Virus record (IMG/VR): IMGVR_UViG_3300032236_002285
Coordinates: 186,001 to 250,000 of that record
Strand: one strand, 5' to 3'
Length of the DNA stretch: 64,000 nucleotides
Part shown: positions 1-64,000 of the stretch, in pieces
How positions within the stretch are numbered: the first letter of the stretch is position 1
Layout: each line of letters opens with the position of its first letter
Notes under the pieces: generated by a model
Database searches by the model: none
Seen by the model: the letters and a program-made list of their open reading frames with translations, nothing else
What the model was told of the DNA's origin: nothing
Program-made: the position numbers and the translations under genes

Positions 1-586
1 CATCATGATTTCCAAATTCTAAAGTTTTCTTAATTTCTCTTTTAGCAAAATCAATAGTGTTGTTTTTATAAGGCTTGTTCTTAGAAACATTAATGATTTT
101 TGTTGGCTTAGCATATTGAAGTTCAAAAAAGTTCAAACAATCCATATACTTTAAGTTTTCCAAATCTTCTTTCAATCCAATTGGGTCAAAGTCACCAAAT
201 AATTTACGAGAAAGATTTAACATATGTGTTTGAGTTTGGTCATTAAAACAATCCATATACTCTTCAAGTACGATATTTCTTTCATTCTCAAATTGTTCCT
301 TAGTAACATTAAATTCACCAAGTAAGTCCATAAACTCACCTTTCCACTTATTTACTTTTTCATCTAAACCTGTTAGATAGAAAACGATTTCATTTGAACT
401 CGTGTAAGCATTCCAATCAATACCATCTTTATCAAAATCTTCTTGAAGATGATCAAAGTTTTTACACATTAAATGTTCCATTAAATGGCTAATACCATAC
501 CAACCTTTTTTCTCAAGGTTTGTTGAACCTTCATAAACTACATAAAAACCAGAAAGGTCTGTTTGAGATTTTAAATTTATTATCAT
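1..586 (-). CDS. M16 (insulinase-family) zinc peptidase, runs off window start
   Basis: Hand translation from ATG at 586: MIINLKSQTDLSGFYVVYEGSTNLEKKGWYGISHLMEHLMCK...WNAYTS...ERNIVLEE; inverted HxxEH motif; missing from ORF track. Confidence 0.85.
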   Translation of the reverse strand, partial: MIINLKSQTDLSGFYVVYEGSTNLEKKGWYGISHLMEHLMCKNFDHLQEDFDKDGIDWNAYTSSNEIVFYLTGLDEKVNKWKGEFMDLLGEFNVTKEQFENERNIVLEEYMDCFNDQTQTHMLNLSRKLFGDFDPIGLKEDLENLKYMDCLNFFELQYAKPTKIINVSKNKPYKNNTIDFAKREIKKTLEFGNHD

Positions 587-636
587 TTATACACACTTTT
601 ATTTAGTGTTATATATTTAGTAAGTAAGAATGTTTA

Positions 637-1566
637 TTATTTATTAATGTCAAATTTAGACCAAATAACAAGGTCACCATCTACATACTGTACTTCAGTA
701 GGAACCCACTTTAAGTAAACAATAAATCTAGAAGATATTTCTTCACTAGTAATCTTAGTTCCAAATTTTGAATTTATTTTATCAGCAATACCTTGACAGA
801 AAATAATTAATCTATCTTCTTCAACTACTGAAAATTCATTTATTGTTATAAATTGTTCAACATAGCTTTTTACCGATTTATTATAGTTTGCGGTTGTTGG
901 ATTATCTGTTAGGTTTTTAGTAATTATTTTTGACCAGTTTTCTTTTAAGTCATCTTGTAAATAAGTAAGAGCTACTTCATGGTATTTTTCCATTAAACCA
1001 GGAATTTCGTTAATATAAAGCTGACCATAAGGTGTTTGATGATATCCATATTTATATCTAATTATGATTTCATCAACACCATTAAATAAAGCCCAACCAT
1101 CACCACCAAGAAAAATTTTATTTTTATCAAGTCCTAATTTATCGGCTGTAAAGTAAAGATAAACATCACAAAAACCATTTGTGCTATCTAATCTTGTTGA
1201 CTTATACCACTCAAAGAAATCCCTACCTGTTATTTTATTTGCTTCCTCTGAGAAGATAAGTTTAATAATTTCAAAAGTCCAACCTTTTTTCTCAAGTTCT
1301 GATTGTAGATATTGATAATCTTCTTCTGGTTTTGCATTTTCTCTTTTACAAAGGTCAGAAAAAGACAAAGTACTAAAATTTTCAGTTACTCCAATAATAT
1401 CATCAGAAAAAGTATCTCTTAATTCTATAAGTTCCTGTCTTTTATTATCAGCAATCATTTTTTTAACATCTGATTCTGATATAACAATTTGTTTTCCATT
1501 AACATCATAAACTACAATGTCTTCCTTAATGAATTCATTATACTTCTTCAACAACTTCTTCTTCAT
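637..1566 (-). CDS. hypothetical protein with N-terminal LKKYNEFIKE motif (T4 capsid-targeting-like)
   Basis: 309 aa ORF; no recognisable domain. Confidence 0.7.
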   Translation of the reverse strand: MKKKLLKKYNEFIKEDIVVYDVNGKQIVISESDVKKMIADNKRQELIELRDTFSDDIIGVTENFSTLSFSDLCKRENAKPEEDYQYLQSELEKKGWTFEIIKLIFSEEANKITGRDFFEWYKSTRLDSTNGFCDVYLYFTADKLGLDKNKIFLGGDGWALFNGVDEIIIRYKYGYHQTPYGQLYINEIPGLMEKYHEVALTYLQDDLKENWSKIITKNLTDNPTTANYNKSVKSYVEQFITINEFSVVEEDRLIIFCQGIADKINSKFGTKITSEEISSRFIVYLKWVPTEVQYVDGDLVIWSKFDINK

Positions 1567-1684
1567 GTAAAATTTGTTCTTTTTCTAATTCTTTTTTTGC
1601 AACTTCAGCAACATAATTAGCCCACTCTTCATCCATATAGCCGATGTCGCTATTGTTATAAAATGATATTGGTTCTTTTTTCAT
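1538..1684 (-). CDS. small acidic hypothetical protein (48 aa)
   Basis: Hand translation MKKEPISFYNNSDIGYMDEEWANYVAEVAKKELEKEQILHEEEVVEEV; TAATATATA motif just upstream at 1690-1698. Confidence 0.55.
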   Translation of the reverse strand: MKKEPISFYNNSDIGYMDEEWANYVAEVAKKELEKEQILHEEEVVEEV

Positions 1685-1695
1685 AAGAGTATATA

Positions 1696-2679
1696 TTAAG
1701 AAATTTTTCTGTTTTTTAAGTAATTTAAAAAATCAAAAGAGTTATCTTGATAAGTATTTAATATTTCTTTATTGATATTTATTTCTAAAATATCATCTAA
1801 ATATTGGTTCTTTTGGAAGTAGTGTTCAGCCGGATCTTTAGCGACTTTACTGATAACAGTTTTAGTTTTAATATTATTGAGTTCAAAAAAATCTTTTAGA
1901 ATAGCTGATGATCTTAACCCTACTTCATCTTTATCGGAAAAGATAACAATTGAAGAAGGTTTCTTTTTTATTACTTGATAAAGTTGAATACCTGACCACA
2001 TTGCACTTGAACAAGTAATCGCATTTTTACTTAAATTGACTAATGCCATTGTGTCAAAAATACCTTCTGTAATCCATATTTCTTTATCTTGTCCAAACCT
2101 ATCAAGACCCCAAACTGAAATATCAGGACAAGCTAATGAATATTTTAATGTTCTTGTAAAACCATTACTCTCGATTCCAATTTTTCTAATGGCGCAATTT
2201 ATTAATCTATCATTTTCATCAAATAAAGGTATTAATATACCACCTTGTTCAATAGCATCTTGTAAAATTGGACTTAATATAGGATGTATAGTAGCTCCTA
2301 AAATCTCAAGATGTCTTTTGTCATTAAAAGCAGACAAACCAACAATATCCCAATCAAGTATTGTTTTTTCGCCAAGACCTCTATTTTCTAAATAGTTATA
2401 TTCATCTGCACTTAGTAATCCACAATTTTCTCTAACAATCTCAGTTAAACTATATAAATCTTCTTTAGTAATAATAACATCTTCAGCTTTGGTGTTTAAC
2501 TCTTTTGAATTCACTTCAACCATTCTGTTATCATCTTGCCAGATAGATTTACATTCTTTTAATTGGTTTTCAATCCTTACTAAAGTAACTGGATTAAGCT
2601 CAGGTAGGAAATTTGAGACAACACCCTTAACCGATCGATTATTATAAAGGATATAACCGAGTTCTTCATTTGTGTACAT
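1696..2679 (-). CDS. DnaG-like primase (TOPRIM domain)
   Basis: WITEGIFDTMAL and VIFSDKDEVG TOPRIM motifs. Confidence 0.75.
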   Translation of the reverse strand: MYTNEELGYILYNNRSVKGVVSNFLPELNPVTLVRIENQLKECKSIWQDDNRMVEVNSKELNTKAEDVIITKEDLYSLTEIVRENCGLLSADEYNYLENRGLGEKTILDWDIVGLSAFNDKRHLEILGATIHPILSPILQDAIEQGGILIPLFDENDRLINCAIRKIGIESNGFTRTLKYSLACPDISVWGLDRFGQDKEIWITEGIFDTMALVNLSKNAITCSSAMWSGIQLYQVIKKKPSSIVIFSDKDEVGLRSSAILKDFFELNNIKTKTVISKVAKDPAEHYFQKNQYLDDILEININKEILNTYQDNSFDFLNYLKNRKIS

Positions 2680-2754
2680 AAAATATTATAATTTAAAATA
2701 GTTGTCTCGTTTGAATATATTTACTATATTTGTAGAAATTATATATTAAAACAA

Positions 2755-3372
2755 ATGATAAAAGTTGGACTTTCTGGTAATAGATATTCAGGTACTGATG
2801 AAATATGTAGTATATTTAGGCAGTATTCAATTCCTGTTTTTGAAGTCGATACTATATTGAAATTTATCATAAACCATGATATAACGGTTAGTTCTGATAT
2901 TCGTTCAAAATTAAAATCTATTCATAATGGCGCTGGTTATATTGACCCAAGGTTGATAAGAACAAAGACAGAGGCTGAGGCTGTTATTAACTCTGCTAAA
3001 CATGAATTGATGTCAGCTTATAATAAATTTTCTGAAAAACATAGACAATCAATTTATACAATATTTCATTCATCTATACTATTTGAAACAGGTTGGCAAA
3101 AAGAAATGAATTTTAATATAAATGTTTTTTGTCCAAAATCAACAAGAATAGAAAGGTGTAAACAAAATTTAAAAATTCCTATTTCAAGTGCAGCTGATTT
3201 GCTAAGAAATGAAATTGATGATTTGGATAAAAATAAAATGGCTAACTTTGTAATTCATAATTACAAAGGAAATAAAAGCCATTTAGATCAAGTTAATAAA
3301 ATTGACCAGTATATAATTGATGAGTATTTAGATAGAAAACATAAAAATACTATTATTGAAACACACTTTTAA
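2755..3372 (+). CDS. coaE: dephospho-CoA kinase-like protein with degenerate P-loop
   Basis: MIKVGLSGNRYSGTD...IPVFEVD...SSILFETG...INVFCPKSTRIER...ANFVIHN resembles the CoaE layout. Confidence 0.65.
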   Translation: MIKVGLSGNRYSGTDEICSIFRQYSIPVFEVDTILKFIINHDITVSSDIRSKLKSIHNGAGYIDPRLIRTKTEAEAVINSAKHELMSAYNKFSEKHRQSIYTIFHSSILFETGWQKEMNFNINVFCPKSTRIERCKQNLKIPISSAADLLRNEIDDLDKNKMANFVIHNYKGNKSHLDQVNKIDQYIIDEYLDRKHKNTIIETHF

Positions 3373-3376
3373 ACTT

Positions 3377-3859
3377 ATGGTCCTAAGCAAAGCGTTGAAA
3401 ACTATTAAAATAAAGTTAGTCGAACCAACTCCAAATAAGTTAGCTTTTGTCAAATTGATAAAAGATTGCAGTGGCCTTGGTTTAAGAGAGGCAAAAGATT
3501 TATGTGATAATATACATGGTAATCCTGAAAAAGTACATGAGATGCCTATTCGTGACTGGGAAAGCATGGATTATAATACCGGTAAAACAACACCTGCAAT
3601 TACTGATTTTAGAAAAAAGTTCAACACTGAGATTAAAAATGTTGGTGGTAGATTTATTGTTAATGGTGGTGTTCAATGGGATAGAAATGTAAAAATGTTG
3701 ACACTTGGGATAGCTGAAAAATCTGATTATATCGAATTTATGAAAGATTATATTTTAAATAAATTTGGTAATTCAGAAGATTTACTTACCTTTGTACTCG
3801 ATAAAATTTCTAAAGAAGATTTACAAGAAATTTTTAATAAAACTAATATAGAATTATAA
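3377..3859 (+). CDS. protein with ribosomal L7/L12 C-terminal-like domain
   Basis: KLAFVKLIKDCSGLGLREAKDLCD matches the L12 CTD signature; start reassigned to ATG 3377. Confidence 0.7.
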   Translation: MVLSKALKTIKIKLVEPTPNKLAFVKLIKDCSGLGLREAKDLCDNIHGNPEKVHEMPIRDWESMDYNTGKTTPAITDFRKKFNTEIKNVGGRFIVNGGVQWDRNVKMLTLGIAEKSDYIEFMKDYILNKFGNSEDLLTFVLDKISKEDLQEIFNKTNIEL

Positions 3860-4255
3860 ATGGCTAACGCTTATATTCACTCAAAGTCCTCTGCTCGAAA
3901 GTTTGGAGGCGAACCAGAAGATTATCTTTCAATCCACATGAAGATGGATTGTTCTAAAGCTTATGTTGCTGATAATAGACACAGAGCACTAACACATACT
4001 AACTTTTGGATTCATGAAGTAATGATACCAATTTTTGGTTATACAATGACTAATTCGGCTGGTAAAGTTGTTTCTGTTAAAGATGTTTGTGAACAACACA
4101 TACTTGAAGATTTTGGTATGAGATTTATTCCAACAGCTCAAGATTATCTTGAAAACATGGAATTTAAAGATTGGATGCAAAATGGAATAAAAGGTCATCC
4201 ATCTTCTTTTGAGAAAATTTCACAAAAAGGAAATATTAAAGTTAATCTCGACTAA
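3860..4255 (+). CDS. DUF6915-like conserved phage protein
   Basis: MANAYIHSKSSARKFGGEPEDY...HRALTH...EQHILEDFG pattern. Confidence 0.65.
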   Translation: MANAYIHSKSSARKFGGEPEDYLSIHMKMDCSKAYVADNRHRALTHTNFWIHEVMIPIFGYTMTNSAGKVVSVKDVCEQHILEDFGMRFIPTAQDYLENMEFKDWMQNGIKGHPSSFEKISQKGNIKVNLD

Positions 4256-4256
4256 T

Positions 4257-4982
4257 ATGATAGTAATTTGCAAAAGAGCAACAAAAAGAATTGTTAAAGG
4301 AGTTCGCTACGAGACGGGTAACCTATGGAACTCTGGAAACAATGCAAAATGGAGAGAAGGCAAAGTGGAAATTTTAGGAATTGGTATATTTGTAGTTGAT
4401 AACTTCACTGATACTAATGGTAATCCATTACCTAAAATTGACATTAGTGTACCTCGTCAAGTATCTGAAATATTAAAATATGAAGATGTAAAAAAAGGTG
4501 ATATCTTAGTTTGTACATCTGATATGTATAAAACCTTAGGTAAAGGTTGTATGTACCAAGTTGAATTACTAAATCAAACATCTGAACAATTAATGGGTTG
4601 GAATAAACAACCTTATACACGAGTTGAACAAACAGTAAAGTTTGTTGGTATACCTCGCACACTTAAATTTAGTGGTTGGAGATTTAGAAAATTAACTCCA
4701 CAAGAAGCTCGTGAGATTTCTCTAAATTCTGTTCTTCATGGTGAAGAACCAAAAATCACAAAGACAAAAGACATCCGTAAGATTGAAATGGCGGCTAACA
4801 AAGATTTAGAATTAATGTCTGCCATTTCAAAGTCAATAATTGACAATAATAGACACCATTTATCTATTTTAGATTGGGCTTGTCAAAAATCTAGTCAAAA
4901 TCTAGGTATAACACCTGATGATTATGTCACTCTTTTAAATATGCCTTTAAAAGATATTCTTGAAAAAATTGAAACAAAGTAA
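4257..4982 (+). CDS. hypothetical protein
   Basis: Long ORF; start reassigned to ATG 4257. Confidence 0.7.
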   Translation: MIVICKRATKRIVKGVRYETGNLWNSGNNAKWREGKVEILGIGIFVVDNFTDTNGNPLPKIDISVPRQVSEILKYEDVKKGDILVCTSDMYKTLGKGCMYQVELLNQTSEQLMGWNKQPYTRVEQTVKFVGIPRTLKFSGWRFRKLTPQEAREISLNSVLHGEEPKITKTKDIRKIEMAANKDLELMSAISKSIIDNNRHHLSILDWACQKSSQNLGITPDDYVTLLNMPLKDILEKIETK

Positions 4983-5002
4983 AAATTAAATATACGATAA
5001 CT

Positions 5003-5491
5003 ATGTCAAACGAAAAGTTCGCAATTCTAAAAGAAAAGCAAGCAGAGATTCAGAAATTAAAAAAAGAAATGTTAGAAGCATCTAACAAAATCTTCACTGA
5101 TTGTACAAAAACTATCTTTGAAGACCATCCAAAAGTAAAATCATTCTCTTGGACACAATATACACCTTACTTCAATGATGGTGATACTTGTACATTCTCA
5201 GCTGATACAAATTACATCACTGTAAATGATGAAAGAGTAGATGAAGCTGACTGGATGAGCCCAACAATCATCACTAAGTATGGTACTTGGAACCGTGAGA
5301 AAAGAGTGTATGAAGACCGTGAAGAGGAATTAAACCCTAAATATGATCCAGAAATGGTAAAAGCGGTTGATGAAATTAGAGATTTTCTTTCACACTTTGA
5401 TGATGATTTTTTCCTAAGTCAATTTGGCGACCACGCTGAAATCACAATAACATCAGAAGGTGTTAGTATTGATGAATACGAACACGAATAA
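5003..5491 (+). CDS. conserved hypothetical phage protein
   Basis: SFSWTQYTPYFNDGDTCTFS...FGDHAEITIT motif. Confidence 0.7.
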   Translation: MSNEKFAILKEKQAEIQKLKKEMLEASNKIFTDCTKTIFEDHPKVKSFSWTQYTPYFNDGDTCTFSADTNYITVNDERVDEADWMSPTIITKYGTWNREKRVYEDREEELNPKYDPEMVKAVDEIRDFLSHFDDDFFLSQFGDHAEITITSEGVSIDEYEHE

Positions 5492-5537
5492 ATTAAATAA
5501 AAAACAAATATAAATTAACAATTAAAAAAAGTAAAAA

Positions 5538-7448
5538 ATGGTAAATTTCATTAGTAATTATTGGTGGATAGGTGTTATCCTTCTTTGTGTAGTGATGTAT
5601 AAATTCATCCTACGAATGTTCTTCGGGTTAGTTATTGTACCTGAAAGTAAAATTGGTCTTGTAACAAAAAAGTTTGTTCTATTTGGACCTAATAAACAGC
5701 TAAGCGGTGATCGTATTATTGCGGTTAACGGTGAAGCGGGTTTACAAGCTGAAATGCTTATGCCAGGTTTGCACTGGATGATGTGGCCTTGGCAGTATAA
5801 CATTGATATGCAAGGATTCGTTGTAATCCCTGAAGGTCATATCGGTCTTGTATCATCTAAAGATGGTGCTGTTCCACAAACAGGTCGAATCTTAGGTCGT
5901 AGAGTTGAGTGTGAAAACTTCCAAGATGCTGTTGCATTCTTAAAAAATGGTGGTCAAAAAGGTCGTCAAGCCGCCTTTATCCCAAATGGTGTTTATAAAA
6001 TCAATACACACTTATTTGAAGTATCAACTGTTAAACAATCTACTATTCAAGAGAATATGGTAGGTGTTGTTACTACATTAGACGGTGAACCATTAAGTAC
6101 AGACCAGATTGCTGGTAAAAGTGTAGAAGGTCATAATAATTTCCAAGACTTTGATAAGTTCTTAGAATTAGGTGGTAATCGTGGTCTTCAACAACAAGTT
6201 ATCTTAGCTGGTTCTTATAACTTAAATCCTTGGGCTGTTCAAGTTGAAGAAGTTCAAATGACAGAAATTCCTATTGGTCACGTTGGTGTTGTTATTTCCT
6301 TTGTTGGTGATGATGGTGTAGACGTTACTGGTTCTGATTTCAAACATGGTAACTTAGTTAGTAAAGGACAAAAAGGTGTTTGGGCTGAGCCATTTGGACC
6401 AGGTAAGTATCCAATCAACAAATATACTAATCGTATTGAGTTGGTACCTACAACTAACCTTGTTCTTAACTGGGCAACTGCTCGTACTGAGTCTCACAAC
6501 TTAGATAAGAACTTGTCTACAATCACTGTTCGTTCTAAAGATGGTTTCCCATTCAATTTGGACGTATCTCAAATCATTCATATTCCTATGAATGAAGCGC
6601 CAAAAGTAATTGCTCGTTTCGGTTCAATGCAAAACCTTGTATCACAAGTGTTAGAGCCAACAATTGGTAACTACTTCCGTAATAGTGCTCAAGATAGTGA
6701 TGTAATTGCTTTCTTATCAACACGTCAATCTCGTCAAGATGCTGCTAAGAGTGCTATCTCTAAAGTATTGGATGAATATAACGTTCACGCTGTTGATACT
6801 TTGATTGGTGATATTACTCCACCAGAGTCTTTGATGAAAACCTTGACAGATCGTAAGATTGCTCAAGAACAAGAGGTGACTTTTGAAACTCAAAAGAAAG
6901 CCGCTATCTCTCGTCAAACTTATGAGAAAGAAACTGCGATTGCTGACATGCAAGCAGAAGTTGTAAAAGCTGACCAAGGTGTTCAAATCTCTGAAAGACT
7001 TGCTGATGCTTCTGTTAAGAAAGCAACAGGTGAGGCTCGTTCAATCAAGATTACTGCTGAAGCTAATGCTGAATCAACTAAGTTGAAAGCAGAAGCAGAT
7101 GCTACAAGAACATCACTTATTGGTAACGCTGAAGCTGAGGCCATCCTTGCAAAAGGTAAATCTACTGCTGAGGCATATAAATTAGCCGTTGAGGCGATGG
7201 GTAAAGAAAACTTTACTACATTTAAGGTCACTGAAGAGATTGGTAAAAATGGTGTGAAAATCATGCCTGACTTGTTAATCAACGGAGGTGGACAAAGCGG
7301 GAACGGTGCGATAGATGGATTATTGGGAGTTCAAATTCTTAATATGATGGGTAACCAAGTTAAGAACTTGAATGACACAACAGTGAAGTCAACTACAACT
7401 GATGCGCCTGTTGAAGACATTTCGGTCCAAACGAAAGGTAAGAAGTAA
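5538..7448 (+). CDS. SPFH/flotillin-family membrane protein
   Basis: N-terminal TM helix, SPFH core (TVRSKDGFPFNLDVSQIIHI), Ala/Glu-rich coiled coil. Confidence 0.9.
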   Translation: MVNFISNYWWIGVILLCVVMYKFILRMFFGLVIVPESKIGLVTKKFVLFGPNKQLSGDRIIAVNGEAGLQAEMLMPGLHWMMWPWQYNIDMQGFVVIPEGHIGLVSSKDGAVPQTGRILGRRVECENFQDAVAFLKNGGQKGRQAAFIPNGVYKINTHLFEVSTVKQSTIQENMVGVVTTLDGEPLSTDQIAGKSVEGHNNFQDFDKFLELGGNRGLQQQVILAGSYNLNPWAVQVEEVQMTEIPIGHVGVVISFVGDDGVDVTGSDFKHGNLVSKGQKGVWAEPFGPGKYPINKYTNRIELVPTTNLVLNWATARTESHNLDKNLSTITVRSKDGFPFNLDVSQIIHIPMNEAPKVIARFGSMQNLVSQVLEPTIGNYFRNSAQDSDVIAFLSTRQSRQDAAKSAISKVLDEYNVHAVDTLIGDITPPESLMKTLTDRKIAQEQEVTFETQKKAAISRQTYEKETAIADMQAEVVKADQGVQISERLADASVKKATGEARSIKITAEANAESTKLKAEADATRTSLIGNAEAEAILAKGKSTAEAYKLAVEAMGKENFTTFKVTEEIGKNGVKIMPDLLINGGGQSGNGAIDGLLGVQILNMMGNQVKNLNDTTVKSTTTDAPVEDISVQTKGKK

Positions 7449-7465
7449 TCACTTCTATTAATAAG

Positions 7466-7500
7466 AAACCCTTTGATTAATTTCAAAGGGTTTTTTTATT
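7466..7500 (+). terminator. intrinsic terminator
   Basis: AAACCCTTTGA-ttaatt-TCAAAGGGTTT followed by T run. Confidence 0.8.
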
Positions 7501-7526
7501 TTAAAATATTTGTGTATATTTGCTTT

Positions 7527-7766
7527 ATGCCAAGATATAAAAAAGGTGATATACTAGTTTGCGTAACCGATAAAATGTATGGAATGTCATACTCATTAAA
7601 AGTTGGTGAACAATACCAAGTTGATGATTTTATTGAAATGGCTGAAAAGAATTTAGTAAGTGTAAGTGATGTTAAAACTGGAGAACCGGTTAGTATATTT
7701 GATGATAAACACTTTATGCCATTAGATATTTGGCGTGAATTTCAACTAAGAAAGATATTAGAATAA
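7527..7766 (+). CDS. small hypothetical protein ending WREFQLRKILE
   Basis: ATG 7527 follows TATATTTG promoter element at 7515-7522. Confidence 0.65.
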   Translation: MPRYKKGDILVCVTDKMYGMSYSLKVGEQYQVDDFIEMAEKNLVSVSDVKTGEPVSIFDDKHFMPLDIWREFQLRKILE

Positions 7767-8302
7767 TGTTAAAAGGTAAAGACATATACACATTTGTAAG
7801 ATTCGGTGGTCTTGATTTGAAAAATCAAAAAGGTTTCTCTCAAGTTCCTGAAACTTATCATCAACCACCAGCTTCTCGTGGTTTTTATGCTATGCCTAAA
7901 ATTGCCCAAGAGTTCTTTCTTATTGGCTCATTGGATTCTACTCAACCAGGTGTTTTTGCTAAATCTGGTGAAAATGTAATCAACAAAAAATCACAAGATC
8001 CTAACTATTGGAGAAATAAACTCCGTCAAATCCGTAAAGAGTTCAAAAAAACTGATGGTGAAATCTGGCATCATCTTGAAGAATATACTGATATCAAAGA
8101 TATTCTTCAAAGACACGGCTCTTGGGTTAAAACTGATATCAAAGTTTGGGCTAAAGCTTTCTCTAAAATGTCTACTATTATGAGATATGGTCGTGCTAAA
8201 TATGATTTAGATAATGGTATGAATCAACATGGTGATGGTAAAGGTGTTGTTGGTTGGTATTCTAAAGACCACTGTGAAGTTTTTTTTGATGAAAAAGTAT
8301 AA
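7766..8302 (+). CDS. hypothetical protein
   Basis: 178 aa ORF, translationally coupled. Confidence 0.7.
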   Translation: MLKGKDIYTFVRFGGLDLKNQKGFSQVPETYHQPPASRGFYAMPKIAQEFFLIGSLDSTQPGVFAKSGENVINKKSQDPNYWRNKLRQIRKEFKKTDGEIWHHLEEYTDIKDILQRHGSWVKTDIKVWAKAFSKMSTIMRYGRAKYDLDNGMNQHGDGKGVVGWYSKDHCEVFFDEKV

Positions 8303-8304
8303 TT

Positions 8305-9015
8305 ATGTATAACAAGATATATGACTTTTGTAAGGTAAGAAATCTTGGTAGTGTTTACTCAAATGGAGATGAACCTACACCAAGAGTTAAGTTCATTACT
8401 GGTTTACTAGAATCAGAAGGAATTGACTATGAATTAGATATATTTAAGTCAAGAAATCTTTCTTGTTATAATGTTATTATGAAGGGCAATTCAACTAAAA
8501 TGGTTGTTGCTCATCATGATATTAGCAACCCTAATATTGATAATGCTAATGATAACTCAGCATCTGTTATCAATGCTATTATGATTAAGAAGTTAATGCC
8601 TCATATGAACGTAGTTCTTTTAGATGGTGAAGAATGTGGCGGTTTAGGATCTCAAAGAGTCTCAGATCAAATCAATGAAGGTTACTTTGGCAAAATTGAC
8701 TGGGTTCTTAATTTAGAATTGACTGGTCGTGGTGGTGATACCTTTTTCATCGGTGATTATAGAGGTGTATTATTTGACCATATTAAATCAATGTTTGATT
8801 GTGTAGTTTACAAAACTCCATTTAATGATTCTGTAGTATTCAGAAAAAATGGAATAGATTCATGTGTGATTAATCCTTTACCGACTTTAACTAACGGAAA
8901 TATGGATTATTCTATGTTATATAATTGTCATAATCAAAAGGATACATTATCAACAATCGATGTTAATGATATGCGTATTTTTGTTGAAAAAGTTTTATGT
9001 AAAATACTACAATAA
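8305..9015 (+). CDS. M28-family peptidase
   Basis: VVAHHD, ANDNSAS, DGEECG, LNLELTG, YNCHNQKDT metal-binding motifs. Confidence 0.8.
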   Translation: MYNKIYDFCKVRNLGSVYSNGDEPTPRVKFITGLLESEGIDYELDIFKSRNLSCYNVIMKGNSTKMVVAHHDISNPNIDNANDNSASVINAIMIKKLMPHMNVVLLDGEECGGLGSQRVSDQINEGYFGKIDWVLNLELTGRGGDTFFIGDYRGVLFDHIKSMFDCVVYKTPFNDSVVFRKNGIDSCVINPLPTLTNGNMDYSMLYNCHNQKDTLSTIDVNDMRIFVEKVLCKILQ

Positions 9016-9687
9016 CTTCCAACTCCAAAAATATCCATAACTTTTTTTAATATCACCATTACAACATTTTCTTATACATGCCCTATTGAATCCTAATTCT
9101 CTTTCAATACTACCAGTTGATATCCACTCTTTAATTAGGTTTTTATTAATATCATATTGATAAACACTTTTTTTATTTTGTTGAGACAATGATAGTTTTA
9201 TTTTAGTTTCATCACTTCTTTTTACTCTAAGTTTATTTTTAGTCTCTTCAGTTTGTTTTTTTCTACTAAATTTTTCTTTAAGATGTCCTTGTAGAATATC
9301 TTTTTCATCTTTGTATTTCCAAACATATCCTCCAGATGTTTTATATTTACCACTAGCAGCATTGCCTATGTTGATAATACCAGTTGATGAAATAGCCTCT
9401 TTTATCGAATTAAACTCACATATTAAAATATTATCCTTAAATTGCATGACAGGCTTAGACATTAGTTCGATTCTTTCTTTACTCTTATCTTTTCTACCCT
9501 CACCACCATCTGTTAAATTAACTAATGGACCAAGTTTCATATCTCTTCTACCTATTTCATTTATTACGAGAGATTCTAATTCAAAAGCTTTTTTCTCATC
9601 TAGCTTCTCATAAACTTTTATTATAATTGGATATTTTAATTTAAAATATGATGGATATGATGAAGGTGACGTGCCTGATAGATTCAA
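9007..9687 (-). CDS. NUMOD1/NUMOD3-containing homing endonuclease, probably N-terminally truncated (GIY-YIG/LEM-3-like remnant)
   Basis: AFELESLVINEIGRRD...LVNLTDGGEG plus two NUMOD1 repeats; no N-terminal GIY-YIG strands. Confidence 0.65.
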   Translation of the reverse strand: MNLSGTSPSSYPSYFKLKYPIIIKVYEKLDEKKAFELESLVINEIGRRDMKLGPLVNLTDGGEGRKDKSKERIELMSKPVMQFKDNILICEFNSIKEAISSTGIINIGNAASGKYKTSGGYVWKYKDEKDILQGHLKEKFSRKKQTEETKNKLRVKRSDETKIKLSLSQQNKKSVYQYDINKNLIKEWISTGSIERELGFNRACIRKCCNGDIKKSYGYFWSWKLL

Positions 9688-9711
9688 TATAGTACTAAGT
9701 TTATATAAATA

Positions 9712-9742
9712 AAAAAAACCTCAGATTTCTCTGAGGTTTTTT
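9712..9742. terminator. bidirectional intrinsic terminator
   Basis: A-run AAACCTCAGA-tttc-TCTGAGGTTT T-run. Confidence 0.75.
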
Positions 9743-9759
9743 CTTTCTGTAAAAATCTA

Positions 9760-10857
9760 TTAACCAATAGTTAAGAAGATTTTACGAGACATTCTATCCA
9801 CTGATAAAACTTTCACTTTAATTGCTTGACCAGCACTGAATTTTCTACCAAGTTTCTCCATTTCTGAAGTGTGGATAAGACCAACTGTCTCATCATCAAG
9901 GTTTACTAAAGTACCAAATGCTTTGGTGTCTTTAACGGTACCTTCAATGATTTGACCGTTTTTGATGTTGTCCCAAAGAGTTTCTCTCAAGATTTGAGTC
10001 AAGATAATTTTATCTTTAATCACTTCTTTGATATAGAACTCAATTTGGAATCCTGGTTGGATTTGAGTTAATTTCTCAGCCCATTCTGGATTAACGTTTG
10101 CCTTGTGAATCATTCCTGTAAGACATTCGTTGAACTCTACGAACACACCAAATGGTGTAGTTCCTGTAACGTGACCGTTATAGATTTTGTTGTATTCCAG
10201 TTGTTTAACAGCATCTGGGATAAGTGTTTGAAGATACTTACGTCTTGAAACGATATAAGTTCCTTCACTCTTTGAGTAAGATTCAATCATTACATTGAAT
10301 GTTTCACCTACTATTGACATAGGGTCGTGAAGTTTGTTGATTCCGGCTAAAGTATTTGGCATAAATCCTGGAAGTGTAACACCACCGTGATTTAATTCAA
10401 CATCATAACCAGCTGGGTTAAGACTCTTAACAGTAACCATAACTGATTCACCTTCAACAAGAGATTTAAGGTTAGCGTGAGCTCTTGATTCATAAAGAGA
10501 AGCAACGCTTCCTTTAATCATAAAAGCGTCTTGGTTTACTTCAGTTATCAAAACATCAATAGCATCACCAATGTTTAAGTTTTTGAAGTATTTAGATTCA
10601 CTAACTCGGTTATCCACTCTAACGTCATCTTTGTATCCTACTACACTGAATACATATTGGTCTGCTGACATGCCAATATATTTAGCGGATACTACTTGAT
10701 TTTCCTCAGGGATATTGATTACATCAAGGTTATAAAGTTTAATCATTTCTTGATACTCTTTTGTGCTTCTATTGCGAGTACCTTTTCGAGTAAATACTGA
10801 TTCATCAAAGATGTCCAATAATTCCTCATTTCCAATTGTGTTGTTATTCATATTCAT
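9760..10857 (-). CDS. rpsA: ribosomal protein S1-like protein (tandem S1 domains)
   Basis: Repeated S1/OB motifs: GHVTGTTPFGVFVEF...GMIHK, GTVKDTKAFGTLVNL...GLIHTSE...KVKVLSVD. Confidence 0.8.
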   Translation of the reverse strand: MNMNNNTIGNEELLDIFDESVFTRKGTRNRSTKEYQEMIKLYNLDVINIPEENQVVSAKYIGMSADQYVFSVVGYKDDVRVDNRVSESKYFKNLNIGDAIDVLITEVNQDAFMIKGSVASLYESRAHANLKSLVEGESVMVTVKSLNPAGYDVELNHGGVTLPGFMPNTLAGINKLHDPMSIVGETFNVMIESYSKSEGTYIVSRRKYLQTLIPDAVKQLEYNKIYNGHVTGTTPFGVFVEFNECLTGMIHKANVNPEWAEKLTQIQPGFQIEFYIKEVIKDKIILTQILRETLWDNIKNGQIIEGTVKDTKAFGTLVNLDDETVGLIHTSEMEKLGRKFSAGQAIKVKVLSVDRMSRKIFLTIG

Positions 10858-10915
10858 ATTTTTTAGAGTTACAAAGTAATATATTCAAATCGACTTTAAT
10901 AGTTTAGAAAAAAAA

Positions 10916-11323
10916 TTAATATCTTTTAATATTATTTCTATTCATATAGTCACGAACTCTTGCCGCTTCTTCATACTTCTCTTTTCTGATTAAGTCGTCA
11001 AGCTTTTTGTTTAATTCCTTAGTGACTTCTTCTATTCCTTTTTGCTTAGAAAGTTGTTGAATATCATCAATAAAAGAATTATAAAAATTTTCCATTTGAG
11101 AGATGTCTACAAAGTAGACAGGTACTGGAACAGGTAAGAGTTTTTGTTCAGAAGATTTTTCATCTTCATTTAACTCTTTTAATCTATCACTGTTTTTAAT
11201 TTTTCTAATAAACTCATCAGTAAGTGCTGAATTTTCAACCAGATACTTAGCTAAGTGATAAGGTCTATTTTTGAACATTTTGAGTAGAATAACTAAACTA
11301 CGATATAATTCCTCATTTTCCAT
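10916..11323 (-). CDS. protein with C-terminal UVR (UvrB/UvrC) coiled-coil motif
   Basis: LNKKLDDLIRKEKYEEAARVRD. Confidence 0.65.
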   Translation of the reverse strand: MENEELYRSLVILLKMFKNRPYHLAKYLVENSALTDEFIRKIKNSDRLKELNEDEKSSEQKLLPVPVPVYFVDISQMENFYNSFIDDIQQLSKQKGIEEVTKELNKKLDDLIRKEKYEEAARVRDYMNRNNIKRY

Positions 11324-11353
11324 ACAACTTTTATGTAGGAAATGGTAACTTGT

Positions 11354-12043
11354 TTAGATCCTTTCGAAGAAAATATTAAAGTAATAATCAAAGTTATATT
11401 GAGATGATGACTTCTCTTGACTGAAGTAAACTTTTATTTGAGAATCATCATATGCCAAATCCTTTTGAATTTTTGTTAGTAAGTTAGAATTTGATATGAT
11501 ATTTGGATTCCAAGTATTTACATATCTTAATACATTTTGATTCATTAAGTCTTTATAAGAAAGATATAAATCTATTCTACTAAACTTATATTTATTTAAC
11601 ACATTATTAGATATGTATTCTTTTAAAGCAGTATTTACATCATTATTCTTTGTTATTGAGTTACTAACTCCTTCAAAACTTCTATATCTTTTCATAATAG
11701 CAAATAAGTAATCGGATAAAATCGATTTTAAGTCAATATTTAATATCCATTTAGTATTGCCATCTTTTTGGTAGGATAATTGAGACGGATCAATCGTGAT
11801 TGTTTGATGACTTTTCATATTATCCGATGCAGAATAAACTTGTGTTGGTAAAGATGACTCAATTGATAAATCTAATTGCTCACCTGTAGCTTTTTGATAA
11901 TAGATAATATTTTGATTTGAAATATAAATACTATCTTCAATATACAACATTTTAGCACTAAAGAAGTTACTTTCTTCAACCATGTTATAAGTTCCGTATA
12001 TTGACGAATTAATGAATTCTGGTGATATGTAATTTCTTCTCAT
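11354..12043 (-). CDS. hypothetical (probable virion) protein
   Basis: In operon with two very large Asn/Ser/Thr-rich ORFs. Confidence 0.65.
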   Translation of the reverse strand: MRRNYISPEFINSSIYGTYNMVEESNFFSAKMLYIEDSIYISNQNIIYYQKATGEQLDLSIESSLPTQVYSASDNMKSHQTITIDPSQLSYQKDGNTKWILNIDLKSILSDYLFAIMKRYRSFEGVSNSITKNNDVNTALKEYISNNVLNKYKFSRIDLYLSYKDLMNQNVLRYVNTWNPNIISNSNLLTKIQKDLAYDDSQIKVYFSQEKSSSQYNFDYYFNIFFERI

Positions 12044-12044
12044 G

Positions 12045-15000
12045 TTATAAACTTATATTTTTAATTGGTGTTTGAATACCTCTTAAACCAACATCTTGTA
12101 TAAGTGTTGATTTAGATTCTAATGATGTGGCAACAGAAGGGTTATTAGCTGTTAAATAATGATAGTTCAAATCCCAAGTTGACTTAAATATAAATGAGTC
12201 TAATATAGTATAACCAAACTCATCAAGCATAGGATAAATTGACTTTTCACTAGTTACATTATTTAATTTAAGAACTGAGTTAACATGATTTATTTTTCTT
12301 ACCTTTCTTTCCTTTACAATACCGAATTCAGTTAAAGTTGTATCAAATTTATAATTGCTTAAAACCTGATATTGTGTTGATGTTGGTTCTTTAGGTGATT
12401 CAAATAATTGTATATCATAAAAAATAGGCATATAAAAACCACTAAATCTATAAATAACATCTTGTGTTATGTTAACATTGCCATTATAATTAGCAATTGG
12501 CTCTGGAACATCATTATTAGGTATTATCTCAGCCGCAACAGATACATTGTTATAATAATTTAAATTACTCAAATCAGCCGCAATGGATGTTAAAACTTTA
12601 GAAGCTTTAAGTTGTTTAGGTGTGTCTATAGCATTTGTTGTAATAGAATTGTGTTTCATCATAACTTCATCCGGTGTTTCACAAATTATATAGTGAGGCA
12701 ATCCTTGAATATTGTCATAATTATATCTTTTAATACTACCATCTTCTCCTATTATTATATAATTGATAAAATCAGTAAATCCATACTTATTTGATAAATC
12801 ATTTATACTTTGAATAAAATTATGAGCTGTTAGCTTTTTATTTAATTCATTGTATAAGGTATCTCTATCAACATTGCTTAAATTTGGAACCGTATTGTCA
12901 GATATATTTACATTGATAAGAATATTCTTCCACATTTTATTTATGTAGATATTAATACCGTTTTCCAATGTTGAGTTAGATGTATTACTATTTATCATAT
13001 AGTATGAGTTATTCATCTCAATTATTGGATTTGTTGTTGAGTTATAGACAATAGAAGTATCTGGTAGTAAACTATATTGTCTTGTCCAATCTTTTGAAAC
13101 GCCTGGTTCGTTACCCGCCATTGAAGATGTACAATAGTAAACTACTTCGTTATGAACAATATATGTATTTGTGTATGAAACACTAGGATTCCAAATACTT
13201 ATAGTTGACCATTTTGGACTATTTGATTGAGTTGCTACCCAGTAGTAACTACCTGTGTTGTCATATACAACTGTGCCTTCTAATTGACTTCTAAGTGGGT
13301 TATAAGATGTTGTTATATTATAAGGTTGTTGATAATCTGGTCTATGATGGTTTGATGAAGTCATAGACATATAATATTGACCTTTGAATAAAACAGTTGA
13401 ACCATAAGAATATCCGGGTGTATCAGATTGTGTTGGACTCCAGAAATCATCCGTACCACCAACATAGTAATAATAATCACCATGATTATAAACTATATCA
13501 TTGTTAAAACCAACTCCAGATCCTGGGTAAGTACCTATTGGACTCCAAAAAACTGACTTACCACTTACTGTTGTGTATGGTAACCAACCAACTTGATTAT
13601 ATGGTGCAGATATTACTCTTTTCATTGATGTGTAATCCTTACTAGGAACTGTAACAATATTATTGATTATCGTAGATTGATATAAAATATCATCTTTAAC
13701 TACAATGTCTCCAAGATTGTATGTTTTGTCCATTTTCCAGTTATCAAAAATAGTCCAACTCATTTGGTTTTGTGATTGAGTTAAAGCACCAATGTTGTTA
13801 CCAAGTGGTGAATCAATAACTGACCAGTCATTATCTGATAATAATATAGAAAACTTATACCCATCAAATGTATTTGATGTTTTTAGGTTCAACATACTTA
13901 TTTTACCAGTTTGGTCTTTTTTAATATCATCAATATCATAGATTAAAAACTTAATACCTTTGAAAACCGACATATTTGGTATAGAAGTATCTCCTGTGTT
14001 GAATAAAGAATACTTTTTAACATTTTTAGATACTTTATAGTTATCAAAATTAGCTGTTCTATTAAAGAAATAAGAAAAATAATCAAAACTATAAGTAGCA
14101 GAAGATCCAGTTGCTGTTGTATAAGTAGTTAAATTCAAATACTTATCAAGTTCAAAGTTAAATGATGTGTCTATACCAGACGATGTTTGATTCTCAACAT
14201 GTAAAGTATGATGTATATAAGATGATGTTGAAGAATTAATAGTATAGAAATAGTCTAAATTTCTTTCAATTCTTCGTGTGTCGGGATCGAAAGGATTAGC
14301 CGTTCTATTGTAATCTTCAAACATCAAAGAGTTATTCAATAAATAAGGAACATCATTTGCTGATAGTGAATTTTGAAATCCCCATCTACAATAAGTAGCA
14401 TTTTTTCTCCATATCTCAGAAAGACTACCGTTATCTATCTTAAATGTTTCATAATTAGCCGTATATTCAGATGATACAGGTATATTAACTACTTCTGAGT
14501 TATATACAAAGTCATCATAATGCTTTGGAAAAGTGTTGCTATTTAAATTTGTAAGATACATCTTAGTCTCATCTGTGTTAGTTAAGCTGAACTTATTTTC
14601 ATATTCATATTTAGAATATTCAGTATCAATAATTTTATCATCAAAGTCTTTAATATCCGTAAATTTAAGTTTATAAATATTAAACTTTTTAGGTGGATTA
14701 TTAGCATCAACAACAAAGCTTACTTTTTTAGTATAGCTAGGATCATTTTTATTAATCCAATATTGATAATCATTTTGATTAACCTTAAAAGAATAATCTG
14801 TATTGATTCTAATTCTTGTTGTAACGGTTTTAACCCCATTAACTAATTCTGGACCAGTTTCTCTAACTAAATTATGTAAAACGCCATCAATTTCAATTAA
14901 CCAAATATCAGCAGAATCCCACTCATCAAATAAGTAGTTACTATTATCATAGTTTAATAATCTATTAGGATATATTGAGTCATCAGCACCTATAGTACCA

Positions 15001-16157
15001 AAACCTTTGTTTAACATAGATTGTTTACCAGATAAATCAATATCCGATATAATTCTATACTTATTAGTTACTTTATCTGTATATTGTTGAGTAACAACAT
15101 TTCCAGTTTTAACTGGTTGTAAAACATTTGGTGTTGTTTGAGTGAACATTTCTACCTTATAATATTCTCCATTATATTCTACATAATAAATCTTATTATC
15201 TAAGAATCCTTCTACAAATGGGTCACCTGATGGTGAATATAATATATTACCTGGTTGAATAACAGCATCTGATTTAATAAATGGTGTGATATAAGGTGAA
15301 ATAGCTTTTACCTTAACCATATCTTCTAAATAAAAACCATAATATCTATTAATAGACCATTTTCTAATAGAATCAGAATCAGCAGGCATGTCGTTAAAAA
15401 GAAAAGACATATTGATTATATTAGGGAAAACAACTTTGTGGTTTTTATAACCATCAAAAACGAATTTTTCAAATTCGTATATTTCTTTTTCGTTTTCATA
15501 AACTGACTCTAAAAATTGAGACTTACTTATATAACCACCTGTTTCATAATCTATACCATTCCATTTAGTAAACTCTAAGTTTTGAAAACTCATTTCAAAT
15601 GGAGTTAAAGGAAAAAAAGAATTATTATTGAAATTTAAATCCAACCATTCACCTAACACGCTATTTTTAGTTAAATCAAATACCTTAACCGTTTTGAATT
15701 TATTAAGTATGTTAGATTTAAAATTATCTTTAGTAACTGATTCAATGCCTGTTCCATCTACTCTAAAAATAATAAACTTCTTAGGTAAATTATTTGGTGA
15801 AATATAAAGTGGAGAAAAATATTCAAATTCTTCTTGATAGTTTTTATTATCAGATATATTTCTAGCACCATACTGATAAAGTTCATCATATTGAGCAGAA
15901 TAATCTTTACTCATAGAATCAACATCATTATCATACTTTATGTAAAAAGCTGTATCAGCTGGTAAGCCATCATAAAAATAAGTTACTAATTCATCATAGT
16001 AATTCTTTTTAATAAAATCAACTTTTTTGAATTTAGTATTTGACAGCTCTTCTTTTGATTCAATACTATCAAGTGATAAATTATAGCTACTATCCACCAT
16101 TATTTTGATGTTAGTAGTTAATCCGACATTAGTTCTTAATATAGCAAAGCTCTTCAA
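12045..16157 (-). CDS. large putative virion structural protein (1370 aa)
   Basis: Length, S/T/N richness, repeated WxxxxxYxxGDxV-like modules. Confidence 0.65.
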   Translation of the reverse strand: MKSFAILRTNVGLTTNIKIMVDSSYNLSLDSIESKEELSNTKFKKVDFIKKNYYDELVTYFYDGLPADTAFYIKYDNDVDSMSKDYSAQYDELYQYGARNISDNKNYQEEFEYFSPLYISPNNLPKKFIIFRVDGTGIESVTKDNFKSNILNKFKTVKVFDLTKNSVLGEWLDLNFNNNSFFPLTPFEMSFQNLEFTKWNGIDYETGGYISKSQFLESVYENEKEIYEFEKFVFDGYKNHKVVFPNIINMSFLFNDMPADSDSIRKWSINRYYGFYLEDMVKVKAISPYITPFIKSDAVIQPGNILYSPSGDPFVEGFLDNKIYYVEYNGEYYKVEMFTQTTPNVLQPVKTGNVVTQQYTDKVTNKYRIISDIDLSGKQSMLNKGFGTIGADDSIYPNRLLNYDNSNYLFDEWDSADIWLIEIDGVLHNLVRETGPELVNGVKTVTTRIRINTDYSFKVNQNDYQYWINKNDPSYTKKVSFVVDANNPPKKFNIYKLKFTDIKDFDDKIIDTEYSKYEYENKFSLTNTDETKMYLTNLNSNTFPKHYDDFVYNSEVVNIPVSSEYTANYETFKIDNGSLSEIWRKNATYCRWGFQNSLSANDVPYLLNNSLMFEDYNRTANPFDPDTRRIERNLDYFYTINSSTSSYIHHTLHVENQTSSGIDTSFNFELDKYLNLTTYTTATGSSATYSFDYFSYFFNRTANFDNYKVSKNVKKYSLFNTGDTSIPNMSVFKGIKFLIYDIDDIKKDQTGKISMLNLKTSNTFDGYKFSILLSDNDWSVIDSPLGNNIGALTQSQNQMSWTIFDNWKMDKTYNLGDIVVKDDILYQSTIINNIVTVPSKDYTSMKRVISAPYNQVGWLPYTTVSGKSVFWSPIGTYPGSGVGFNNDIVYNHGDYYYYVGGTDDFWSPTQSDTPGYSYGSTVLFKGQYYMSMTSSNHHRPDYQQPYNITTSYNPLRSQLEGTVVYDNTGSYYWVATQSNSPKWSTISIWNPSVSYTNTYIVHNEVVYYCTSSMAGNEPGVSKDWTRQYSLLPDTSIVYNSTTNPIIEMNNSYYMINSNTSNSTLENGINIYINKMWKNILINVNISDNTVPNLSNVDRDTLYNELNKKLTAHNFIQSINDLSNKYGFTDFINYIIIGEDGSIKRYNYDNIQGLPHYIICETPDEVMMKHNSITTNAIDTPKQLKASKVLTSIAADLSNLNYYNNVSVAAEIIPNNDVPEPIANYNGNVNITQDVIYRFSGFYMPIFYDIQLFESPKEPTSTQYQVLSNYKFDTTLTEFGIVKERKVRKINHVNSVLKLNNVTSEKSIYPMLDEFGYTILDSFIFKSTWDLNYHYLTANNPSVATSLESKSTLIQDVGLRGIQTPIKNISL

Positions 16158-16172
16158 TTTTTAAAAATTATT

Positions 16173-19100
16173 TTATCTGATAGAAGTGTTAATTGCATTA
16201 GTTACTTTTCTAACGATTACTTTACTTCTATTTATATTAAACTTGATACTGAATACAAATGGTCTGTTTTCTGCCTCATTTTCTAAGAAGAATTTAACCT
16301 TCTTAACATGTTGTACCGTCTGTCTAGATGAATTTAGATTAATGTATTTATAGTTTAATCCACTTTGATTATTGTCTAAAGAATTCATTTTGAAGTAAAT
16401 ATTCAAAGGAATAACGGTAGAATTAGCATCACCAGTATCAATTGTTTTTATTTTATCTGAGTTTGTTTCTACAATTGTTTCTAAGTTATGAACAACTGGA
16501 TGTATAGTTGTTAATAATTTAGCCGTAGATGATACAGAAACATTCGTATCTATCCACTTTGAAGGATCTAATAAAGATTTATTATTACCAACAAATGATA
16601 AAATAGCTGTTTCATTAAATCCTACATTATATTCATTAGAAGATAAAACATTAGTAATAGAGTTTGATGCGTTTGTTGTAAATAAATTTCCTACATTTTC
16701 TGTTAACTTAGTAACAGATGTGTCTAAAACAGAATCATAATTTATCATCCAAACATATTGGTTATCTAATTGTGTTCTGGTTTGACCTGAAATATCTGAA
16801 GTTATTAACTCATCGTGGTCATTAACCCAGAATGTTTGAGGAACACCTGTGTTATAAACACTTGGGTTTTGTAAATAAGTTCTATTAGAAAGTAATCCTA
16901 ATGGAGAACTTGTTGACTTATTTCTAATCTTAACAACATAGTCTTTAATAACATAGATATTATTAGCATAAACTCTACCAGTTGGTATTCCAGAACCAGT
17001 ATATGGATCAAGATAATCTTCACACTCAACATTAAATGTTGTTTCACTTCCATTAGCAACTGCAAACTCTTGGTTATTTCTAAGAATAACAACTTCAAGT
17101 TCACCTTTAACCATTTTAATTTTCTCTTCAAGAGTAGCAATTCTATCTTGTAAGGATTTTAAGTAAGTAAATAAGTCTAAAGCAACACCATTGGCATCCT
17201 TAAATCCAGATAATATCTTAGTTGCATCATGATGAAAAGTAACATTATTTACAACAATAGTATCTGATAAGTGATCATCTAAACCTTTAGCTGATAACTC
17301 TTGATTTACCTTAACTTTTAAGTCTTCAGATGTTGCTGCTTGTAATATAAAGTCATTTTCATTTAAAACATTATTTAAATCATTTGGAAACTCAATAGTT
17401 AAAATATCAGACCAATCTGATTCTACTGGAGACTCAGGCCAACCTACTTCAGATATAGATTTAATTCTAACATCTATTTTTTCATTAGCTTGAATATCTA
17501 AGTCTAATTGGTTAATATTAGGAGTATCAGCACTTTCAATATTTTGGATCTCCCAAGTATATTCACCAGTACCTTGATTATAAACTCTTTTTCTAGCATC
17601 TGTTTTAAATTCATTCCAGTTAGAGAATGCTGCTTTTGTTTGAGTATTATCAACTGCAAATGTTTCAACTGGTGGTTCAGTACCATCTTTACTTAAATAT
17701 CTATATTGAACTCTAAATTGAACAATCTCTTGTGGTCTTGTACCTCTTGTAACAACAGCAGACGGTATAGTCCAGAAACCTCTAATTCTAAACTTAGGTT
17801 GTACCTTTGTTTGAGGACTATTTGATAACTGAATAATTTCTTGAGTTGTAGTAGCAAGTAATTTAGACTTACTATCTTTTTTTCTTGTAAGCTCTTCAAT
17901 TTCAAGATTTGCTTGTTTTTTATCAGATTCAGATTTGAATTTGACAAATTTAGCTTTAGCATTTTTATCAACAATAGCATCAGAAATTTGTTGTATCTCA
18001 GATTGTAACGTAAGATGATAATTATGCTTTTGTTTAATTAAATTAGAATCAGGAGTATCTGTTAAGTGTTTATTAATTTGAACAACTTTAAAGTTAGCCG
18101 AATTCAATGTTGGTGCAACTGGTGTGCCAGCTAAAGAATTAGGAGTCTTTTTGGCAACCAAGTCTTTCAATACCGTACCATAGTCATATACATAGTCTGT
18201 ATAGAATTGCTCCATTGTAAGACCATTTTGAGGTGATGTTGAATCTAATGTTAAATCATTAGTCCAATATCCTGTACCTAAGCTCCAATTTCTTGCCAAT
18301 AGATTAACATCGGCATTTAATGGTTTAATAAAAACTACATTTCTCTCGTTATAACCAACACTTACTTTTACTGTTTTAGTGTAAAGAACTGGTGAGTAAA
18401 TTTTAAGAGTTCCAATTCCAACAGGAATTGCTTCAACACCTTCAACTCTTTCAAATCTAACTCTTGGGCTAGATTCTGCAGTAGATACTTCAATTACTTT
18501 ATATCTTGTTGAAGTTTGAGCTGAATTAATAATAACTTCACTACCAACAGATAATTGAGCTGTTTGATTGGATGCTCTAACTAAATATGTTAAAGTATCT
18601 AAAACATACCAAAGTTTTCTATTAATTCTATCTTCTTGAATTCTAAGAACTGAAAACTGACCATCATATAACAAATCTTGAGGGTCTAAATCAAATACTT
18701 GCTCATCAAATTGAGGATTAGTAGGATAAAGAACACCTGGTGTTGTACTATGCCAGTTTTCAAAATCAGTTATAACAATTGAAGAATTACCTCTAAATAA
18801 AGTATTAAAGCTATTCAAAGCTGATTGTCCAAGTGCTGTTAAGTTACCTGAAGCATCAGTTGCAAAATCTACAATGTATCTTCTACTTAAAACCTTTCTT
18901 ACATTATCTTCTACTTTTCCAGTTAGATCTAATTCAATAGAAACAATTGGACTCATAAGTCCATCAAAAAACCAATTATTAACCGCCTTAAATTTAGTAA
19001 GTGTACCAAGTGTTCCGACAGCATTTGGTTCTCTATTTAAGTCAACTGTAATTATTTTTTTATATTTATTCTGGCTTGATGTTGATATCATCGAACCAGC

Positions 19101-19340
19101 AGTATCAATACTATAAAGTGAATTGATGTTGTTATTCAATCTATCTATATCAGCTTTTAATGAACTGAAAGAAGGAACTGCAAAATTTCTTAAAACTCCA
19201 TTTTCATCATAAATTTGAATATTTACAGATGGGTCTTGCGTTGTTGTTAAAGTATTAATCTGACCTAGTATTTCTATAATATTTTTATTAGAGGAAATGA
19301 CCTGGTCAGCTACCGTCGGAAATGAACTTTGAATTGGCAT
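16173..19340 (-). CDS. large putative virion structural protein (1055 aa)
   Basis: Central coiled coil and FN3-like segment; TAATATATA motif upstream at 19363-19371. Confidence 0.65.
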   Translation of the reverse strand: MPIQSSFPTVADQVISSNKNIIEILGQINTLTTTQDPSVNIQIYDENGVLRNFAVPSFSSLKADIDRLNNNINSLYSIDTAGSMISTSSQNKYKKIITVDLNREPNAVGTLGTLTKFKAVNNWFFDGLMSPIVSIELDLTGKVEDNVRKVLSRRYIVDFATDASGNLTALGQSALNSFNTLFRGNSSIVITDFENWHSTTPGVLYPTNPQFDEQVFDLDPQDLLYDGQFSVLRIQEDRINRKLWYVLDTLTYLVRASNQTAQLSVGSEVIINSAQTSTRYKVIEVSTAESSPRVRFERVEGVEAIPVGIGTLKIYSPVLYTKTVKVSVGYNERNVVFIKPLNADVNLLARNWSLGTGYWTNDLTLDSTSPQNGLTMEQFYTDYVYDYGTVLKDLVAKKTPNSLAGTPVAPTLNSANFKVVQINKHLTDTPDSNLIKQKHNYHLTLQSEIQQISDAIVDKNAKAKFVKFKSESDKKQANLEIEELTRKKDSKSKLLATTTQEIIQLSNSPQTKVQPKFRIRGFWTIPSAVVTRGTRPQEIVQFRVQYRYLSKDGTEPPVETFAVDNTQTKAAFSNWNEFKTDARKRVYNQGTGEYTWEIQNIESADTPNINQLDLDIQANEKIDVRIKSISEVGWPESPVESDWSDILTIEFPNDLNNVLNENDFILQAATSEDLKVKVNQELSAKGLDDHLSDTIVVNNVTFHHDATKILSGFKDANGVALDLFTYLKSLQDRIATLEEKIKMVKGELEVVILRNNQEFAVANGSETTFNVECEDYLDPYTGSGIPTGRVYANNIYVIKDYVVKIRNKSTSSPLGLLSNRTYLQNPSVYNTGVPQTFWVNDHDELITSDISGQTRTQLDNQYVWMINYDSVLDTSVTKLTENVGNLFTTNASNSITNVLSSNEYNVGFNETAILSFVGNNKSLLDPSKWIDTNVSVSSTAKLLTTIHPVVHNLETIVETNSDKIKTIDTGDANSTVIPLNIYFKMNSLDNNQSGLNYKYINLNSSRQTVQHVKKVKFFLENEAENRPFVFSIKFNINRSKVIVRKVTNAINTSIR

Positions 19341-19428
19341 TTTTTAATCTATTGATTTTTCTTATATATTAAATTCTACTCATTTCTTTAATATTTGTTT
19401 TTGTTAAATTATTTCCTTAATTTTGTTT

Positions 19429-19668
19429 ATGATGAAGATTTACAAAGTAACATTTAATGATGGTGGTTGGCATAGTGGACCACTACCTAGTACAACAATA
19501 GTTGCTGAATCTGGTGATGATGCAAAGGAAAAGGCACTATTATTAAACCCAATGTATAAAAATAGGTATGATGTTTGGGTCTCTGAATTCAAAATAGAAG
19601 GCTATGTAATAGAGGTTTATGATGAAAAAACATATAACCGTGAAAAGAATCTTAACAAAATTCTTTAA
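19429..19668 (+). CDS. small hypothetical protein ending YNREKNLNKIL
   Basis: ORF; recurrent C-terminal tag. Confidence 0.65.
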   Translation: MMKIYKVTFNDGGWHSGPLPSTTIVAESGDDAKEKALLLNPMYKNRYDVWVSEFKIEGYVIEVYDEKTYNREKNLNKIL

Positions 19669-19697
19669 TTAATAAAAAAATTAACTATCTTTGTAAA

Positions 19698-21527
19698 ATG
19701 ATTGAACAATTAAAAGCGCAAATTATTAAGGCTAATGATGCCTATAGATTGGGTAAGCCAATCATATCCGATGCTAAATACGACCAATTAGTTGAGGAAC
19801 TTCAAATGTTATCACCATCTGATGAAATACTTTCTAAAGTAGGTCATACAGTTGCTGATGAATCCCGCAAATCTCGTCTTCCTATAGAAATGGCTTCAAT
19901 GAATAAAATCAAGTCAATGGAAGATATCGAAGATTGGTCACGTCTTAAAGGTATTTCAAAATACGAATATGTTATTATTACTCCTAAGTTTGATGGTCTT
20001 TCATTATGTGTTAATGAAACAACATCCGAAGCTTGGACTCGTGGTGATGGTGTATTCGGCCAAAAATCAAATGAACACTACTCATTAATTCAAAATCATC
20101 TTAACCTACAAGAAGATTCATTTAGCTTTACCTATGGTGAAGTTATGATGCCTAAACAAGTATTTGTTGATAAATACTCAGCAGACTTTGCTAATCCTCG
20201 TAATCTTGTTGCTGGTCTTTTAAATTCAAAAGATCCAAGTAATATTCTTAAAGATTGTCAGTATATTAAGTACGGTGCTATTTGTAAAAGAAACTTCTTT
20301 ACTAAACAAAATGTTATTAATGAACTTAATAAAGGACAAGCATCAAAAGTACAATATCATATTTGTCAACTATCTGACTTATCAGAAGACTTACTAATTG
20401 AACTATTCCATAAATTCTCTACTGAATATGAAATCGATGGTTTGATTATAGAATTAAACCGTCTTGAATTACAAGATCAGTTAGGTCGTGAAACATCTTC
20501 AAACAATCCTGTTTGGGCTCGTGCTTTCAAGCATCCAAGTTTTGAACAATCTGCTGAAACTGATGTTATTGGTATTTCTTGGAATATATCTAAACAAGGC
20601 TTATTAAAGCCAATTCTACATATTAATCCTGTTAAACTAGATGGTGTAACCGTGTCTAATGTTACTGGTAACAACGCCAGATTCGTAAAAGACTTAGGAC
20701 TTGGTATTGGTGCTAAAGTAGTCGTAAAACGCTCCGGAATGGTTATTCCAATCATTGCTGATGTTATCACCCCAGTTGAATTTGTTCAACCTACAATTGA
20801 AGGTGTTGAAGTAGATTGGAATGAAGCTGGTATTGAGTTAATTACTTTAACTGAAACTGACGATCAAAAATTAAAAAAGATTGTTGCTTTCTTTGAAATC
20901 TTAGAAGCTGACAATGTGTCAGAAGGAGTTATCACTCAATTATGGGAAGCTGGTTACAAAACAATTAAAGATGTTCTTAATCTTAAAAAAGAAGATTTAG
21001 AGAAAATTGACCGTTTTGGTAAGAGAAAAGCTGAGATTGTTTTTAACTCTATTCAAAAGTCTGTTAGTGGTGTTCAGTTGTCTAAACTACAACACGCAAC
21101 AGGTATCTTCAAAGGATTAGGTTCTAAGAAATTAGTTCTTTTAGAAGATTTCAAAACTAAACCAACATTAGACCAAGTAATGTCAATTGAAGGATTTGCT
21201 GAAGTATCAGCTCAATCTTATATTGATTCATATGACACGTTCTTTGATTTCATTAAAGATTTACCTGTCACAATTATAGAAAAAGTAGAGGCGGTTAAAG
21301 TTGGCACAGACCTTGAAGGTAAATCATTTGTCTTTACCGGAGTTCGTAGACCAGATTTAGAATCTGTGATTGAATCTCGTGGTGGTAAAATTGGTTCTGG
21401 TGTGTCTAAAACAACTACTCACCTTGTGATGAAGGCGATTGGTAGTGGCTCTTCTAAAGAAAAGAAAGCTATTGAGTTAGGTGTTGAAGTGATTACAATT
21501 GAACAATTAGAAAAAATGTTATCATAA
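19698..21527 (+). CDS. ligA: NAD-dependent DNA ligase
   Basis: ITPKFDGLSL (KxDG), NPRNLVAG, EIDGLII, OB, HhH and BRCT (KSFVFTG...GSGVSKTTTHLV) regions. Confidence 0.95.
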   Translation: MIEQLKAQIIKANDAYRLGKPIISDAKYDQLVEELQMLSPSDEILSKVGHTVADESRKSRLPIEMASMNKIKSMEDIEDWSRLKGISKYEYVIITPKFDGLSLCVNETTSEAWTRGDGVFGQKSNEHYSLIQNHLNLQEDSFSFTYGEVMMPKQVFVDKYSADFANPRNLVAGLLNSKDPSNILKDCQYIKYGAICKRNFFTKQNVINELNKGQASKVQYHICQLSDLSEDLLIELFHKFSTEYEIDGLIIELNRLELQDQLGRETSSNNPVWARAFKHPSFEQSAETDVIGISWNISKQGLLKPILHINPVKLDGVTVSNVTGNNARFVKDLGLGIGAKVVVKRSGMVIPIIADVITPVEFVQPTIEGVEVDWNEAGIELITLTETDDQKLKKIVAFFEILEADNVSEGVITQLWEAGYKTIKDVLNLKKEDLEKIDRFGKRKAEIVFNSIQKSVSGVQLSKLQHATGIFKGLGSKKLVLLEDFKTKPTLDQVMSIEGFAEVSAQSYIDSYDTFFDFIKDLPVTIIEKVEAVKVGTDLEGKSFVFTGVRRPDLESVIESRGGKIGSGVSKTTTHLVMKAIGSGSSKEKKAIELGVEVITIEQLEKMLS

Positions 21528-21528
21528 T

Positions 21529-21876
21529 ATGTCACTAATATACCATTTAGGAAAAGCTGAGACTTCTCAAGAAGGGGTAAAGGATTTAGTAAAAGATTTA
21601 GAAACTTGTGTACAAACACTTGAGAATATTAATAGTATTCTAAAAGGTTCAAAATATGGAAGGTCATATGCGGAAACCGAAGTCAATAAAAAGATTGAAG
21701 ATGGTATTTTAGATTCAATTCACAATGCTAATAATCACCAATTAAGTGTTATATTAAATGGTGGATATAGATTCAGATTCTATACTGAATTGAACGATAA
21801 AGAATTATTAAGAAACGAAATACAAAAAAGATTAAGACATAACAAATTAAAAGAATTACTAAATGACAGAATTTAA
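21529..21876 (+). CDS. hypothetical protein ending RHNKLKELL
   Basis: ORF. Confidence 0.6.
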   Translation: MSLIYHLGKAETSQEGVKDLVKDLETCVQTLENINSILKGSKYGRSYAETEVNKKIEDGILDSIHNANNHQLSVILNGGYRFRFYTELNDKELLRNEIQKRLRHNKLKELLNDRI

Positions 21877-22273
21877 TTATAACCCAACAATAACTGATAG
21901 AGTTATTAAGACAAAAGAAGAACAATTTGATAAGTTTTTTTATCAAGGGCATCCTAAGTTTTTAATTCCGGATTTTAATCAAAATCCTGAGGATATTTGG
22001 TTATCATATATGGACTTCTTGGAAAATAATCATTCTTGTGAGATATATGATCAAGATGGTGGTGAAGTTCACTCAATTGAAATCATTGATGAAGATTCTG
22101 GTTTGACAAAATGTATCTATACTGCTTGTGGTATAACGCTTGATGAAAGTGATGAACCGCAAGATGTAGATGTCGAGATAGAAGGTTATGTTGTTGAAAT
22201 TCCAGAAAATGGATTTAATGACTATGTATTTGTTGCTAAAAAAGTTTTTGAAAATTATAAAATGTCAATTTAA
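21863..22273 (+). CDS. acidic hypothetical protein
   Basis: ORF. Confidence 0.65.
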   Translation: MTEFNYNPTITDRVIKTKEEQFDKFFYQGHPKFLIPDFNQNPEDIWLSYMDFLENNHSCEIYDQDGGEVHSIEIIDEDSGLTKCIYTACGITLDESDEPQDVDVEIEGYVVEIPENGFNDYVFVAKKVFENYKMSI

Positions 22274-22275
22274 TT

Positions 22276-22653
22276 ATGATTTGGTTAGGAATTTTAATAG
22301 GATTTATATTAGGTCTTCCAATTGGATTTATCAAGTGGAAGAAAAAGCCTGTTGTTGAAAAGTATTCAAGAAGAGGTTTATTAAAAAAGAACTTTTCTGT
22401 TACTGACAATCTTTCTAATAGAAAAAGTTCAGTTGATGTTATGTATGAGATTGGTGAGTTAGAATCAACTGATAAGTTATCAAAGATTGAAGTTATTGAT
22501 CTTAAATCTGACCAATCTGAATACAATACAGATTATAATAAAAAGAGATTAACCGATATGGTTAATAAAACCTGGCTTGGATCTGATGAAATTACTTGGA
22601 TTACAACTGCTGCTGATGTGAGAAATAAAAAAATCGACAAAATATTAAATTAA
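22276..22653 (+). CDS. membrane-anchored hypothetical protein ending RNKKIDKILN
   Basis: N-terminal hydrophobic helix. Confidence 0.7.
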   Translation: MIWLGILIGFILGLPIGFIKWKKKPVVEKYSRRGLLKKNFSVTDNLSNRKSSVDVMYEIGELESTDKLSKIEVIDLKSDQSEYNTDYNKKRLTDMVNKTWLGSDEITWITTAADVRNKKIDKILN

Positions 22654-22654
22654 T

Positions 22655-23107
22655 ATGGATAATCAAAAACTAGAGAAGATATTTAGTTATCTACCACCTT
22701 CACTTGATAAAGTTAAAAATAACTTGAGTGAGAATGGTCAGAAAATTGGTCTAAAAACAGGATATGAACCTTACATTCAACACATTCCAGAAATGATTGA
22801 AGAAGCTCAAAGTGTTTTCATTGAGCTATGTGTTCAAGAAGGTATTTTAGACAAAAAGTTTTTAAGTGGTAAAGTTCATCGTCAAGGTATTATTGGTAGA
22901 TATTTAGATGATTCTGGTTCTGGTATTTATAAGTATTGGAATAGATTTATGTGTATTGATGAAAAATATCGTGAGTGGGAACAACCATATTACGCAATCA
23001 ACTTTGAAAAAGAAGGTAAAGATTTTCATGGCTGTTGTATAAACACTATGTCTCCAGAATTGATTTCTTTTTTTAGAGACCAAAAAATTAATGAAGTATT
23101 ATCATGA
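22655..23107 (+). CDS. hypothetical protein ending RDQKINEVLS
   Basis: ORF. Confidence 0.65.
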   Translation: MDNQKLEKIFSYLPPSLDKVKNNLSENGQKIGLKTGYEPYIQHIPEMIEEAQSVFIELCVQEGILDKKFLSGKVHRQGIIGRYLDDSGSGIYKYWNRFMCIDEKYREWEQPYYAINFEKEGKDFHGCCINTMSPELISFFRDQKINEVLS

Positions 23108-23412
23108 ACGGATTTGAAAGTTTAAGAATACCACATATAAAGTATATTTCTGAAACTCAATCAAAGAGTAAAGGAGAAAGAACTTTATATTATTTAGGTG
23201 GAGAACCAGAAGAAAATCATTCAAGATTAACCATAGGTAAACAATATGTAGTTAGAACTGCTTCTTACTCACCAAGTGCTGATATTGAGCGAGTTAGTGT
23301 ATGGTTATGTTCTGATGATGAAAATAAAGGTAGATTATGTAGGGTAAATCTAAATAATTTCGGTACCTTTGCAGATGTGCGTGATAGAAAAATAGACCAG
23401 ATAATTAAGTAA
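23104..23412 (+). CDS. hypothetical protein ending RDRKIDQIIK
   Basis: ORF. Confidence 0.65.
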   Translation: MNGFESLRIPHIKYISETQSKSKGERTLYYLGGEPEENHSRLTIGKQYVVRTASYSPSADIERVSVWLCSDDENKGRLCRVNLNNFGTFADVRDRKIDQIIK

Positions 23413-23427
23413 AAACAAACCAAATAT

Positions 23428-24216
23428 ATGACTATTGAACCCCATGAAGAATTAAAAATTTCCCAAAATTATGATGAAAAAAATCTCTCAGGAGAGCCAA
23501 CTTTTGCTGATATATATAATATAAATTTAGGTGAGCAATCACCATTAACGGCAGAAAAAGGCAATACCATTGAGGATGAATTAATGACTCCTCAAACAAA
23601 AAATGAACGGCAAATTATGGAATCGAAGGCGATTTTATTCAGTGATCAAGAAAAACTATTTAGAGAAAGAACGGGTAAAGATTTCTCTACACTCTACACA
23701 AAGTATTACCCAAAATTAGTATATTTTACATCTAAAATATGCAATGACCCTCAAAAGGCAGAAGATATCTCAACAGATTCATTCATGGCAGCTTTTGAGA
23801 AGATTGAGAAATATGAAAAGGAAAAATCTCAATTCTCTACATGGCTATTCACAATAGCAAAAAACTTAGCACTTCAAGACCTTAAAAGCAACAAAAAAAC
23901 AATGTCTTTAGATATTGAGTTTGATGATGAAGGTACAACAATGAAAGACTTTATTCAAGAAGAAGATGGTGATAATCTTATTCATGAAATTCATGCCAAA
24001 AAAGCTGAAATTATGAAGAAGCACATTCAAAACTTGAAAAATCCTTATCGTGATGTAATTGAAATGCGTGAGTTAAAAAGAATGTCTTATAAAGATATTT
24101 CTGACCAACTTAATCTTAACCTATCAACGGTTAAGTCACAAATTCGTAATGGAAGAGCTATCTTAGTTCGTGAAACTAAGAAAGAGTTTGATGCGATTGA
24201 TGAAATGTTAATGTAA
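23428..24216 (+). CDS. ECF-type sigma-70 factor
   Basis: Region 2 (AEDISTDSFMAAFEKI...FSTWLFTIAKN) and region 4 (MSYKDISDQLNLNLSTVKSQIRNGR). Confidence 0.9.
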   Translation: MTIEPHEELKISQNYDEKNLSGEPTFADIYNINLGEQSPLTAEKGNTIEDELMTPQTKNERQIMESKAILFSDQEKLFRERTGKDFSTLYTKYYPKLVYFTSKICNDPQKAEDISTDSFMAAFEKIEKYEKEKSQFSTWLFTIAKNLALQDLKSNKKTMSLDIEFDDEGTTMKDFIQEEDGDNLIHEIHAKKAEIMKKHIQNLKNPYRDVIEMRELKRMSYKDISDQLNLNLSTVKSQIRNGRAILVRETKKEFDAIDEMLM

Positions 24217-24220
24217 TTAT

Positions 24221-25516
24221 ATGAACATAGAATCTCTAGGAAGACAGGCTATAGATAGAATCAAGTCTGAATGGGGCTTGCCCTTACACGGATTTGTCGC
24301 TGGAGGTGCCATCGCAAACATTGTTTGGGAATTGGTATCAGGCAACAAAGCAGTGGTCAATGATATTGACATCTTTGTTTTTGATGGTATTGAAAAAGAA
24401 ATAGATTCAAATAAAAATTCTCTTTTCAATTACCAAGAAAAAGAAACAAAGTATTATGAAGACTATAATGGTATGAATTTTAATAATTATACCAAGGATT
24501 TCTATTCTATAGTTGAGTCTGAGAGAGACGATATGTTTAATACTATTAAATATAAATCAAACACATCAGATCCTTCTTTAATTATTAAATCATTTGATAT
24601 TAATGCCACCCGCATCGGTTACGATATTGATAATGATAAAATCTATTGGACTTCTGAGTTTGAAGACTTCTTAAAAACTGGTGAACTAAAGATTACAAAT
24701 CTTATGACACCTTCTCACACCGCAATTCGCATTGCTAAAAAGAATAAAGAGTTAAATGCTAAACTTGATGAATTTGAATTCAAATTAATTCAATATGCTC
24801 TTTCTTATAGATTTATAGATAGAATCAAACTAAGATTTAGAGAAAGATATTTAGAAATGTGTAGAGAGTATAAAGATGTACTAACTAAGTATTTTCAAAT
24901 GTCAAGAGATTTAGAATCTGAGGAATGGGTTTTAAGAGAAAAAGGCGAAAAAGTAGAACTTTATTATCTAGTAGCTAGAGATTATGAACTGGAGAAAATT
25001 ACTGATGAGTTTGAAAAAATTGTTTACAGTAGTTTACCTAAAATCTTTGATGATGAGAATATTAATAAGATATTCAAGTCAACCGACTTCTTATTCTATA
25101 TGAGAAATATCTATAATAAAGAACAAAATATTAAAGATATGTGGTCTAAGCTATACTACTTCTTTAATGATGTTCACTATATAGATAGAGAAATTAACCA
25201 AGAAGATATGCAACTCTTAGAAAGATTTGCTAAATACGCTCCAGATTCTATTGAAAATCTTAAAGGTCTAAAAATCTCTGAGCAAATAGAAATTATTAAA
25301 AAGTTTTTAGATACATTTAAGGAAGATCCATTAATAGCAATTTCAATTTTAGAAAATACTAGAGTTGATAAGAACATTGTTTTAGATGAGCAAACTATGT
25401 TACTTTTAGAACTTTCTGTAAGAAAAAAAATTATTAATGATACTCGTGGTAAAGTCAATAAAATCTTGAATATTGAGGAAGCTGTTGAAAGTAAACCAGG
25501 TGATATCATCTGGTAA
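24221..25516 (+). CDS. class II nucleotidyltransferase (CCA-adding/poly(A) polymerase head-like)
   Basis: FVAGGAIAN...NDIDIF and SFDINATRIGY motifs. Confidence 0.7.
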   Translation: MNIESLGRQAIDRIKSEWGLPLHGFVAGGAIANIVWELVSGNKAVVNDIDIFVFDGIEKEIDSNKNSLFNYQEKETKYYEDYNGMNFNNYTKDFYSIVESERDDMFNTIKYKSNTSDPSLIIKSFDINATRIGYDIDNDKIYWTSEFEDFLKTGELKITNLMTPSHTAIRIAKKNKELNAKLDEFEFKLIQYALSYRFIDRIKLRFRERYLEMCREYKDVLTKYFQMSRDLESEEWVLREKGEKVELYYLVARDYELEKITDEFEKIVYSSLPKIFDDENINKIFKSTDFLFYMRNIYNKEQNIKDMWSKLYYFFNDVHYIDREINQEDMQLLERFAKYAPDSIENLKGLKISEQIEIIKKFLDTFKEDPLIAISILENTRVDKNIVLDEQTMLLLELSVRKKIINDTRGKVNKILNIEEAVESKPGDIIW

Positions 25517-25566
25517 TTCTAAACTTTCTTGATATATAAAATATAAAATAAAAAATAATAAGAAAT

Positions 25567-25890
25567 ATGGTAGCATATATAACAGAATTAAATGCAGATA
25601 ACTATGACAACTTTGTTAAAGAAGGATTAGTACTTGTTGACATTTGGGCGGCTTGGTGCGGTCCTTGTAAAATGATTTCACCTATTGTAGATGAAATCTC
25701 ATCAGACTATGTTGATAGACTTAAAGTTGGTAAATGTGACGCTGATGCAAATAGAGATAAAGTTATGGAACTTGGTGTTAGAAATATTCCTACACTTTTC
25801 CTTTACAAAGATGGCCAAATTGTTGAAACTACAAAAGGTGCTATAACAAAAAAGGCAATAACTGAACTCATTGATAAACACTTATCATAA
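25567..25890 (+). CDS. trxA: thioredoxin
   Basis: WCGPC active site, cis-Pro IPT. Confidence 0.95.
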   Translation: MVAYITELNADNYDNFVKEGLVLVDIWAAWCGPCKMISPIVDEISSDYVDRLKVGKCDADANRDKVMELGVRNIPTLFLYKDGQIVETTKGAITKKAITELIDKHLS

Positions 25891-26465
25891 TGAAAGATAT
25901 TGGTTACCTTTTTGACCTATTGAAAAAATCTAACATATCTCTATTGGGATATAAATTTAATCAAGAAAGGCTTAAAGATGAGATTATTTCAAAACTACCT
26001 CACTTGGTGGTTCATGAAATAAACTCGTCTTTTTCTTTTAAATCTTTTTTAAGAGATTTGAAACTTCAATCAATTTTAGAAACTAGTGAGACTATAAAAA
26101 ATCCAGAGTATCTTGTTTTAGATTTGAATGATATTAGATTTAAATCAGATGATTTAGGTGATAGACAAAGACAAATATCTAATATTCTAAATAGGCTTAG
26201 AGAAGATATGTACTCTGGTTCTGATGTGCCTTATAAACTTTTGATACTCACCTCACTATACAGTAGTGGAAAGAACGTCGATGATGTTAATATTACAAAT
26301 TTTTCTGGCGGTAGCAAACCAATCTTTATGAGTGACGTAGTATTTGTAATGCAAGAAGAATCAATGAAAGTAATAAAGAATAGATTTGATGAAAACAACA
26401 TTGATATTTCTTACAATAAATTAAAAGATTATAACTATATTTGCAACTATGAAAATAACAACTAA
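25890..26465 (+). CDS. hypothetical protein (possible degenerate RecA/DnaB-fold C-terminus)
   Basis: GGSKPIFMSDVVFVM...KVIKNRF. Confidence 0.55.
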   Translation: MKDIGYLFDLLKKSNISLLGYKFNQERLKDEIISKLPHLVVHEINSSFSFKSFLRDLKLQSILETSETIKNPEYLVLDLNDIRFKSDDLGDRQRQISNILNRLREDMYSGSDVPYKLLILTSLYSSGKNVDDVNITNFSGGSKPIFMSDVVFVMQEESMKVIKNRFDENNIDISYNKLKDYNYICNYENNN

Positions 26466-26895
26466 CAAAAAAGCTTATTACGAATACTTTGTCATTGAAG
26501 ACTTTGATGCTGGTATTATGCTTTTAGGAAGTGAAGTAAAGTCAATCAGAGAAGGTAACTTGAGTTTAATTGATTGTTTTGCTTACATTTCAGATGGTGA
26601 ACTTTGGTTAAAAAATATGAAAGTGGCTCGATATAAACAAGTCCATGTTGCTGAAAAACATGAAGAAAATCGAGACAAAAAATTACTTCTCAATAGAAAA
26701 GAAATAAATAAAATTGAAAAGTTACTTCAAGATAATGGAACAACTATGGTTCCTTTAGAAGTATTCACAGCACATAATCGAATTAAAGTTAAGATTGGTG
26801 TTGTTAAAGGTAAGAAGCTATATGATAAAAGATCCACTATTAAAGAGAGAGATATAAAAAGAGAGATAAACAGAGAAAGTAATTTTAATATATAA
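26449..26895 (+). CDS. smpB: SsrA-binding protein SmpB
   Basis: NKKAYYEYF...AGIMLLGSEVKSIR...RDKKLLLNRKEI...KGKKLYDKR. Confidence 0.95.
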   Translation: MKITTNKKAYYEYFVIEDFDAGIMLLGSEVKSIREGNLSLIDCFAYISDGELWLKNMKVARYKQVHVAEKHEENRDKKLLLNRKEINKIEKLLQDNGTTMVPLEVFTAHNRIKVKIGVVKGKKLYDKRSTIKERDIKREINRESNFNI

Positions 26896-26914
26896 GTAAA
26901 TATATTTATGTATT

Positions 26915-27787
26915 ATGTTAAACAATAAAGAAAAATCAATAAAATATTTATTGGAGAATTACTCAGTTAAATCAAAGGTTGAAATACAAAATGATTTAAA
27001 TTTATCTTGGTCTTATATACAAAAATTAGCATGTCTTAATGGTATTAAAAGAACATCAAATGAGTCACCAAATGATTGGAGATATAAAAAGTTAATAAAC
27101 TATAATGATAATATCTCTATGTATTGGATAGGATTTATGATAGCAGACGGTCATATTTCTAAAAAGAAGAATATACAGATTAATATATCTATAAAAGATA
27201 AACTACATCTGTTAAAAATAACAGAACATATTGGTAATATTTCTATAAATCTAACTGATAGTCAAATAAGAGCTACTATAAACGATAGAAGAACTACGAG
27301 TGTTTTATCAAATGATTTTAAATGGCTTTCTAATAAGACAAAAAATCCAATAGAAATACCAAAAATTATTTCTGAGGATTCTTTATTTAGTTTAATTATT
27401 GGATTTATAGATGGTGATGGTACCATAAATAAAAAAGGACATATTTTTGTTAAGTGTGATGGTTCTTGGAAGAATAATTTGGAATATTTTTATTATATAT
27501 TAACAGGTGAAAAAAAAGTATTTAATCTAACAAGTGATGGTTTATCCATAATCTATATTCTTAAATTTAAGAATTTAATTCAAATTAAAGAAAGAGCTAA
27601 ATTATTAAATTTACCAATAATGAGTAGAAAGTGGGATAGAATAGAAAATAAAGTTTTCAAGAGTGATAAATATGAGATTGTTAAAACTCTACTTAAAGAA
27701 GGTAATTCTATTAAAGAGACAATTGATAAAACAAACTTTGGACAAACTCTTGTTTATAAAGTTTATAAAGAAATTAATAAAATTTAA
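26915..27787 (+). mobile_element. free-standing LAGLIDADG homing endonuclease
   Basis: YWIGFMIADGHI and IIGFIDGDGTI motifs plus HTH-like ends. Confidence 0.85.
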
Positions 27788-27788
27788 A

Positions 27789-28151
27789 ATGGCTCGTAAA
27801 CCTAAAGATATAAATCCTCTTTTGGACAAACTCAGTAAATCACTTACTGAAGAAGAAATTCTTAAACATCTTGTTAAATTGGTAAAATCATTTGATCCTT
27901 ACCAGTATAAAGAAGTCATATATAATAACCCTTATTACAAGTCTTTAATTCCAGATATTCAAGTTGATATAATCAAAGATTTAGAAAATGTTAAAGATTC
28001 TTTAGTAAAAGAAATTGAAAAGATAGAGTCAGATCTTAAAAAGATTGGAAATAAAGACTCTGCGGAACAATTAAAAAATCTTAAAAGAGATTGTTTGGCT
28101 TTAATCTATGAAATTGATGAACGTAAAAGAGAGATAGATAGTTTATCTTAA
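27789..28151 (+). CDS. hypothetical coiled-coil protein
   Basis: Start reassigned to ATG 27789. Confidence 0.6.
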   Translation: MARKPKDINPLLDKLSKSLTEEEILKHLVKLVKSFDPYQYKEVIYNNPYYKSLIPDIQVDIIKDLENVKDSLVKEIEKIESDLKKIGNKDSAEQLKNLKRDCLALIYEIDERKREIDSLS

Positions 28152-29789
28152 TAAAGAGTCAACATATCTTTCAATGTGTTTAGCTTTCTTAATGTCTTCT
28201 ATAATTTCTTCTTCCCTTCTTTTATCAATTCTATCAATATAATACTCAGTATCACCAGAATACTGAAATTCATTTAAAATATTTCTGGTATAAAAAAACG
28301 TAAGTCCTCTTTCATTAGATAAACTTTTAATAGATTTTAATTTAGCTATAACCATTGATAAATCTTCAATAGTTTGAATATTCTGAGAAAGTAAATAATT
28401 TTTGATCTTTTTACCAATTTCCATAAATATTTTAAATATTTCCTTAATTGCCTCATTATTAGAATTATTAACTATGTTAAGAGACTTAATATATAGCTTT
28501 ATATAGTCCTCATTATAAGAATTTAGTGATTTGAAACTACTAACAATATTTGATAAGTAATAATGTCTATCTGATTCATCAGCTTTCATTATTTCATAAA
28601 TATTATTAGACATACTATCTAAAGTGTCAAATCCTGGTCTACTTTTATAAATTGAAATAAAAGCAAAATCACTACAAACTGATTTTATAACTAATTTTTG
28701 AAGATTTTTAAGTTCAGTAATATCTTGTTTAATACCCATTTTACCAACTAATGCAGACATGTATCTTTCAATGTTAGCCTTTTTTATTTCAGAATCACTT
28801 ACTAATCTAGTAGCACCTTCTCTTGATTCAGTTCTACTTTTTCTTACATCACTAACTTTAGTTCCAACAGATTTAAGTACATCACCAATCATTAAAACAA
28901 TAGCAAAGTCTGATCTATCAACTGATTTATAATCATATATTGACCAATCTGTTTCACCCCACTCTCTTAAATTATAATTTTTATTTACTGGAAGATTGAA
29001 ATCAAATGGATTTGATTCTTTTTTCTTTTCTTCTTCTTTTATTTTTCCTACTACATGTATAGGTTCATCTGATGGTGTATAAATATGTAGTTTACCATGG
29101 TCACTAGCTGGTGAATCCACATCACCCATTGTCCAAGAATCTATAAATCTTGAATCTTGATTTCTCCATTCTCTCCAATTTACTCCATCTACCGCACGGT
29201 CAGGTGTTCCACCATTAGCAACATTTTGAATGGCGTTAAGATGATCATTGTCATCTCTCCATATTTTAGCTAACGACAATCTATTTAAATCTTCATAATC
29301 TTCAGACCAAACACCAATAACTAATTGGCCATGTTGTAATTCATTATAATCTTTAACCGGTGTTAATTTACCTGTTTTTATATCTAATGTGTTTTTTATG
29401 TAATCTAATTCTTCATTACTAAATGGTTCATTCTGATTTGTTTTTGCATAACCTTTAAGATACTTATTAAAATCCATTGTAAGATCACCTGTACCTGTGA
29501 ATCCTAAATATCCCTCATCCATTGAGAACCAGAATTTCAAACAGTATAGACCTCTTTCATCTTCCTCAGTTGATTTTATTTTAAGTGCTTGATTTTTATT
29601 AAGATACTTAACATTATCATCTTTGATTTTATCAATAGGAATATCTAATTTAGCTATCATAGTTTTTAATTTATCACGGAATCTTTCTTTGGAATTATTA
29701 TCTACTTTACTTTTCAAAAATTTCATCATTTTTGACAAAGCATTAGATTCAAAAGCCTCAAATAACATTAGATATTTCATGTCTGACAT
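28143..29789 (-). CDS. hypothetical protein with N-terminal MKYLMLFEAFES tag
   Basis: 548 aa; TAATATATA motif at 29794-29802. Confidence 0.7.
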   Translation of the reverse strand: MSDMKYLMLFEAFESNALSKMMKFLKSKVDNNSKERFRDKLKTMIAKLDIPIDKIKDDNVKYLNKNQALKIKSTEEDERGLYCLKFWFSMDEGYLGFTGTGDLTMDFNKYLKGYAKTNQNEPFSNEELDYIKNTLDIKTGKLTPVKDYNELQHGQLVIGVWSEDYEDLNRLSLAKIWRDDNDHLNAIQNVANGGTPDRAVDGVNWREWRNQDSRFIDSWTMGDVDSPASDHGKLHIYTPSDEPIHVVGKIKEEEKKKESNPFDFNLPVNKNYNLREWGETDWSIYDYKSVDRSDFAIVLMIGDVLKSVGTKVSDVRKSRTESREGATRLVSDSEIKKANIERYMSALVGKMGIKQDITELKNLQKLVIKSVCSDFAFISIYKSRPGFDTLDSMSNNIYEIMKADESDRHYYLSNIVSSFKSLNSYNEDYIKLYIKSLNIVNNSNNEAIKEIFKIFMEIGKKIKNYLLSQNIQTIEDLSMVIAKLKSIKSLSNERGLTFFYTRNILNEFQYSGDTEYYIDRIDKRREEEIIEDIKKAKHIERYVDSLLR

Positions 29790-29809
29790 ACTCTATATAT
29801 TAAAAAATA

Positions 29810-29841
29810 TTTGGTAAAATAAAACTTTATTCTTAATTTTG
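29810..29841 (+). promoter_or_regulatory. Bacteroidota sigma70-type promoter
   Basis: TTTG-N20-TAATTTTG. Confidence 0.75.
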
Positions 29842-29852
29842 TATAACAAACA

Positions 29853-30245
29853 AAGAGTCGTTAAGACAAAAGTTAAGAAATTAACAAGTTGAAAGACTTC
29901 ACATTATAAACAATTTAGAAGATAAGTGTGAGTCTTAACGAAATTATGGTAGTAAGTAGCTGTTAAATATGTTAACACCCTTGTTAAAGCCAGTGAACTA
30001 CCTTGTATTATATTATATGATAATAGTAAGGGTGTAGATATCAAAGTCGTGTTGGTGATAGATGTCTCAAATATAACTAAATGAATAAACCCAACTCAAA
30101 GAAGATTAAACCGAGCAGAATGGTAACACTGCTCAACCGAGGCGAAAGCATATTAAAAGGTAATCCTAAGTGATGAGGTCACTAAAAGTTAAGGTAAGGT
30201 TCTCGGATTTCGACCATACTTAGCAGGCGTTCCAAACATCTTCTT
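29853..30245 (+). ncRNA. putative large structured ncRNA
   Basis: No ORF; many complementary segments, two crossing helix pairs and GNRA loops; directly after a promoter. Confidence 0.6.
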
Positions 30246-30276
30246 TTTTTATTAAAAATTATTAAAAACAAAGTAT

Positions 30277-30684
30277 ATGACACTGAAAGAAAAAATTAAC
30301 GCAGACTTCATTACAGCTTTTAAATCTAAAAACGCTGTTGCTAAAAGTATTTTATCCGTAGTAAAGGGTGAAATTCAAAATATTGAAAAGAACGTAGGCT
30401 CTGATAATCTTTCAGATGTTGAAGTAACTAAGATTTTAACAAAGACTGTTAAATCTCTTAAAGAAACTATTGCATTAAGCAATGACGAAAAATCTAAGCT
30501 TGAATTAGCTATTGTTGAAGTTTATCTTCCAAAGCAAATGTCTAAAGAAGAAGTTACTGCTAAAGTAACAGAACTTGTAAATTCTGGTATCACTCAAATT
30601 GGTGCCATCATGAAAGAATTTGCAACTCTTCCAGCTGACAAGAAAATGGTCTCTGAATCAATCAAAGAAGTTACTAAACAGTAA
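30277..30684 (+). CDS. GatB/YqeY domain protein
   Basis: MTLKEKINADFITAFKSK...ELAIVEVYLPKQMSKEEV...GAIMK. Confidence 0.85.
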   Translation: MTLKEKINADFITAFKSKNAVAKSILSVVKGEIQNIEKNVGSDNLSDVEVTKILTKTVKSLKETIALSNDEKSKLELAIVEVYLPKQMSKEEVTAKVTELVNSGITQIGAIMKEFATLPADKKMVSESIKEVTKQ

Positions 30685-31573
30685 TTTTTGTTGTAGATGA
30701 TGATGCACCAGCAACATTAACTGCATTCAAGGTAATAGTATATGTGTGACCGGTGTAAGCATAATTATAGTTATAGCTTCCACCGTTCACTACTGTTGTA
30801 GTTATTTGACTTGGGTTAAAATTCTGATTGTTATAAAGTTGGGTTCCTAATTCTGAGTATATTATACCACCTTCTGAAATAATCACTTGATAAGCATCAA
30901 CACCCGATAATTGATTCCAAGAGATATTTAATATTACATTATTATTCATTGGATTTATAGAACTACAAGTAAGACCTAAAGAGCCGGAAGGAATAGCAAA
31001 AGAGGCAGCTCTTTCACTCCACTTTGATATATTTCCATAAGAGCCATTAGCCCATTTAACAGTTTCAACTGTTCCAGAGACTGTAACTTTTTTAATAGAC
31101 CAAGTATTATCAGTATCAGCAGCATTCATATCATATGAATATCCATAATAAGTAACTGGTGGATTAATATCTCTTCTTATCCAATTTATAGCATTATAAG
31201 AACTAATAACTTTTTCTTCAACAATCATATATAATTGACCTGACTCGCTATATCTAGCTGACATACCACTACTACGAACTATTTTAACAGAATATGTATA
31301 TGTACCTGCAACTGGTGTATCAATAACCGACATAGCAACTGTCATATTTAATCCACCTGTTGGAGTTTCAATGTGTAAAACCTCACCAATAGCTGTTGAA
31401 TCTCTAAATATTTGCAATTCATGCCATCCAGATCCACCTGGCTCAGCATCACCTGTAACAGTTACTTGAACTGGAAATCCACTCGTTGTTATAGAAGCGG
31501 TTTGTATAGTACTACCCGTAGCACTTAACGTTACTTGTCCATTGTTACCAATTGTATAATTTAAATCTATCAT
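30674..31573 (-). CDS. hypothetical beta-rich (tail/surface-like) protein
   Basis: S/T/G-rich, FN3-like C-terminus; TAATATATA at 31596-31604. Confidence 0.6.
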   Translation of the reverse strand: MIDLNYTIGNNGQVTLSATGSTIQTASITTSGFPVQVTVTGDAEPGGSGWHELQIFRDSTAIGEVLHIETPTGGLNMTVAMSVIDTPVAGTYTYSVKIVRSSGMSARYSESGQLYMIVEEKVISSYNAINWIRRDINPPVTYYGYSYDMNAADTDNTWSIKKVTVSGTVETVKWANGSYGNISKWSERAASFAIPSGSLGLTCSSINPMNNNVILNISWNQLSGVDAYQVIISEGGIIYSELGTQLYNNQNFNPSQITTTVVNGGSYNYNYAYTGHTYTITLNAVNVAGASSSTTKITV

Positions 31574-31674
31574 TTTGAAGTTTTATAGTTTATTGTATAT
31601 ATTAAAAGTTTTTGTTTTAATTTCAGAAAAAACAAATTAATAAGTTTTCTATATAAAAAATAAAAATAAAAATT

Positions 31675-31887
31675 ATGGCTTATTTAAGAGATGGTGGAAT
31701 TATCACTGAAAGAGATTATGTTGGGAAAACATTAGAAGAAGCAACACAATATGCTGAAAGTGGTGGGTTTGAAGTAAGAGTTGTTGAGGTTGATGGTCAA
31801 TCTAAAATGCTTACTATGGATACTAAATCAAATAGAATTAATTTCAGAGTTCGTGGTGGTTATGTAACTGCGGCTTTTGGAGGATAA
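31675..31887 (+). CDS. peptidase inhibitor I78-like small protein
   Basis: YVGKTLEEA...RVVEVDG...TMDTKSNRINFRVRGGYV. Confidence 0.55.
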   Translation: MAYLRDGGIITERDYVGKTLEEATQYAESGGFEVRVVEVDGQSKMLTMDTKSNRINFRVRGGYVTAAFGG

Positions 31888-32026
31888 AAATTTAAAATAA
31901 TTTGGTGAATTAAAAATGTCACCGTATATTTGTATTCACAAAACAGAACTGATAACTGTAAATAATCAGTGGAGCCGTTATTGAAATTCACGTTAGAAAT
32001 TTCCTTAAAATTAAAAAGGAAAATCT

Positions 32027-32368
32027 ATGAAGTCATTATGGCAATGGGAAAAACACGATGTTGTTAATTACCTAAGAGCAAATTTTTTAGAGACAGATGT
32101 TGAGTTTACAACAGAATCTCTAATTAAAAAGATTAACAAATCAAAATCAAAATCTTACGGTTTTGGTTATATTGATAAGATAATATCAAAGCACTTATCT
32201 GATTTGGCAACAGACGGATATCTAACAGTTAGATATGTTTCTGTTAAAATGGAACCAAATGAAGAATACTGGTATTCTGAAAAATGTAAAAAAAGATTTG
32301 GTTCAAAGACAGTATCAGTCTATAAAATGGTAGGAAGAGAGGAAAAAATAAAAAAAATATTGAAATAA
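32027..32368 (+). CDS. hypothetical protein ending REEKIKKILK
   Basis: ORF behind host-type promoter 31901-31932. Confidence 0.65.
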   Translation: MKSLWQWEKHDVVNYLRANFLETDVEFTTESLIKKINKSKSKSYGFGYIDKIISKHLSDLATDGYLTVRYVSVKMEPNEEYWYSEKCKKRFGSKTVSVYKMVGREEKIKKILK

Positions 32369-32457
32369 ATTTGGTAGAATTAAAACTTTTTACTAATTTT
32401 GTATAAAATAAGAACAAAAATAACAAAAGAGACAATAACTTTTTAATATATAAAGAA

Positions 32458-32565
32458 ATGAGAACAAATAATACACATAAACATTTTAGTAAATCGAATA
32501 AGTGGTTTAGCAACCAGTTCGGTACTGAAAGTGTATTGCTCTCAAATAAGATGTTAAAAGTCTAA
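32458..32565 (+). CDS. attenuator leader peptide 1 (His/Phe/Trp)
   Basis: MRTNNTHKHFSKSNKWFSNQFGTESVLLSNKMLKV; between promoter 32370-32401 and terminator. Confidence 0.75.
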   Translation: MRTNNTHKHFSKSNKWFSNQFGTESVLLSNKMLKV

Positions 32566-32584
32566 TTTTAGATAAACAATATTC

Positions 32585-32620
32585 AAAAGTCCGAACTTCA
32601 AAAAAGTTCGGACTTTTTTG
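32585..32620 (+). terminator. attenuator terminator 1
   Basis: AAAAGTCCGAACTT / AAGTTCGGACTTTT followed by T run. Confidence 0.9.
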
Positions 32621-32628
32621 TTTTATAT

Positions 32629-32714
32629 GGTGTCGTTATTGTTAACGGAGAGTCGAAAGACGAGCATCTGGCTCTGTGAAAGCCAGGGTACGGGTTCAAA
32701 TCCCGTACGACACC
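32629..32714 (+). tRNA. tRNA-His(GUG) with G-1:C73 and a hairpin insertion in the D-loop
   Basis: Loop CT-GTG-AA; 8-bp acceptor; GTC-GAAA-GAC in D-loop. Confidence 0.75.
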
Positions 32715-32720
32715 CAAGAA

Positions 32721-32796
32721 GGAACCTAAGCTAATCAGGTGAAAGCACTGGACTGAAAATCCAGGGAGCCCGGATCGTTACCGGGAGGTTCCACCA
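32721..32796 (+). tRNA. tRNA-Phe(GAA)
   Basis: CTGGA-CTGAAAA-TCCAG; CCA encoded; atypical T-loop ATCGTTA. Confidence 0.85.
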
Positions 32797-32804
32797 AAAT
32801 AAAT

Positions 32805-32878
32805 GGTGTATGTAGCTCAATCGGTAGAGCGTCGGTTTGTGGAGCCGAAGGTAGCGGGATCGTAACCCGTCATTCACC
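32805..32878 (+). tRNA. tRNA-His(GUG)
   Basis: TCGGT-TTGTGGA-GCCGA; G-1 and C73. Confidence 0.85.
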
Positions 32879-32883
32879 CAAAA

Positions 32884-32955
32884 GGAGACTTAGCTGAGAC
32901 GGTTTAGCGTTTGGTTGAAGCCCAAAAGAGGTCGGTTCGATTCCGGCAGTCTCCA
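32884..32955 (+). tRNA. tRNA-Phe(GAA)
   Basis: TTTGG-TTGAAGC-CCAAA. Confidence 0.8.
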
Positions 32956-32961
32956 CAACAT

Positions 32962-33032
32962 ACGTCATACAGACAAGGTGTCGGTCAGGTCTCCAAAACC
33001 TCGACGGTGGGGTTCGATTCCTCAATGGCGTG
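32962..33032 (+). tRNA. tRNA-Trp(CCA)
   Basis: AGGT-CTCCAAA-ACCT; G73. Confidence 0.8.
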
Positions 33033-33038
33033 CTAAAT

Positions 33039-33110
33039 ACGGGTATGGTGTAATGGCTAACATTTTGGTCTCCAAAACCAAAGATCTTGATTCGAATTCA
33101 GGTACCCGTG
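33039..33110 (+). tRNA. tRNA-Trp(CCA)
   Basis: TTGGT-CTCCAAA-ACCAA; G73. Confidence 0.85.
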
Positions 33111-33174
33111 CTAAAAGGTTCGTGTCTTTTTTTGATGTTTCGGACTTAATATATAGAATAAATAAGTTTTATAT

Positions 33175-33717
33175 ATGAAAGAGGAAATATTAAAGTTAAG
33201 AAGTGAAGGTAAGACTTTTAATGAAATAAAAGAAATACTAAAATGTTCAAAATCTACAATATCTTACCATTGTAGTGATGAACAAAAAGAAAAATCTAGA
33301 AATAGAACTAGAAAAAGAAGAGAGAATTTAATTCACTCTAAACTTGAAAGTTTTATCTATAGAAAAGAAAAAAATGTAAAAGAAGGAATAAGAAAGTTTC
33401 AAAAAACTGACTCAAATTCTAAAGGAAGGGTTAATAGTAATATTAAAACAACATTTAATTGGGTTGATGTTTTGAATAAGTTTGGTGAAAATACATATTG
33501 TTATTTGTCTGGAGAGAAAATTAACCTATATGAAGATAACTACAACTTTGACCATATTATACCAGTTAGTAAAAATGGTAGTAATAGTTTAGAAAACTTA
33601 GGAATTCTACACGAAAAAGTAAATAGAATGAAATCTGACTTATCACCAGAAGAATTAATAGAATGGTGTAAAAAGATTTTAGAGTTTAATAATTATAAAA
33701 TAGAAAAATTAGATTAA
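33175..33717 (+). mobile_element. HTH-HNH endonuclease inserted in tRNA array
   Basis: DHIIPVSKNGSNSLENLGILHEKVNRMKSD. Confidence 0.85.
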
Positions 33718-33791
33718 GAGTATGAAAACTAAATTGAAATATAAACGCTAGGCAACGATTCGAGTCACGGATCGTTGCCCTCAACAACAAT

Positions 33792-33864
33792 GATTCCGTA
33801 GCTCAATTGGTGGAGCTTCCGGCTTTTAACCGGAAGGATGTGAGTTCGAACCTCACCGGAATCA
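33792..33864 (+). tRNA. tRNA-Lys(UUU)
   Basis: TCCGG-CTTTTAA-CCGGA. Confidence 0.9.
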
Positions 33865-33871
33865 CTAAAAT

Positions 33872-33958
33872 GGTTCTGTCGCTTAGCGGCTATAGCAACT
33901 GGCTTTTAACCAGTAGAGATAATGTTCTCAACCGTGGGTTCGAGTCCCACCAGGACCA
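33872..33958 (+). tRNA. tRNA-Lys(UUU) with long variable arm
   Basis: ACTGG-CTTTTAA-CCAGT then GAGA-taatgt-TCTC arm. Confidence 0.8.
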
Positions 33959-33966
33959 CTAAAAAC

Positions 33967-34050
33967 ACTCCTGTCGCTCAGAGGTCGAGAGCAACTGGCT
34001 TTTAACCAGTAGACGCAAGTCCATCGTAGGTTCGAATCCTACCAGGAGTA
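33967..34050 (+). tRNA. tRNA-Lys(UUU) with long variable arm
   Basis: ACTGG-CTTTTAA-CCAGT then GAC-GCAA-GTC arm. Confidence 0.8.
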
Positions 34051-34054
34051 CTAA

Positions 34055-34137
34055 CGATTCGTCGCATAGTGGCTATTGCACCTGACTCTTAATCAGGCGA
34101 AGAAATTCAATCGTGGGTTCGAGTCCCACCGGGTCGA
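34055..34137 (+). tRNA. tRNA-Lys(CUU) with long variable arm
   Basis: CCTGA-CTCTTAA-TCAGG then GAA-gaaa-TTC arm. Confidence 0.8.
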
Positions 34138-34145
34138 CAAAAAAT

Positions 34146-34251
34146 AGTCAAGTGGCGAAAAGGCGAGACGCATAAGAGTTAATCTTTTGGGGTAGACCGA
34201 AGAACCGCGAAAAAGAAGGTTCCCATACAGGTTCGAGTCCTGTCTTGACTA
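34146..34251 (+). tRNA. atypical tRNA-Leu(UAA)-like gene with very long variable region
   Basis: AGTCAAG/CTTGACT acceptor, A73, Leu-like D arm, weak anticodon arm GT-TAA-TC, ~35 nt variable region. Confidence 0.55.
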
Positions 34252-34260
34252 CAAAAATAT

Positions 34261-34404
34261 GGAGAGAGTAGCTCAGTTGGTTAGAGCACGTATTCATTCT
34301 CTGACAAGGATTCTCTGATTATGGTCAACATAATTAGTAGTGATGTTAAGAGATACTTCGGTCTGTTAAACCCGTGGTCGTAGGTTCGAGTCCTACCTCT
34401 CTCC
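34261..34404 (+). tRNA. tRNA-Asn(GUU) interrupted by ~69 nt structured insert
   Basis: Removing 34291-34359 restores CGGGT-CTGTTAA-ACCCG; extra G-1:C73 pair. Confidence 0.7.
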
Positions 34405-34432
34405 CAAATATTAGATTATTAAAAAAATAAAA

Positions 34433-35065
34433 ATGGAAATAAAATTAGAAAGTACTTACAAAGGAACAAGGATTCTTTTTAAGGACAGCGCTAAAAATAA
34501 AAGAAAGTTACTAAATAGCATGATTGATATTTTAGAATCATATGGTTATCAGGAAATAATGATACCTATTATTCAAAAACAAGAAACATTTCAGTCAAAA
34601 GTTGGTGATGAAAACAGAAATATGATGTTTAACTTCAAAGACAGAGGTGATAGAGATTTGTGTTTATCTCCAGAGTACACGGCAATTGTTCAACAATTAT
34701 CAAGTGATAAAATGAAATATGATAAAGATGTAAAAATGTTTTATATCGGTGAATGTTTCAGAGGAGAAAATACACAATCTGGAAGATGGAGACAATTTAC
34801 ACAATTTGGAGTTGAAGTTATAAATCCAAGTAAAGATTATACTGATGAAATGGTTGAAATTGCCAGTAAACTAATTGAGTTAGTTACAAAAAATTATGAA
34901 GTAAATCTGGAAACTACAAGAGGACTTGACTACTACAAAGGTGGAAAAGGATTTGAAATTGCTTGTCCCGAATTAGGATCATCTAAGCAAATTTGTGGAG
35001 GTGGTTCATATGATGGTGGTATTGGATTTGCTGTTGGTGTAGATAGATTACTATTATGTAAATAA
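34433..35065 (+). CDS. minimal histidyl-tRNA synthetase-like catalytic core (no anticodon-binding domain)
   Basis: Motif 1 GYQEIMIPII, LSPEYTA, motif 2 FRGENTQSGRWRQFTQFGVE, GLDYY, motif 3 GGGSYD-GGIGFAVGVDRL; only 210 aa. Confidence 0.8.
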   Translation: MEIKLESTYKGTRILFKDSAKNKRKLLNSMIDILESYGYQEIMIPIIQKQETFQSKVGDENRNMMFNFKDRGDRDLCLSPEYTAIVQQLSSDKMKYDKDVKMFYIGECFRGENTQSGRWRQFTQFGVEVINPSKDYTDEMVEIASKLIELVTKNYEVNLETTRGLDYYKGGKGFEIACPELGSSKQICGGGSYDGGIGFAVGVDRLLLCK

Positions 35066-35074
35066 AAATAAATT

Positions 35075-35202
35075 GGGGATGTAGCTCAGTGGTAGAGAAA
35101 ACTATCTCTTTTGAAAATTTACCTCATAAGAGTGTTGATTGAGAGAGTTACTTCGTATATTTTGAAATTATAAGGTCGTGGGTTCGAATCCCACCATCCC
35201 CA
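35075..35202 (+). tRNA. tRNA (anticodon probably UGA) interrupted by ~55-60 nt structured insert
   Basis: GGGGATG/CATCCCC acceptor, canonical D and T arms, insert ending TTACTTCG; anticodon assignment uncertain. Confidence 0.6.
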
Positions 35203-35281
35203 CAAAAAAGATTTGGTAAATCAATAAAAAAGATTTACTTTTGTAAAAACAAAGAAAAGAAAATTAATATATAATAAAGTT

Positions 35282-35359
35282 ATGAAAACAATTATGCTTA
35301 CATCGAAGTCGTCAAGTAGTCGCTCGTCAAAACCGAGTGAGGTTCGATCGTATTCATAA
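35282..35359 (+). CDS. attenuator leader peptide 2 (Ser/Arg)
   Basis: MKTIMLTSKSSSSRSSKPSEVRSYS; 10 Ser and 2 Arg in 25 aa; promoter 35212-35243. Confidence 0.85.
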   Translation: MKTIMLTSKSSSSRSSKPSEVRSYS

Positions 35360-35382
35360 TATTCGTATAAAGATATTTTATG

Positions 35383-35415
35383 AAACCCTCGAACTTAATG
35401 TTTGAGGGTTTTTTT
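35383..35415 (+). terminator. attenuator terminator 2
   Basis: AAACCCTCGAAC-ttaat-GTTTGAGGGTTT followed by T run. Confidence 0.9.
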
Positions 35416-35426
35416 GTTTTATATAT

Positions 35427-35501
35427 GGTTCTATAGTTTAAATGGATAAAACACTCGGCTACGAACCGAGAGACGTGAAGGTTCGAATCCTTCTGGAACT
35501 A
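35427..35501 (+). tRNA. tRNA-Arg(ACG)
   Basis: CTCGG-CTACGAA-CCGAG. Confidence 0.9.
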
Positions 35502-35507
35502 CAAATT

Positions 35508-35598
35508 GGAGAAGTCAACCGAAATTGGTATCGGCCTAGTCTTGAAAACTAGTCATCGGCGATGAGTTGGTGTGTCGGTTCGAGTCCGACCTTCTCCG
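35508..35598 (+). tRNA. tRNA-Ser(UGA)
   Basis: CTAGT-CTTGAAA-ACTAG, long V arm, G73. Confidence 0.9.
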
Positions 35599-35603
35599 CA
35601 ACC

Positions 35604-35689
35604 GGAAGGAGTCCGAATGGACGAGGAACTTGTCTTGAAAACAAGCGGCTGTAAAAGGTTTGGGGGTTCGATTCCCTCTTCTTCCGCCA
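35604..35689 (+). tRNA. tRNA-Ser(UGA)
   Basis: CTTGT-CTTGAAA-ACAAG, G73, CCA. Confidence 0.9.
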
Positions 35690-35691
35690 AT

Positions 35692-35777
35692 GGAGAGTAA
35701 AGTAGCCAGGGTGCTACCACCGCCTGCTAAGCGAGTGGCCCATTAATTTGGGTGTGATTCGAGTTCACTGCTCTCCG
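35692..35777 (+). tRNA. tRNA-Ser(GCU)
   Basis: CGC-CTGCTAA-GCG, long V arm, G73. Confidence 0.85.
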
Positions 35778-35789
35778 CAAAAGATAACT

Positions 35790-35876
35790 GGAGAGTTGTC
35801 CGAGTGGTTTATGGAGCACGCTTGGAAAGCGTGTGTACTCGAAAGGGTACCGAAGGTTCGAATCCTTCACTCTCCG
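35790..35876 (+). tRNA. tRNA-Ser(GGA)
   Basis: CACGC-TTGGAAA-GCGTG, long V arm, G73. Confidence 0.9.
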
Positions 35877-35891
35877 CAAAAAAATTATATT

Positions 35892-36194
35892 ATGGATACA
35901 AGATATTTGACAAGACCAACATCATTTGAAACTACATTAGCTATTCTACAAGAATTGCTAAGTGAAAGATTATCACCGGAATGGAGGAGAATTTGGGTGC
36001 AAGGGTCTAATTCTGGTAGAACAAGATTCTGCTTTACTATATTTCCCAATACTGGAACATATACGATGAGATTTCATGATGTTGGTTCGTTTAGACAATT
36101 TAGAACCGATGGTGAATTAGAATCTGAATTTGAGCTATTAAATAGATTTATTACTTCTTTATCTGAAGGTGTATTAAAAGACATAATTATCTGA
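35892..36194 (+). CDS. hypothetical protein
   Basis: Start reassigned to ATG 35892; the upstream extension in the ORF track overlaps tRNAs. Confidence 0.55.
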   Translation: MDTRYLTRPTSFETTLAILQELLSERLSPEWRRIWVQGSNSGRTRFCFTIFPNTGTYTMRFHDVGSFRQFRTDGELESEFELLNRFITSLSEGVLKDIII

Positions 36195-36292
36195 AATTAA
36201 GAAAGGCTTTACTAATATATAGATTTATGAAAATTTTATCTATTTTAGTAAAGCCTTTAATTATGTATGTTAATTGGAGAATTAAATCTAGG

Positions 36293-37801
36293 TTAACTAA
36301 CCATTGATATCATAAACCAAGATCCTCCTCCATTTTTAAGAATTGTTATTGAACCATAATTACTATTTATGGTTTTTGCACCAGTTGAACCATCAATAGT
36401 TTCACCTAAATGTGGAGTTATAGTAATATTATTAGAACTTGCATTACCCGCTTCGTCTTTTATAATAACTATTTTACCATCTGTTAAAGTAGCAACACTT
36501 GCTAATGTTATACTAACAGATGTAGCAGTAGTATCTACCGGCCAATACTCTGGTTGAATTGATGGTAGTGCTAGAGGTGTTAATATAAAGCCAGATGGTG
36601 CTGAGATTGATGGATTAACAATAGGTCCGCCACTAACACCTGAAACACCTGAAGTACCGGATGAACCAGATGATCCGGAAACACCAGTTGATCCAATTTT
36701 ACCATCGTAATTCCAACTTATAGTATAAATATCTTCATCTATCAAAGTTACATTTGCTGGAGTAACCGATGATGCTGAACCTGATATTGTAAGATATGAA
36801 TAACCACCTGATACATTTTTAGCAACACTACCTCCTGTATTTTTGTTAATGGTATAGATACCTATAGGATCATTTGCTCCAAATCTTTTCAATTGAATAT
36901 AAGCCACTCTTCCTCTAAAAACTTGGTTGTATAAATCATCTAATAAATAATAATAGTCTGTTCCAACATAATCAAGTTGACCTATTGTTATTTGAGTTAA
37001 TGTTGTTACGTCAGTTGTATCAGTGTGAAAATGGTTAGGGTTATAAAGAGAACTTGAATACTTCCATCTACCTGAAAGTGCAGCACCATCATTACCACTT
37101 ACTCCTGATGAACCGGATGAACCCGATACACCACTTGTGCCTGAACTACCTGATGTGCCTGAACTACCAGATGAACCTGATGAACCTGATGAGCCAGACT
37201 GACCCATAGTTACCCAACTAATTGAATAGTTTTTACCACCTATTGCCATTCCATTTGATGAAACCTTAGTACAGTTAAAATTCCAAGAAGAACCCATATC
37301 TAAACCATTATTAACTTGGTAAATAACATAGTTATTAGCAGCATCGATCTGAGTTATCTTCATATATCCTTGATTTGGATAAGAAGTTAAAAAACTTCCT
37401 AAAGATGCTAACCAACTTGTGGCATCACCGCTTTCACTATAATAGTTTATATTAACATTATTACTTACTTGAGAAAAATCTGTATTACCTAAATTATATT
37501 GACCATTAATAGAATTGCTACCATAAACCCATCTTAGTGTATTAGAGCCATCAGCGCCACTTAAACCCGAAGTTCCTGATGAACCATTAGGACCAGTAGC
37601 ACCAACATGACCTGAGGTACCTGATGAACCTGATGAGCCAGATGACCCACTTCCACCACCACCTGAACCTATTACGGTAACATTACCTGATGTATCTTTT
37701 TGTTTAAGTACTCCGTCTAGATCTAGACCCATTAAAATACCTGATGACGGAGTTGCTGCTCCGGACATATCAATATAAGTAGAAAGTGAAATTAAACTCA
37801 T
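36293..37801 (-). CDS. Ser/Gly-repeat fibre-like (tail fibre/decoration) protein
   Basis: Three blocks of SGSSG/SGTSG/SGVSG repeats; TAATATATA at 37826-37834. Confidence 0.7.
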   Translation of the reverse strand: MSLISLSTYIDMSGAATPSSGILMGLDLDGVLKQKDTSGNVTVIGSGGGGSGSSGSSGSSGTSGHVGATGPNGSSGTSGLSGADGSNTLRWVYGSNSINGQYNLGNTDFSQVSNNVNINYYSESGDATSWLASLGSFLTSYPNQGYMKITQIDAANNYVIYQVNNGLDMGSSWNFNCTKVSSNGMAIGGKNYSISWVTMGQSGSSGSSGSSGSSGTSGSSGTSGVSGSSGSSGVSGNDGAALSGRWKYSSSLYNPNHFHTDTTDVTTLTQITIGQLDYVGTDYYYLLDDLYNQVFRGRVAYIQLKRFGANDPIGIYTINKNTGGSVAKNVSGGYSYLTISGSASSVTPANVTLIDEDIYTISWNYDGKIGSTGVSGSSGSSGTSGVSGVSGGPIVNPSISAPSGFILTPLALPSIQPEYWPVDTTATSVSITLASVATLTDGKIVIIKDEAGNASSNNITITPHLGETIDGSTGAKTINSNYGSITILKNGGGSWFMISMVS

Positions 37802-37870
37802 CTATAATAATTTTTTTTATTACTCTATATATTATTTTGTTAAATGGCTTTTATATTTTATATTTGTGGT

Positions 37871-38272
37871 ATGGGACATTGTATATCAGTATATCTAATG
37901 AATAAATCAGAGTTAAGAGACGAAAAGATTAGCTCTATACTAGATAATAAAGAAAAAAGTAAACAAATAAAATGGACTGAGCTACCAAAAGGTATTTTAG
38001 CAACTACTTATATTCCTAATGTAAGAGAGTTTGGTAAAGATAAAACAATTGCTAAAATATCAACTGACTACTTTGGTGGTAGTGGTTACCAAGAAGCAAA
38101 ATTATTTATTAATAATAAAAAAGTCTATAACGAATCGGATGAACAAGTAAATTTTGGTATCCGCCCAATCAATGATGTATTGAAAATGATGGGTATTGTT
38201 GCAAATAGTGGCATGGATGAATTTGATACAATCAACCTAAGTAATTACAGAAGTAACGAAGATTTCAAATGA
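37871..38272 (+). CDS. hypothetical protein with RDEKISSIL motif near N-terminus
   Basis: ORF after TATATTTG. Confidence 0.6.
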   Translation: MGHCISVYLMNKSELRDEKISSILDNKEKSKQIKWTELPKGILATTYIPNVREFGKDKTIAKISTDYFGGSGYQEAKLFINNKKVYNESDEQVNFGIRPINDVLKMMGIVANSGMDEFDTINLSNYRSNEDFK

Positions 38273-38427
38273 AAATAAAATTAATCCTAGCAATACCAAT
38301 GCTTCTTTTAGCTACTCTAATATTTAATGAGGTTATCAACAAAGATTATGATATTTGGTATAAAATAATAATTTCAATATTTGGTGCATTTTTTATCTAT
38401 GAACCAATTAGAATTCTTTTACATAAA
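38269..38427 (+). CDS. small two-TM membrane protein (52 aa)
   Basis: Hand translation MKIKLILAIPMLLLATLIFNEVINKDYDIWYKIIISIFGAFFIYEPIRILFT. Confidence 0.55.
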
Positions 38428-38445
38428 ACAAAGTAAATTAGTAAT

Positions 38446-39516
38446 ATGAAAATAAACGAGCAGTTTTTAGAGAGCTATCTTAATAGCAATTCACCAACCG
38501 GATTTGAATACGAGTTAGGTGGTCAAAAAGTTTGGATGGACTACGTTTCCAAATTTGTAAATAAAGTAGAAATTGATAACTACGGCACCGCCTACGGTGT
38601 TATGGGTAATATGGACTCTAAGTTCAAAGTAGTTATTGAAGCTCACTCTGATGAAATTAGTTGGTTTGTAAACTATATTGATTCAAAAGGCTACATCAAA
38701 GTAATCAAAAACGGTGGTTCTGATGCCCAAATTGCTCCTTCTATGAGAGTTAATCTTTGGGGAAGTAAAGGACCAGTTAGTGGTGTATTTGGACACCCAG
38801 CAATTCACATTCATTATCGCAAAGACAAAGTAGATTTAGATTCTATCTTTATTGACGTTGGTGCTTCATCTAAAGAAGAAGTTTTAGAAATGGGTATCAA
38901 TGTTGGTACCGTTGCTACTTTCCAAGACCAATTCATGAAGTTAGGTACAAGTTATTACACTGGTCGTGCTTTAGACAACCGTATTGGTGGATTTATGATT
39001 GCTGAAGTAGCTCGTAGATTAAAAGAAAAAGGTAAAGAATTACCTTACCAATTATATGTTGTTAACTCAGTTCAAGAAGAAATTGGTTTAAGAGGCGCTG
39101 AAATGATTGCTAACACAATCAAACCTAATGTGGCTATCGTAACGGATGTTTGTCATGAAACTTCTTCTCCTTGTTATACCGCTTCTAAAGAAGGTGAACA
39201 CGTTGCTGGTCAAGGTGGTGTTATCACAAGAGCACCGGCTGTTCATAACAAATTAAGACAATTAGTAATTGATACAGCAACTAAGAAAGAAATTCCTTTC
39301 CAATTGGCGGCTTCTTCTCGTTCTACTGGAACCGATACAGATGCTTTTGCTTATTCAAATGGTGGAGTTCCTTCAGTTTTAATTTCACTTCCTCTAAAAT
39401 ATATGCACACAACGTGTGAGACCGTCCACAAAGACGATGTTGAAAATGTGATTAAGTTAATCTACAATACTCTCTTAAAGATTGAAGAAAATCACAATTT
39501 TAAGTATAATGCTTAA
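38446..39516 (+). CDS. M42-family aminopeptidase
   Basis: EAHSDEI, ALDNRIG, VQEEIGLRGA, TDVCH, YMHT motifs. Confidence 0.9.
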   Translation: MKINEQFLESYLNSNSPTGFEYELGGQKVWMDYVSKFVNKVEIDNYGTAYGVMGNMDSKFKVVIEAHSDEISWFVNYIDSKGYIKVIKNGGSDAQIAPSMRVNLWGSKGPVSGVFGHPAIHIHYRKDKVDLDSIFIDVGASSKEEVLEMGINVGTVATFQDQFMKLGTSYYTGRALDNRIGGFMIAEVARRLKEKGKELPYQLYVVNSVQEEIGLRGAEMIANTIKPNVAIVTDVCHETSSPCYTASKEGEHVAGQGGVITRAPAVHNKLRQLVIDTATKKEIPFQLAASSRSTGTDTDAFAYSNGGVPSVLISLPLKYMHTTCETVHKDDVENVIKLIYNTLLKIEENHNFKYNA

Positions 39517-39518
39517 AA

Positions 39519-39552
39519 AGAAAAACCCACTCAACTGAGTGGGTTTTTTATT
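39519..39552. terminator. bidirectional terminator between convergent genes
   Basis: AAAACCCACTC-aact-GAGTGGGTTTT. Confidence 0.85.
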
Positions 39553-39916
39553 AGTATTTAGGTATTTTCATATCTGTTGTAATTTCAATTCTGAAACCAA
39601 ATCCAGTATCATCATCTGAACTATATTTTACTTCAGAGTCGTAACCTCTATTACCATCAAAAGTCATAGGTTTTGGACCATTCATTCTAGCTTTTTTTCT
39701 CATTTCTTCTTCTCTCAACTTGGCTTCTTCTTGAGCAACCATTTCTTCAAATGTTAATCCAGGATTTGAAGGTTGTTGAGGTTCTTCTCTAGTTGAAAAT
39801 TGTTGAGGTTGATGTCCATATTTACGAAGTAGTTGTTCAGCCTCCCAACTATCAATATTAACTGGTGAAGTTTGTTCTTCTTGACTTTGTATAATTCTTA
39901 CTTCTGGTCTGTTCAT
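39551..39916 (-). CDS. hypothetical protein
   Basis: ORF. Confidence 0.65.
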   Translation of the reverse strand: MNRPEVRIIQSQEEQTSPVNIDSWEAEQLLRKYGHQPQQFSTREEPQQPSNPGLTFEEMVAQEEAKLREEEMRKKARMNGPKPMTFDGNRGYDSEVKYSSDDDTGFGFRIEITTDMKIPKY

Positions 39917-39920
39917 AAAA

Positions 39921-40352
39921 TTAATTTATTTTATCTAAATATATTTCATTTCCATATCTATCTAATTCCCAACCCTCTATTGGGTTGTTTTGTAAATATC
40001 GGTAATATATTTTTGTTCTTTGATGTAGTGCATCTTTTTCAGTTCCTTTACCTAAGCCTTTAATAGTTATCATCTGACACCAATCATTCTTACTAATAAA
40101 GTCGGGTAGAATACCATCAAAGATAGTTTTTAATAATCTGAATATATTTGTTTGTACTACTTTGAAAGTCCATTCTTCACCTTCTTTAACACGATAAAGT
40201 ATTTCTGCTTCACCTTCTGGTTTTCTATCTATTTCAACTCTGAATTCATTTTGACCATCTGAGAAAAAATAATAGTAGGTAGCACCTTCGTGACCACCGT
40301 ATTCAAATGTGTAAAACTCAATAGATTCAAATATAGATTTGATGTATTTCAT
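39921..40352 (-). CDS. hypothetical protein with MKYIKSIFES tag
   Basis: TAATATATA at 40357-40365. Confidence 0.7.
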   Translation of the reverse strand: MKYIKSIFESIEFYTFEYGGHEGATYYYFFSDGQNEFRVEIDRKPEGEAEILYRVKEGEEWTFKVVQTNIFRLLKTIFDGILPDFISKNDWCQMITIKGLGKGTEKDALHQRTKIYYRYLQNNPIEGWELDRYGNEIYLDKIN

Positions 40353-40408
40353 AGTGTATATATTAAAACTTTTGTTATTATTAAAGTATAAAATAATAAA
40401 ATATAATT

Positions 40409-40963
40409 ATGGCACATAAAGCACAACAAGATTTTTTTGAAAGCGTCAGAGTTAAATTTCCTGAGTATTTTACCGATGTTAAAGTTTTGGATATTGGTTC
40501 TTTAGATATAAATGGTAATACTAGACACTTTTTAAAACAACCTTACTACTACACTGGTTTGGATTTAGATAATGGTCCTAATGTTGATGTAGTTTGCCCA
40601 GCACATTTATATGATTGTGGATTTCAATTTGATTTAATTATGTCAGGTGAATGCTTTGAACATGATATGTTTTATCCAAAGTCAATAAAAAATCTTGTAC
40701 GTCTTTTAAGAAGTGGAGGATTATTTGTTTTTACTTGTGCGTCCACAGATAGACCAGAACATGGAACTTTAAGAACATCACCAGAGAATGCTCCATTTTT
40801 AGAAAAGTATGGAGAAGAGTGGTGTAGTTATTACAAAAACTTAACAGAGTCTGATATTAGAGAAGTGATTAATATTGAAGAAACTTTTAGTGATTTTTAT
40901 TTTCAAGAATCATTTTCTGGATACATTGGTAATGACTTATACTTTTGGGGTATAAAAAAATAA
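40409..40963 (+). CDS. class I SAM-dependent methyltransferase
   Basis: VLDIGSLDING, FDLIMSGECFEHD, LRSGGLFVFT. Confidence 0.85.
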   Translation: MAHKAQQDFFESVRVKFPEYFTDVKVLDIGSLDINGNTRHFLKQPYYYTGLDLDNGPNVDVVCPAHLYDCGFQFDLIMSGECFEHDMFYPKSIKNLVRLLRSGGLFVFTCASTDRPEHGTLRTSPENAPFLEKYGEEWCSYYKNLTESDIREVINIEETFSDFYFQESFSGYIGNDLYFWGIKK

Positions 40964-40971
40964 AATATTAA

Positions 40972-42660
40972 ATGATATCAGTATTAGTAGTAAACTTAAA
41001 TAATTTAGAATTTACAAAAAATTGTGTTAATGATTTAATGTTACAAGATTGTGAATTCAATCTAACAATTATTGATCAAAATAGTTCAGAAGAAGGAACT
41101 AAAGAATACTTTTCAACACTACCTTCAAATATAGAATTTATACAGAATGGTCAAAACACACATCTAAATCAACTTTGGAATTGGTTTGTAATGAAATCAA
41201 ATACACCATACATATGTTTATTAAACAATGATGTTAGAATTGCTCCTAATTTTTTATCATCAGCAATTCAAGTATTTGAGAAAGAACCAAATGTTGGTTT
41301 TGTTAACCATGTTTCAAATAATAAAGATTATCAAGAATGGTCTAATACGTTAGATTATAAAATAATTGAAACTCCTTATAGACAAGGATGGGATCCAATT
41401 TTTAGAAAAGAGTGTTATAATCAAATACCTCAAGAGTTATCTTTCTTTTATGGAGATGACTACATTTATTCTAAATTATATTCATCAGGAATGAAAGGTG
41501 CTTATGTGTTAAATTCACCTATGATTCACTTTGAAAGAAGTACAACAGTTGGAAAAGGAGGACAAAGAGATGCTTCACCTGATAATTTATATTTTCATCA
41601 ATTAGATTTGGATTATAAAAATATGTCTTTTGTGGAAGAATTAAGTAAATGGAAACCTGAATTTTTAACTTTAAAAAGTAAAAACACAAGAACTTATATA
41701 ACACACGTTACTAGAGATTACTTAGAAGTAGCTCTTAATTTAGCAAAATCAGTTAGATTATTTTCTAACTTACCTTTATTGGTTTATTGTATAAATTTAC
41801 AAGAAGAAGATAAACAAAGATTTGATGAATATGAAAATGTTCAACTTAGAAATGTTGATTTGGATATTTCTGAACGAACATCTGAAGATTACACATCTGT
41901 TGATTCTGGTAACTTTTATATAAATAGATATAGTGCTAGAATTTATAATATTTTATGTGCTAAGACTATTGCTATGGAAATGGCTTTAGAAGAAGGTTGG
42001 GATGAGGTTTGTTATTTAGACTCCGATTGTTTAGCAACGCCTTTAGTTGATGAATTATTTGACTGGATGTCTATTATAACTGACTATCCTATAGCTACAC
42101 AGGGTATTCATGATTATATGATTTGGTTTGAAAATGGTATTGAACTTGGAAATCCTTTTGCTGGTGGATCTTGGCCTAATGTTGATAATAAACTTTGCTT
42201 AGAATGGCCTTTGATGAGTTTCTTAGAAGTTGATGAAAATCAAAGAGGTTCTTATAGAACAACCGGTATAATGTTGATGAACCAGGACTGTTTACCTTTT
42301 ATAAAAACTTGGAGAGAATTTTGTTTTATTTTACCTAAATTAGTTAATATAAGAAAGTATGCTACTTATCACGAAGAAACCATTTATAATGTACTTTCTT
42401 GGAAAAAAACAAATCAAGGGTTTCCACTTTGTTATGTTAATATAGGCGAAGGCTTAGAAACTGTAAAACATTTTTATTCTGATGATGCGGTCGAGGGTAA
42501 ATTAAGATGGGATGATAATGATAATTCAAAAAACTTTTATAAAATTCCAGATAATAAAAGAAACTCTAAAGTTTTACATGGTGAAAAAAGAACATCAGAA
42601 GTTGATTTAATTTTAGACTACCTAGTAGAATTAAAAAATAATAAATATTTTAATGATTAG
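40972..42660 (+). CDS. two-domain glycosyltransferase (GT2 plus second GT-A-like domain)
   Basis: ICLLNNDV and CYLDSD DxD-type motifs. Confidence 0.75.
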   Translation: MISVLVVNLNNLEFTKNCVNDLMLQDCEFNLTIIDQNSSEEGTKEYFSTLPSNIEFIQNGQNTHLNQLWNWFVMKSNTPYICLLNNDVRIAPNFLSSAIQVFEKEPNVGFVNHVSNNKDYQEWSNTLDYKIIETPYRQGWDPIFRKECYNQIPQELSFFYGDDYIYSKLYSSGMKGAYVLNSPMIHFERSTTVGKGGQRDASPDNLYFHQLDLDYKNMSFVEELSKWKPEFLTLKSKNTRTYITHVTRDYLEVALNLAKSVRLFSNLPLLVYCINLQEEDKQRFDEYENVQLRNVDLDISERTSEDYTSVDSGNFYINRYSARIYNILCAKTIAMEMALEEGWDEVCYLDSDCLATPLVDELFDWMSIITDYPIATQGIHDYMIWFENGIELGNPFAGGSWPNVDNKLCLEWPLMSFLEVDENQRGSYRTTGIMLMNQDCLPFIKTWREFCFILPKLVNIRKYATYHEETIYNVLSWKKTNQGFPLCYVNIGEGLETVKHFYSDDAVEGKLRWDDNDNSKNFYKIPDNKRNSKVLHGEKRTSEVDLILDYLVELKNNKYFND

Positions 42661-44239
42661 ATTCGAGCAACCATCAAATGAAAATCCATTTGGAAAAATC
42701 TTAGTAAATATAGATTCAAATTACGATCATTCTTTATTTAAACTACCTTTTACTTTTAAGGTGGTAAATGATATAGATAAACAAGTAAAATGGCAGACTA
42801 ATGATATGCAAAATGGTTGGTGGGCAACTTATGTAGAGCCTTGTAACTCAGAAGCCTTTTTACTTGACTCAATGGATAATATATTATATAGTTGGAAGTG
42901 GGACACAGATAAACATGGTGATAAATCTCATAAATTCTTTTTAGATTGGTGTAAAAAAAATAAAGGGTCTAAAGGTATAGCTATTGGAACACATAATGGT
43001 ACAACAGGTGAATGGGTAGTTCCTGTTATGGATAATCTAATCGAGGCTTATTTAGTAGAAGCATCAGATAAACAATATAGCGAATTAGTTGAAAATTATA
43101 AAAGTAGTTCAAATGCTCATACTATAAAAAGCCTAATAACTTCTGATGGATCGGAAATTGAATTTTTTGAAAGTGAGGATGGATTTACAAATTCAACTTC
43201 AAAAGAACATGTTTTAAAATTTCATAATGATGTTAACTCAGTTATTAAAAAATCAATATCATTGAATGATTTAATAATTCAGTGCGGATTACAAAATGAT
43301 TTAAAATGGTTACATTTAGATGTTGAAGGTATTGATGATGAATTAATACTTAGTCTAGATGATACTAAAGTTAAATTGCCGGAAATAATTATCTACGAAA
43401 GTCTTAATCTAAGTGATGAAAGGAAAAAGAATGTCATTGAGTGGTTAGAATCAAAAAATTACCAATGTGAAGAATCTGGATGGAATACAATAGCTATTTT
43501 GAATAAATTAGATTTATCCTTATTAGTACATACTTGTGATTCTTATGAACAATTTTGGGGTGGTATGTTTTATACTTTAGATTCATACTGGGATTATAAT
43601 ATTCCTGTTTATTTTGCAAATGAAGAAAAAGAAATGTCTGATATAGTTATTGACTGCAAAGGAACACCATATAAACCAGATACAAGAATAAAGCAAATAT
43701 TAACTGGTAAAACTGATAAAAATGGATTCTCAACTAGATTTATTGAAGCAGTTAAACAAATACCAACTAAATATGTTCTTTATATACAAGAAGATATGTG
43801 GTTAAAAAGAGGAATAGATAATAAAGTATTTTCAGATATAATTTCTTTTATGGATGAAGTAAATGCTGACTCTGTTAAAATTCACGCAAAGTTATTTTAT
43901 TATGATAATTATCTTTTAGAACCTACTGAACATTTTATTGATAATCAAAGACTTTTAAAATATTTAGATTGTGACGCTTTATTAACACATAATGCTACAA
44001 TATGGAGAAAAGATTATATTTTAGAACATCAAATACCCGGTGAGGATCCTTGGGTAAATGAAATATCAGGTAGTAGAAGAATGTGCTCGAAAAAACACAA
44101 TCACTATCACTATAATATACATTGGTATTGTCAACCAGGAACAGTTGATAAAGGTGAACCATCTCAAGAATTTGTTGTCTATGCTCATATAGTTGATGAA
44201 ATGAAAAGTATGGAATTAAAATTAAATTTGAAAAAATAA
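42653..44239 (+). CDS. FkbM-family methyltransferase fused to glycosyltransferase-like domain
   Basis: IAIGTHNG...LVEAS...LHLDVEGID; C-terminal VLYIQEDMW. Confidence 0.7.
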   Translation: MIRFEQPSNENPFGKILVNIDSNYDHSLFKLPFTFKVVNDIDKQVKWQTNDMQNGWWATYVEPCNSEAFLLDSMDNILYSWKWDTDKHGDKSHKFFLDWCKKNKGSKGIAIGTHNGTTGEWVVPVMDNLIEAYLVEASDKQYSELVENYKSSSNAHTIKSLITSDGSEIEFFESEDGFTNSTSKEHVLKFHNDVNSVIKKSISLNDLIIQCGLQNDLKWLHLDVEGIDDELILSLDDTKVKLPEIIIYESLNLSDERKKNVIEWLESKNYQCEESGWNTIAILNKLDLSLLVHTCDSYEQFWGGMFYTLDSYWDYNIPVYFANEEKEMSDIVIDCKGTPYKPDTRIKQILTGKTDKNGFSTRFIEAVKQIPTKYVLYIQEDMWLKRGIDNKVFSDIISFMDEVNADSVKIHAKLFYYDNYLLEPTEHFIDNQRLLKYLDCDALLTHNATIWRKDYILEHQIPGEDPWVNEISGSRRMCSKKHNHYHYNIHWYCQPGTVDKGEPSQEFVVYAHIVDEMKSMELKLNLKK

Positions 44240-44997
44240 TGAAACCCAAAGTTAGTGTAATAATACCTTGTTATAATTATGATAAGTATATTGAACAATG
44301 TCTTATGTCTGTTGTTTTGCAAAATCGAGATTTTAATATTGAGGTTTTAATAGGTGATGACAATTCAACAGATAAGAGTATTGAAATTATTGAAAGATTT
44401 AGTAGGTATTATAGATATGATAATTTAAAATATAAAATATACTCACATGATAAAAATTTAGGTGAAATTAATAATACAAAATTTCTTTTAGATAATTGTG
44501 AAGGTGAATATATTGCTTATTTAGATGCTGATGATTACTGGACAGATCCAAATAAATTAAAAAATCAATTAGAGTTTTTAGATAATAATAAAGACTACTC
44601 ACTTTGTATAACAGGCTATATTCAATTAAAAAATGGTGTTGATTATAACCCAAATGTTAATTTTAAAAGCTGGCTTTGCCCTAAAGATATAAATAATATG
44701 AATTCTGATGCTCTGTCTAAAGGTAATATAGTTGGTTCATCATCTTCTAGAGTATTCAGAAATTATAAAGATTTAGTTAAAGATTACTTTTATGATTTTC
44801 CTTATTCAGATTGGGTAATGAATTTTGAATTATCTCTAAAAGGTAAAATAGGTTATTTAAATTTTCCAAGTTATGTTTATCGAATGCATGATAATTCTTT
44901 ATCTACAAAAGATTTACAAGCTGAGAATAAAGAAGAACTATATAATAAAAGAGTTAGTATTTTAAAGTCTGAGCTAAATAAATATCTAAATAATTAA
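44239..44997 (+). CDS. GT2 glycosyltransferase
   Basis: VSVIIPCYN, GDDNSTD, YIAYLDADDYW. Confidence 0.9.
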   Translation: MKPKVSVIIPCYNYDKYIEQCLMSVVLQNRDFNIEVLIGDDNSTDKSIEIIERFSRYYRYDNLKYKIYSHDKNLGEINNTKFLLDNCEGEYIAYLDADDYWTDPNKLKNQLEFLDNNKDYSLCITGYIQLKNGVDYNPNVNFKSWLCPKDINNMNSDALSKGNIVGSSSSRVFRNYKDLVKDYFYDFPYSDWVMNFELSLKGKIGYLNFPSYVYRMHDNSLSTKDLQAENKEELYNKRVSILKSELNKYLNN

Positions 44998-45073
44998 AAA
45001 TTTTATTGTATATTTGTAAAAAATAAGAAAAGGGACTAAACTTTTTTAATATATACACATACAATAAAAACAT

Positions 45074-45145
45074 TGCGGGGTAGAGAAGAGGCATCTCGCC
45101 AGGCTCATAACCTGGAGGTCAGTGGTTCGAATCCACTCCCCGCTA
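45074..45145 (+). tRNA. initiator tRNA-fMet(CAU)
   Basis: 1:72 mismatch, CCAGG-CTCATAA-CCTGG. Confidence 0.85.
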
Positions 45146-45309
45146 CAAATAGAAAGACAGGACAAATATCTGATCAGCCCCAAGAAGGTAGGGTAGAGTA
45201 CTCTGAACAAGTCTTTCTAAGGAATTAAAAAAATATTAAAAATATTTGGTGAAATAAAAATTTCACCGTATATTTGTAAAACAATTAAGAAATTATAAAA
45301 ACTAAAACA

Positions 45310-45387
45310 ATGACAACTATTACTAACATAGCGTATTATTATGAGGGAGAGCGTAGCTCAAACGTCAGACTAATGTCTATGTCGTAA
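45310..45387 (+). CDS. attenuator leader peptide 3 (Tyr/Glu)
   Basis: MTTITNIAYYYEGERSSNVRLMSMS; promoter 45245-45276. Confidence 0.85.
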   Translation: MTTITNIAYYYEGERSSNVRLMSMS

Positions 45388-45409
45388 TGGTTTCATTATG
45401 ATATTTTCT

Positions 45410-45440
45410 AACCCAGTCTGACTTTCAGACTGGGTTTTTT
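45410..45440 (+). terminator. attenuator terminator 3
   Basis: AACCCAGTCTG-acttt-CAGACTGGGTT followed by T run. Confidence 0.9.
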
Positions 45441-45455
45441 GTTTTAAAATAAATT

Positions 45456-45540
45456 GGGAGTATAACGTCAGCGGTGTGTAAGCCGCCCCTAATCAAAGAG
45501 ACGTATAGAGGTAACTTGTGTGCAAATCCAGGTACTCCCA
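45456..45540 (+). tRNA. degenerate tRNA-like element (no resolvable anticodon arm)
   Basis: Perfect GGGAGTA/TACTCCC acceptor and TGCAAAT T-loop-like segment; middle does not fold canonically. Confidence 0.4.
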
Positions 45541-45546
45541 CAAAAT

Positions 45547-45618
45547 GGTCCTGTCGACTAATGGTCAGGTTACAAGACTTTCAATCTTGAGATGCGGGTT
45601 CGATTCCCGTCAGGACTA
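45547..45618 (+). tRNA. tRNA-Glu(UUC)
   Basis: CAAGA-CTTTCAA-TCTTG. Confidence 0.9.
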
Positions 45619-45625
45619 CAAATAT

Positions 45626-45711
45626 GCTACGGTATGCAAACCGGAATAAGCGACCAGACTTTCAATCTGGACATCGAAAGATGTGTGCGGGTTCGAGCCC
45701 CGTCCGTAGTA
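45626..45711 (+). tRNA. tRNA-Glu(UUC) with long variable arm
   Basis: CCAGA-CTTTCAA-TCTGG then ACATC-GAAA-GATGT. Confidence 0.8.
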
Positions 45712-45718
45712 CAAATAA

Positions 45719-45802
45719 GGGAGAGCGCCAACGTTGGAGAGTTGGGCTTGTCTGTAAAACAAGTGGCTTACGCCTGAGTGGGTTCGATTCCCACCTCTCC
45801 CA
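45719..45802 (+). tRNA. tRNA-Tyr(GUA)
   Basis: CTTGT-CTGTAAA-ACAAG, V arm. Confidence 0.85.
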
Positions 45803-46103
45803 CAAAAAATTAAACAAAAAAAATGAAAAGTTGAAAGTGAAAGATGATAATTATGTTGGTAGTTATCTTTTTATCAAAACCAGTAATGTCACAGAACATT
45901 ATTAAATACCAACAAAAAACAAAAATTGATTTGAGATTAAATAAGTCAATTGAAAACCAAAAGGTTCTTTTTAAGAAAACTAAATTAGAATCTGATAACT
46001 TTGAAATTAAAATTAGTCACGATTAGCTGATTAATAAAAAGTTTAGAATCAGGTTTACTTTATGTTTAGACATGAAAGAATTTTTTACCAAAGAGTAAAA
46101 AAT

Positions 46104-46176
46104 GATGCTATCGACTAATGGTTTAGGTCGCCATCCTCTCAAGGTGGAAATACGGGTTCGAATCCCGTTAGCATTA
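46104..46176 (+). tRNA. tRNA-Glu(CUC)
   Basis: CCATC-CTCTCAA-GGTGG. Confidence 0.9.
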
Positions 46177-46241
46177 CAAAAAATTAAACAAATGTTTGGA
46201 TATTAAAAAAGTATCCTTATCTTTGTAAAAGAATAAAAAAT

Positions 46242-46313
46242 GGTCCCGTCGTCTAATGGTTAGGACAATGCCCTTTCACGGCATAGATTTCGGTTCAAAT
46301 CCGTGCGGGACTA
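46242..46313 (+). tRNA. tRNA-Glu(UUC)
   Basis: ATGCC-CTTTCAC-GGCAT. Confidence 0.9.
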
Positions 46314-46402
46314 CAATAAAAACAGATAACTCCGGTATGGTCTCAATCATTACTTAGAACCGGGCTTTGGAAAGTTACAAGTTGAGATTCTGTTTTTTAT
46401 AT

Positions 46403-46485
46403 TGGAAGGTGGCCGAGTGGTTAATGGCGCTTGACTGTAAATCAAGTCTCTTGCGAGTACGGGGGTTCGAATCCCTCCCTTCCAA
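46403..46485 (+). tRNA. tRNA-Tyr(GUA)
   Basis: CTTGA-CTGTAAA-TCAAG, V arm. Confidence 0.9.
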
Positions 46486-46550
46486 CAAAAATAAAAAAAA
46501 TTAAAAGGGAAGACAAAACTTTTTATATATACATTAATATAATTAAAACG

Positions 46551-46631
46551 ATGAAAAATTTAACTAACATATCAACAGCAATCATAGGAGGCGGCGCGGG
46601 AGCGAATGTCACTGGCTGGACTATGTTATAA
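46551..46631 (+). CDS. attenuator leader peptide 4 (Gly/Ala/Ile)
   Basis: MKNLTNISTAIIGGGAGANVTGWTML. Confidence 0.85.
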   Translation: MKNLTNISTAIIGGGAGANVTGWTML

Positions 46632-46655
46632 TCTTTCATCAAAAGAATTAAACGT

Positions 46656-46688
46656 AACCCAGTCAGTGAAAATTGACTGGGTTTTTTT
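46656..46688 (+). terminator. attenuator terminator 4
   Basis: AACCCAGTCAGT-GAAA-ATTGACTGGGTT followed by T run. Confidence 0.9.
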
Positions 46689-46692
46689 ATTT

Positions 46693-46776
46693 CGGCAGGT
46701 ACCGATGGTGTCTTATACACACTATAACCGTAGCGGGAAGTTGAAAACGTGGGTTCGAATCCCACCCTGCCGACCA
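46693..46776 (+). tRNA. D-arm-deficient tRNA-like gene, anticodon UAU (Ile-like)
   Basis: CGGCAGG/CCTGCCG acceptor, A73-CCA, canonical T arm, GGTGT-CTTATAC-ACACT, long V region, almost no D arm. Confidence 0.5.
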
Positions 46777-46836
46777 ACTGAGAAAACAGTAAATCGTGAG
46801 CCAACACTAAAACCATCCCACCAGGATGTAAAACTC

Positions 46837-46908
46837 GCGGGTATCGTATAGTGGCTATTACTCCTTCCTTCCAAGTAGGAGACGTCGGTTCGATTCCGGC
46901 TACCCGCT
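46837..46908 (+). tRNA. tRNA-Gly(UCC)
   Basis: Loop CT-TCC-AA; GCG acceptor, U73. Confidence 0.9.
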
Positions 46909-46916
46909 CAAATTTT

Positions 46917-46991
46917 GGGGTCACATGTACCAAGGCTAGGCGATGATGCTTTGCAAGCATCGTGTGGTGAGTTCGATTCTCACTGGCTCCA
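46917..46991 (+). tRNA. tRNA-Ala(UGC)
   Basis: GATGC-TTTGCAA-GCATC; G3:U70. Confidence 0.85.
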
Positions 46992-47010
46992 CAAAAAATG
47001 AATAGTAAAA

Positions 47011-47178
47011 ATGACTATATTCAAATATTTAGTAGATGGAAAACTTTACTTCTTGTACAATGGAGTAAATGGATATATTGCTATACCATTTGAGCATAGT
47101 GGAAATACTATATCAAATCCAAATCTTGATGAATTTGTACCAGTGAAAATGGGCAATGGTTCTGATGGATTTGTATAA
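47011..47178 (+). CDS. small hypothetical protein (55 aa) inside tRNA array
   Basis: Hand translation MTIFKYLVDGKLYFLYNGVNGYIAIPFEHSGNTISNPNLDEFVPVKMGNGSDGFV. Confidence 0.5.
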   Translation: MTIFKYLVDGKLYFLYNGVNGYIAIPFEHSGNTISNPNLDEFVPVKMGNGSDGFV

Positions 47179-47181
47179 AAT

Positions 47182-47256
47182 GCGAAAGTCGTATAGTGGC
47201 TATTATATCAGCTTGCCAAGCTGAGGACGGCAGTTCGATTCTGCTCTTTCGCTCCA
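47182..47256 (+). tRNA. tRNA-Gly(GCC)
   Basis: TCAGC-TTGCCAA-GCTGA; U73-CCA. Confidence 0.9.
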
Positions 47257-47260
47257 ATAT

Positions 47261-47298
47261 GCCGGATGATCCACCGTTGAATCGCGGTGCCGGCTCCA
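47261..47298 (+). ncRNA. tRNA minihelix-like element (acceptor plus T-like arm, ends UCCA)
   Basis: GCCGG/CCGGC and CACCG/CGGTG stems, TTGAATCG loop. Confidence 0.5.
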
Positions 47299-47372
47299 GG
47301 GGAATTAGCTCATTTGGCTAGAGCGCTTGTCTGGCAGACAAGAGGTGACGAGTTCAAATCTCGTATTCTCCA
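47299..47372 (+). tRNA. tRNA-Ala(GGC)
   Basis: CTTGT-CTGGCAG-ACAAG; G3:U70. Confidence 0.9.
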
Positions 47373-47379
47373 CTAATAA

Positions 47380-47459
47380 GCGGGTGTCGTATAGTGGCAC
47401 GTAGTAGATTATGCCGGTCTTCCAAACCGGAGATGTGAGTTCGATTCTCATCACCCGCT
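47380..47459 (+). tRNA. tRNA-Gly(UCC) with enlarged D-loop
   Basis: CCGGT-CTTCCAA-ACCGG; U73. Confidence 0.85.
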
Positions 47460-47461
47460 CA

Positions 47462-47605
47462 AAGATAGTAGTAATGTACGAGTGTTACTTCGTATTTCCA
47501 ACGACTAGTTCAGGTTCGAATCCTGGGTTCCGCTCAAATGATAATATGCGGGATTAGTGTAACGGTAGCACAGTAAAAACACACTCAGCAAATTTTCTCT
47601 ATCTT
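47462..47605 (+). tRNA. circularly permuted tRNA (Gly-type acceptor) flanked by the split insert module
   Basis: 3' half (anticodon, T arm, GTTCCGC-T) at 47491-47534 precedes 5' half (GCGGGAT plus D arm) at 47548-47574; flanks pair AAGATAG/CTATCTT and GAGTGT/ACACTC. Confidence 0.7.
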
Positions 47606-47609
47606 ATTA

Positions 47610-47679
47610 GGGCCAGATGCCAACGGCAGGTCAACTCGCTTGCACCGAGATTGTTTGGGTTCGATTCCCACTGTGTCCA
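47610..47679 (+). tRNA. degenerate tRNA-Ala(UGC)-like gene
   Basis: CTCG-CTTGCAC-CGAG; G3:U70-like pair; bulged acceptor. Confidence 0.5.
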
Positions 47680-47835
47680 CTATATTTATTTTTCATAGCT
47701 ACCTAAACTTCAATATATTAATTATATATATACCATTAGATTAGATTAAAGAAAGGTTTTTAGACAGTTTAGTATTTTTAGATTAAAGAATGACTTGAAG
47801 TTAGACAATTAACTAAAAAATAACTATGCTAAAAA

Positions 47836-50799
47836 ATGAAAAAGATCCTAAAGTTCTTACTAGTGTCATTGACTCTAGTATTTTTTGTGCCTAAACAAGC
47901 ACAAGCCTCTCATTGCGCTGGAGCTGAATTATTATTCCAATGGCTTCATGACTCAACTTATCAACTTTATTACAAGTTTTACCGTGATTGTGCCGGTATT
48001 AATGAGCCAACAAATGTTACAGTTTGTTGTAGTAACAATTGTAATTCAACTACAATCAACGTAATTTTAAACAAAGTTACTACACTTATTCCTCCTGGTG
48101 TAAATAATGGAAATGAAGTTGCTAGAGTTTGTCCTGGTATACATACCACTTGTGGTAATCCAGCCGGAACAACACCTGGCTACAGAGAATGGTGGTATGC
48201 TAATACTGTAACTCTACCATCAAGATGTAACCACTGGACTTTTTCAGTAAGTCAGTCAGCTAGAAACTCTGGTATTACTAATTTATCTAATCCAGGTTCT
48301 CAAAATCTTTATACAGAAGCCACACTTGATAATAGAGATGCTCAAGGTGATACCTCACCTTTCTTTTCTGTTAAGCCGGTCCCGTATATCTGTGCTAATA
48401 TACCATACACTTATAACAATGGAGCTTATGACTTAAATAACGACTCTATGGTGTTTAAAATTGTTCAACCAAATGGTGGCTCAGGTTGTCCTCCAACCAC
48501 GTCAGCCATTGCTTTTGCTAATACAACACCAAGTTTAAATCTAACTGATAATCCTTTACAAACAAACAATACTTTTTCTATAAATGCTCAAAATGGATTG
48601 ATGAGTTTTACTCCAGCTGGAACACAAATTGCAGTTGTAACTATTCAAGTAGATGAATATAGAAATGGTAGAAAAATTGGTTCTGTAATGCGTGATATTC
48701 AAATTATTGTTTTGTCTTGTAATGTTCAGCAACCAGAAGTAAATATATCTGCTGCTTCTTTAAATAATGCAACTCTTGATAATAATGGAAACATTACAGC
48801 TTGTGCTGGAACACCTTTTAGTTTTTGTTTTGATGCTACAACACCAGATTCAAATGGTATTTTACTCGCATCTGATAACTCAAATATTGTAATGCCTAAT
48901 TCAGTAGTATCATATACTAATCAAACTACAGATACGGTTACTGGTTGTTTTTCTTGGTGGCCTTCTGTGTATGATACAGGTTATAAAATTTTTACAATAA
49001 CTATAATGGATTCATCTTGTCGTCCTCCTGGCTTAATGTTTTCACAAACATTTACCTTACCAATTTATGTTTGGCCTGCGACTAATATTCTAAGTGATAC
49101 CACAATCTGTAGAGGTGGTGCTGCAAATTTACTTGCTGTTGGTGGTGGAAATTTTATTTGGTCGGTTTTACCAGGAGGTTCTGCTTTATCAACTTTAAAC
49201 TGCACAAACTGCTCAAATCCAGTTGCTACTCCAATAATCACAACTCAGTATGTAGCTACATCTCAAATAACAAATGCTATTTGTAAAAATAAAGATACGG
49301 TAACAGTAGCGGTTATTCAACCATTTCAGATTATACTACCTGATACAACAACATGTGTTAATAATTCTTTACAATTAAATGCAGTAGTTAATACAACAAA
49401 TAATTATACTATATCCTGGACACCAAATACTTATTTAAGTAATGCTGGTATTAATAATCCAATTGTAACACCACCATCTGGTCAATCATTGATAACTTAC
49501 TATGTTAAAGTTTCTTCAATTGGTTCATCAGCTTGTTCAGTTACAGATACATTCAAATTAAAAGTTTTACAAGGATTTACTATCTATAATCATGATACAA
49601 CAATTTGTCTTGGTAAATCAGTAAATATAGCCGGCTCTGGTGATGCTTTATATAATTATACTTGGACACCAACCAGTGGTATAAGTACAATACTTACACC
49701 ATCAATAACACCAAATGTAGTTACAACAACAACGTATATTTTAACAGGTAAATATCCTGGTTGTAAAGATTCTACTAATAAAATTAAAATCACAACAGAA
49801 CCTGTACCAACTGTAGTAGCTGGTGCTGATAGACAAATATGTAGTGGTGATACTATTCATCTTACACCTTTAGTTACTCCAAGTTATCCATATGTTTACA
49901 CTTGGACACCAGGATCTTCATTAGATAATCCAAATTCTGAATTTGCTATCTTTTCAGGATTAATCACAACTCATTTATCACTAACTGTTAAATCACCAGT
50001 TGCTAATTGTTCATCAGCTGATAGTTTAATTATTAATGTAGTTAAACAATCTTTCTTAAAGGTTTCACCACAAGACACTTCAATTTGTCCATCTGATACA
50101 GTTATGATTAAATTAACCACACCTAATGATAAGTTAGTTATTTTTAATTGGAGCCCTCATAATTTTATCAGTGATTATAATTCAGTTAATCCTTATTTAT
50201 ACCCACCAACATCAATGGTTTATACTGCTTGGGCTACTGATACAGCTGGTTGTAATGATACTATATCAGCTTATATTGAAATTAGACCAGGTGCTGTAAT
50301 TGACATGCCTACATCAATTGGTTTATATCCTGGTGATTCTTATCAAATAACACCTCAAACTAACTGTACTAAATTTATTTGGTTTCCATCAAGTGGTTTA
50401 AATTATGACTCATTATCAAATCCAACAGTGACCAACTTAGGAGTTAATACTAAGTATATAGTTATTGGTCAAACAGAATGGGGATGTAAAGTATCTGATT
50501 CAATAAATGTAATGGTTATTAATGATTCTTATATTGATATACCTAATGCTTTTTCACCTACAGGTGATCACAATAAAACACTAAAAGTAATTCATTTAGG
50601 TTCTGCTACTCTTGAATATTTTAGAATATACAATAGATGGGGTAATAAAGTTTTTGAAACAAATGATATTAATGTTGGATGGGATGGTACTTATAATGGT
50701 CAAGCTCAATCACAAGGTGTTTATGTTTATGAAGTAAAAGCAATAACATATAAAGGTAGGGTCTTTATTAAACAAGGCAATATAACTTTGATGAAATAA
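47836..50799 (+). CDS. secreted adhesin-like protein with T9SS type-B (gliding motility-associated) C-terminal domain
   Basis: Signal peptide, ASHCAGAE start, Ig/PKD-like repeats, IPNAFSP...FRIYNRWGNKVFE...WDGTYNG...GVYVY...GNITLMK. Confidence 0.9.
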   Translation: MKKILKFLLVSLTLVFFVPKQAQASHCAGAELLFQWLHDSTYQLYYKFYRDCAGINEPTNVTVCCSNNCNSTTINVILNKVTTLIPPGVNNGNEVARVCPGIHTTCGNPAGTTPGYREWWYANTVTLPSRCNHWTFSVSQSARNSGITNLSNPGSQNLYTEATLDNRDAQGDTSPFFSVKPVPYICANIPYTYNNGAYDLNNDSMVFKIVQPNGGSGCPPTTSAIAFANTTPSLNLTDNPLQTNNTFSINAQNGLMSFTPAGTQIAVVTIQVDEYRNGRKIGSVMRDIQIIVLSCNVQQPEVNISAASLNNATLDNNGNITACAGTPFSFCFDATTPDSNGILLASDNSNIVMPNSVVSYTNQTTDTVTGCFSWWPSVYDTGYKIFTITIMDSSCRPPGLMFSQTFTLPIYVWPATNILSDTTICRGGAANLLAVGGGNFIWSVLPGGSALSTLNCTNCSNPVATPIITTQYVATSQITNAICKNKDTVTVAVIQPFQIILPDTTTCVNNSLQLNAVVNTTNNYTISWTPNTYLSNAGINNPIVTPPSGQSLITYYVKVSSIGSSACSVTDTFKLKVLQGFTIYNHDTTICLGKSVNIAGSGDALYNYTWTPTSGISTILTPSITPNVVTTTTYILTGKYPGCKDSTNKIKITTEPVPTVVAGADRQICSGDTIHLTPLVTPSYPYVYTWTPGSSLDNPNSEFAIFSGLITTHLSLTVKSPVANCSSADSLIINVVKQSFLKVSPQDTSICPSDTVMIKLTTPNDKLVIFNWSPHNFISDYNSVNPYLYPPTSMVYTAWATDTAGCNDTISAYIEIRPGAVIDMPTSIGLYPGDSYQITPQTNCTKFIWFPSSGLNYDSLSNPTVTNLGVNTKYIVIGQTEWGCKVSDSINVMVINDSYIDIPNAFSPTGDHNKTLKVIHLGSATLEYFRIYNRWGNKVFETNDINVGWDGTYNGQAQSQGVYVYEVKAITYKGRVFIKQGNITLMK

Positions 50800-50803
50800 A
50801 AAT

Positions 50804-50834
50804 AAAACCCATCTTAAAAAGATGGGTTTTTTAT
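50804..50834. terminator. bidirectional terminator
   Basis: AAAACCCATCTT-aaa-AAGATGGGTTTT. Confidence 0.85.
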
Positions 50835-50863
50835 TTTAAAACTTTTCCAGTAATAATAATTGT

Positions 50864-51067
50864 CTATTTGTTTAAAACATAATTTTGGTACATTGATTCG
50901 ATGTCAATATCTTCTGTACCTCCAACACTAGTAACATCAAAAAAATCAAGTTCATATTTCTCTCTTTCAGCAGTAGTTAATCCATTCCACCATTTTAGTG
51001 CCTTATCTCTAATTTTTTCAGAGTTATCACTTTTTGAAAAAAATTCAAACAATTTAATATATTTCAT
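50864..51067 (-). CDS. small protein with MKYIKLFEFF tag
   Basis: ORF. Confidence 0.6.
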   Translation of the reverse strand: MKYIKLFEFFSKSDNSEKIRDKALKWWNGLTTAEREKYELDFFDVTSVGGTEDIDIESMYQNYVLNK

Positions 51068-51215
51068 AAGATAGATTTTATTTTATTTATATATAAAATT
51101 TGTAGAATTAGAATCTTTATCGTATATTTGTAATATAATATCAACTATCATTTTTCTTTGTCAAAAGGTGGTGAAAAAATTTCAAAGAAATTTGAATTAA
51201 AAAGAAAAATGTAGT

Positions 51216-52034
51216 ATGAAAAACAAAGACTTCGGTGATCGTATGAAAATGTACGAAAACCAAACCTGCGGAATCAGATTGATTCCCAGAATTCCGGTAA
51301 TTGCTCGCCTTGATGGAAAAGGCTTTTCCAAATTCACTAAAGGTCTTAAAAGACCGTATGATGAAAGATTATCACGTTTGATGGCTGAAACAACTAAGTA
51401 TTTAGTTAAAGAAACTAATGCTAATTGTGGATATACTCAATCAGATGAAATTACTTTAATGTGGTACACTGATAAGATTGATGCTTCAATTTACTTTGAT
51501 GGTCGTCTTTTCAAAATGTTATCTGATCTTTCAGCAATGGCTTCTGTATTTTTTAACAGAAAACTTAGTGAATATCTTCCAGAAAAGTCTGACAAGATGC
51601 CAAGGTTTGACTGTAGAGTTTACAATGTACCTACTTTAGATGAGGCTATGAATTCATTCCTTTGGAGAGAACAAGATGCTACTAAGAACTCAATTACTAT
51701 GGCGGCTTCTGCTTATTACTCTCACAAAGAGTTAATGAATAAGAATGGATCTGAAAAACAAGAAATGCTTTTTCAAAAAGGTGTTAATTGGAATGATTAT
51801 CCAACTTTTTTCAAAAGAGGTTCTTATGTACAAAGAAAAAGAGTTTTAACTCCTTTCACTGCTGAAGAAATTGAAAGATTACCAGCTAAACACAATGCTA
51901 GAAAAGACCCTAGTATGTTAATTGAAAGATGGGTTATTGATGTAGTTGAACTACCTAAATTATCAAGTATTGAAAACTCAGTTGAAGTTATTGTATTTGG
52001 TGAAGAACCTAAACTAAAAAGTCCAGTTATTTAA
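51216..52034 (+). CDS. thg1: tRNA(His) guanylyltransferase Thg1 / Thg1-like 3'-5' polymerase
   Basis: RLDGKGFSKFT, YTQSDEITL, FDCRV, WREQDATKNSI. Confidence 0.9.
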   Translation: MKNKDFGDRMKMYENQTCGIRLIPRIPVIARLDGKGFSKFTKGLKRPYDERLSRLMAETTKYLVKETNANCGYTQSDEITLMWYTDKIDASIYFDGRLFKMLSDLSAMASVFFNRKLSEYLPEKSDKMPRFDCRVYNVPTLDEAMNSFLWREQDATKNSITMAASAYYSHKELMNKNGSEKQEMLFQKGVNWNDYPTFFKRGSYVQRKRVLTPFTAEEIERLPAKHNARKDPSMLIERWVIDVVELPKLSSIENSVEVIVFGEEPKLKSPVI

Positions 52035-52041
52035 CTGGACT

Positions 52042-52713
52042 TTATTTTAAATCAAAGACTATAATTTCCGACTCTTCTTTTGGTGAAATATCTATTAAAT
52101 TCTCTTCTATGTAACTTAAACCATCACCTTCGATTAGTTCTAATCCATTTATAGTAACTGAACCAGTTACAATGTATAAATAGTATTTTCTATTATTATT
52201 AATTTCAAAAGTAAAATCTTCAGTAAAAATACCTGCTAATAGTTTAGCATCTTGTTTAATTGGTAACTTTTCTGTTATATCACAGAATTTATTTAATTTA
52301 TCTTCTCTTGTGAATTGATACCAATCGTGATAAGAATCTGTATTAAATTCATTTGGTCTAATCCATAGTTGTAAATAACGATTTGGTTTATCAGAAGCAT
52401 TACCTTCAGTGTGCCAGATACTTTTACCAGCGCTCATTCTTTGTACAGCACCTGCCGGTATATCTAAAACTTTACCATGACTATCTGTGTGACGACAAGT
52501 TCCTTCCACAACATATCCAAATATTTCCATATTTTGGTGTTCGTGCCAAGGAACGTGTCCATTAGGTTGAACTCTATCATCGTTGATAGTTTGAAGGTCA
52601 CTAAAGTTCATATAACGAGCATCATAATAAGCTGGAAAACTAAAAGTTCTATATGAATTAATCCAACTAGCTCTAGGGTTACCTCTTGTATTATATGGTC
52701 TATGTACTATCAT
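52042..52713 (-). CDS. pirin-family protein
   Basis: HEHQNMEI, HTDSHG, QRMSAGKSIWHTEGN, LQLWI. Confidence 0.9.
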   Translation of the reverse strand: MIVHRPYNTRGNPRASWINSYRTFSFPAYYDARYMNFSDLQTINDDRVQPNGHVPWHEHQNMEIFGYVVEGTCRHTDSHGKVLDIPAGAVQRMSAGKSIWHTEGNASDKPNRYLQLWIRPNEFNTDSYHDWYQFTREDKLNKFCDITEKLPIKQDAKLLAGIFTEDFTFEINNNRKYYLYIVTGSVTINGLELIEGDGLSYIEENLIDISPKEESEIIVFDLK

Positions 52714-52723
52714 AAATTATATA

Positions 52724-53533
52724 TTAACACCAGTTATTACCCTCTGATGATACTAAAGGTGTGTAAATTGTAAATGTAGCAGGGAAGTAAAATGTTCCGG
52801 CTAAACTAGGGTTTACCGGATAACCTGGTCCACTATTTAAGTACCAATCATTATAAGCGGTATCAACCGCGCTAATAAGAAATTGATTATAACTAGAATT
52901 TACTCCAATTCTAACAAGTCCAGTACTTATAGAACTACCAGCACCCCAAGTTACGTTAAATATATAACCATCAGCATTTGTTCCTAAACTATTAGTGTTA
53001 AATATATTTGTAATTTCTGATAATTTTTGAGATGTTAATGCGTAATTAACAATTTGAAATATTATATTATCATTACCAGCTGAAATATATCCTAATAATC
53101 CATTAGTAGTAATTCCGCTACCAGTACCCAAAAGATTTGCGATGTCTGCTGTAGCTATTGTAAATGTAACTAAACCCCAAGAAGTCCAGTAACCATTATT
53201 ATTTAACCAAGTTTTAGCATCATCACCAGTTGTGAAATTTTGACCAGTAAGGTTATTTGCTTCTTCAAGAAAAGAAGCTTCTGTTAAAGTTGCTGATCTG
53301 CGAAAAGCAACATAAGCAAAAACACCATAAACCGGTGTGTGTTGGTCACCATTTAAATTAGGCTTAGCGATTACATATCCTATTGATTCATCTGGTCCAT
53401 TCCACCATTGTAATCCGGTTGAATCAAATCCAGCAATTGGTGTTCCAATTGCTAAACTTCCAACTTGGTCAGTTCCGGATATTGGCGCACCGGTGTTATA
53501 TGCGAAGGGTCTACTTACTTGAGGTCTTGACAT
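52724..53533 (-). CDS. hypothetical (probable virion-associated) protein
   Basis: G/T/S/N-rich ORF. Confidence 0.6.
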   Translation of the reverse strand: MSRPQVSRPFAYNTGAPISGTDQVGSLAIGTPIAGFDSTGLQWWNGPDESIGYVIAKPNLNGDQHTPVYGVFAYVAFRRSATLTEASFLEEANNLTGQNFTTGDDAKTWLNNNGYWTSWGLVTFTIATADIANLLGTGSGITTNGLLGYISAGNDNIIFQIVNYALTSQKLSEITNIFNTNSLGTNADGYIFNVTWGAGSSISTGLVRIGVNSSYNQFLISAVDTAYNDWYLNSGPGYPVNPSLAGTFYFPATFTIYTPLVSSEGNNWC

Positions 53534-54149
53534 CTTTATTAAATATTTTTTCTAAATACAAGTAAATGTATTTTTTGTATCTATTAATTGTTTTTTCATC
53601 ACAGAAACGTTTAATATCAGCCCAAAGGTGACCAGCTTGTCCACCAACACCTCTTTGTAATTTCTCCATACCTTTTTCCACACTTTTTGTAACTTTAGCA
53701 AGTTCATTAGCAATTGTAAAAGAGAAAGCCATAACTTCTTCTTTATTAGAAAAATAAGATTTTCTATCAAGAGGGCTTGGTAGATTATAATCTATTTTAC
53801 CTTTTCTTAAACTTTGTTCAGCGTGAACTCTTTCGTGACTAATGATATCTAACATAATTTCCTTGAAGTTAGGAATAAATCTAGCAGCATTTACATCTAC
53901 TAAAACAAACATAGGTTTTTTTCTAACTGGATTGAAAAGAGCAAAGAAAGGAACACCCATTCTTGGCGGTGCTGATTTTTTATTTTCTTCACTTAATGAA
54001 TTAAAGAACTCATCATAACCAACAACATCAAAGCCATTTCTTTCACCGAATTCTTTAGCTGATTCAAAAGAATTAACAGGTGCTTTATCCTCAATTGGTG
54101 TTGGCATAATAACTGCTTCAAATATGTTAAAAGGTTTTAGATGTTTCAT
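53511..54149 (-). CDS. HExxH metalloprotease-like protein with MKHLKPFNIFEA tag
   Basis: IISHERVHAEQ...EEVMAF; start reassigned to ATG 54149. Confidence 0.6.
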   Translation of the reverse strand: MKHLKPFNIFEAVIMPTPIEDKAPVNSFESAKEFGERNGFDVVGYDEFFNSLSEENKKSAPPRMGVPFFALFNPVRKKPMFVLVDVNAARFIPNFKEIMLDIISHERVHAEQSLRKGKIDYNLPSPLDRKSYFSNKEEVMAFSFTIANELAKVTKSVEKGMEKLQRGVGGQAGHLWADIKRFCDEKTINRYKKYIYLYLEKIFNKDVKTSSK

Positions 54150-54199
54150 AAAAGTATATATTAAAATAAACAAGTTGATAATTTTAAATTATAAGATTT

Positions 54200-54859
54200 A
54201 TGGAATTATTTCACTTTGATATTGAAACTGCGGGAAATTATAAAGATTATGATTCCTTCTTAGATAATGATGAAAGAGGAGCTAAACTCTTTGCTGGTAA
54301 GTATGAAAAAATGAACTGGTCAGAAAAATACACTGATATCAATGAGGCTTATCTCGAAAATGCTGGTATCATTTCTACTTATGGTAGAATCGTTTGTATT
54401 TCTTTTGGGTATATTGATAATGAAGGTAATAATAAAATATCATCTTTTTATGGAGATGATGAAGAGGATATTGTTAATTCATTTAACAACTTGTTGAAGA
54501 AGATTGAAACTAAGAGTTTTAATCTTAGTGGGTTCAGAATCAATTATTTCGACCTGCCTTGGTTGCTCCACAAACTACATAAATACGGCATTGAACCAGC
54601 AAATATGATTTACTTATATGATAAAAAGCCTTGGGACTTGCGTGTTGTTGATATGTCGGATGATTGGAAAGGTAAGTTTGCTTGGGCATTCTCGTTTGAC
54701 GAAATGTGTTATGAATTAGGCGTGGTATCACCAAAAGATATTATCAATGGTTCTGATGTTCATAAGTATTACTGGTCTGGTAAGATTGAACAAATTAAGA
54801 CTTACTGTGAGAAAGACGTTCATTCATCAATTGAAGTTTCTAAAAAATTGTATAAGTAG
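54200..54859 (+). CDS. PolB-related 3'-5' exonuclease
   Basis: FDIETAG, INYFDLPWL, YCEKDV (DEDD-type). Confidence 0.85.
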   Translation: MELFHFDIETAGNYKDYDSFLDNDERGAKLFAGKYEKMNWSEKYTDINEAYLENAGIISTYGRIVCISFGYIDNEGNNKISSFYGDDEEDIVNSFNNLLKKIETKSFNLSGFRINYFDLPWLLHKLHKYGIEPANMIYLYDKKPWDLRVVDMSDDWKGKFAWAFSFDEMCYELGVVSPKDIINGSDVHKYYWSGKIEQIKTYCEKDVHSSIEVSKKLYK

Positions 54860-55224
54860 TGAATAGAATAATACTATACATTGACCGTGATTGGAATTAT
54901 ATAGATTTAATAATATCAGATAGAGACTTTGAGACTCTTAAAGAATTACATACGATTAATTTTGATGTAGAGTTTGATATTTCATTTGATAATAAAACTC
55001 TTGATGAATCGTTAAATCATGAAAATCTTAAATATAGAAGAGATTATTTATTTGATAGTCTTTTACAAAATGGAGTTGATAAAATATTTATTGAAAAATC
55101 ACTTAGTTTAGGTTTGCCAATACCTGGTCATCTTTATAGAAACAATCATCCATTTGATATTGATAAAGCTTGGAGAGTTTCTTATAATAGAGACCAAAAA
55201 ATAAATAAAATATTAAAAAATTAA
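54859..55224 (+). CDS. hypothetical protein ending RDQKINKILKN
   Basis: ORF with probable GTG start. Confidence 0.6.
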   Translation: MNRIILYIDRDWNYIDLIISDRDFETLKELHTINFDVEFDISFDNKTLDESLNHENLKYRRDYLFDSLLQNGVDKIFIEKSLSLGLPIPGHLYRNNHPFDIDKAWRVSYNRDQKINKILKN

Positions 55225-55299
55225 TTTTTTTCAGATATTTATGATTTTGAACATTGTTAAGTCAATTAACTTCCTTATCTTTGTAAAAATAAACACCAA

Positions 55300-58200
55300 A
55301 TGAAGGAAATCATATACGTCTATACAACAGATACTTACAAAAGTAAAAATTGGTTTAAAATTGGAATGACTAATCAAGAGTCAGGCTCAGTTCGTATTTC
55401 TCAACAGGATGGAACATCAAATCCAGAGAGATTAGAAAAAAAATATGAAATGGACATTTCGGGAGAAACCGAATTATCTGCTTATGAGGTTGAACAAAAA
55501 ATTCACAGGTATTATGATAGACTTGGTAAAAGAGTTCGTGATAATCGTGAATGGTTTGAGGTTGAAGGTGGTGTTGATGAAATTAAAAAAGTTATTGAAT
55601 CTATTTTAGATAATTCGGACTTACATAAATCTCAAATTAAATTAAAGCCACATCAAATTGAAGCAAACATTAAAATTAATGAATGTTTTAATTCTGATGA
55701 TAAAAAATGTCTCTTGGCGCACAAACCAAGATCTGGTAAAACATTTACAACAATCTTTAATATTAAAGAAAATAACTACAAAAATGTTGTTATTTTAACT
55801 TCATATCCTATCTTAAATTATCAATGGGAGGAAGTTATAACTAGTTTTAAAGGATTTTCTAATACTGAAATTATTATTGGATCTGGCTTATCTAAAATTG
55901 AATTAAATTCAGAAAAAAATTCTATTGTTCTTCTTTCATTACAAGATGTTAAAGGTGGTGAAGAAGTTTTTGAAAAAGAAAAGTTTGACCTAATTAAGGA
56001 TATTGAGTTTGATTTACTCGTTATTGATGAGGTTCACTATGGAGTTGAGACGGAGAAAACACAAAATTTCCTTAACAAGATTAAATTTACAAGAATGTTG
56101 GGTTTATCAGCAACACCAACAAGAAATCTATTATGTGGTAGATTCTCTAAAGATCAAATTCACAATTATACATTAGTTGAAGAGGTTCAATTAAAGAAAC
56201 AATATCCAGATTTATATCCTTATGCTGATATTAATTTTCTTATTTGGAATTTATCTAATAATGAAAAGTCCGAGTTGAAATATTTTTCAGATGAAGAGCA
56301 ATTCAAGTTTGATAAGTTTTTCAGAATTGAAGGTGGTGAATTCTATTACAAATCAGATATTATATTTCTATTTAAGAAATTAATTGGTGATAAGGATATT
56401 TGTCGTAGAGATAAGCTAGGAACATCATATCCATTTAAAAATAATGGCGAGTTTTCTGTTATAAAGTCAATTTTATTATTTGTTCCGGGTATAGATGTTC
56501 AATATAAATTGAAATCACTTCTGGAAGAATTAGAATCATATGATGATTTTAATATTCATATTACAAATAGTAATGAGTATTCCTCCAAGAAATTAATAAG
56601 TAAGATTAAGAGAGACTTCAAGTCCGGTGATAAAAGAAGTCTAATTTTAGCAGTAGACCAATTAACAACAGGCATCACTTTGGATGATTGTGATATGTCA
56701 GCTTTAATGAATGATTGGAGATCAGTTGATAAATATGTTCAATCATCATTTAGGTGCCAATCACCAAGAGAAGGTAAGAATAATTGTTTTGTATTGGACT
56801 TCAATGCTGCTAGAAGTTTTGAATTGATGTGGGAATATCAAAATATCATTTCAAAAAATAATGGTAAACAATTGACTGAAAATATTTTGGACTGGGTGGA
56901 ATGTGTCAATATTTTCAATAGAGTTGACGGTGAACTTAAAAGAGTTGATTTTGATGGTTTTAATAGTGAGTACAACAAGGCTGTTTTAGAGAGACCAAGG
57001 TTTAATTATCAATCTGTTATTTTATCTGAGAAATTATCAGATGTTGAAGTTGGAAAGGCTTTACAAGCAATTGGTGTAAAAGGTGGTTCATCTTCTTCTG
57101 ATGAATATTTAAATGATGATGGTATTGAACGTGGTAAGAGTAAGGAAGGTGTCAAAGGTGGTAGTAAAAAGACTGATAAGAAAGACGAAATAAGTCAAGT
57201 TAAATTAATGGAGATTGCTAAAGCATTAGTTGATAAAACTATGTTGTTAAGTATATTTACTTACTTTAAACATGATAATGTTGATGATTGCTTTAAGGCA
57301 TTGTTGGAAGATAATACGATAGTTGAAGGAATTGGAGAATTGGGAAGAAAGATGTATTTAGAGACATTATTACTAGGAATGAATGATGTTGACAATATTA
57401 ATTTAGGTGTTATTAAGTTCATTTATGATAATATTTTTGACAAGGATGTAATCAATAAAAAGTTATATCTATTCAACCAAAACGTAAATTTAATATATAA
57501 TAGTATCGGGGAAAATCCTGGTGATATTAGTACTATGTTAGTAAATTTAATGGAATTGGTGGATAGTTATTTGAAGCCCTCAAATACAGAGAAGAAAATG
57601 CTTGGTGAAGTTTTCACCAGTTTAGAATTAGTTGAAGAAATGTTGAATAAACTTCCAGTTGAAGTTTGGTCTAATCCTGATTTAAAATTTTTGGATCCAT
57701 CAAATGGAATTGGAAATTTTCCAGTTATTCTTGTTAAGAAGTTAATGGTTGGATTGAAAGAATGGCAACCTGACTCAGAATTGAGATTAAAACATATCTT
57801 AGAAAATCAAATTTATGTTTGTGAATTACAATCTAAGAATATGTTTATTTACTTACAATTATTTGATTCAGAAAATCAATATAAGCTAAATTTTCATAGA
57901 GGATCTTTCCTAGATGAAAATTTTACAGAAGTTATGAAGAAATGGGGAGTTGATAAATTTGATGTTGTTGTCGGTAATCCTCCTTATAACAATGACCAAA
58001 AAGCGGAAGGTAAAAGAGGCGGTGGTGATACTTTGTGGGATAAATTTGTTATAAAAATCATTAATTCATTTTTAAAGGAAAATGGATATTTGGTTTTTGT
58101 TCACCCTACTCTTTGGAGAAAACCTCAATCTGATAGAAGTACATCAAAAGATGTAAGTGAATTAATGATGAAAAAACAAATTCATTATTTAGAGTGCCAT

Positions 58201-58809
58201 GACTCAAATGATGGAATGAAAGTTTTCAATGCTGGAACAAGATATGATTTTTACGTTTTGGAAAATTGTTCTATATATAAAGAAACATTAATAAATGGTG
58301 AGGATAGAAAAGATGTTTTAGTTAATCTTAAAAATTATGATTTTATTCCAAATTATAATCTTCAACTATTTGATAAAATAATAGCCAAAGATGGTGATGA
58401 AAAATGTCCTATACTTTTCAATGTTTCAAATTATGAGACTCGTAAATCATGGGTATCTGATGAAAAAAATGAAGAGTATAAATATACACTGATACACTCT
58501 ACTCCAAAAGGAGGAACAAGGTATAAATATTCATCAAAAAATGATAATGGTCATTTTGGTATATCAAAGGTTATATTTGGTGAGAGTGGAATAGGAGATG
58601 TTATAATTGATATGAATGGTGATTATGGTATGACGCAAGGTGCTATGTCAATAATAATATCTTCATTAGAAGAGGCCAACAATATTAAAAAAGCATTGAT
58701 GAGTGGTAAATTTAATGAATTTTTAAAGACAGTAATGTGGTCAAACTTTCGTATAGACTGGAGATTATTTAGTTATCTTAAAAAAGACTTTTGGAAGGAA
58801 TTTATATGA
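55300..58809 (+). CDS. T5orf172/GIY-YIG-like nuclease + SF2 helicase + N6-adenine methyltransferase fusion (restriction-modification-like)
   Basis: FKIGMT...EQKIH...REWF; KPRSGKT, IDEVH, GLSATP; FLDPSNGIG and VGNPPY. Confidence 0.85.
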   Translation: MKEIIYVYTTDTYKSKNWFKIGMTNQESGSVRISQQDGTSNPERLEKKYEMDISGETELSAYEVEQKIHRYYDRLGKRVRDNREWFEVEGGVDEIKKVIESILDNSDLHKSQIKLKPHQIEANIKINECFNSDDKKCLLAHKPRSGKTFTTIFNIKENNYKNVVILTSYPILNYQWEEVITSFKGFSNTEIIIGSGLSKIELNSEKNSIVLLSLQDVKGGEEVFEKEKFDLIKDIEFDLLVIDEVHYGVETEKTQNFLNKIKFTRMLGLSATPTRNLLCGRFSKDQIHNYTLVEEVQLKKQYPDLYPYADINFLIWNLSNNEKSELKYFSDEEQFKFDKFFRIEGGEFYYKSDIIFLFKKLIGDKDICRRDKLGTSYPFKNNGEFSVIKSILLFVPGIDVQYKLKSLLEELESYDDFNIHITNSNEYSSKKLISKIKRDFKSGDKRSLILAVDQLTTGITLDDCDMSALMNDWRSVDKYVQSSFRCQSPREGKNNCFVLDFNAARSFELMWEYQNIISKNNGKQLTENILDWVECVNIFNRVDGELKRVDFDGFNSEYNKAVLERPRFNYQSVILSEKLSDVEVGKALQAIGVKGGSSSSDEYLNDDGIERGKSKEGVKGGSKKTDKKDEISQVKLMEIAKALVDKTMLLSIFTYFKHDNVDDCFKALLEDNTIVEGIGELGRKMYLETLLLGMNDVDNINLGVIKFIYDNIFDKDVINKKLYLFNQNVNLIYNSIGENPGDISTMLVNLMELVDSYLKPSNTEKKMLGEVFTSLELVEEMLNKLPVEVWSNPDLKFLDPSNGIGNFPVILVKKLMVGLKEWQPDSELRLKHILENQIYVCELQSKNMFIYLQLFDSENQYKLNFHRGSFLDENFTEVMKKWGVDKFDVVVGNPPYNNDQKAEGKRGGGDTLWDKFVIKIINSFLKENGYLVFVHPTLWRKPQSDRSTSKDVSELMMKKQIHYLECHDSNDGMKVFNAGTRYDFYVLENCSIYKETLINGEDRKDVLVNLKNYDFIPNYNLQLFDKIIAKDGDEKCPILFNVSNYETRKSWVSDEKNEEYKYTLIHSTPKGGTRYKYSSKNDNGHFGISKVIFGESGIGDVIIDMNGDYGMTQGAMSIIISSLEEANNIKKALMSGKFNEFLKTVMWSNFRIDWRLFSYLKKDFWKEFI

Positions 58810-59378
58810 TACTAACTAATATTGAGTATAAAATAAGATTAGATGATAATCTAATAGTTATAGATAAATTAGATGGTAATACTTATATAAGTATTTCACT
58901 TCCTTTATATTGGACACAACATGTTGATGATTGTGATGATTGTAAATCATTTTATTCTAAATTAAAAAATGAATCAAAGGATGACTGGTTTGTAAATTAC
59001 AATGATGAATATTATAAATTGGAATTTTTAGACAACCAATATATTGGAAATGGACATAATACTATTATGGATTCTAAAATAGACTTAAAAAAAGTTGACA
59101 TATCAAATATTAACCATACTGAGTATTATAAAATACAAAATATTAAATTAATAAGTGTTAATAAATATGAAAGTATTGAAATTAATAGAAATGATAAGTT
59201 GGATCACTTAATTCCATCAGAATATAATGATACAGATAAAGTTATTTATAAAAATATGTTCTTCACTCCTATATCAAAAGAATTTTCAGAAGATATTACA
59301 AATAATGAACAAACTATTAAAATAGAATTAGATAAATTAGAATCATTTGATTTTAAAATCCTAATTTCTAAAAAATAA
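58806..59378 (+). CDS. hypothetical protein
   Basis: Internal RNDKLDHL motif. Confidence 0.55.
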   Translation: MILTNIEYKIRLDDNLIVIDKLDGNTYISISLPLYWTQHVDDCDDCKSFYSKLKNESKDDWFVNYNDEYYKLEFLDNQYIGNGHNTIMDSKIDLKKVDISNINHTEYYKIQNIKLISVNKYESIEINRNDKLDHLIPSEYNDTDKVIYKNMFFTPISKEFSEDITNNEQTIKIELDKLESFDFKILISKK

Positions 59379-59387
59379 CCCTATGAA

Positions 59388-59657
59388 ATGGATATCCAAC
59401 AATATTACCTAATAATTAAACAAAAGCTAGAATCGGGCGACTACACAACAACCAATCAAAGAGAAATAAATACTCATTTAGAAGCGATAAACTATCTACA
59501 ATGGGAATTTATGTCTGATAGAAAAGATCCAAGAATAAATAGAGTTTTCTCAGATATTTGTATTCCAAATAATATCAATCAGGGAGAACTTGATGTTGAT
59601 TTTTCTAAATATTCTGTTGAGGAATTTCTAAGAGATATCATGACCTTGAAAGATTAA
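59388..59657 (+). CDS. hypothetical protein
   Basis: ORF. Confidence 0.55.
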   Translation: MDIQQYYLIIKQKLESGDYTTTNQREINTHLEAINYLQWEFMSDRKDPRINRVFSDICIPNNINQGELDVDFSKYSVEEFLRDIMTLKD

Positions 59658-59707
59658 TTTCTAATTCAAATTATTTTCCTTATCTTTGTATTCTAAACAA
59701 AATCACT

Positions 59708-59845
59708 ATGGGAAGAGTAAAAGAAATCTATATGGAAATCCAAGAAAAACTTGGAGAAGACGTTGAAGTAACTGAAGAAGTATTTACTCAACATCTAATT
59801 GAAAAAGGAATTTACAAAGAAGACAATTCCGACGAAGAAGAATAA
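59708..59845 (+). CDS. small acidic protein (45 aa)
   Basis: Hand translation MGRVKEIYMEIQEKLGEDVEVTEEVFTQHLIEKGIYKEDNSDEEE, after TATCTTTG at 59681-59688. Confidence 0.6.
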   Translation: MGRVKEIYMEIQEKLGEDVEVTEEVFTQHLIEKGIYKEDNSDEEE

Positions 59846-59911
59846 ATTTGTTAGACATAAAATAAAGAAACCCATCTAATTTTTTAGATGGGTTTTTTTA
59901 TATATAGTATA

Positions 59912-60373
59912 ATGAAATATTTAAAAACATATAAAATATTTGAGGCTAAGTTAAAAACTATTCAGTATAAAGATATGACTGACTGGGGAAGTACTGAACC
60001 ACAAAAGGTTAATAAGCAAATAGAACCTGAATATTTTAATTTAGTATTTGCTGATTTTATTGATGATGGCGCTGAAGTTGAATCTAATACAACCGAAGAC
60101 CATATAGAAGATTATTGGGAAATAATTATTAAAGAGCCAGTATTAAGAGGTTCAAGAGCAGTATCAAGAGATTCAATAGATATTGATAATCATATTAAAA
60201 CTATTGAAAAGTTAAATGAGTTATACTTAGATATTAAATCTTGTATAAATAAAATAAAGGATGAATACCCTAATATCAATGTAGAATTTTCTATTGAAGA
60301 ATTTGGAGAGAATAATGCTTGGGAAAATAAAATTGAAAGAAATATACACTTAATATTTAATTACAAACAATGA
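59912..60373 (+). CDS. tagged hypothetical protein (MKYLKTYKIFEA)
   Basis: Start reassigned to ATG 59912. Confidence 0.7.
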   Translation: MKYLKTYKIFEAKLKTIQYKDMTDWGSTEPQKVNKQIEPEYFNLVFADFIDDGAEVESNTTEDHIEDYWEIIIKEPVLRGSRAVSRDSIDIDNHIKTIEKLNELYLDIKSCINKIKDEYPNINVEFSIEEFGENNAWENKIERNIHLIFNYKQ

Positions 60374-60879
60374 GATATTTAAAAACATATAAAATATTTG
60401 AATCTTCAGATGATATACAATCTGAGATTATAGATATATTTCAACCGCTTATAGATATAAGTAATGTGAAGATGAGACATCATCCGAGCTTACCAGAACT
60501 TGGTAATAAGAAAACTTTAGAAATATCTATTAACTTCGACCGTTTAGCTGAACCTACTTCAATAAAAAGTGAGTATGATGTAGATTACAGACCGGTTAAA
60601 GATGGTAATTCTATAGCTACTGAGTTAGCAGATGCCATTGATAGATGTGTTAATATTTTAGGAATAGAATTAAAAAGAGCCGAAGTTGGTTGGATAAATG
60701 CTGGCGAATGGTCTCAATGTGCTAATAACGGATCACTAGGTAAGATATTTACATCTGATGGTGTAGTTGGACCTTTAGATAAATTAACTAAAGGCGAATA
60801 TTCTACTGATTTATTACCGGAGTTTATTGTTCAGAAAGGTGATAGAATAAGAAATATTAAATTAACATTTAGATACTAA
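60370..60879 (+). CDS. tagged hypothetical protein (MRYLKTYKIFES)
   Basis: ORF. Confidence 0.7.
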   Translation: MRYLKTYKIFESSDDIQSEIIDIFQPLIDISNVKMRHHPSLPELGNKKTLEISINFDRLAEPTSIKSEYDVDYRPVKDGNSIATELADAIDRCVNILGIELKRAEVGWINAGEWSQCANNGSLGKIFTSDGVVGPLDKLTKGEYSTDLLPEFIVQKGDRIRNIKLTFRY

Positions 60880-62123
60880 TGAGACACTTAGAAACATATA
60901 AAATATTTGAATCACTAGTTGATAAAAAGATACAACTACTAAAGGACCTTGCTATTGAATTACAAGATGCTGGTCTTCAAGTAGAAGTGATTAATGGTTC
61001 TCATTCTCATTTACTTAGAGACCCAAGGGTTTCTATTCACACCGGTTCAAGATATACTAATGATTATAAGAAGTTTATAGTTATGAAAGTAACTGACGAT
61101 GATAATAAGTTTAATGCTGATTTATATTTTACTGATACTATACAAGATTTTATAGAAACATTGAAGTCATATGGTATGAATCCAAGAGGAATGTCTGGTG
61201 GTAATCATTTTACCGTATTCAAATTTGATAAACATGGTAGTATGACCAACTCACCAATTGTTAGAGAGTCAAAGATATTTGAGGCTAAGAAGTCTTTAGT
61301 AGATGATTATCTTTCTAAGATAGACGCAACTCGTCAAGATGTGATTGATGTCTTTCAAGGTATTATAGACTTAGGTTTTAATCCAAAGTTTAAGTTATCT
61401 TACATAGATAAGAATGGTAGAGCAAAAGAAGAGAAAACAAGTGGTCAAGAAACGCCATTATTGACTATTAAGTTTGAATCATCTCGTGAAAAGTATATTG
61501 GTGGCTCTGTTAGATTTGATAACTTAGATTACTTAGAAAATCTTTATCATAGTTTAGCTATGTTTATGTCAATGTATAAAGACAAGTGTAATATTGAATA
61601 TGATTTAGATAATATGATTGAATTAAAATTAAGATTACAATTTGATACTGAGTATGATGAGAATAAATTATCTATAAGTAGAGATGATGTTTATGATGCT
61701 TTAGAATCGGCTCTTCAAATTATACCACAAGATTATTCAAATAGTCTAAGATCAGATTATCGTACAATTAGTTTAGATATAGAACCAACTGATGATGTGA
61801 CTGAAGAATTAGCTAAAGAATTAGAAAGTTCTAAGGATAAGAAAGAGGTTGATAATTCTACTGAGGTTAATAAGATAGCTAAAGATGTTGTTAATGAAGT
61901 GGCAAAGATAATGTCAGTTAATCTTAAAAAAGATATTAAATATGAATCCAAATATCGTGCCAAATCAGGTCTTTATTGTGGTGAGCAACTACTTTGTAAT
62001 GTATCTATAGATGAAAGTGATGATTCTAAGAAATATTCATATCATGTTAAAAGAGGATTTTTAAGAACTGATAAATGTTATATTAAGATAGCCCCTATAA
62101 GAATAGAAATTCAATTAGCATAA
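60879..62123 (+). CDS. tagged hypothetical protein (MRHLETYKIFES; internal ESKIFEA)
   Basis: ORF. Confidence 0.7.
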   Translation: MRHLETYKIFESLVDKKIQLLKDLAIELQDAGLQVEVINGSHSHLLRDPRVSIHTGSRYTNDYKKFIVMKVTDDDNKFNADLYFTDTIQDFIETLKSYGMNPRGMSGGNHFTVFKFDKHGSMTNSPIVRESKIFEAKKSLVDDYLSKIDATRQDVIDVFQGIIDLGFNPKFKLSYIDKNGRAKEEKTSGQETPLLTIKFESSREKYIGGSVRFDNLDYLENLYHSLAMFMSMYKDKCNIEYDLDNMIELKLRLQFDTEYDENKLSISRDDVYDALESALQIIPQDYSNSLRSDYRTISLDIEPTDDVTEELAKELESSKDKKEVDNSTEVNKIAKDVVNEVAKIMSVNLKKDIKYESKYRAKSGLYCGEQLLCNVSIDESDDSKKYSYHVKRGFLRTDKCYIKIAPIRIEIQLA

Positions 62124-62647
62124 TGAAACATATAAAGACATATAAACTATTTGAAAGTATTGATACTGATAAAATTTATAATAACATAGATACTTCTGAT
62201 AATGATGTTTATTATCAAATACCATTCCAATGGTTTTATGACGGTAAAGAATTTGGTGATGACTTTAAGTTATTTCTTGGTGAAAGATTTATTTATGATT
62301 ACATAAAAGATGAAGAAATAACAAAAGAATTAGAATCTGATTTAAGTAATGTTGATTTAAGTAAAGGGTGGGAATCTGATACATTTCATTCTGGTGATAA
62401 TAAAGATAACATACACACTAAAAGGATTGCTAAATTAGTTCAGTCATTACAAAATAATGAGCCACTAAGACCTATATCTTTTTGGGTATCAGAAAATAGT
62501 TATATGCATGATTGTTATAATTTCATAGAAGATGGAAATCATAGGTTAAGAGCTTTACAGTATTTAGGTTATGATTATTTCCCAGCTTATGTTTATGGTT
62601 CTCATGAGAAGTTTATTTTAGAAGAATTAAAAAAATTAAATAGTTAA
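62123..62647 (+). CDS. tagged ParB/Srx-like domain protein (MKHIKTYKLFES)
   Basis: FIEDGNHRLRALQYLG. Confidence 0.65.
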   Translation: MKHIKTYKLFESIDTDKIYNNIDTSDNDVYYQIPFQWFYDGKEFGDDFKLFLGERFIYDYIKDEEITKELESDLSNVDLSKGWESDTFHSGDNKDNIHTKRIAKLVQSLQNNEPLRPISFWVSENSYMHDCYNFIEDGNHRLRALQYLGYDYFPAYVYGSHEKFILEELKKLNS

Positions 62648-62658
62648 TATATACTATA

Positions 62659-63132
62659 ATGAAACATCTAAAGACATACAAGATATTTGAAAATATTGAT
62701 ACGATAATAAATGATCTTAAAGATATCTTATTAGAGTTACAAGATAAGAACTTTAACATACGAATTGCGAGTATTGAACATCATGCTGGTGAAAATGCCT
62801 TAGATATAACTATATCTAAAGATGGTGGTAATTTTGATTTCTGGACAGAAAGTAATATAGGTGAACTCACACCTTTCAATTTTATTGAGGTTAAAGAGGA
62901 TCTAATAAGATTATTAGAATATGCTAATAGTGAAGGATGGTATGACTTTAACTTTGAAATTATTACACCATCAAACACATTAAATGGTAGTAAAAAATTT
63001 AATGATGGTACATACCAAGCTTCGGTGGAAGTTAAAGGTGATGAGATTGTAACTAATTACAGTTGGAATCAAGGTGAACCAATTAAAGATGATGAAAAGA
63101 TCCTTTGTGTTTATATTGGATTGTTGAAATAA
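62659..63132 (+). CDS. tagged hypothetical protein (MKHLKTYKIFEN)
   Basis: ORF. Confidence 0.7.
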   Translation: MKHLKTYKIFENIDTIINDLKDILLELQDKNFNIRIASIEHHAGENALDITISKDGGNFDFWTESNIGELTPFNFIEVKEDLIRLLEYANSEGWYDFNFEIITPSNTLNGSKKFNDGTYQASVEVKGDEIVTNYSWNQGEPIKDDEKILCVYIGLLK

Positions 63133-63143
63133 TATATACTCTA

Positions 63144-63536
63144 ATGAAACATCTAAAATCATATAAAGTATTTGAGTCAACTGAGACAGAGCAAGACTTA
63201 AAAGATATCCTACTTGAGCTACAAGATGAAGGATATAAAGTTATACATAATGATGATGTTATGTTAGGGGTTACTGGTGAACCAGGAAATATTAAAGCTA
63301 TCTGGGTAAGAGATGTTAATAATCCAAGTTATAGTGAAGGTAAAGATTGGGAAGAGTTAAGAGATTACGCTTTAAGAATTAAAGATTACTTAGGTGATAA
63401 GTATTTGAGCTTTGCTTGGAGACCTATTCTTTTAGGAAGTCAAGGTAAAGAAAATCCTTATCATACTGTTAAGTTAAATGAAGATACCCAAATAGATGAA
63501 AAAATATACTCATTCGTAATAAAATACAAAGAATAA
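63144..63536 (+). CDS. tagged hypothetical protein (MKHLKSYKVFES)
   Basis: Start reassigned to ATG 63144. Confidence 0.7.
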   Translation: MKHLKSYKVFESTETEQDLKDILLELQDEGYKVIHNDDVMLGVTGEPGNIKAIWVRDVNNPSYSEGKDWEELRDYALRIKDYLGDKYLSFAWRPILLGSQGKENPYHTVKLNEDTQIDEKIYSFVIKYKE

Positions 63537-63566
63537 AAAAGCCCTCTTAATGAGGGCTTTCTTTTT
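63537..63566. terminator. bidirectional terminator
   Basis: AAAAGCCCTC-ttaat-GAGGGCTTT. Confidence 0.8.
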
Positions 63567-64000
63567 ATCTTAATAAAGTGATATTACCTTTCTTATAGAA
63601 TCTCTTACCTTTATATGAATAAGCTTCTGCTTCATAAACATAAACACCAATCGGACAAGGCTCACCTTTAAATCTACCATCCCAGCCTTCATCTATATTC
63701 TTTGTTTCAAATACCATCTGACCCCATCTATTGAATATTCTAAAATGATCCAATGTAGCAATACCATGATGTTGTACTTTAATTATATCATTAGGTGAAG
63801 AACCCGGTGAAAAAGCATTAGCCACATCAATATAAGAATCATCTTCTACAATCACAACAACTGTATCAGTTACTTCACAACCATATTCTGTTTTAGCATT
63901 GACAGTATAAATAATACTAGATTGTACTGAAGTAATAGGTGATGATATACAAGGATTACTTAAACCATTAAGCGGAAACCAATTAAAGTATAAACAATTA
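63565..64000 (-). CDS. second T9SS type-B CTD protein, 3' end only (frame open to window edge)
   Basis: VANAFSPG...FRIFNRWGQMVFE...WDGRFKG...GVYVY...GNITLLR; paralogous to 47836-50799. Confidence 0.85.
   Translation of the reverse strand, partial: NCLYFNWFPLNGLSNPCISSPITSVQSSIIYTVNAKTEYGCEVTDTVVVIVEDDSYIDVANAFSPGSSPNDIIKVQHHGIATLDHFRIFNRWGQMVFETKNIDEGWDGRFKGEPCPIGVYVYEAEAYSYKGKRFYKKGNITLLR

What the first reader, a model, noticed from the sequence alone, without database searches (positions are those of the whole stretch)
34261..35065. Minimal HisRS core next to a GUU-anticodon tRNA with a His-type G-1:C73 acceptor
The 210 aa protein keeps class II motifs 1-3 and GLDYY but lacks the anticodon-binding domain. 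Established: HisRS identity depends mainly on G-1:C73. The interrupted tRNA immediately upstream has an Asn anticodon but an 8-bp acceptor with G-1:C73, like both true tRNA-His genes. Inference: an anticodon-blind enzyme might charge it with His, or serve damaged or variant His tRNAs.
Basis: partly seen in the sequence, partly recalled or inferred. Interest (0 to 1): 0.6.

Follow-up and report, generated by a model that had tools for sequence, protein, structure and literature searches.

The report
Minimal phage HisRS beside Y-RNA/tRNA chimera
A huge phage encodes a stripped-down histidyl-tRNA synthetase (catalytic core only) right next to an RNA that is not an intron-bearing asparagine tRNA but a tRNA-shaped Y RNA carrying a Ro60-binding arm and a histidine-type acceptor end, so the two could work together but nothing yet shows they do.

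Summary
The sequence facts hold. ORF 34433-35065 is a 210-aa HisRS catalytic core with every catalytic and acceptor-end-contacting residue but one. It lacks the anticodon-binding domain, the insertion domain and an 11-residue loop. It belongs to a conserved family of 205-218 aa (over 1500 metagenomic relatives, huge phages, none found in bacterial genomes) and is predicted to dimerise. The RNA at 34261-34405 does have G-1:C73; in this genome only the two tRNA-His genes share that.

The 69-nt "interruption" (34291-34359) is not an intron. It is a Y-RNA (YrlA-type) Ro60-binding module. The same motif lies twice just upstream of the phage's own TROVE/Ro60 gene, and in at least 119 viral loci, 75 with a TROVE gene nearby. 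So the RNA is a tRNA/Y-RNA chimera with a free His-type acceptor end, and its CUGUUAA hairpin may correspond to YrlA's variable arm.

The gene adjacency is not conserved: relatives carry the chimera without the enzyme and the enzyme without the chimera. The most likely clients are the phage's own tRNA-His genes. Histidylation of the chimera is possible but untested. No RNA data were informative. Interest is moderate to high; this is a new variant of known kinds.

The parts
34433..35065 (+). Minimal HisRS: 210-aa class II catalytic core with no insertion domain and no anticodon-binding domain
   Evidence: AF2 model pLDDT 81, Foldseek top hits E. coli / T. thermophilus / S. aureus HisRS with TMq 0.72-0.80; homodimer score 0.89 against best control 0.00
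34538..34579 (+). Motif 1 (residues 36-49, SYGYQEIMIPIIQK), the dimer interface
34640..34648 (+). D70-R71-G72 loop, equivalent to the 70'DRG72' tripeptide that contacts G-1 across the subunit in T. thermophilus HisRS
   Evidence: PMC4357726
34739..34822 (+). Motif 2 and its loop (residues 103-130). R110, E112, Q115, R118, R120, Q124 and E128 correspond to E. coli R113, E115, Q118, R121, R123, Q127 and E131. N113 replaces E. coli R116
34919..34936 (+). HisRS-specific motif RGLDYY (R163 = E. coli R259)
34997..35053 (+). GGGSYD histidine-binding motif and motif 3 (GIGFAVGVDRLL; R205 = E. coli R311)
34261..34290 (+). 5' part of the chimeric RNA: G-1 (34261), acceptor 5' strand (34262-34268), U8 A9, D arm (34271-34287), A26, C27, G28
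34291..34359 (+). 69-nt insert, a Y-RNA (YrlA-type) Ro60-binding module. It has an apical hairpin at 34315-34337 and a conserved 3' motif at 34336-34360 that ends in GAGATACTTCG
   Evidence: apparent compensatory variants 34322/34330 and 34293/34353 in relatives' contigs
34360..34405 (+). 3' part of the chimeric RNA: hairpin with loop CUGUUAA (34363-34369), UGGUC, T arm (34380-34396), acceptor 3' strand (34397-34403), C73 (34404), C74 (34405)
35075..35203 (+). Second open-acceptor tRNA/Y-RNA chimera (A73, no G-1; insert ends in GAGTTACTTCG; loop UUUGAAA)
32805..32879 (+). tRNA-His(GUG) with encoded G-1 (32805) and C73, 1.55 kb upstream of the enzyme gene
32629..32715 (+). Second tRNA-His(GUG) with G-1:C73 and an expanded D region; missed by ARAGORN
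47466..47600 (+). Closed/permuted YrlA-type Y RNA. Order: motif, hairpin, T arm, acceptor 3' strand, 14-nt linker, acceptor 5' strand, D arm, 3' strand of the Y stem

Best explanation
The ORF is a functional, dimeric, minimal histidyl-tRNA synthetase. It is a class II catalytic core that makes His-AMP and transfers histidine to RNAs with a G-1:C73 acceptor end, and it cannot read the anticodon or the tRNA body.

It is one member of a family conserved in huge phages. The host here is probably a Bacteroidota bacterium. The family forms part of a phage translation kit that also includes many tRNAs and other aaRS genes. Its most likely clients are the phage's own tRNA-His genes. These include body-variant forms: an expanded D region here, and long variable arms in relatives.

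The RNA 27 nt upstream is not an intron-containing tRNA-Asn. It is a tRNA-shaped Y RNA, a circular permutation of the YrlA design. It has an open acceptor stem, and a Ro60 (TROVE)-binding stem-loop emerges between the D arm and an anticodon-like hairpin. Its acceptor end has the His identity set, so it is a plausible secondary substrate of host HisRS or of the minimal enzyme. A dedicated enzyme-RNA pair is not supported.

Shown here: homology, residue conservation, fold, distribution, the identity of the insert, and the lack of conserved adjacency. Inferred: enzyme activity, which RNAs it charges, Ro60 binding, and survival of G-1.
For: Enzyme:
- hisS is the best family (158 bits against 106 for hisZ).
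- E83, T85, R113, E115, Q118, R121, R123, Q127, E131, R259, Y263/264, E270, Y288 and R311 (E. coli numbering) are invariant.
- The contacts to G-1 and the 3' end (K10, D70-R71-G72, E112, Q115, R118, R120) are invariant. Adenylate synthesis alone would not need them.
- The model has the HisRS fold. The homodimer scores 0.89 against a best control of 0.00, through motif 1 and the DRG loop.
- More than 1500 relatives; the 120 listed are 210-235 aa (nearly all 210-220), and the viral and phage-record loci give ORFs of 196-234 aa, most 205-218. No close relative was found in 185,579 species genomes.

Context:
- True tRNA-His with G-1:C73 lies within about 0.3-2.5 kb in 7 of 23 related loci and 1.55 kb upstream here.
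- The phage also has a 421-aa LeuRS-like gene without CP1 directly after tRNA-Leu, and a GlnRS directly after three tRNA-Gln genes.

RNA:
- GAG[AT]TACTTCG occurs 3 times in 476 kb (about 0.13 expected for GAGATACTTCG alone, so roughly 0.26 for both variants). The sites are upstream of the TROVE gene, this insert, and the second chimera.
- The insert shares TGGTCAACATAATTA and GAGATACTTCG with the RNA upstream of the TROVE gene.
- The TROVE protein is confirmed (PDB 9l5y, E=1e-22).
- The motif plus T arm occurs in at least 119 viral loci. 75 of them have a TROVE gene, at a median of about 240 nt; 0 of 20 control loci do.
- Most copies are closed YrlA-like RNAs, matching the published YrlA architecture (PMC4201824; bioRxiv 10.1101/312249).
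Against: - No activity data exist.
- The R116 equivalent, one of the arginines at G-1, is N in this copy (K, R, S or N across the family).
- Loss of both the insertion and anticodon-binding domains should weaken tRNA binding. aaRS paralogs that lose tRNA-binding domains often take non-tRNA functions.
- Enrichment of tRNA-His near the gene is modest (8 of about 70 neighbouring tRNAs) and the loci are not independent.
- Rfam's YrlA model does not reach threshold on any of these RNAs.
- A sequence-only profile of TROVE-adjacent motifs recovers the second chimera and the TROVE-upstream copy, but not this insert.
- This copy lies about 124 kb from the TROVE gene.
- Which helix (Y stem or CUGUUAA hairpin) occupies the anticodon-arm position could not be resolved.
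Confidence: 0.6

Rival explanations
1. Dedicated pair. The minimal HisRS exists chiefly to histidylate the adjacent G-1:C73 Y-RNA/tRNA chimera, giving a charged Y RNA, and the two genes are functionally linked.
For: The enzyme gene starts 27 nt after the RNA. In this phage, other aaRS genes sit directly after cognate tRNA genes (GlnRS, LeuRS-like). G-1:C73 recurs in 4 of about 14 open-acceptor chimeras from different phages, with non-His loops (GUU, GUU, AUG, GAU). This suggests selection on the acceptor end independent of the loop. HisRS is one of the least anticodon-dependent synthetases and charges microhelices and viral tRNA-like structures (PMC4357726). M. smegmatis YrlA is cut by RNase P and receives CCA (PMC4201824).
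Against: Relatives' contigs carry this chimera directly next to the second one, with no enzyme gene between them. The closest enzyme homologs (86-87% identical) have no such RNA within 2.5-3 kb. None of the five contigs carrying related chimeras encodes the enzyme, including one that is 96% complete. A related GUU chimera has A-1:U73 instead.
Confidence: 0.15
2. The protein no longer charges tRNA. It could be a histidine-activating or histidine-binding paralog with another acceptor or a regulatory role: HisZ-like, an amino acid:carrier-protein ligase, a protein-modifying enzyme like EpmA, or a decoy for host factors.
For: It has lost both tRNA-binding accessory domains, as HisZ, EpmA/PoxA and AsnA-type paralogs have (general knowledge; HisZ in PMC9437257). 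The R116 equivalent is not conserved. It falls below the hisS cut-off.
Against: Motif 2 and motif 3 arginines and R259 are kept. By established knowledge, HisZ does not form adenylate. Residues that contact G-1, C74 and A76 are invariant. The phage has no hisG. The gene sits in tRNA arrays in about half of the related loci.
Confidence: 0.15
3. The 69 nt are a true intron removed by a protein or ribozyme. The product is a GUU-anticodon tRNA with His identity that inserts His at Asn codons, or is charged by AsnRS.
For: Removing 34291-34359 gives a perfect cloverleaf (stem CGGGU/ACCCG, loop CUGUUAA, 5-nt variable loop). The D and T arms match an uninterrupted tRNA-Asn in a relative (L029:1495-1569).
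Against: The position (28/29) is non-canonical. No group I or other ribozyme match was found. The geometry does not fit a bulge-helix-bulge site (inspection). The insert is conserved with compensatory changes and is homologous to TROVE-adjacent Y RNAs. No RNA-ligase homolog was found in this genome using the relatives' ligase-like ORFs as queries. C73 is wrong for AsnRS; the other Asn tRNAs here have G73.
Confidence: 0.05
4. The RNA gene is a dead tRNA disrupted by a mobile or junk insertion, and its G-1:C73 is accidental.
For: ARAGORN (without its intron option, -i) and Rfam at gathering threshold do not call it. It is the only GUU RNA with C73.
Against: It is conserved with the insert in relatives at about 91% identity, with paired substitutions. 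The same design, with G-1:C73, occurs in unrelated contigs L041, L076 and L112. The fold keeps all tRNA arms.
Confidence: 0.05

Closest known systems
Bacterial histidyl-tRNA synthetase (HisRS, class IIa; e.g. E. coli 1KMM, T. thermophilus 4RDX)
   Same: It has the catalytic-core fold; motifs 1-3; the HisRS-specific RGLDYY and GGG.YD motifs; the histidine, ATP, G-1 and CCA-end contact residues; and a predicted motif-1 dimer.
   Different: It is half the size (210 aa against about 420). It has no insertion domain, no C-terminal anticodon-binding domain, and an 11-residue loop deleted before motif 3. R116 is replaced by N. The family was found only in phage and metagenome sequences.
Engineered N-terminal catalytic fragment of E. 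coli HisRS (Augustine and Francklyn 1997; cited from my own memory, not retrieved here)
   Same: It is a HisRS without the anticodon-binding domain. As I recall, that fragment still charged tRNA-His with dependence on C73, at reduced efficiency.
   Different: That fragment was man-made and kept the insertion domain. This protein is natural, conserved, and smaller.
HisZ (regulatory subunit of ATP phosphoribosyltransferase, a HisRS paralog)
   Same: It is a HisRS-like core without the anticodon-binding domain.
   Different: HisZ is about 300-390 aa, keeps the insertion region, has lost adenylation activity, and works with short-form HisG. Here the catalytic residues are intact, the hisZ score is lower than the hisS score, and the phage has no hisG.
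YrlA-type bacterial and phage Y RNAs (Chen et al. 2014, PMC4201824; Wang et al. 2018, bioRxiv 10.1101/312249)
   Same: The RNA combines a tRNA-like D arm, T arm and acceptor helix with a Ro60/Rsr-binding stem that leaves the tRNA core where the anticodon stem would be, plus a hairpin before the T arm. The phage encodes a TROVE protein. The motif is shared with TROVE-adjacent RNAs.
   Different: YrlA has a closed acceptor stem-loop, and its 5'/3' ends lie in the Ro60-binding stem. Here the topology is permuted: the acceptor end is open and the Y stem is closed. The acceptor carries G-1:C73, and the gene lies 124 kb from the TROVE gene. Rfam RF02553 does not reach threshold.
Aminoacylatable tRNA mimics (tmRNA with Ala; plant-virus tRNA-like structures with Val, Tyr or His)
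   Same: These are tRNA-shaped RNAs without a normal decoding function whose acceptor end uses an anticodon-independent identity.
   Different: Charging of the phage RNA is only a hypothesis, and its extra module binds Ro60 rather than encoding a tag or priming replication.

Membership tests
HisRS (histidine--tRNA ligase) | Class II motifs 1, 2 and 3 with the invariant arginines | tested here: met
   P45, R110 and R205 align with E. coli P44, R113 and R311; they are invariant in 21 family members
HisRS (histidine--tRNA ligase) | HisRS-specific histidine-binding motifs (RGLDYY, GGGRYD) and E83/T85/Q127/E131 | tested here: met
   only R287 is changed, to S
HisRS (histidine--tRNA ligase) | C-terminal class IIa anticodon-binding domain | tested here: not met
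   The protein ends 5 residues after the motif 3 arginine; this holds across the family
HisRS (histidine--tRNA ligase) | Helical insertion domain between motif 2 and the RGLDYY motif | tested here: not met
   About 90 residues (E. coli about 157-247) are absent
HisRS (histidine--tRNA ligase) | NCBIfam TIGR00442 curated cut-off | tested here: not met
   158.2 bits against 286.75; the shortfall is due to the missing domains
HisRS (histidine--tRNA ligase) | Histidylation of tRNA-His | not testable with these tools
   Needs an enzyme assay
HisZ | Curated hisZ model score; loss of catalytic residues; partner HisG | tested here: not met
   106 bits against a 271.65 cut-off; the catalytic residues are retained; no hisG in the phage genome. 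The host's hisG was not examined
tRNA-Asn | GUU anticodon in a 7-nt loop on a 5-bp stem | tested here: inconclusive
   The loop CUGUUAA is present, but the stem is complete only if the 69 nt are looped out. By homology with YrlA, the hairpin may sit in the variable-arm position
tRNA-Asn | G73 discriminator, as in the phage's other Asn tRNAs and in relatives | tested here: not met
   It has C73, while G73 is found in every other Asn(GUU) gene examined here and in relatives
tRNA-His | G-1:C73 | tested here: met
tRNA-His | GUG anticodon | tested here: not met
   The loop reads GUU
tRNA intron (group I, or archaeal/eukaryal bulge-helix-bulge) | Group I core, or a 3-4-3 bulge-helix-bulge at the splice sites; usually position 37/38 | tested here: not met
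   No Rfam intron or ribozyme match. At 69 nt it is too short for a group I intron. The helix and bulges do not place cuts that would yield a tRNA (inspection). The position is 28/29
YrlA-type Y RNA | Ro60-binding module homologous to RNAs encoded next to TROVE genes | tested here: met
   A sequence-only profile did not recover this copy, so the support rests on the shared 15-mer and 11-mer and on rarity in the genome
YrlA-type Y RNA | tRNA-like D and T arms | tested here: met
YrlA-type Y RNA | Closed acceptor-like stem-loop with the T arm 5' of the D arm | tested here: not met
   The acceptor is open and the arms are in normal tRNA order. The closed form is present elsewhere in the window at 47466-47600
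YrlA-type Y RNA | A TROVE/Ro60 gene in the genome, usually adjacent | tested here: met
   The gene is present at G000:96842-98293 but about 124 kb away from this RNA
YrlA-type Y RNA | Rfam RF02553 gathering score; binding to Ro60 | tested here: not met
   25 bits against 69, and over a different span. Binding is not testable here

The most novel reading that the evidence does not exclude
Huge phages make an aminoacylated Y RNA. A tRNA/Y-RNA chimera with a free G-1:C73 acceptor end is histidylated, by the anticodon-blind minimal HisRS or by host HisRS. This would couple the phage Ro60 ribonucleoprotein to charging status, EF-Tu or the ribosome, or would use the charge as a switch or a protective cap.
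Probability: 0.15. Interest if true: 0.85.

Novelty: new variant of a known kind. Interest (0 to 1): 0.62.

Why it matters
A natural, conserved HisRS of 205-218 aa would be among the smallest aminoacyl-tRNA synthetases known that keep a full active site. That bears on how much of a class II enzyme is needed for specific charging (the minimal-core or "urzyme" question). It would also offer a compact, anticodon-blind enzyme for orthogonal translation.

The RNA extends the Y RNA/YrlA family to forms with a free acceptor end of the His type. This makes the old question of whether tRNA-like Y RNAs are ever aminoacylated directly testable. It also shows that "interrupted tRNAs" in phage tRNA arrays can be Ro60-binding RNAs rather than intron-containing genes, which matters for phage annotation.

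Tried and rejected
- Intron readings. ARAGORN with introns forces a 50-nt anticodon-loop intron and calls Leu(UAA); I rejected this as an artefact. Group I or another ribozyme: no Rfam match, even at E up to 10. Bulge-helix-bulge: the geometry does not yield a tRNA.
- "Circularly permuted tRNA gene" at 47466-47600. This was my first reading. I replaced it with closed YrlA-type Y RNA after the motif proved to be TROVE-linked.
- Rfam YrlA model. It was below threshold on the window and on eight TROVE-linked loci.
- Sequence-only covariance model R1 of 60 TROVE-adjacent motifs. It found the TROVE-upstream copy (E=0.003) and the second chimera (E=0.006), but not this insert or the closed copy. The test is weak and inconclusive.
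- Public reads. One true RNA run and two probable DNA "RNA-Seq" runs gave no spliced form, no ends and no expression evidence. Joints that skip the insert belong to other, uninterrupted Asn tRNAs with different stems.
- The idea that an 8-bp acceptor stem (a -1:73 pair) is special to the chimeras. I rejected it: 35 of 53 ordinary tRNAs here also have a pairable -1:73, mostly U-1:A73.
- Exact-match search for the 3' part of the RNA in viral contigs: no hit.
- Close relatives of the enzyme in bacterial and archaeal genomes: none. This search sees only close relatives.
- RNA-ligase-like ORFs that flank the enzyme in LR756502/LR745206. They have no homolog in this genome and no NCBIfam match.
- The exhaustive protein-representative search was not run, because the operators flagged its cost and the family was already clear.
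Full report
**Where the window lies.** The window is bases 186001-250000 of a 476,236-bp viral record, estimated 97% complete. Its nearest named relatives are the uncultured huge phages LR756502.1 (642 kb) and LR745206.1 (634 kb). A T9SS C-terminal sorting domain in ORF 47836-50796 points to a Bacteroidota host. The genome carries about 63 tRNA-like genes.

**The protein.** ORF 34433-35065 encodes 210 aa.
- Family matches: the best is hisS TIGR00442 (E=3e-46, 158 bits, in two stretches covering profile 2-147 and about 232-313). hisZ scores 106 bits. Both are below their cut-offs because the protein is short.
- Structure-database matches: the best PDB sequence matches are S. aureus, E. coli and T. 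thermophilus HisRS.
- Alignment with E. coli HisS: E83, T85, R113, E115, Q118, R121, R123, Q127, E131, R259, Y263, Y264, E270, G285, G286, Y288 and R311 are all kept. E. coli residues about 157-247 (insertion domain), 291-301, and everything after 317 (anticodon-binding domain) are missing.
- Model: an AlphaFold2 model (pLDDT 81, pTM 0.81) matches HisRS catalytic domains at TMq 0.72-0.80. The PylRS catalytic cores come next.
- Dimer: the homodimer prediction scored 0.89 against a best control of 0.00. In the tool's calibration, 20 of 30 solved homodimers and 1 of 23 solved monomers reach this mark. The runs agree in at least 98% of contacts, with pLDDT of at least 86. The interface uses residues 12-17, motif 1 (40-49) and the 70-74 loop. 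Because HisRS dimers have been solved, this shows likeness, not binding.

**The family.**
- Twenty viral-contig loci carry homologs at 56-87% identity. Counting LR756502.1, LR745206.1 and Sinorhizobium phage Phosso as well, the ORFs run from 196 to 234 aa, most of them 205-218 aa, and every one ends just after motif 3.
- The word-index search found 1542 relatives at E of 1e-5 or better. The top 120 are 210-235 aa (nearly all 210-220), many from contigs of 300-640 kb, and JGI labels them simply "histidyl-tRNA synthetase".
- No close relative was found in 185,579 species genomes.
- Twenty-one members share 76 invariant positions.
- In the T. thermophilus HisRS-tRNA complex (PMC4357726), G-1 is held by Arg7 (Lys in other species), by 70'DRG72' of the other subunit, and by Arg115 and Arg122. 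The 3' end is held by Glu114, Gln117 and Arg120. The insertion-domain contacts are individually dispensable.
- The window equivalents are K10, D70-R71-G72, R120, E112, Q115 and R118. K10, D70, G72, E112, Q115, R118 and R120 are invariant in the family and R71 is nearly so (90% or more). Only the Arg115/R116 equivalent varies: N here, and K, R or S elsewhere.
- Conservation of these RNA-end contacts argues for an RNA acceptor with G-1, not merely adenylate formation.
- The phage has no hisG, and by established knowledge HisZ lacks adenylation activity (PMC9437257). A HisZ-like role is therefore unlikely.

**Genomic context of the enzyme.**
- In 12 of 23 related loci the gene lies within 3 kb of tRNA genes. 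Seven of those loci include a true tRNA-His(GUG) with encoded G-1 and C73, and several of these tRNAs have an 89-90-nt body with a long variable arm.
- Here, two tRNA-His genes lie 1.55 and 1.7 kb upstream: 32805-32879, and 32629-32715, the latter with an expanded D region.
- The same genome encodes a 421-aa LeuRS-like protein with no CP1 editing domain directly after tRNA-Leu(CAA). It also has a full GlnRS directly after three tRNA-Gln genes, and a full GluRS.
- Domain-minimised synthetases placed near cognate tRNAs are thus a feature of this phage.

**The RNA at 34261-34405.** The acceptor is 7 bp plus G-1:C73, and C74 follows, as in most tRNA genes of this phage. G-1 with C73 occurs only here and in the two His tRNAs. 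All other Asn(GUU) genes examined here and in relatives have G73. A pairable -1:73 as such is common (35 of 53 tRNAs, mostly U:A), so only the G:C identity is notable. The D and T arms match an uninterrupted tRNA-Asn of LR745206.1.

**The insert is a Y-RNA module, not an intron.** The 69-nt insert (34291-34359) lies between G28 and G29. Five lines of evidence identify it.
1. Its 3' end (a run ending in GAGATACTTCG) resembles the insert of a second interrupted tRNA at 35075-35203, and the leader of a T-arm-first RNA at 47466-47600.
Most have the order hairpin, T arm, acceptor hairpin, D arm. That is the published YrlA architecture (PMC4201824; bioRxiv 10.1101/312249).
3. 75 of these 119 loci encode a TROVE/Ro60 protein, at a median of about 240 nt from the motif. 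None of 20 control loci does.
4. This phage has its own TROVE gene at G000:96842-98293 (PDB 9l5y, E=1e-22; Rsr 2nvo, E=8e-7). Two copies of the motif lie just upstream of it.
5. GAG[AT]TACTTCG occurs only three times in 476 kb (about 0.13 expected for GAGATACTTCG alone, so roughly 0.26 for both variants): at the TROVE-upstream site and in the two inserts. The target insert also shares the 15-mer TGGTCAACATAATTA with the TROVE-upstream RNA.

Contigs of relatives carry the RNA with its insert at about 91% identity. Two pairs of substitutions fit the predicted helices: 34322 T>C with 34330 A>G, and 34293 T>A with 34353 A>T. I could not confirm that each pair sits on the same contig, except by the span of one record.

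No intron or ribozyme family matches, and no RNA reads show splicing. The RNA is therefore best read as a circular permutation of YrlA, with an open acceptor end and a closed Ro60-binding stem. Two geometries remain open: the CUGUUAA hairpin may sit in the variable-arm position, as in YrlA, or it may act as an anticodon arm with the Y stem as an extra arm.

**Are the enzyme and the RNA linked?**
- For a link: they are 27 nt apart. The phage tends to place aaRS genes after cognate tRNAs. G-1:C73 recurs in open-acceptor chimeras of unrelated contigs (L041, L076, L112) with loops GUU, AUG and GAU. Two of these lie within 700 nt of TROVE genes.
- Against a link: contigs from two runs join this RNA directly to the second chimera, skipping 34408-35075, which is the enzyme gene. 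The closest enzyme homologs have no such RNA nearby. None of five chimera-bearing contigs encodes the enzyme, although four of them are fragments. A related GUU chimera has A-1:U73.

I conclude that the adjacency is probably circumstantial within a region rich in tRNA and Y-RNA genes. Histidylation of the chimera remains a live and testable possibility.

**Verdict.** The enzyme is a new, natural minimal variant of HisRS. The RNA is a new open-acceptor variant of YrlA-type Y RNAs, not an intron-bearing tRNA-Asn.

**Limits.** There are no activity, expression or binding data. The motif used for the census came from this window. The formal profile test was inconclusive for this copy. The statement about the engineered E. 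coli catalytic fragment rests on my memory only.

Noticed in passing
window 33872-34138, 45626-45712; G000:255781-255866, 257011-257097, 257626-257710, 257997-258081, 258256-258341, 272129-272211: Many tRNAs occur in pairs: a normal version of 72-76 nt, and a version of 83-88 nt with a long variable arm and the same anticodon. The amino acids involved (Lys, Glu, Asn, Ile, Thr, Met, Gln; His in relatives L009/L011/L014/L016) normally have class I tRNAs. The purpose is unknown. Evasion of host tRNA nucleases or altered identity are possibilities.
   Followed up: partly
window 47466-47600: A closed/permuted YrlA-type Y RNA. It has a 7-bp acceptor helix joined by a 14-nt linker, so it may be an RNase P substrate like M. 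smegmatis YrlA. Its hairpin loop is AUUUCCA.
   Followed up: partly
window 35075-35203: A second open-acceptor tRNA/Y-RNA chimera (A73, loop UUUGAAA) lies immediately downstream of the HisRS gene. In relatives it directly abuts the first chimera.
   Followed up: partly
G000:96380-96510 (L191:880-1010) and G000:96842-98293: A phage TROVE/Ro60 gene, with two Y-RNA motif copies just upstream. A further motif copy lies at G000:257527, at the start of an odd 'tRNA-Leu' call.
   Followed up: partly
window 34146-34256: An unclassified tRNA-like gene with good acceptor and T arms, A73 and an irregular middle of about 60 nt. Neither ARAGORN nor Rfam calls it.
   Followed up: no
window 32629-32715; also 32957-33036, 46690-46790, 46915-46995: Several further tRNA-like genes that ARAGORN missed. 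They include a second tRNA-His with an extra hairpin in the D region, and Trp(CCA)- and Ala(UGC)-like genes with aberrant D arms.
   Followed up: partly
G000:258727-259989 (L192:328-1590): A 421-aa LeuRS-like protein (leuS_bact E=9e-119) that lacks the CP1 editing domain and C-terminal parts, directly after tRNA-Leu(CAA). It is a second domain-minimised synthetase in the same phage. A full GlnRS (G000:272259-273908) follows three tRNA-Gln genes, and a full GluRS lies at G000:262861-264483.
   Followed up: partly
L001:1858-2508 and 3393-4103; L002:3381-4094 and 4320-4970: In LR756502.1 and LR745206.1, two ORFs with KxDGxN motifs (nucleotidyl-transferase / RNA-ligase-like) flank the minimal HisRS. 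They have no NCBIfam match and no homolog in this window's genome.
   Followed up: partly
window 33175-33717: An HNH endonuclease ORF (weak matches to IscB/Cas9 HNH domains) sits inside the tRNA array between tRNA-Trp and the Lys tRNAs. It is probably a homing endonuclease.
   Followed up: no
G000:257917-257989 and 271550-271621: ARAGORN calls two tRNAs with irregular anticodon loops: a 4-base 'acat' and a 2-base 'gt'.
   Followed up: no
window 36293-37801 (-) and 47836-50799 (+): A collagen-like protein rich in GSS/GTS repeats, and a 987-aa protein with a T9SS type B C-terminal sorting domain, which is a clue to a Bacteroidota host.
   Followed up: no

What the first reader, a model, noticed from the sequence alone, without database searches (positions are those of the whole stretch)
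34291..35155. Conserved ~60-70 nt structured insert (ending TACTTCG) inside tRNA genes
The Asn gene (insert 34291-34359) and the gene at 35075 (insert ~35098-35155) carry related inserts between the D arm and the anticodon loop. Each has a proximal helix (TCTCT/AGAGA), an asymmetric internal loop, a distal hairpin and a terminal TACTTCG. The same module appears split around the permuted tRNA at 47462-47605 (TAGTAGTGATGT..AGAGATACTTCG versus TAGTAGTAATGT..GAGTGTTACTTCG). It is far too short for a group I or II intron, and I cannot match it to a canonical bulge-helix-bulge or to the ribozyme cores I know. It could be a new mini-intron or ribozyme class, or a retained extra domain. Excision boundaries that best restore the stems differ by 1-2 nt between copies.
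Basis: partly seen in the sequence, partly recalled or inferred. Interest (0 to 1): 0.85.

Follow-up and report, generated by a model that had tools for sequence, protein, structure and literature searches.

The report
Y-RNA stem module inside phage tRNAs
The 56-69-nt insert in two tRNA genes of this huge phage is real and conserved, but it is most likely not an intron or ribozyme: it looks like the docking stem of a phage family of Ro60-associated Y RNAs, fused here to tRNA-shaped RNAs in several topologies.

Summary
Window 34291-34359 and 35099-35154 are related two-helix modules inside otherwise complete tRNA genes. The same module, split into a 5' and a 3' strand, flanks a permuted tRNA at 47462-47605. 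Two covariance models built here found about 120 further copies in phage contigs, with strong covariation. Consensus, 5' strand: P2-AG-U(bulge)-RG-UNA-P1-UACUUC. Consensus, 3' strand: A-rich linker-P1'-UU-CY-CU-P2'. No Rfam family, known ribozyme or bulge-helix-bulge motif matches.

Genomic context changes the reading. A Ro60/Rsr (TROVE+vWA) gene lies beside the module in 30 of 56 module-bearing loci. In 100 loci chosen only for that protein, 51 carry the module, and all 62 hits are on the gene's strand. The window's own phage contig encodes the protein, with two module-stemmed RNAs directly upstream. That position and architecture are those of bacterial and phage Y RNAs such as YrlA, an Rsr-binding stem plus a permuted tRNA mimic.

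Best reading (0.6): the module is a retained Rsr-docking domain. The permuted copy is a YrlA-like Y RNA, and the two "interrupted" genes are single-chain tRNA/Y-RNA chimeras. Excision as an intron or processing signal is not excluded (about 0.2). Binding and RNA fate are untested. I rate it a new variant of a known kind.

The parts
34262..34290 (+). Gene 1, 5' tRNA part: acceptor 5' strand GAGAGAG, U8 A9, D arm, A26, C27 G28
   Evidence: Sequence reading. ARAGORN and Rfam tRNA do not call the interrupted gene. Rfam gives a partial tRNA hit on 34336-34398 (24.5 bits).
34291..34359 (+). Gene 1 module, hairpin form (69 nt). Linker 34291-97; P1 3' strand 34298-302; loop 34303-10 with UU 34311-12; CU 34313-14; P2 34315-23 pairing with 34329-37 (loop 34324-28); bulged U 34338; AG 34339-40 pairing with the CU; UGA 34341-43; P1 5' strand 34349-53; invariant UACUUC 34354-59
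   Evidence: Structural parse (as L040, the same contig: P1 5 bp, P2 9 bp). MFE fold shows both helices. R2 hit 34304-34360, E=0.68.
34360..34404 (+). Gene 1, 3' tRNA part: G29 G30 U31, anticodon loop CUGUUAA (GUU, Asn), stem ACCCG, variable loop, T arm, acceptor CTCTCTC, discriminator C
   Evidence: The same junction (28|29) and the same anticodon loop occur in the permuted Asn-like copy L038 4862-5008 directly upstream of an rsr gene. Acceptor, anticodon and T stems there carry compensatory changes.
35075..35098 (+). Gene 2, 5' tRNA part: acceptor GGGGAUG, U8 A9, D arm
   Evidence: Rfam gives only a tmRNA-type sub-threshold hit spanning 35075-35205, because tRNA-like ends flank an insert.
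35099..35154 (+). Gene 2 module, hairpin form (56 nt). Linker 35099-105; P1 35106-12 pairing with 35141-47; AC 35121-22 pairing with GU 35134-35; P2 35123-25 pairing with 35130-32 (loop AUAA); bulged U 35133; UGA 35136-38; UACUUC 35149-54
   Evidence: R2 hit 35096-35155, 29.4 bits, E=0.0014. The GU/AC pair replaces the usual RG/CY (double compensatory change). A relative's contig has G35141A and G35143A, turning G.U into A-U in this P1 register.
35155..35202 (+). Gene 2, 3' tRNA part: anticodon arm (stem UAUAU/UUAUA with one U.U, loop UUUGAAA), variable loop, T arm, acceptor CAUCCCC, discriminator A
   Evidence: sequence reading. The anticodon assignment (UGA) is uncertain.
47462..47491 (+). 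Terminal-stem copy, 5' strand: P2 47462-66, AG 47467-68, bulged U 47469, AG 47470-71, UAA 47472-74, P1 47480-85, UACUUC 47486-91
   Evidence: R1 hit 47462-47605, 23.9 bits, E=0.019. Parse gives P1 6 bp and P2 7 bp. Homologues: L017, L140, L208.
47492..47573 (+). Circularly permuted tRNA-like domain. Order: anticodon-arm-like hairpin, variable loop, T arm, acceptor 3' strand 47527-33, 14-nt linker 47534-47, acceptor 5' strand 47548-54, D arm. The order matches YrlA-type Y RNAs, with an extra anticodon-like hairpin
   Evidence: The architecture is compared with YrlA as described in PMC4201824. Rfam YrlA gives no hit here even at E<=10.
47574..47605 (+). Terminal-stem copy, 3' strand: A-rich linker UAAAAAC 47574-80, P1 47581-86, loop, UU 47595-96, CU 47597-98, CU 47599-600, P2 47601-05

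Best explanation
The insert is a modular RNA domain: the Ro60/Rsr-docking stem of a phage family of Y RNAs.

Anatomy. It has two helices, P1 and P2. P2 is extended by two base pairs beyond a bulged U. An internal loop carries conserved UNA on one strand and UU on the other. An invariant single-stranded UACUUC on the 5' strand, opposite an A-rich linker, joins the stem to whatever is attached.

Forms. In its common form the two strands are the 5' and 3' ends of a small RNA encoded just upstream of the phage's Ro60/Rsr gene. The middle of that RNA is a bare anticodon-like hairpin, an acceptor-less tRNA body, a circularly permuted tRNA or a whole tRNA. Window 47462-47605 is such an RNA: YrlA-like, with a 7-bp acceptor stem closed by a linker that RNase P could open, as in M. 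smegmatis YrlA. In genes 1 and 2 the same module is closed by a hairpin loop and grafted between the D arm and the anticodon stem of an otherwise complete tRNA.

Inferred mechanism. These transcripts are end-processed like tRNAs and keep the module. They therefore tether the phage Rsr ring to a tRNA-shaped handle. Through Rsr they may also recruit host exoribonucleases such as PNPase. The likely purpose is tRNA surveillance or repair, or countering host tRNA-targeting defences.

Shown: the anatomy, the covariation, the family, its linkage to rsr, and the absence of known intron or ribozyme features. Inferred: Rsr binding, retention of the module in the mature RNA, and the downstream function.
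For: 1) Linkage to the protein. ORF clustering over 56 module-bearing loci gives one family in 30 of them (members listed). It is TROVE plus Ro60-type vWA.

2) Reciprocal test. In 100 loci fetched only by that protein, R1 finds 62 modules at E<=0.01 in 51 loci. All 62 are on the protein's strand.

3) Same genome. The window's contig IMGVR_UViG_3300032236_002285 (matched to the window, locus L040) encodes the protein. It is L423:2501-3949, 82% identical to the LR745206 homologue. Pfam gives TROVE at 65.5 bits plus vWA_Ro60. The best solved relatives are Thermus phage phiLo Ro60 9KOP/9L5Y (E 1e-22), then human and Xenopus Ro60 and D. radiodurans Rsr. A module lies at L423 2046-2114 (E 7e-6), and a second module-stemmed RNA follows it. 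Both are upstream on the same strand. The relative LR745206 has the same layout.

4) Tandem arrays of module-stemmed RNAs abut rsr. L038 4724-5245 holds four. Among them are a whole tRNA-Gln and a permuted Asn(GUU) copy with the same 28|29 junction as window gene 1.

5) Architecture matches published Y RNAs. Those have a 5'/3' stem with a bulged helix, conservation mainly on the 5' strand, and a permuted tRNA-like domain. [quoted passage not shown] Phage phiLo has two Y-like RNAs upstream of its Ro60 (PMC12135203).

6) The module occurs with inserts that cannot become tRNAs. These are 10-36-nt hairpins. It also replaces the D arm in a recurrent tRNA-like family. An intron has no purpose in those settings.

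7) Covariation supports every helix, including the two pairs after the bulge (AU 59, GC 6, none unpaired).

8) Specificity control. 606 kb of bacterial DNA pre-selected to contain the 5'-strand pattern gave one R1 hit, in a Saprospiraceae MAG.
Against: - The published Ro-binding motifs (GNCGAAN0-1G in YrlA, GGUCCGA in animals) are not present. The conserved letters here are different.
- Rfam YrlA does not reach threshold on any copy. It scores at most 39 bits against a gathering score of 69 on L075, and gives nothing on 47462-47605.
- None of the three window copies lies next to rsr. No TROVE ORF was found among the window ORFs of 90 aa or more (about 30 of these ORFs were also scanned against Pfam).
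- Binding could not be modelled, because the complex tool does not fold protein-RNA pairs.
- The tRNA parts look fully functional. Exact removal of 34291-34359 would give a perfect tRNA-Asn, and no other tRNA-Asn is seen in the 64 kb. That is what an intron would look like.
- In about seven copies UACUUC ends exactly at or within one nucleotide of position 1 of a complete tRNA, which suggests a processing site.
Confidence: 0.6

Rival explanations
1. The module is an intervening sequence or processing signal removed at the RNA level. It would be cut on both sides of the attached helix, by a protein endonuclease or with help from Rsr and its nucleases, and the ends then ligated. Genes 1 and 2 would yield normal tRNAs. 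Permuted copies would pass through a circular intermediate opened by RNase P and 3' processing. This would be functionally analogous to archaeal bulge-helix-bulge splicing of intron-containing, split and permuted tRNAs.
For: - Exact excision of 34291-34359 restores a 5-bp anticodon stem.
- The same 28|29 junction, with compensatory changes in the acceptor, anticodon and T stems, is kept in an unrelated phage.
- The tRNA parts carry canonical 7-nt anticodon loops with many different anticodons.
- Permuted tRNAs with breakpoints in the anticodon stem, variable arm and before the T arm all end at the module.
- No other tRNA-Asn was found in the window.
- This reading is compatible with Rsr association, because Rsr assists rRNA maturation in D. 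radiodurans (PMC4201824).
Against: - Only the UACUUC side is conserved. The other junction is a 5-10-nt A-rich linker without a fixed site.
- 0-3 surplus nt lie between UACUUC and the tRNA nucleotide needed, for example GAA, GUA or GAU in the L162, L335 and L130 copies.
- ARAGORN on joined ends accepts many different trimmings, so no unique junction emerges.
- There is no bulge-helix-bulge geometry (sequence reading).
- No ligase or splicing endonuclease is enriched beside the module. The next most common neighbours are GIY-YIG/NUMOD3 and HNH proteins.
- Many copies hold only a hairpin, or a body with no acceptor stem.
- No skipped form was seen in four runs, and a metatranscriptome contig keeps the gene 2 insert. 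This is weak, because these are contigs and may include DNA.
Confidence: 0.2
2. The module is a new small self-cleaving ribozyme that cuts after UACUUC. This would release the downstream RNA with a defined 5' end, independently of RNase P.
For: - UACUUC is invariant in 64 of 66 copies, and the next nucleotide is G in 57.
- In about seven copies ARAGORN places position 1 of a complete tRNA at or within one nucleotide of the end of UACUUC.
- The size and the roughly 20 conserved nucleotides around two helices are typical of small ribozymes.
- No known family matches, so it would be a new class.
Against: - No structural relation to hammerhead, hairpin, twister, twister-sister, pistol, hatchet or HDV/theta models. 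Rfam gives no hit even at E up to 1-5.
- The helices are stacked in series, without a junction or a supported pseudoknot. The candidate AGUAG/UUACU pairing is contradicted by the covariation that pairs AG with CU.
- The start of the attached helix shifts between U, C and G of UUCG.
- The tight linkage to a protein gene known to bind exactly this kind of stem explains the conservation without catalysis.
Confidence: 0.07
3. The module is a selfish repeat that has inserted into or recombined with tRNA genes, leaving disrupted or rearranged pseudogenes with no function of their own.
For: - Many copies per genome sit inside tRNA arrays rich in HNH, GIY-YIG and LAGLIDADG endonuclease genes.
- The attached tRNA parts are varied and sometimes truncated.
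Against: - Both helices differ in nearly every copy yet stay paired, so copies are not recent duplicates.
- The tRNA parts keep cloverleaf pairing through compensatory changes between distant phages.
- Orientation relative to rsr is fixed: 62 of 62.
- No target-site duplications or terminal repeats were seen.
Confidence: 0.08

Closest known systems
YrlA-type bacterial and phage Y RNAs (Salmonella, M. smegmatis, mycobacteriophages; Chen et al. 2014, PMC4201824; Rfam RF02553)
   Same: - Small RNAs encoded directly 5' of a Ro60/Rsr (TROVE) gene on the same strand, often two or more in tandem.
- The 5' and 3' ends pair into a stem with a bulged helix, and conservation lies mainly on the 5' strand.
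- The middle is a circularly permuted tRNA mimic (V, T, acceptor-like hairpin, D).
[quoted passage not shown]
   Different: - The conserved letters differ: AG-U-RG-UNA and UACUUC here, against GNCGAAN0-1G.
- The Rfam model does not detect these copies.
- The attached domain here is often a genuine-looking tRNA with an anticodon arm, a whole tRNA, or only an anticodon stem-loop.
- Copies are scattered in tRNA arrays away from rsr.
- The module also exists as a closed hairpin inside unpermuted tRNAs (window genes 1 and 2) or in place of the D arm.
Thermus phage phiLo Ro60 with Yrl1 and Yrl2 (PMC12135203; PDB 9KOP, 9L5Y)
   Same: - It is the closest solved relative of the window phage's TROVE protein (E 1e-22).
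- Two Y-like RNAs lie upstream of the gene.
- A stem-bulge-stem is bound by the protein, and host PNPase is recruited.
   Different: - Yrl1 and Yrl2 were recognised by a CGAA motif.
- They are not described as fused to tRNAs.
Archaeal and algal intron-containing, split and permuted tRNA genes processed through bulge-helix-bulge motifs
   Same: - The same three gene topologies occur: interrupted, permuted, and ends held by flanking complementary strands.
- Insertion sites in the tRNA body vary.
   Different: - There is no pair of 3-nt bulges separated by 4 bp.
- No splicing endonuclease is known in bacteria or seen here.
- Only one junction is conserved.
- The module is linked to a Ro60 gene.
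Theta (HDV-like) ribozymes next to phage tRNAs (PMC10879173)
   Same: Small conserved RNA elements abutting tRNAs in phage tRNA arrays, with a proposed role in tRNA end formation.
   Different: Theta ribozymes have the HDV double-pseudoknot fold and cleave at their own 5' end, downstream of the tRNA. There is no sequence or structural match here.

Membership tests
Y RNA (Ro60/Rsr-associated ncRNA) | Encoded beside a Ro60/TROVE gene, usually upstream on the same strand | tested here: met
   Met for the family. TROVE lies beside the module in 30 of 56 module loci. The module is in 51 of 100 TROVE loci, and all 62 hits are on the gene's strand. The window's own contig has the gene with two module-stemmed RNAs upstream. 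The three window copies themselves lie in tRNA arrays with no TROVE ORF in the 64 kb.
Y RNA (Ro60/Rsr-associated ncRNA) | Long stem formed by the 5' and 3' ends, containing a bulged helix, plus a large internal domain | tested here: met
   47462-47605 and 66 relatives have P2 with a bulged U plus 2 bp, an internal loop and P1, then the insert. Covariation score is 0.566 against 0.156 in shuffles. In genes 1 and 2 the stem is closed by a loop instead of being terminal.
Y RNA (Ro60/Rsr-associated ncRNA) | Conserved Ro-binding sequence on the 5' strand (GGUCCGA in animals and Deinococcus; GNCGAAN0-1G in YrlA) | tested here: not met
   The conserved 5'-strand letters are AG-U-RG-UNA and UACUUC(G). 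The nucleotides after UUCG are not conserved as AA.
Y RNA (Ro60/Rsr-associated ncRNA) | Physical binding by Ro60/Rsr | not testable with these tools
This result is not evidence either way.
YrlA (Rfam RF02553) | Match to the curated covariance model at gathering score (69 bits) | tested here: not met
   Only sub-threshold hits on tRNA-like parts: 20-25 bits in the window, at most 39.3 bits on L075, and none at 47462-47605 with E<=10.
YrlA (Rfam RF02553) | Permuted tRNA-like domain in the order V, T arm, acceptor-like hairpin, D arm | tested here: met
   47492-47573 runs variable loop, T arm, acceptor 3' strand, 14-nt linker, acceptor 5' strand, D arm. It has an additional anticodon-like hairpin that published YrlA lacks (PMC4201824).
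Group I / group II introns | Conserved catalytic core (P3-P9 for group I, domains I-VI for group II), more than 200 nt | tested here: not met
   The inserts are 56-69 nt with two helices. No Rfam intron model hit.
Bulge-helix-bulge tRNA introns / permuted tRNA genes | Two 3-nt bulges on opposite strands separated by a 4-bp helix at the exon-intron junctions | tested here: not met
   By sequence reading, the junction strands are a 6-nt UACUUC and a 5-10-nt A-rich linker that do not pair. No 4-bp helix forms between the intron 5' end and the 3' exon start.
Small self-cleaving ribozymes (hammerhead, hairpin, twister, twister-sister, pistol, hatchet, HDV/theta) | Match to the family's core sequence and structure | tested here: not met
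   No hit at E<=5 in 32500-36200. No hit at E<=1 in five module-rich loci, including free-standing copies.
Small self-cleaving ribozymes (any, including new) | Site-specific self-cleavage in vitro | not testable with these tools
   Needs transcripts and Mg2+ incubation.

The most novel reading that the evidence does not exclude
The module is an RNA-level excision and ligation signal, self-catalysed or carried out by Rsr-recruited or unknown enzymes. It would turn interrupted, permuted and end-clamped tRNA genes of phages into working tRNAs. That would be the first tRNA splicing system of this kind in bacterial viruses, functionally parallel to archaeal bulge-helix-bulge processing but unrelated to it.
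Probability: 0.12. Interest if true: 0.9.

Novelty: new variant of a known kind. Interest (0 to 1): 0.6.

Why it matters
Y RNAs that mimic tRNA are known, but only as one sequence family found next to rsr. If this reading is right, four things follow.

- Phages carry a second, sequence-distinct and much more modular family that current models miss (no Rfam hit).
- Its docking stem is fused to whole tRNAs, permuted tRNAs, acceptor-less bodies and bare anticodon stem-loops with many different anticodons. That points to a direct functional link between Ro60/Rsr and tRNA handling during infection, such as repair, quality control, or decoys against anticodon nucleases.
- tRNA-gene finders silently miss or mis-call these genes in phage genomes, and "interrupted" or "permuted" phage tRNAs should not be taken as evidence of splicing.
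- The invariant UACUUC and the bulged helix give a defined, testable RNA-protein interface.

If the minority reading (excision) is true instead, it would be a new RNA processing pathway.

Tried and rejected
- Pseudoknot between AGUAG and UUACU. It is complementary on paper. It was rejected because AG pairs with the CU of UUCUCU and covaries with it (AGUGGU with UUCCCU, GU with AC in gene 2).
- Mapping onto hammerhead, hairpin, pistol, twister and hatchet architectures from memory. Nothing fitted, and Rfam agrees.
- Bulge-helix-bulge at the junctions. None was found.
- RNA evidence. The two run searches found only DNA runs, and RNA-library runs holding 4-7% of the words. Laying X1, X18, X21 and X22 gave mostly chimeric 'joints' from conserved tRNA parts of other organisms and no 34290|34360 or equivalent junction. 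One metatranscriptome contig carries gene 2 with its insert. This is inconclusive, because these are contigs and may include DNA.
- Complex prediction of the phage Rsr with 34288-34362. The first job was lost. The second was not folded, because protein-RNA pairs are unsupported.
- ARAGORN on inserts joined end to end with all trimmings. 26 elements give calls, but for many trimmings each, so no unique splice junction can be inferred.
- Discriminator base as a test of Asn identity. It varies even among the phage's ordinary tRNA-Asn genes.
- Scan of cellular genomes with the 5'-strand pattern. It returned almost only chance matches, with 1 of 80 loci confirmed by R1. This was useful only as a specificity control.
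- My first relaxed structural regex for the hairpin form produced many false positives. It was replaced by model R2.
Full report
**What the window is**

The window comes from a huge phage. It is identical over the gene 1 region to the 476-kb IMG/VR contig IMGVR_UViG_3300032236_002285 (locus L040). It is about 80% identical over the tRNA region to the 634-kb and 642-kb uncultured phages LR745206 and LR756502. ARAGORN finds 22 tRNA genes in three arrays. Rfam adds two more, and above threshold it finds nothing except tRNA.

**The observation**

Gene 1 (34262-34404) has a normal acceptor stem, D arm, T arm and an Asn anticodon loop. It is interrupted between positions 28 and 29 by 34291-34359. 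Gene 2 (35075-35202) is interrupted after the D arm by 35099-35154. At 47462-47605 the 3' part of a tRNA comes first and the 5' part second. The halves are joined by a 14-nt linker across the acceptor ends, and the outer flanks carry the two halves of the same module.

A single fold is not exceptional (z about -1.6 for the whole genes). TACTTCG alone is at chance level. The case therefore rests on comparison with relatives.

**A large family**

Pattern scans of IMG/VR were followed by a structural parse. Two covariance models were then built: R1 for the form whose strands are the RNA's two ends, and R2 for the closed hairpin form.

- R1 gave 66 matches in 56 loci. It gave 62 more in loci fetched for other reasons.
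- R2 gave 75 matches, including window genes 2 and 1.

The consensus reads as follows.
- 5' strand: P2, AG, a bulged nucleotide (mostly U), RG, U/C-N-A, 0-9 nt, P1, then UACUUC.
- 3' strand: an A-rich linker (50% A against 30% elsewhere), P1', 1-12 nt, UU, CY, CU, P2'.

P1 and P2 differ in almost every copy and remain paired. The pair after the bulge is A-U in 59 copies and G-C in 6, and never unpaired. The next pair is G-C in 65 of 66. The AG/CU pairs switch to AA/UU, GG/CC or CA/UG. Gene 2 has GU/AC where others have RG/CY. A relative of gene 2 changes two G.U pairs of P1 to A-U.

Whole-structure statistics exceed all 500 shuffles and all slid controls for both models. One caveat applies: the alignments were fitted to the models. 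UACUUC is invariant in 64 of 66 copies, and the following base is G in 57.

**What it is not**

- Rfam has no family over the module at relaxed thresholds, either in the window or in free-standing copies.
- It is far too small for a group I or II intron.
- The junction strands (UACUUC and the A-rich linker) cannot form a bulge-helix-bulge.
- The helices are stacked in series, not around a junction.
- The one attractive pseudoknot (AGUAG with UUACU) is contradicted by the covariation that pairs AG with CU.

**The context that changes the reading**

I called ORFs in the 56 module-bearing loci and clustered them. One protein family appears in 30 loci (members). It is a TROVE-domain protein with a Ro60-type vWA domain, that is, a Ro60/Rsr orthologue. 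The module typically lies 100-500 nt upstream on the same strand (for example L015, L038, L080, L155, L219, L264).

The reciprocal test used 100 loci fetched only by homology to the protein. It gives 62 R1 hits at E<=0.01 in 51 loci, and every one is on the gene's strand.

As a specificity control, 606 kb of bacterial DNA pre-selected for the 5'-strand pattern gave a single hit, in a Saprospiraceae MAG.

The window's own contig encodes the protein elsewhere (L423:2501-3949).
- It is 82% identical to the LR745206 homologue.
- Pfam gives TROVE plus vWA_Ro60.
- The best solved relatives are phage phiLo Ro60, then human and Xenopus Ro60 and Deinococcus Rsr.
- A module-stemmed small RNA lies at L423 2046-2114 (E 7e-6), and a longer one follows it. 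Both are upstream on the same strand. LR745206 has the same arrangement.

**Comparison with the literature**

Chen et al. 2014 (PMC4201824) showed several things about bacterial and phage Y RNAs.
- They are encoded beside rsr on the same strand.
- Their ends pair into an Rsr-binding stem that is recognised mainly through its 5' strand.
- YrlA carries a tRNA mimic in permuted order (V, T, acceptor-like hairpin, D).
- M. smegmatis YrlA, which has a 7-bp acceptor stem, is cut by RNase P and receives CCA.

Phage phiLo Ro60 binds two upstream Y-like RNAs and recruits host PNPase (PMC12135203). Jumbo-phage TROVE proteins have been linked to tRNA repair (PMC7824862).

Window 47462-47605 has exactly the YrlA layout, including a 7-bp acceptor stem closed by a linker. 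It also has an anticodon-like hairpin that YrlA lacks.

The family differs from published YrlA in three ways.
- The GNCGAA motif is absent.
- The Rfam model fails to detect it.
- The range of attached domains is much wider.

**Variety of attached domains**

- About 15 copies hold only a 10-36-nt hairpin, and many of these are clean anticodon stem-loops.
- Others hold D-anticodon-T bodies without an acceptor stem. There UUCG of the invariant motif pairs with a CGA(A) after the T arm, and ARAGORN reads UACUUCG as the acceptor strand in seven.
- About seven hold complete tRNAs whose called first nucleotide lies at or within one nucleotide of the end of UACUUC (for example L308, L149, L054, L154).
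- About twenty hold permuted tRNAs, broken in the anticodon stem, in a class-II variable arm, or before the T arm.

Hairpin-form copies like window genes 1 and 2 occur in other phages too (L151, L167). A recurrent family has the module in place of the D arm (L038 906, L054 322, L075 4221, L133, L175, L181, L214, L222 and others).

Directly upstream of the rsr gene of L038 there are four module-stemmed RNAs in tandem. One is a permuted Asn(GUU) copy with the same 28|29 junction and anticodon loop as window gene 1. It has fully compensatory acceptor, anticodon and T stems. Gene 1 is therefore the unpermuted, single-chain version of an RNA that elsewhere sits in a Y-RNA array.

**Interpretation**

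The best-supported explanation is that the module is the Rsr-docking stem of a phage Y-RNA family. On this view it is a retained domain in genes 1 and 2. These RNAs present Rsr, and any nuclease it recruits, with a tRNA-shaped partner. Shown and inferred steps are separated in the explanation section.

I put this at 0.6 because four things are missing or point the other way.
- Binding is untested.
- The canonical Ro-binding motif is missing.
- The tRNA parts are so well preserved that excision would give perfect tRNAs.
- UACUUC often ends exactly at tRNA position 1.

Excision or processing (0.2) remains possible and could coexist with Rsr binding. A new ribozyme (0.07) and a selfish repeat (0.08) are less likely. 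The remainder is left for explanations not considered here.

**RNA data**

Only assembled contigs of metagenomic and metatranscriptomic runs were available. They confirm the inserts in DNA of this phage and of relatives. They show that the truncated HisRS-like ORF between genes 1 and 2 is absent from one relative. They include one RNA-library contig with the gene 2 insert retained. They show no credible spliced junction. This is weak evidence against splicing and nothing more.

**Verdict**

The best reading is a new, modular variant of tRNA-mimicking Y RNAs rather than a new intron or ribozyme class.

Noticed in passing
window 33872-33959, 33967-34051, 34055-34138, 45626-45712: tRNA-Lys (UUU, CUU) and tRNA-Glu (UUC) genes of 84-88 nt with 10-15-nt stem-forming variable arms. 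Lys and Glu tRNAs are normally class I. Similar long-arm Lys tRNAs occur in LR745206.
   Followed up: no
window 34148-34258: tRNA-like sequence with acceptor AGUCAAG/CUUGACU, a T arm and a variable region of about 40 nt. Neither ARAGORN nor Rfam tRNA calls it. A sub-threshold YrlA hit overlaps its 3' end (34226-34287).
   Followed up: no
window 47380-47459: 80-nt tRNA-Gly(UCC)-like gene with an enlarged D region containing GUAGUAG. The extra sequence sits at the same place where the module sits in genes 1 and 2, so it may be a remnant.
   Followed up: no
window 51216-52034: Thg1-like 3'-5' nucleotidyltransferase ORF (Pfam Thg1 102 bits plus Thg1C). This is a tRNA 5'-end repair enzyme, notable beside tRNA-like RNAs that lack a 5' acceptor strand in related phages.
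   Followed up: no
window 34433-35065: 210-aa ORF with only the N-terminal catalytic-core part of histidyl-tRNA synthetase, lying between the two chimeric tRNA genes. A relative's contig joins gene 1 and gene 2 directly without it (X21 record 17).
   Followed up: partly
window 33175-33717, 26915-27787, 47836-50799: An HNH endonuclease ORF sits inside the tRNA array, and there is a LAGLIDADG-like ORF. A 987-aa protein ends in a CHU_C type IX secretion sorting domain, which hints at a Bacteroidota host. The only cellular R1 hit was in a Saprospiraceae MAG (L472 515-599).
   Followed up: partly
L038 906-964, L054 322-379, L075 4221-4278, L133 2195-2250, L175 13400-13456, L181 3069-3126, L214 1068-1126, L222 2088-2145, L351 2655-2710, L348 7097-7150: Recurrent single-copy tRNA-like RNA. 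Its order is a 7-nt acceptor strand (often GGGGAAG), the module hairpin in place of the D arm (often UACAUCG instead of UACUUCG), an anticodon-like hairpin, the T arm, then CUUCCCC and sometimes an encoded ACCA.
   Followed up: partly
L167 2601-2681, L176 4452-4522, L123 1132-1218, L308 1609-1695, L171 9885-9962: Module-stemmed RNAs whose only cargo is an anticodon stem-loop with a canonical 7-nt loop (for example CUGCAAA, CUUUUAA, UUUGGAC, AUUCUAA). They could be decoys for anticodon-directed enzymes.
   Followed up: no
L074 7577-7637; L109 6209-6284: Sub-threshold Rfam 'freshwater-1' hit (50.7 against 72 bits) in a module-rich tRNA array. A CUA-anticodon suppressor tRNA sits in another module-bearing phage.
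   Followed up: no

Follow-up and report, generated by a model that had tools for sequence, protein, structure and literature searches.

A candidate leader-peptide attenuator preceding arginine and serine tRNA genes of a huge phage

Introduction

Why should a serine- and arginine-rich open reading frame (ORF) of only 25 codons, followed by an intrinsic terminator, lie directly in front of the arginine and serine tRNA genes of a huge phage? Bacterial tRNA genes are generally thought to be controlled globally, by growth rate and the stringent response, and not species by species. The locus is located in a stretch of 64,000 nucleotides, termed here the window (positions 186,001 to 250,000 of IMG/VR record IMGVR_UViG_3300032236_002285). 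A preliminary description of the sequence proposed that the ORF is the leader of an attenuator for tRNA-Arg(ACG) and four Ser tRNAs, that its Ser and Arg codons are read by the downstream UGA, GCU and ACG anticodons, and that GTTCGA within the ORF pairs with TCGAAC in the terminator 5' arm, with GAGGTT offering an alternative register. In this study, these proposals were examined by comparative sequence analysis and RNA folding; all of the evidence is computational.

The window has a G+C content of about 30%. Its closest relatives among deposited phages are the 634-kb and 642-kb uncultured phage genomes LR745206.1 and LR756502.1, which belong to the Mahaphage clade, have many tRNAs and synthetase genes and have predicted Bacteroidetes hosts (PMC7162821). 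A 987-aa protein encoded in the window (47836-50799) has a C-terminal CHU_C (type IX secretion) domain, which agrees with that host range.

The leader ORF and the downstream tRNA genes

The leader ORF encodes MKTIMLTSKSSSSRSSKPSEVRSYS and lies in an intergenic stretch between a tRNA-like gene and tRNA-Arg(ACG) (Table 1). Ser appears 10 times (TCG four times, TCA three times and AGT three times) and Arg twice (CGC and CGA). The observation made in the preliminary description is therefore confirmed, including GTTCGA at 35342-35347 and TCGAAC at 35389-35394. The codon-to-anticodon match also holds: UGA reads TCA/TCG, GCU reads AGT and ACG (inosine) reads CGC/CGA. Three of the four Ser tRNA genes and tRNA-Arg(ACG) are called by ARAGORN and Rfam, whereas the Ser(GCU) gene is missed by both; it folds as a class-II cloverleaf with the anticodon loop CUGCUAA, and its positional homologs in relatives are called Ser(GCU).

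Table 1. Positions of the features of the Ser/Arg module and of related elements in the window
Feature	Position	Strand	Description and basis
Candidate promoter	35212-35243	+	Bacteroidetes-type; TTTG at 35212-35215 and TACTTTTG at 35236-35243; inferred from the Bacteroidetes -33/-7 consensus
TTAATATATA box	35264-35273	+	8 nt upstream of the leader ATG; may be a promoter or initiation element
Leader ORF	35282-35359	+	ATG at 35282, 25 sense codons, TAA at 35357-35359
Control codons 8-16	35303-35329	+	TCG AAG TCG TCA AGT AGT CGC TCG TCA; stalling here leaves the antiterminator free in all 36 homologs (predicted)
Internal hairpin P1	35320-35340	+	35320-35326 pairs with 35334-35340; possibly a pause hairpin; 96.8% of cells paired; closing pair varies G-U/G-C/A-U
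Antiterminator 5' strand	35340-35359	+	Last 7 codons and the stop codon; 35340-35347 pairs with 35389-35396, and 35350-51 / 35353-59 with 35378-35386
Antiterminator 3' strand	35378-35396	+	Overlaps the terminator 5' arm
Intrinsic terminator	35383-35415	+	12-bp stem (35383-35394 / 35400-35411), 5-nt loop, run of 7 T (35409-35415); -17.2 kcal/mol; 97.7% of cells paired, with changes on both sides in 8 of 12 stem pairs
tRNA-Arg(ACG)	35427-35502	+	First gene after the terminator, 11 nt after the T-run; 62.5 bits
tRNA-Ser(UGA)	35508-35599	+
tRNA-Ser(UGA)	35604-35689	+
tRNA-Ser(GCU)-like	about 35693-35779	+
tRNA-Ser(GGA)	35790-35877	+
His/Phe/Trp module	32458-32617	+	Leader ORF 32458-32565 (HKHF..KWF..QF), terminator 32585-32617; then His-like, Phe, His, Phe, Trp-like and Trp tRNAs; homologs in about 17 loci
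Tyr/Glu module	45310-45436	+	Leader ORF 45310-45387 (YYYEGE), terminator 45410-45436; then Glu and Tyr tRNAs
Gly/Ala module	46551-46685	+	Leader ORF 46551-46631 (GGGAGA), terminator 46654-46685; then Gly and Ala tRNAs
Lys mini-ORF	33722-33779		MKTKLKYKR and stop, abutted by a 12-bp hairpin; then four Lys tRNAs
tRNA-like genes with insertions	34262-34405; 35075-35203		Insertions of 44-50 nt; ARAGORN with introns calls them Leu(UAA) and Glu(UUC)
HNH endonuclease gene	33175-33717		Between tRNA clusters
HisRS-related gene	34433-35065		210-aa protein matching only the class-II HisRS catalytic core

The leader uses codons that are rare in this genome. In 44 long ORFs of the window, Ser is 8.1% of residues, and TCG, CGC and CGA are among the rarest codons, at 1.9, 0.6 and 0.7 per 1000 codons, respectively, whereas AGA, the normal Arg codon, occurs at 23.7. 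The probability of at least 12 Ser plus Arg residues in 24 codons is 3e-6, and that of at least four TCG codons is 1e-7. This ORF is the most Ser-enriched of 371 small ORFs in the window. However, other small ORFs show equally extreme single-residue biases, a finding in line with the possibility that a chance Ser-rich ORF lies next to an ordinary terminator of an upstream unit, with the tRNAs expressed from elsewhere. Enrichment alone would thus not be decisive, and the case rests on the match to the downstream tRNAs and on conservation. Coincidence is regarded as very unlikely, because there is no room for a promoter between the T-run and tRNA-Arg, the module is conserved in 36 contigs, the antiterminator covaries, and cognate matching holds at five clusters in the window and in 17 leader clusters overall (see below).

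The terminator lies between the only plausible promoter region and the tRNAs, so the tRNAs can be expressed only by read-through. The possibility that the T-run plus GTTT is itself a Bacteroidetes-type promoter was considered and rejected, as its TTTG elements are spaced by 13 nt, unlike the roughly 26 nt of that consensus. TAnnTTTGTA also lies upstream of the leaders of two other modules (at 32394 and 45269) and of tRNA-Met (at 45009). The motif TTAATATATA is phage-wide, with 19 copies in the window against 3.3 expected (about sixfold; 0 of 100 shuffles reach 19), and usually lies a few bases upstream of gene or leader starts, including the His/Phe/Trp leader (32443), tRNA-Met (45046) and a site at 33146. 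No Shine-Dalgarno sequence precedes the leader ORF, which is expected for a Bacteroidetes host but leaves initiation unproven.

The tRNA-like genes with insertions (Table 1) give a weak tmRNA-clan hit in Rfam, and the second of them is conserved just upstream of the Ser/Arg leader in several relatives. Lys(UUU/CUU) and Glu(UUC) tRNAs of 84-88 nt (33872-34138 and 45626-45712) apparently have long extra arms, which is unusual for these normally class-I tRNAs. In two related contigs (L015 and L019), ARAGORN calls a suppressor tRNA with anticodon UUA, which reads the TAA stop, in the tRNA chain after the Lys tRNAs; in the window, TAA ends 36 of 44 long ORFs, so TAA recoding is not evident here.

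Conservation of the module

The module is conserved in 36 distinct huge-phage and metagenome contigs. Three of these were retrieved independently of the leader sequence: the two reference genomes (L001 and L002) through a neighboring gene and a third contig (L004) through a neighboring protein. All three carry the same module in front of tRNA-Arg(ACG) and Ser tRNAs, although the flanking protein is only 46-48% identical. The remainder were found by pattern searches in IMG/VR and in metagenomes, from which nine GC-rich chance hits were discarded. As the pattern used for most homologs fixes AGTCGCTC, TTCGA and GTATTC, conservation of those bases is by construction. A scan of 185,579 bacterial and archaeal genomes with the leader pattern returned only seven GC-rich chance hits, so the element appears confined to phage-like contigs.

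Several features of the 36 homologs are signatures of a translated ORF selected for its codons. ATG and TAA are invariant and in frame, and ORF lengths are 75, 78, 81 or 105 nt; every indel is thus a multiple of three, including a 30-nt insertion. Ser makes up 38% of all residues. The codon after AGT-CGC-TCN is TCA in 27 sequences and AGT in 9, a switch that keeps serine but changes all three bases. TCG supplies 28% of leader Ser codons against about 2% in genes.

These features bear on the possibility of an RNA-only switch, in which the leader is not translated and the conserved region binds a factor or a tRNA directly in a T-box-like manner. Strong nucleotide-level conservation of AGTCGCTC, GTTCGA and GTATTCATAATAG, together with the well-supported structures, is in favor of this possibility. 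However, in-frame indels, preservation of Ser across the TCN/AGY families, and invariant ATG and TAA are against it, as is the absence of any T-box or other riboswitch family even at E<=1. In addition, leaders of quite different sequence carry different residues that match different tRNA sets, which an RNA-binding model does not predict. This possibility is therefore considered very unlikely.

Terminator and antiterminator structures

The terminator was found both by a terminator scan and by folding, and the region folds far better than shuffled sequences (z = -4.7). On a covariance-model alignment, 97.4% of cells of the terminator plus hairpin P1 are paired and eight pairs change on both sides; 0 of 500 shuffles reach this, and slid controls give 21-56%.

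Folding of the nascent RNA up to the terminator loop reveals a second helix, which is 17 bp in the window and 11-18 bp (mean 16) in every homolog. This helix uses the last seven codons and the stop codon on one side and the terminator 5' arm on the other, so it excludes the terminator. The GTTCGA:TCGAAC pairing of the preliminary description is its core, whereas the proposed GAGGTT register is better described as an extension of the same helix (AGGTTCGA:TCGAACTT). The base before TTCGA and the base after TCGAA are G-C in 25 sequences, A-T in 7 and G-T in 4, without mismatch. In the A-T cases, the terminator 3' arm has changed as well, resulting in a three-way covariation. Cognate duplexes average -14.6 kcal/mol, whereas partners swapped between phages average -13.7 (0 of 20,000 permutations) and shuffled strands -5.6. 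MAFFT alignments and a covariance-model realignment put the terminator and the TTATGAA segment in inconsistent registers, and the pairing count for the antiterminator on the realignment (73% of cells) is therefore an underestimate; only its two outer pairs are informative, and both covary. Anchor-based tables and duplex energies were used instead.

The peptide itself is fairly well conserved (for example, SRSSK.SEVR.YS), raising the possibility that the ORF encodes a functional Ser-rich micropeptide whose mRNA is simply ended by the terminator. This is considered very unlikely because the conserved C-terminal half coincides base for base with the antiterminator strand, and because the other leaders of the window share the architecture but not the composition, each matching its own tRNA cluster.

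Predicted dependence on ribosome position

A 31-nt ribosome footprint was masked at each codon and the nascent RNA was folded. In all 36 sequences, the antiterminator is the minimum-energy structure when the A site is anywhere from codon 2 to about codon 16, the end of the Ser/Arg run. It is stabilized by 8-14 kcal/mol at these positions and is lost when the ribosome occupies the last approximately nine codons or the stop. Ser/Arg codons 19, 22, 23 and 25 lie where stalling would favor termination, so not all 12 cognate codons can be regulatory; these four are probably constrained by the RNA helix and not by their meaning.

Without a ribosome, the antiterminator is still the predicted fold of the nascent RNA in 32 of 36 sequences, though weakly (0 to -7.6 kcal/mol). 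In the full-length fold, the 5' and 3' halves of the ORF pair with each other as a possible anti-antiterminator (1:2-type helix); 90% of cells are paired but no covariation was found, and hairpin P1 is conserved. These observations do not settle whether an untranslated leader terminates, and thus a trp-like default-off state is not established. They are consistent with an alternative in which the leader is translated and senses Ser/Arg-tRNA but the output differs: it might be Rho-type termination, RNase processing or altered stability of the tRNA precursor, or the default state might be read-through, such that translation acts as a simple two-state off switch and not as a trp-like three-state device. 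The Lys module described below, which has a leader and a hairpin but no T-run, is also in line with this alternative. However, the hairpin of the Ser/Arg module is followed by 6-7 T in every homolog and has the geometry of an intrinsic terminator, and the antiterminator overlaps exactly its 5' arm. The alternative is therefore considered unlikely, although less so than the other rivals.

Similar modules at other tRNA clusters

The same design occurs before three other tRNA clusters of the window (Table 1), and these three modules show the same predicted ribosome-dependent switch, with the control codons just 5' of the boundary. The Lys mini-ORF is atypical: it is conserved in L001, L002 and another contig (L032), and is abutted at its stop codon by a 12-bp hairpin whose sequence differs completely between phages while the structure is kept. 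As it has no T-run and no antiterminator, it is not a classical attenuator, and its function is unexplained. Over the five leaders including the Ser/Arg leader, cognate enrichment gives Fisher P = 2e-9, and the true leader-to-cluster assignment is the best of 120 permutations.

Searches for the shared leader start MKNLTNI and for the Tyr/Glu leader uncovered many further modules in other phage contigs, in which leaders read like a list of the downstream tRNAs. In contig L111, LPFMPTVEFQLKI precedes Gln, Phe, Met, Thr, Val, Leu, Glu, Leu, Pro, Ile and Lys tRNAs. Similarly, STCLLPSSRTQRPH precedes Cys, Gln, Pro, Arg, Thr, His, Met and Ser tRNAs, and SSQRFFQVVFFVQQ precedes Gln, Phe and Arg tRNAs. 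One leader lists 13 residues in a row that match its 11 downstream tRNAs. Over 17 leader clusters from 68 distinct leaders, 159 of 464 residues are cognate, against 76 +/- 11 after permutation of tRNA sets (0 of 100,000 permutations match). The predicted switch boundary again falls at the end of the cognate run; the Asn/Ile module of contig L070 was not covered by this analysis. Leaders for different amino acids, in the window (35282, 46551, 45310 and 32458) and in contigs L079-L149, share a similar N-terminus (MKNLTNI, MKTIINT, MTTITNI or MRTINTH), suggesting common descent by duplication or a shared functional handle for initiation or pairing.

A further attenuator-like element precedes protein genes. 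In L001 (5687-5781) and L002 (4853-4952), and also in L005, L008, L029, L030, L041 and L048, a 14-codon ORF (MK.LHTYKI.IDWG and stop) is accompanied by a terminator (AGCCCAGTCAAT..ATTGACTGGGTT), and its last codons repeat the terminator 3' arm. It lies upstream of a protein operon that in L001 includes the HisRS-like gene. It looks like an attenuator, but the amino acid that it would sense was not identified.

Discussion

The best explanation, held with fairly high confidence, is a ribosome-mediated (leader-peptide) transcription attenuator that gates a phage tRNA operon. In this view, transcription starts upstream of the leader, which is translated while RNA polymerase moves on. When Ser-tRNA or Arg-tRNA(ACG) is scarce, the ribosome would stall at control codons 8-16, leaving the RNA of the last seven codons free to form the antiterminator, and polymerase would read through into the five tRNA genes. 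When these tRNAs are plentiful, the ribosome would run on to the last codons and the TAA and cover the antiterminator 5' strand, and the terminator would form, stopping transcription before the first tRNA. The outcome would be negative feedback, in which each tRNA cluster is made when its own decoding capacity is limiting. The analysis itself demonstrates the anatomy, conservation, covariation, predicted structure switching and codon/tRNA correspondence, whereas translation of the ORF, its coupling with polymerase and the in vivo response are inferences. No transcript, ribosome-profiling or reporter data are included, read-through under limitation of cognate charged tRNA was not measured, and neither the RNA polymerase that transcribes the region nor its coupling to ribosomes has been identified. 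In addition, the sensor cannot distinguish low tRNA from low amino acid. Every element named in the preliminary description is present and survives comparative testing, and its interpretation as an attenuator is thus supported computationally but not proven.

A broader hypothesis, which is considered probable, is that huge phages and a wider set of phage contigs sharing the MKNLTNI-type leader start run a set of tRNA-specific homeostats. Each tRNA array would be preceded by a table-of-contents leader peptide made of the codons read by that array, so that its transcription is switched on by ribosome stalling for lack of exactly those tRNAs. This would be the first known isoacceptor-specific feedback control of tRNA gene transcription, and would provide the phage with a built-in sensor of host tRNA depletion, for example by anticodon nucleases or host shut-off.

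Such an attenuator would be a direct, self-correcting measure of decoding capacity for particular codons. It would explain how phages with dozens of tRNA genes avoid making them when the host supply suffices, and how they could replace individual tRNAs that the host or its defense nucleases remove. The multi-amino-acid leaders are an unusually readable natural example of combinatorial sensing. The elements are short, modular and predicted from sequence alone, so they are directly testable; they could also serve as codon-specific translation-stress reporters and offer a way to annotate odd phage tRNAs by reading the leader.

Comparison with known systems

The element is not a member of any Rfam leader family. 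At the gathering threshold, only tRNAs were found, and sub-threshold leader-like hits at E<=1 were driven by the terminator: His_leader (RF00514) scored 24.7 bits against a threshold of 49, Thr_leader (RF00506) 24.4 against 55, L10_leader (RF00557) 23.7 against 44 and the trpB motif (RF04312) 30 against 59, with E-values of 0.16-0.65. T-box riboswitches of Firmicutes (RF00230) similarly exert tRNA-specific control of a terminator/antiterminator choice upstream of translation-related genes, but a T-box binds uncharged tRNA directly and needs no translation, whereas the evidence here points to a translated ORF. No T-box hit was found even at E<=1 in 32400-36000 or 44950-47750.

The tRNA arrays of the huge Mahaphage genomes include those of the nearest relatives of the window, and the study describing them does not mention attenuators, leaders or terminators (Al-Shayeb et al. 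2020, PMC7162821); the regulatory layer proposed here is additional. Full-text literature searches likewise found no report of leader-peptide control of tRNA genes.

Classical leader-peptide attenuators of amino-acid biosynthetic operons in enterobacteria (trpL, hisL, pheL, leuL, thrL and ilvL; for pheL, PMC3082878) share with this module a short ORF rich in the relevant codons, an intrinsic terminator, and an overlapping antiterminator whose 5' strand is covered by a ribosome that reaches the stop codon. The control codons lie just upstream of the switching boundary, and rare codons are used to sharpen the response, as with the CUA codons of the leu leader. The module differs in that it is phage-encoded, that the regulated genes are tRNA-Arg and tRNA-Ser and not biosynthesis, transport or synthetase genes, and that some relatives would sense up to about 10 amino acids in a single leader; a 1:2 superattenuation hairpin is not established. 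The closest system in logic is the pheM-pheST attenuator of E. coli, in which a Phe-rich leader controls phenylalanyl-tRNA synthetase. In both cases, leader-peptide attenuation controls a component of the translation machinery for the same amino acid, closing a feedback loop on charged-tRNA supply. The target in pheM-pheST is a synthetase protein, whereas in the arrangement proposed here it is the tRNA genes themselves, so that the product feeds back on its own sensor directly.

Follow-up and report, generated by a model that had tools for sequence, protein, structure and literature searches.

A predicted leader-peptide attenuator in front of the Glu/Tyr tRNA genes of a huge phage of Bacteroidota

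Leader-peptide attenuators of amino-acid operons (E. coli trpL, hisL, pheL and leuL, and the multivalent thrL and ilvL) consist of a promoter-proximal short ORF with clustered regulatory codons, followed by a mutually exclusive leader hairpin (segments 1:2), antiterminator (2:3) and intrinsic terminator (3:4), of which a stalled ribosome selects the antiterminator; several amino acids may be sensed by one leader, as in thr (Thr, Ile) and ilvGMEDA (Leu, Val, Ile). The mechanism is summarized in PMC1183508 and PMC3082878. The E. coli pheST attenuator (pheM leader) and the Bacillus hisS/hisZ His-leader (PMC2965389) control in this way a component of the translation apparatus that is specific for the sensed amino acid, i.e. 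aminoacyl-tRNA synthetase genes in cellular genomes. T-box riboswitches also sense the state of a specific tRNA pool and switch between a terminator and an antiterminator upstream of translation-related genes, but bind uncharged tRNA directly through one specifier codon and the T-box bulge, without translation. Phages carry their own tRNAs (tRNA-Tyr, tRNA-Lys and others), which can replace host tRNAs that are depleted or cleaved (T5 tRNA-Tyr against retron Eco7 PtuAB, PMC11555353; phage tRNAs that evade anticodon nucleases, PMC10264068); no regulatory device that senses the depletion was described in those papers.

As interpreted here, the locus follows the logic of the trp, his, phe, leu, thr, ilv and pheST leaders. 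It differs from the amino-acid operon leaders in that the regulated genes are tRNA genes, so that the output directly replenishes the sensed molecule, in that it is carried by a virus, in that several paralogous units, each matched to a tRNA cluster, occur per genome, in its use of Bacteroidota-type signals without a Shine-Dalgarno sequence, in that the antiterminator segment and the stop codon lie inside the 3' strand of the predicted leader hairpin, and in the absence of sequence similarity to any Rfam leader family. It differs from the pheST and hisS/hisZ elements in that the tRNA genes themselves are controlled, in a phage; from T-boxes in its translated-ORF signature and the lack of a T-box motif; and from the phage tRNA systems above in the cis-acting sensor in front of the tRNA genes. 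The E. coli tRNA-Phe genes pheV and pheU, tRNA genes for an amino acid whose other genes (pheA, pheST) are attenuated, were examined as a possible precedent and rejected: only about 105 nt separate the upstream gene from either gene, and the sequence upstream of pheV has no leader ORF or terminator (for pheU, the spacing only was examined). Full-text literature searches found no description of attenuators before tRNA genes, although an earlier description is not fully excluded because the literature covered was incomplete, and the paper that released the related huge-phage genomes (PMC7162821) mentions no attenuator or leader.

The Tyr/Glu leader and its terminator

The window analysed is a stretch of 64,000 nt (30% G+C), identical to part of the 476-kb IMG/VR contig IMGVR_UViG_3300032236_002285. 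ARAGORN finds 22 tRNA genes between 32.7 and 47.4 kb, grouped by amino acid, and Rfam adds several more tRNA-like genes. An earlier note, made from the sequence alone, had described three TAT codons followed by GAG-GGA-GAG in a leader ahead of four Glu and two Tyr tRNAs, an eight-nucleotide segment in the leader that is the exact complement of one in the terminator 5' arm, and a Glu(CUC) tRNA downstream; this observation is correct in every detail. The features of the locus are summarized in Table 1.

Table 1. Features of the Tyr/Glu unit (att3) and of its three sister units (att1, att2, att4) in the window; all are on the + strand.
Feature	Position	Description
Promoter, Bacteroidota-type	45245-45276	-33 TTTG (45245-48), 20-nt spacer with an inverted repeat (45247-45268), -7 TATATTTG (45269-76)
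5' UTR (inferred)	45283-45309	about 27 nt, A-rich, unstructured, no Shine-Dalgarno sequence, no other ATG upstream; transcription start inferred from the -7 box, not mapped
Leader ORF	45310-45387	ATG at 45310, 25 codons plus TAA (45385-45387): MTTITNIAYYYEGERSSNVRLMSMS
Regulatory codons	45334-45351	TAT x3 (45334-45342), GAG GGA GAG (45343-45351); Tyr x3, Glu, Gly, Glu
Leader hairpin (1:2, anti-antiterminator; predicted)	45309-45397	5' part of the ORF, including ACTAACATAG and the Tyr/Glu codons, pairs with the 3' part, including CTATGTCGTAATGG around the stop; encloses and partly sequesters R2
Antiterminator segment R2	45364-45371	GTCAGACT; exact reverse complement of AGTCTGAC (45415-45422); duplex -13.1 kcal/mol
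Inner hairpin (predicted)	45379-45404	closes the antiterminator loop; contains the stop codon
Intrinsic terminator	45410-45442	12-bp stem, 6 G-C (45410-21/45425-36), 3-nt loop, T-rich tail; 5' arm segment 45415-45422 is the partner of R2
tRNA-like gene	45457-45541	acceptor stem GGGAGTA/TACTCCC; starts 16 nt after the T-run; not called by ARAGORN or Rfam
tRNA-Glu(UUC)	45547-45619	
tRNA-Glu(UUC)	45626-45712	87 nt, long variable arm
tRNA-Tyr(GUA)	45719-45803	
tRNA-Glu(CUC)	46104-46177	
Promoter	46195-46225	additional promoter of tRNA-Glu 46242 and tRNA-Tyr 46403
tRNA-Glu(UUC)	46242-46314	
tRNA-Tyr(GUA)	46403-46486	
att1	32458-32620	leader MRTNNTHKHFSKSNKWFSNQFG... plus terminator; His, Phe, His, Phe, Trp, Trp, then Lys x4 tRNAs downstream
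att2	35282-35416	leader MKTIMLTSKSSSSRSSKPSEVRSYS plus terminator; Arg(ACG) and Ser x4 tRNAs downstream
att4	46551-46690	leader MKNLTNISTAIIGGGAGANVTGWTML plus terminator; Gly and Ala tRNAs downstream (Ile(UAU) as well in relatives)

The features are unlikely to have arisen by chance. At least five Tyr/Glu in some six-residue window of a random 25-residue peptide have a probability of about 0.0014 with the composition of the window's proteome and of 0.0008 for random-nucleotide ORFs, and no such window occurs in 16,155 residues of the long ORFs of the 64-kb stretch. A duplex between the post-core ORF segment and the terminator 5' arm as good as that observed appears in 0.8-2.7% of shuffles, and the whole RNA 45300-45445 folds with z = -6.4 against dinucleotide shuffles.

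The genes that would be directly controlled are the tRNA-like gene and the Glu, Glu and Tyr tRNA genes at 45547-45803. Relatives have a non-canonical tRNA-Tyr(GTA)-like gene at the position of the tRNA-like gene. The spacing leaves no room for a promoter after the terminator; in homologs, the gap from terminator to first tRNA is 10-22 nt, so that the tRNAs can only be transcribed through the terminator. No other + strand terminator was found before that of the next unit (46656), so that read-through may also reach Glu(CUC) and can reach the last Glu and Tyr genes.

A scan of 32000-48000 against 4,227 Rfam families (E <= 1) gave no leader, T-box or riboswitch family for any of the four units. 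The only overlapping hit at att3 was the trpB motif (45325-45446), with 30 bits against a gathering score of 59 (E = 0.98). Weak Phe, Leu and Thr leader hits at 39451-39606 represent a plain bidirectional terminator between convergent genes.

Homologs, sister units and predicted folds

The flanking glycosyltransferase ORF (44239-44997) is not conserved in the GenBank relatives and could not be used for synteny; homologs were therefore found with DNA patterns. A total of 25 distinct homologous DNA sequences (21 distinct peptides) was obtained from related huge phages and metagenomes; these come from one phage clade, so that the counts are not independent events. All start with ATG and keep an in-frame Tyr/Glu core, while the positions and order of the codons drift (YYYEGE, SYESYYEE, GYEAYEY, SYEAYEYEYE, YYYESYEE and others) and synonymous codons vary across the cores (TAT 76, TAC 2, GAG 42, GAA 23). 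In a MAFFT alignment, 76 of 79 gap runs inside the ORF are multiples of three, against 14 of 70 after the stop codon. Translation of the leader is inferred on these grounds. The codon counts also show that the proposed link between GAG and tRNA-Glu(CUC) is not specific. A Gly codon sits in the core of att3 although no Gly tRNA is in this cluster.

RNAalifold on 21 homologs recovered only the terminator, with compensatory changes at 4 of 11 pairs; the leader part aligns too poorly for a consensus, and covariation of the antiterminator was examined instead with per-sequence duplexes and a cross-pairing permutation. In every one of the 25 homologs, a segment 12-20 nt after the last core codon and 13-22 nt before the stop codon is complementary to the terminator 5' arm, and where the terminator sequence differs, this segment differs in step. 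The pairs observed were GTCAGAC/GTCTGAC, TAGTTGATG/CATCAACTA, TAGTTGAT/ATCAACTA, GACTTGG/CCAAGTC, GACTGG/CCAGTC, and TGTCAGAT/ATCTGACA. Pairing each segment with its own terminator class gave the lowest summed energy of all 720 permutations.

Folding was examined for the transcript truncated just after the terminator's 5' arm and loop, with the ribosome footprint forced unpaired. With any Tyr or Glu codon in the A site, the 8-bp helix between R2 and the terminator arm forms together with the inner hairpin, and this antiterminator was obtained in 25 of 25 homologs. R2 starts 13-30 nt after the A site of these codons and ends 14 nt before the stop codon; a ribosome parked at the stop covers it only partly, 6 of 8 pairs still being predicted as a weak remnant, and pairing was weaker in this state in 22 of 25 homologs. 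Units att1, att2 and att4 behave in the same way, and show the same layout of the inner hairpin.

With no ribosome, the leader hairpin of the window forms, the terminator arm stays free, and the terminator forms on completion. In the leader-only folds, about 62% of R2 nucleotides are paired on average. However, the leader hairpin and the antiterminator are close in energy in many homologs, and the result flips with or without the 5' UTR and between homologs: without the 5' UTR, or in many homologs, the antiterminator is on average 3 kcal/mol more stable than the leader hairpin once the terminator arm is out. Both strands of the hairpin are nearly invariant across homologs, which gives conservation but no covariation support, and whether a 1:2 pairing sequesters R2 when no ribosome stalls is thus left undecided by these folds. 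Default termination would rest on the order of co-transcriptional folding and on the translating ribosome covering R2, neither of which is demonstrated by equilibrium folding.

The window holds four units of the form promoter, short ORF, terminator and tRNA cluster, and in each the leader is rich in the amino acids of the tRNAs that follow (His/Phe/Trp/Lys, Ser/Arg, Tyr/Glu and Ile/Gly/Ala). Relatives add a fifth kind, MKTMNLNMNLNTLTVVNNTLCIR..., before Asn/Leu/Val/Ile/Thr tRNAs, and a sixth kind, MNFRIINMIQEQMQQIQNLIGGTISY, rich in Met and Gln, precedes Met/Gln tRNAs in the 735-kb phage LR756501. In a matrix of five leader families against five tRNA sets, the cognate enrichment on the diagonal is 2.0-, 2.4-, 1.6-, 2.3- and 4.2-fold over the proteome background, and the true assignment is the best of 120 permutations. 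Across the loci collected from GenBank, IMG/VR and a metagenome scan, all 114 units of a strong terminator within 450 nt upstream of a tRNA carry such a leader ORF.

Interpretation as ribosome-mediated attenuation

The interpretation in the earlier note, a leader-peptide attenuator, is supported by the present analysis, with the qualifications given above on the genes directly controlled and on the GAG codons. Of the features required of such an attenuator, the short ORF behind a promoter, the cluster of cognate codons, the intrinsic terminator ahead of the regulated genes, the mutually exclusive antiterminator, and the geometry (with only partial occlusion at the stop codon) are present. We consider it likely, with fairly high confidence, that the element is a ribosome-mediated transcription attenuator that gates a phage tRNA gene cluster. 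In this view, host RNA polymerase starts at the Bacteroidota-type promoter and a ribosome begins translation of the leader. If charged tRNA-Tyr and tRNA-Glu are plentiful, the ribosome would run over R2 to the TAA, the terminator hairpin would form, and transcription would stop before the tRNAs; with no translation at all, the leader hairpin would hold R2, with termination again as the result. If charged tRNA-Tyr or tRNA-Glu is scarce, the ribosome would stall on TAT-TAT-TAT-GAG-(GGA)-GAG, open the leader hairpin and leave R2 free to pair with the terminator 5' arm as it emerges, helped by the inner hairpin, and polymerase would read into the tRNA-like gene, two tRNA-Glu and tRNA-Tyr. The product relieves the stall, so that the circuit would be a direct negative feedback on tRNA supply, and these tRNAs are probably made only when ribosomes run short of them.

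The anatomy of the unit, its conservation, the covariation and the match between leaders and tRNAs rest directly on sequence and comparison, whereas translation of the leader, ribosome stalling, transcription-translation coupling (not established for Bacteroidota) and the signal in vivo are inferences. All evidence is computational; the dependence of read-through on leader translation and on the supply of charged cognate tRNA was not measured. What depletes the tRNAs in nature is open; candidates are a codon-usage mismatch between a 30% G+C phage and its host, decay of host tRNAs during infection, and host tRNA-cleaving defences.

Three other explanations were considered, each of which we regard as unlikely. 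The promoter-ORF-terminator arrangement is a complete gene on paper, and the conserved N-terminal motif (T/N)NI and C-terminal MS/ML might suggest a stand-alone micro-gene for a small functional peptide with a constitutive terminator, the tRNAs being expressed in some other way. However, there is no room for a promoter between terminator and first tRNA, the peptide composition changes from unit to unit exactly with the downstream tRNA identities, the conserved N- and C-terminal codons are the two strands of a predicted RNA helix, and the segment complementary to the terminator arm co-varies with it, none of which is expected for an independent peptide gene. An RNA-only switch, like a T-box or a protein- or ligand-binding leader, that senses uncharged tRNA or another factor directly and uses the codons as untranslated specifier sequences, would be consistent with the alternative terminator and antiterminator structures and with conservation of parts of the leader at the nucleotide level beyond what coding needs; against it are the conserved ATG and stop codon, the indels in multiples of three, the presence of 5-9 cognate codons for two amino acids at drifting positions rather than one specifier, the lack of a T-box or other Rfam match, and the leader length of only about 130 nt.

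A leaky, constitutive terminator, which merely sets a fixed low tRNA output or insulates transcription units, with the ORF and the complementarity as evolutionary by-products, is conceivable because phage genomes are rich in terminators (11 strong + strand terminators in the window) and because the antiterminator helix is short (8 bp). Four of these 11 terminators, however, sit immediately before tRNA clusters, each with a matched leader, and the 114 leader-bearing units, the covariation and the composition match also argue against this reading.

Why phages carry tRNA genes has been debated for about 50 years, with codon compensation, replacement of degraded host tRNAs and evasion of tRNA-cleaving defences among the proposals. 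A sensor in front of each tRNA cluster that reads the availability of exactly those charged tRNAs would mean that the phage makes its tRNAs on demand, and makes the question directly testable, as to which condition de-attenuates which cluster. It would also extend leader-peptide attenuation to RNA genes, to viruses, and to Bacteroidota-type expression signals, which implies working transcription-translation coupling there, and would supply a set of compact, amino-acid-specific sensors of translational stress.

A further, doubtful possibility is that the attenuators form an inducible counter-defence and supply circuit: when host anticodon nucleases, or infection-induced decay of host tRNAs, deplete particular tRNAs, ribosomes would stall on the matching leader and the phage would switch on exactly that cluster of replacement tRNAs, so that a virus would monitor the host's tRNA pool codon by codon through six or more dedicated sensors. 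The rescue of infection by phage tRNAs from tRNA-Tyr- and other tRNA-targeting defences (PMC11555353, PMC10264068) makes host tRNA-cleaving defences attractive as the cause of the depletion, but there is no evidence here for the link to a tRNA-Tyr-cleaving nuclease raised in the earlier note, and host tRNA cleavage as the trigger is untested. Many of the tRNAs have unusual architectures, such as long variable arms in tRNA-Lys and tRNA-Glu, D-arm insertions and odd anticodon loops, which might resist cleavage.

Host signals and distribution

The nearest GenBank relatives of the window are the uncultured huge phages LR756502.1 (642 kb) and LR745206.1 (635 kb); Bacteroidetes hosts are predicted for the phages above 634 kb, which are placed in the Mahaphage clade (PMC7162821). 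Two features of the window agree with that host. The promoter pattern TTTG-N18-21-TAnnTTTG occurs 14 times against 3.3 expected, with sites before att1, att2, att3 and tRNA-Glu 46242, and the att3 promoter is conserved in 4 of 5 aligned homologs; furthermore, a 987-residue ORF carries a type IX secretion CHU_C sorting domain. The att4 pattern has no match in 185,579 prokaryotic species-representative genomes, but is present in 60 metagenome and 6 IMG/VR stretches.

Leader units and promoter-region elements

Three sister attenuators of the window carry leaders matched to the His/Phe/Trp/Lys (att1), Arg/Ser (att2) and Ile/Gly/Ala (att4) tRNA clusters, and all three show an antiterminator when a ribosome is masked at cognate codons. 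Two further leader classes are found in relatives (loci L007, L005 and L072): MKTMNLNMNLNTLTVVNNTLCIR... precedes Asn/Leu/Val/Ile/Thr tRNAs, and MNFRIINMIQEQMQQIQNLIGGTISY precedes Met/Gln tRNAs in the 735-kb phage LR756501. Weak Rfam hits to the Phe, Leu and Thr leader families elsewhere in the window represent only a bidirectional intrinsic terminator between convergent genes. The coordinates of these and the other features are summarized in the table.

Coordinates of the features (window positions, unless a locus of a relative is named)
Feature	Coordinates
Sister attenuators	32458-32620, 35282-35416, 46551-46690
Further leader classes in relatives	L007 41159-41325; L005 12808-12980; L072 17256-17390
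Inverted repeats in promoter spacers	45247-45268, 32373-32393, 35215-35236, 46198-46216
Second conserved motif	32438-32452, 45040-45055, 46518-46531
tRNA-like genes missed by ARAGORN	32630-32712, 32961-33032, 34140-34410, 35075-35205, 35690-35780, 45457-45541, 46675-46776, 46919-46991, 47380-47680
tRNA-Lys and tRNA-Glu with long variable arms	33872-34138, 45626-45712
Histidyl-tRNA synthetase-like ORF	34433-35065
HNH endonuclease ORF	33175-33717
Structured element with T-run	46315-46400
ORF with CHU_C sorting domain	47836-50799
Weak Rfam leader hits (bidirectional terminator)	39451-39606

The promoters before the attenuators carry an inverted repeat inside the -33/-7 spacer, the sequence of which differs between promoters and homologs while the pairing is kept; this repeat could be an operator, or a hairpin that ends upstream transcripts. 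Furthermore, a second conserved motif, (AAAGGGA...)ACTTTTT(0-2)ATATATA, occurs 3 times against 0.05 expected; it lies directly before the att1 ORF, tRNA-Met 45074 and the att4 ORF, is also present in relatives, and may be a phage-specific promoter.

Unusual tRNA and tRNA-like genes

Many tRNA-like genes are missed by ARAGORN, and these include a His(GTG)-like gene with a large D-region insertion, Trp(CCA), Ser(GCT), two genes with inserts of about 60 nt, and one (at 45457) with an 8-nt anticodon-type loop. The tRNA-Lys genes (84-88 nt) and one tRNA-Glu gene (87 nt) have long variable arms, which is unusual for these identities; the feature is conserved in the related huge phages. A structured element ending in a T-run, with no convincing ORF, lies between tRNA-Glu 46242 and tRNA-Tyr 46403, and may be a different kind of control or processing element.

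Protein-coding genes among and near the tRNA clusters

A 210-residue ORF resembling only the catalytic core of histidyl-tRNA synthetase (PF13393, E = 2.7e-26) sits among the tRNA clusters, and is about 86% identical in LR745206 and LR756502. An HNH endonuclease ORF with an N-terminal helix-turn-helix is inserted between the His/Phe/Trp tRNAs and the Lys tRNAs. In addition, a 987-residue ORF has a type IX secretion CHU_C C-terminal sorting domain, i.e. a Bacteroidota-specific signal carried by the phage.
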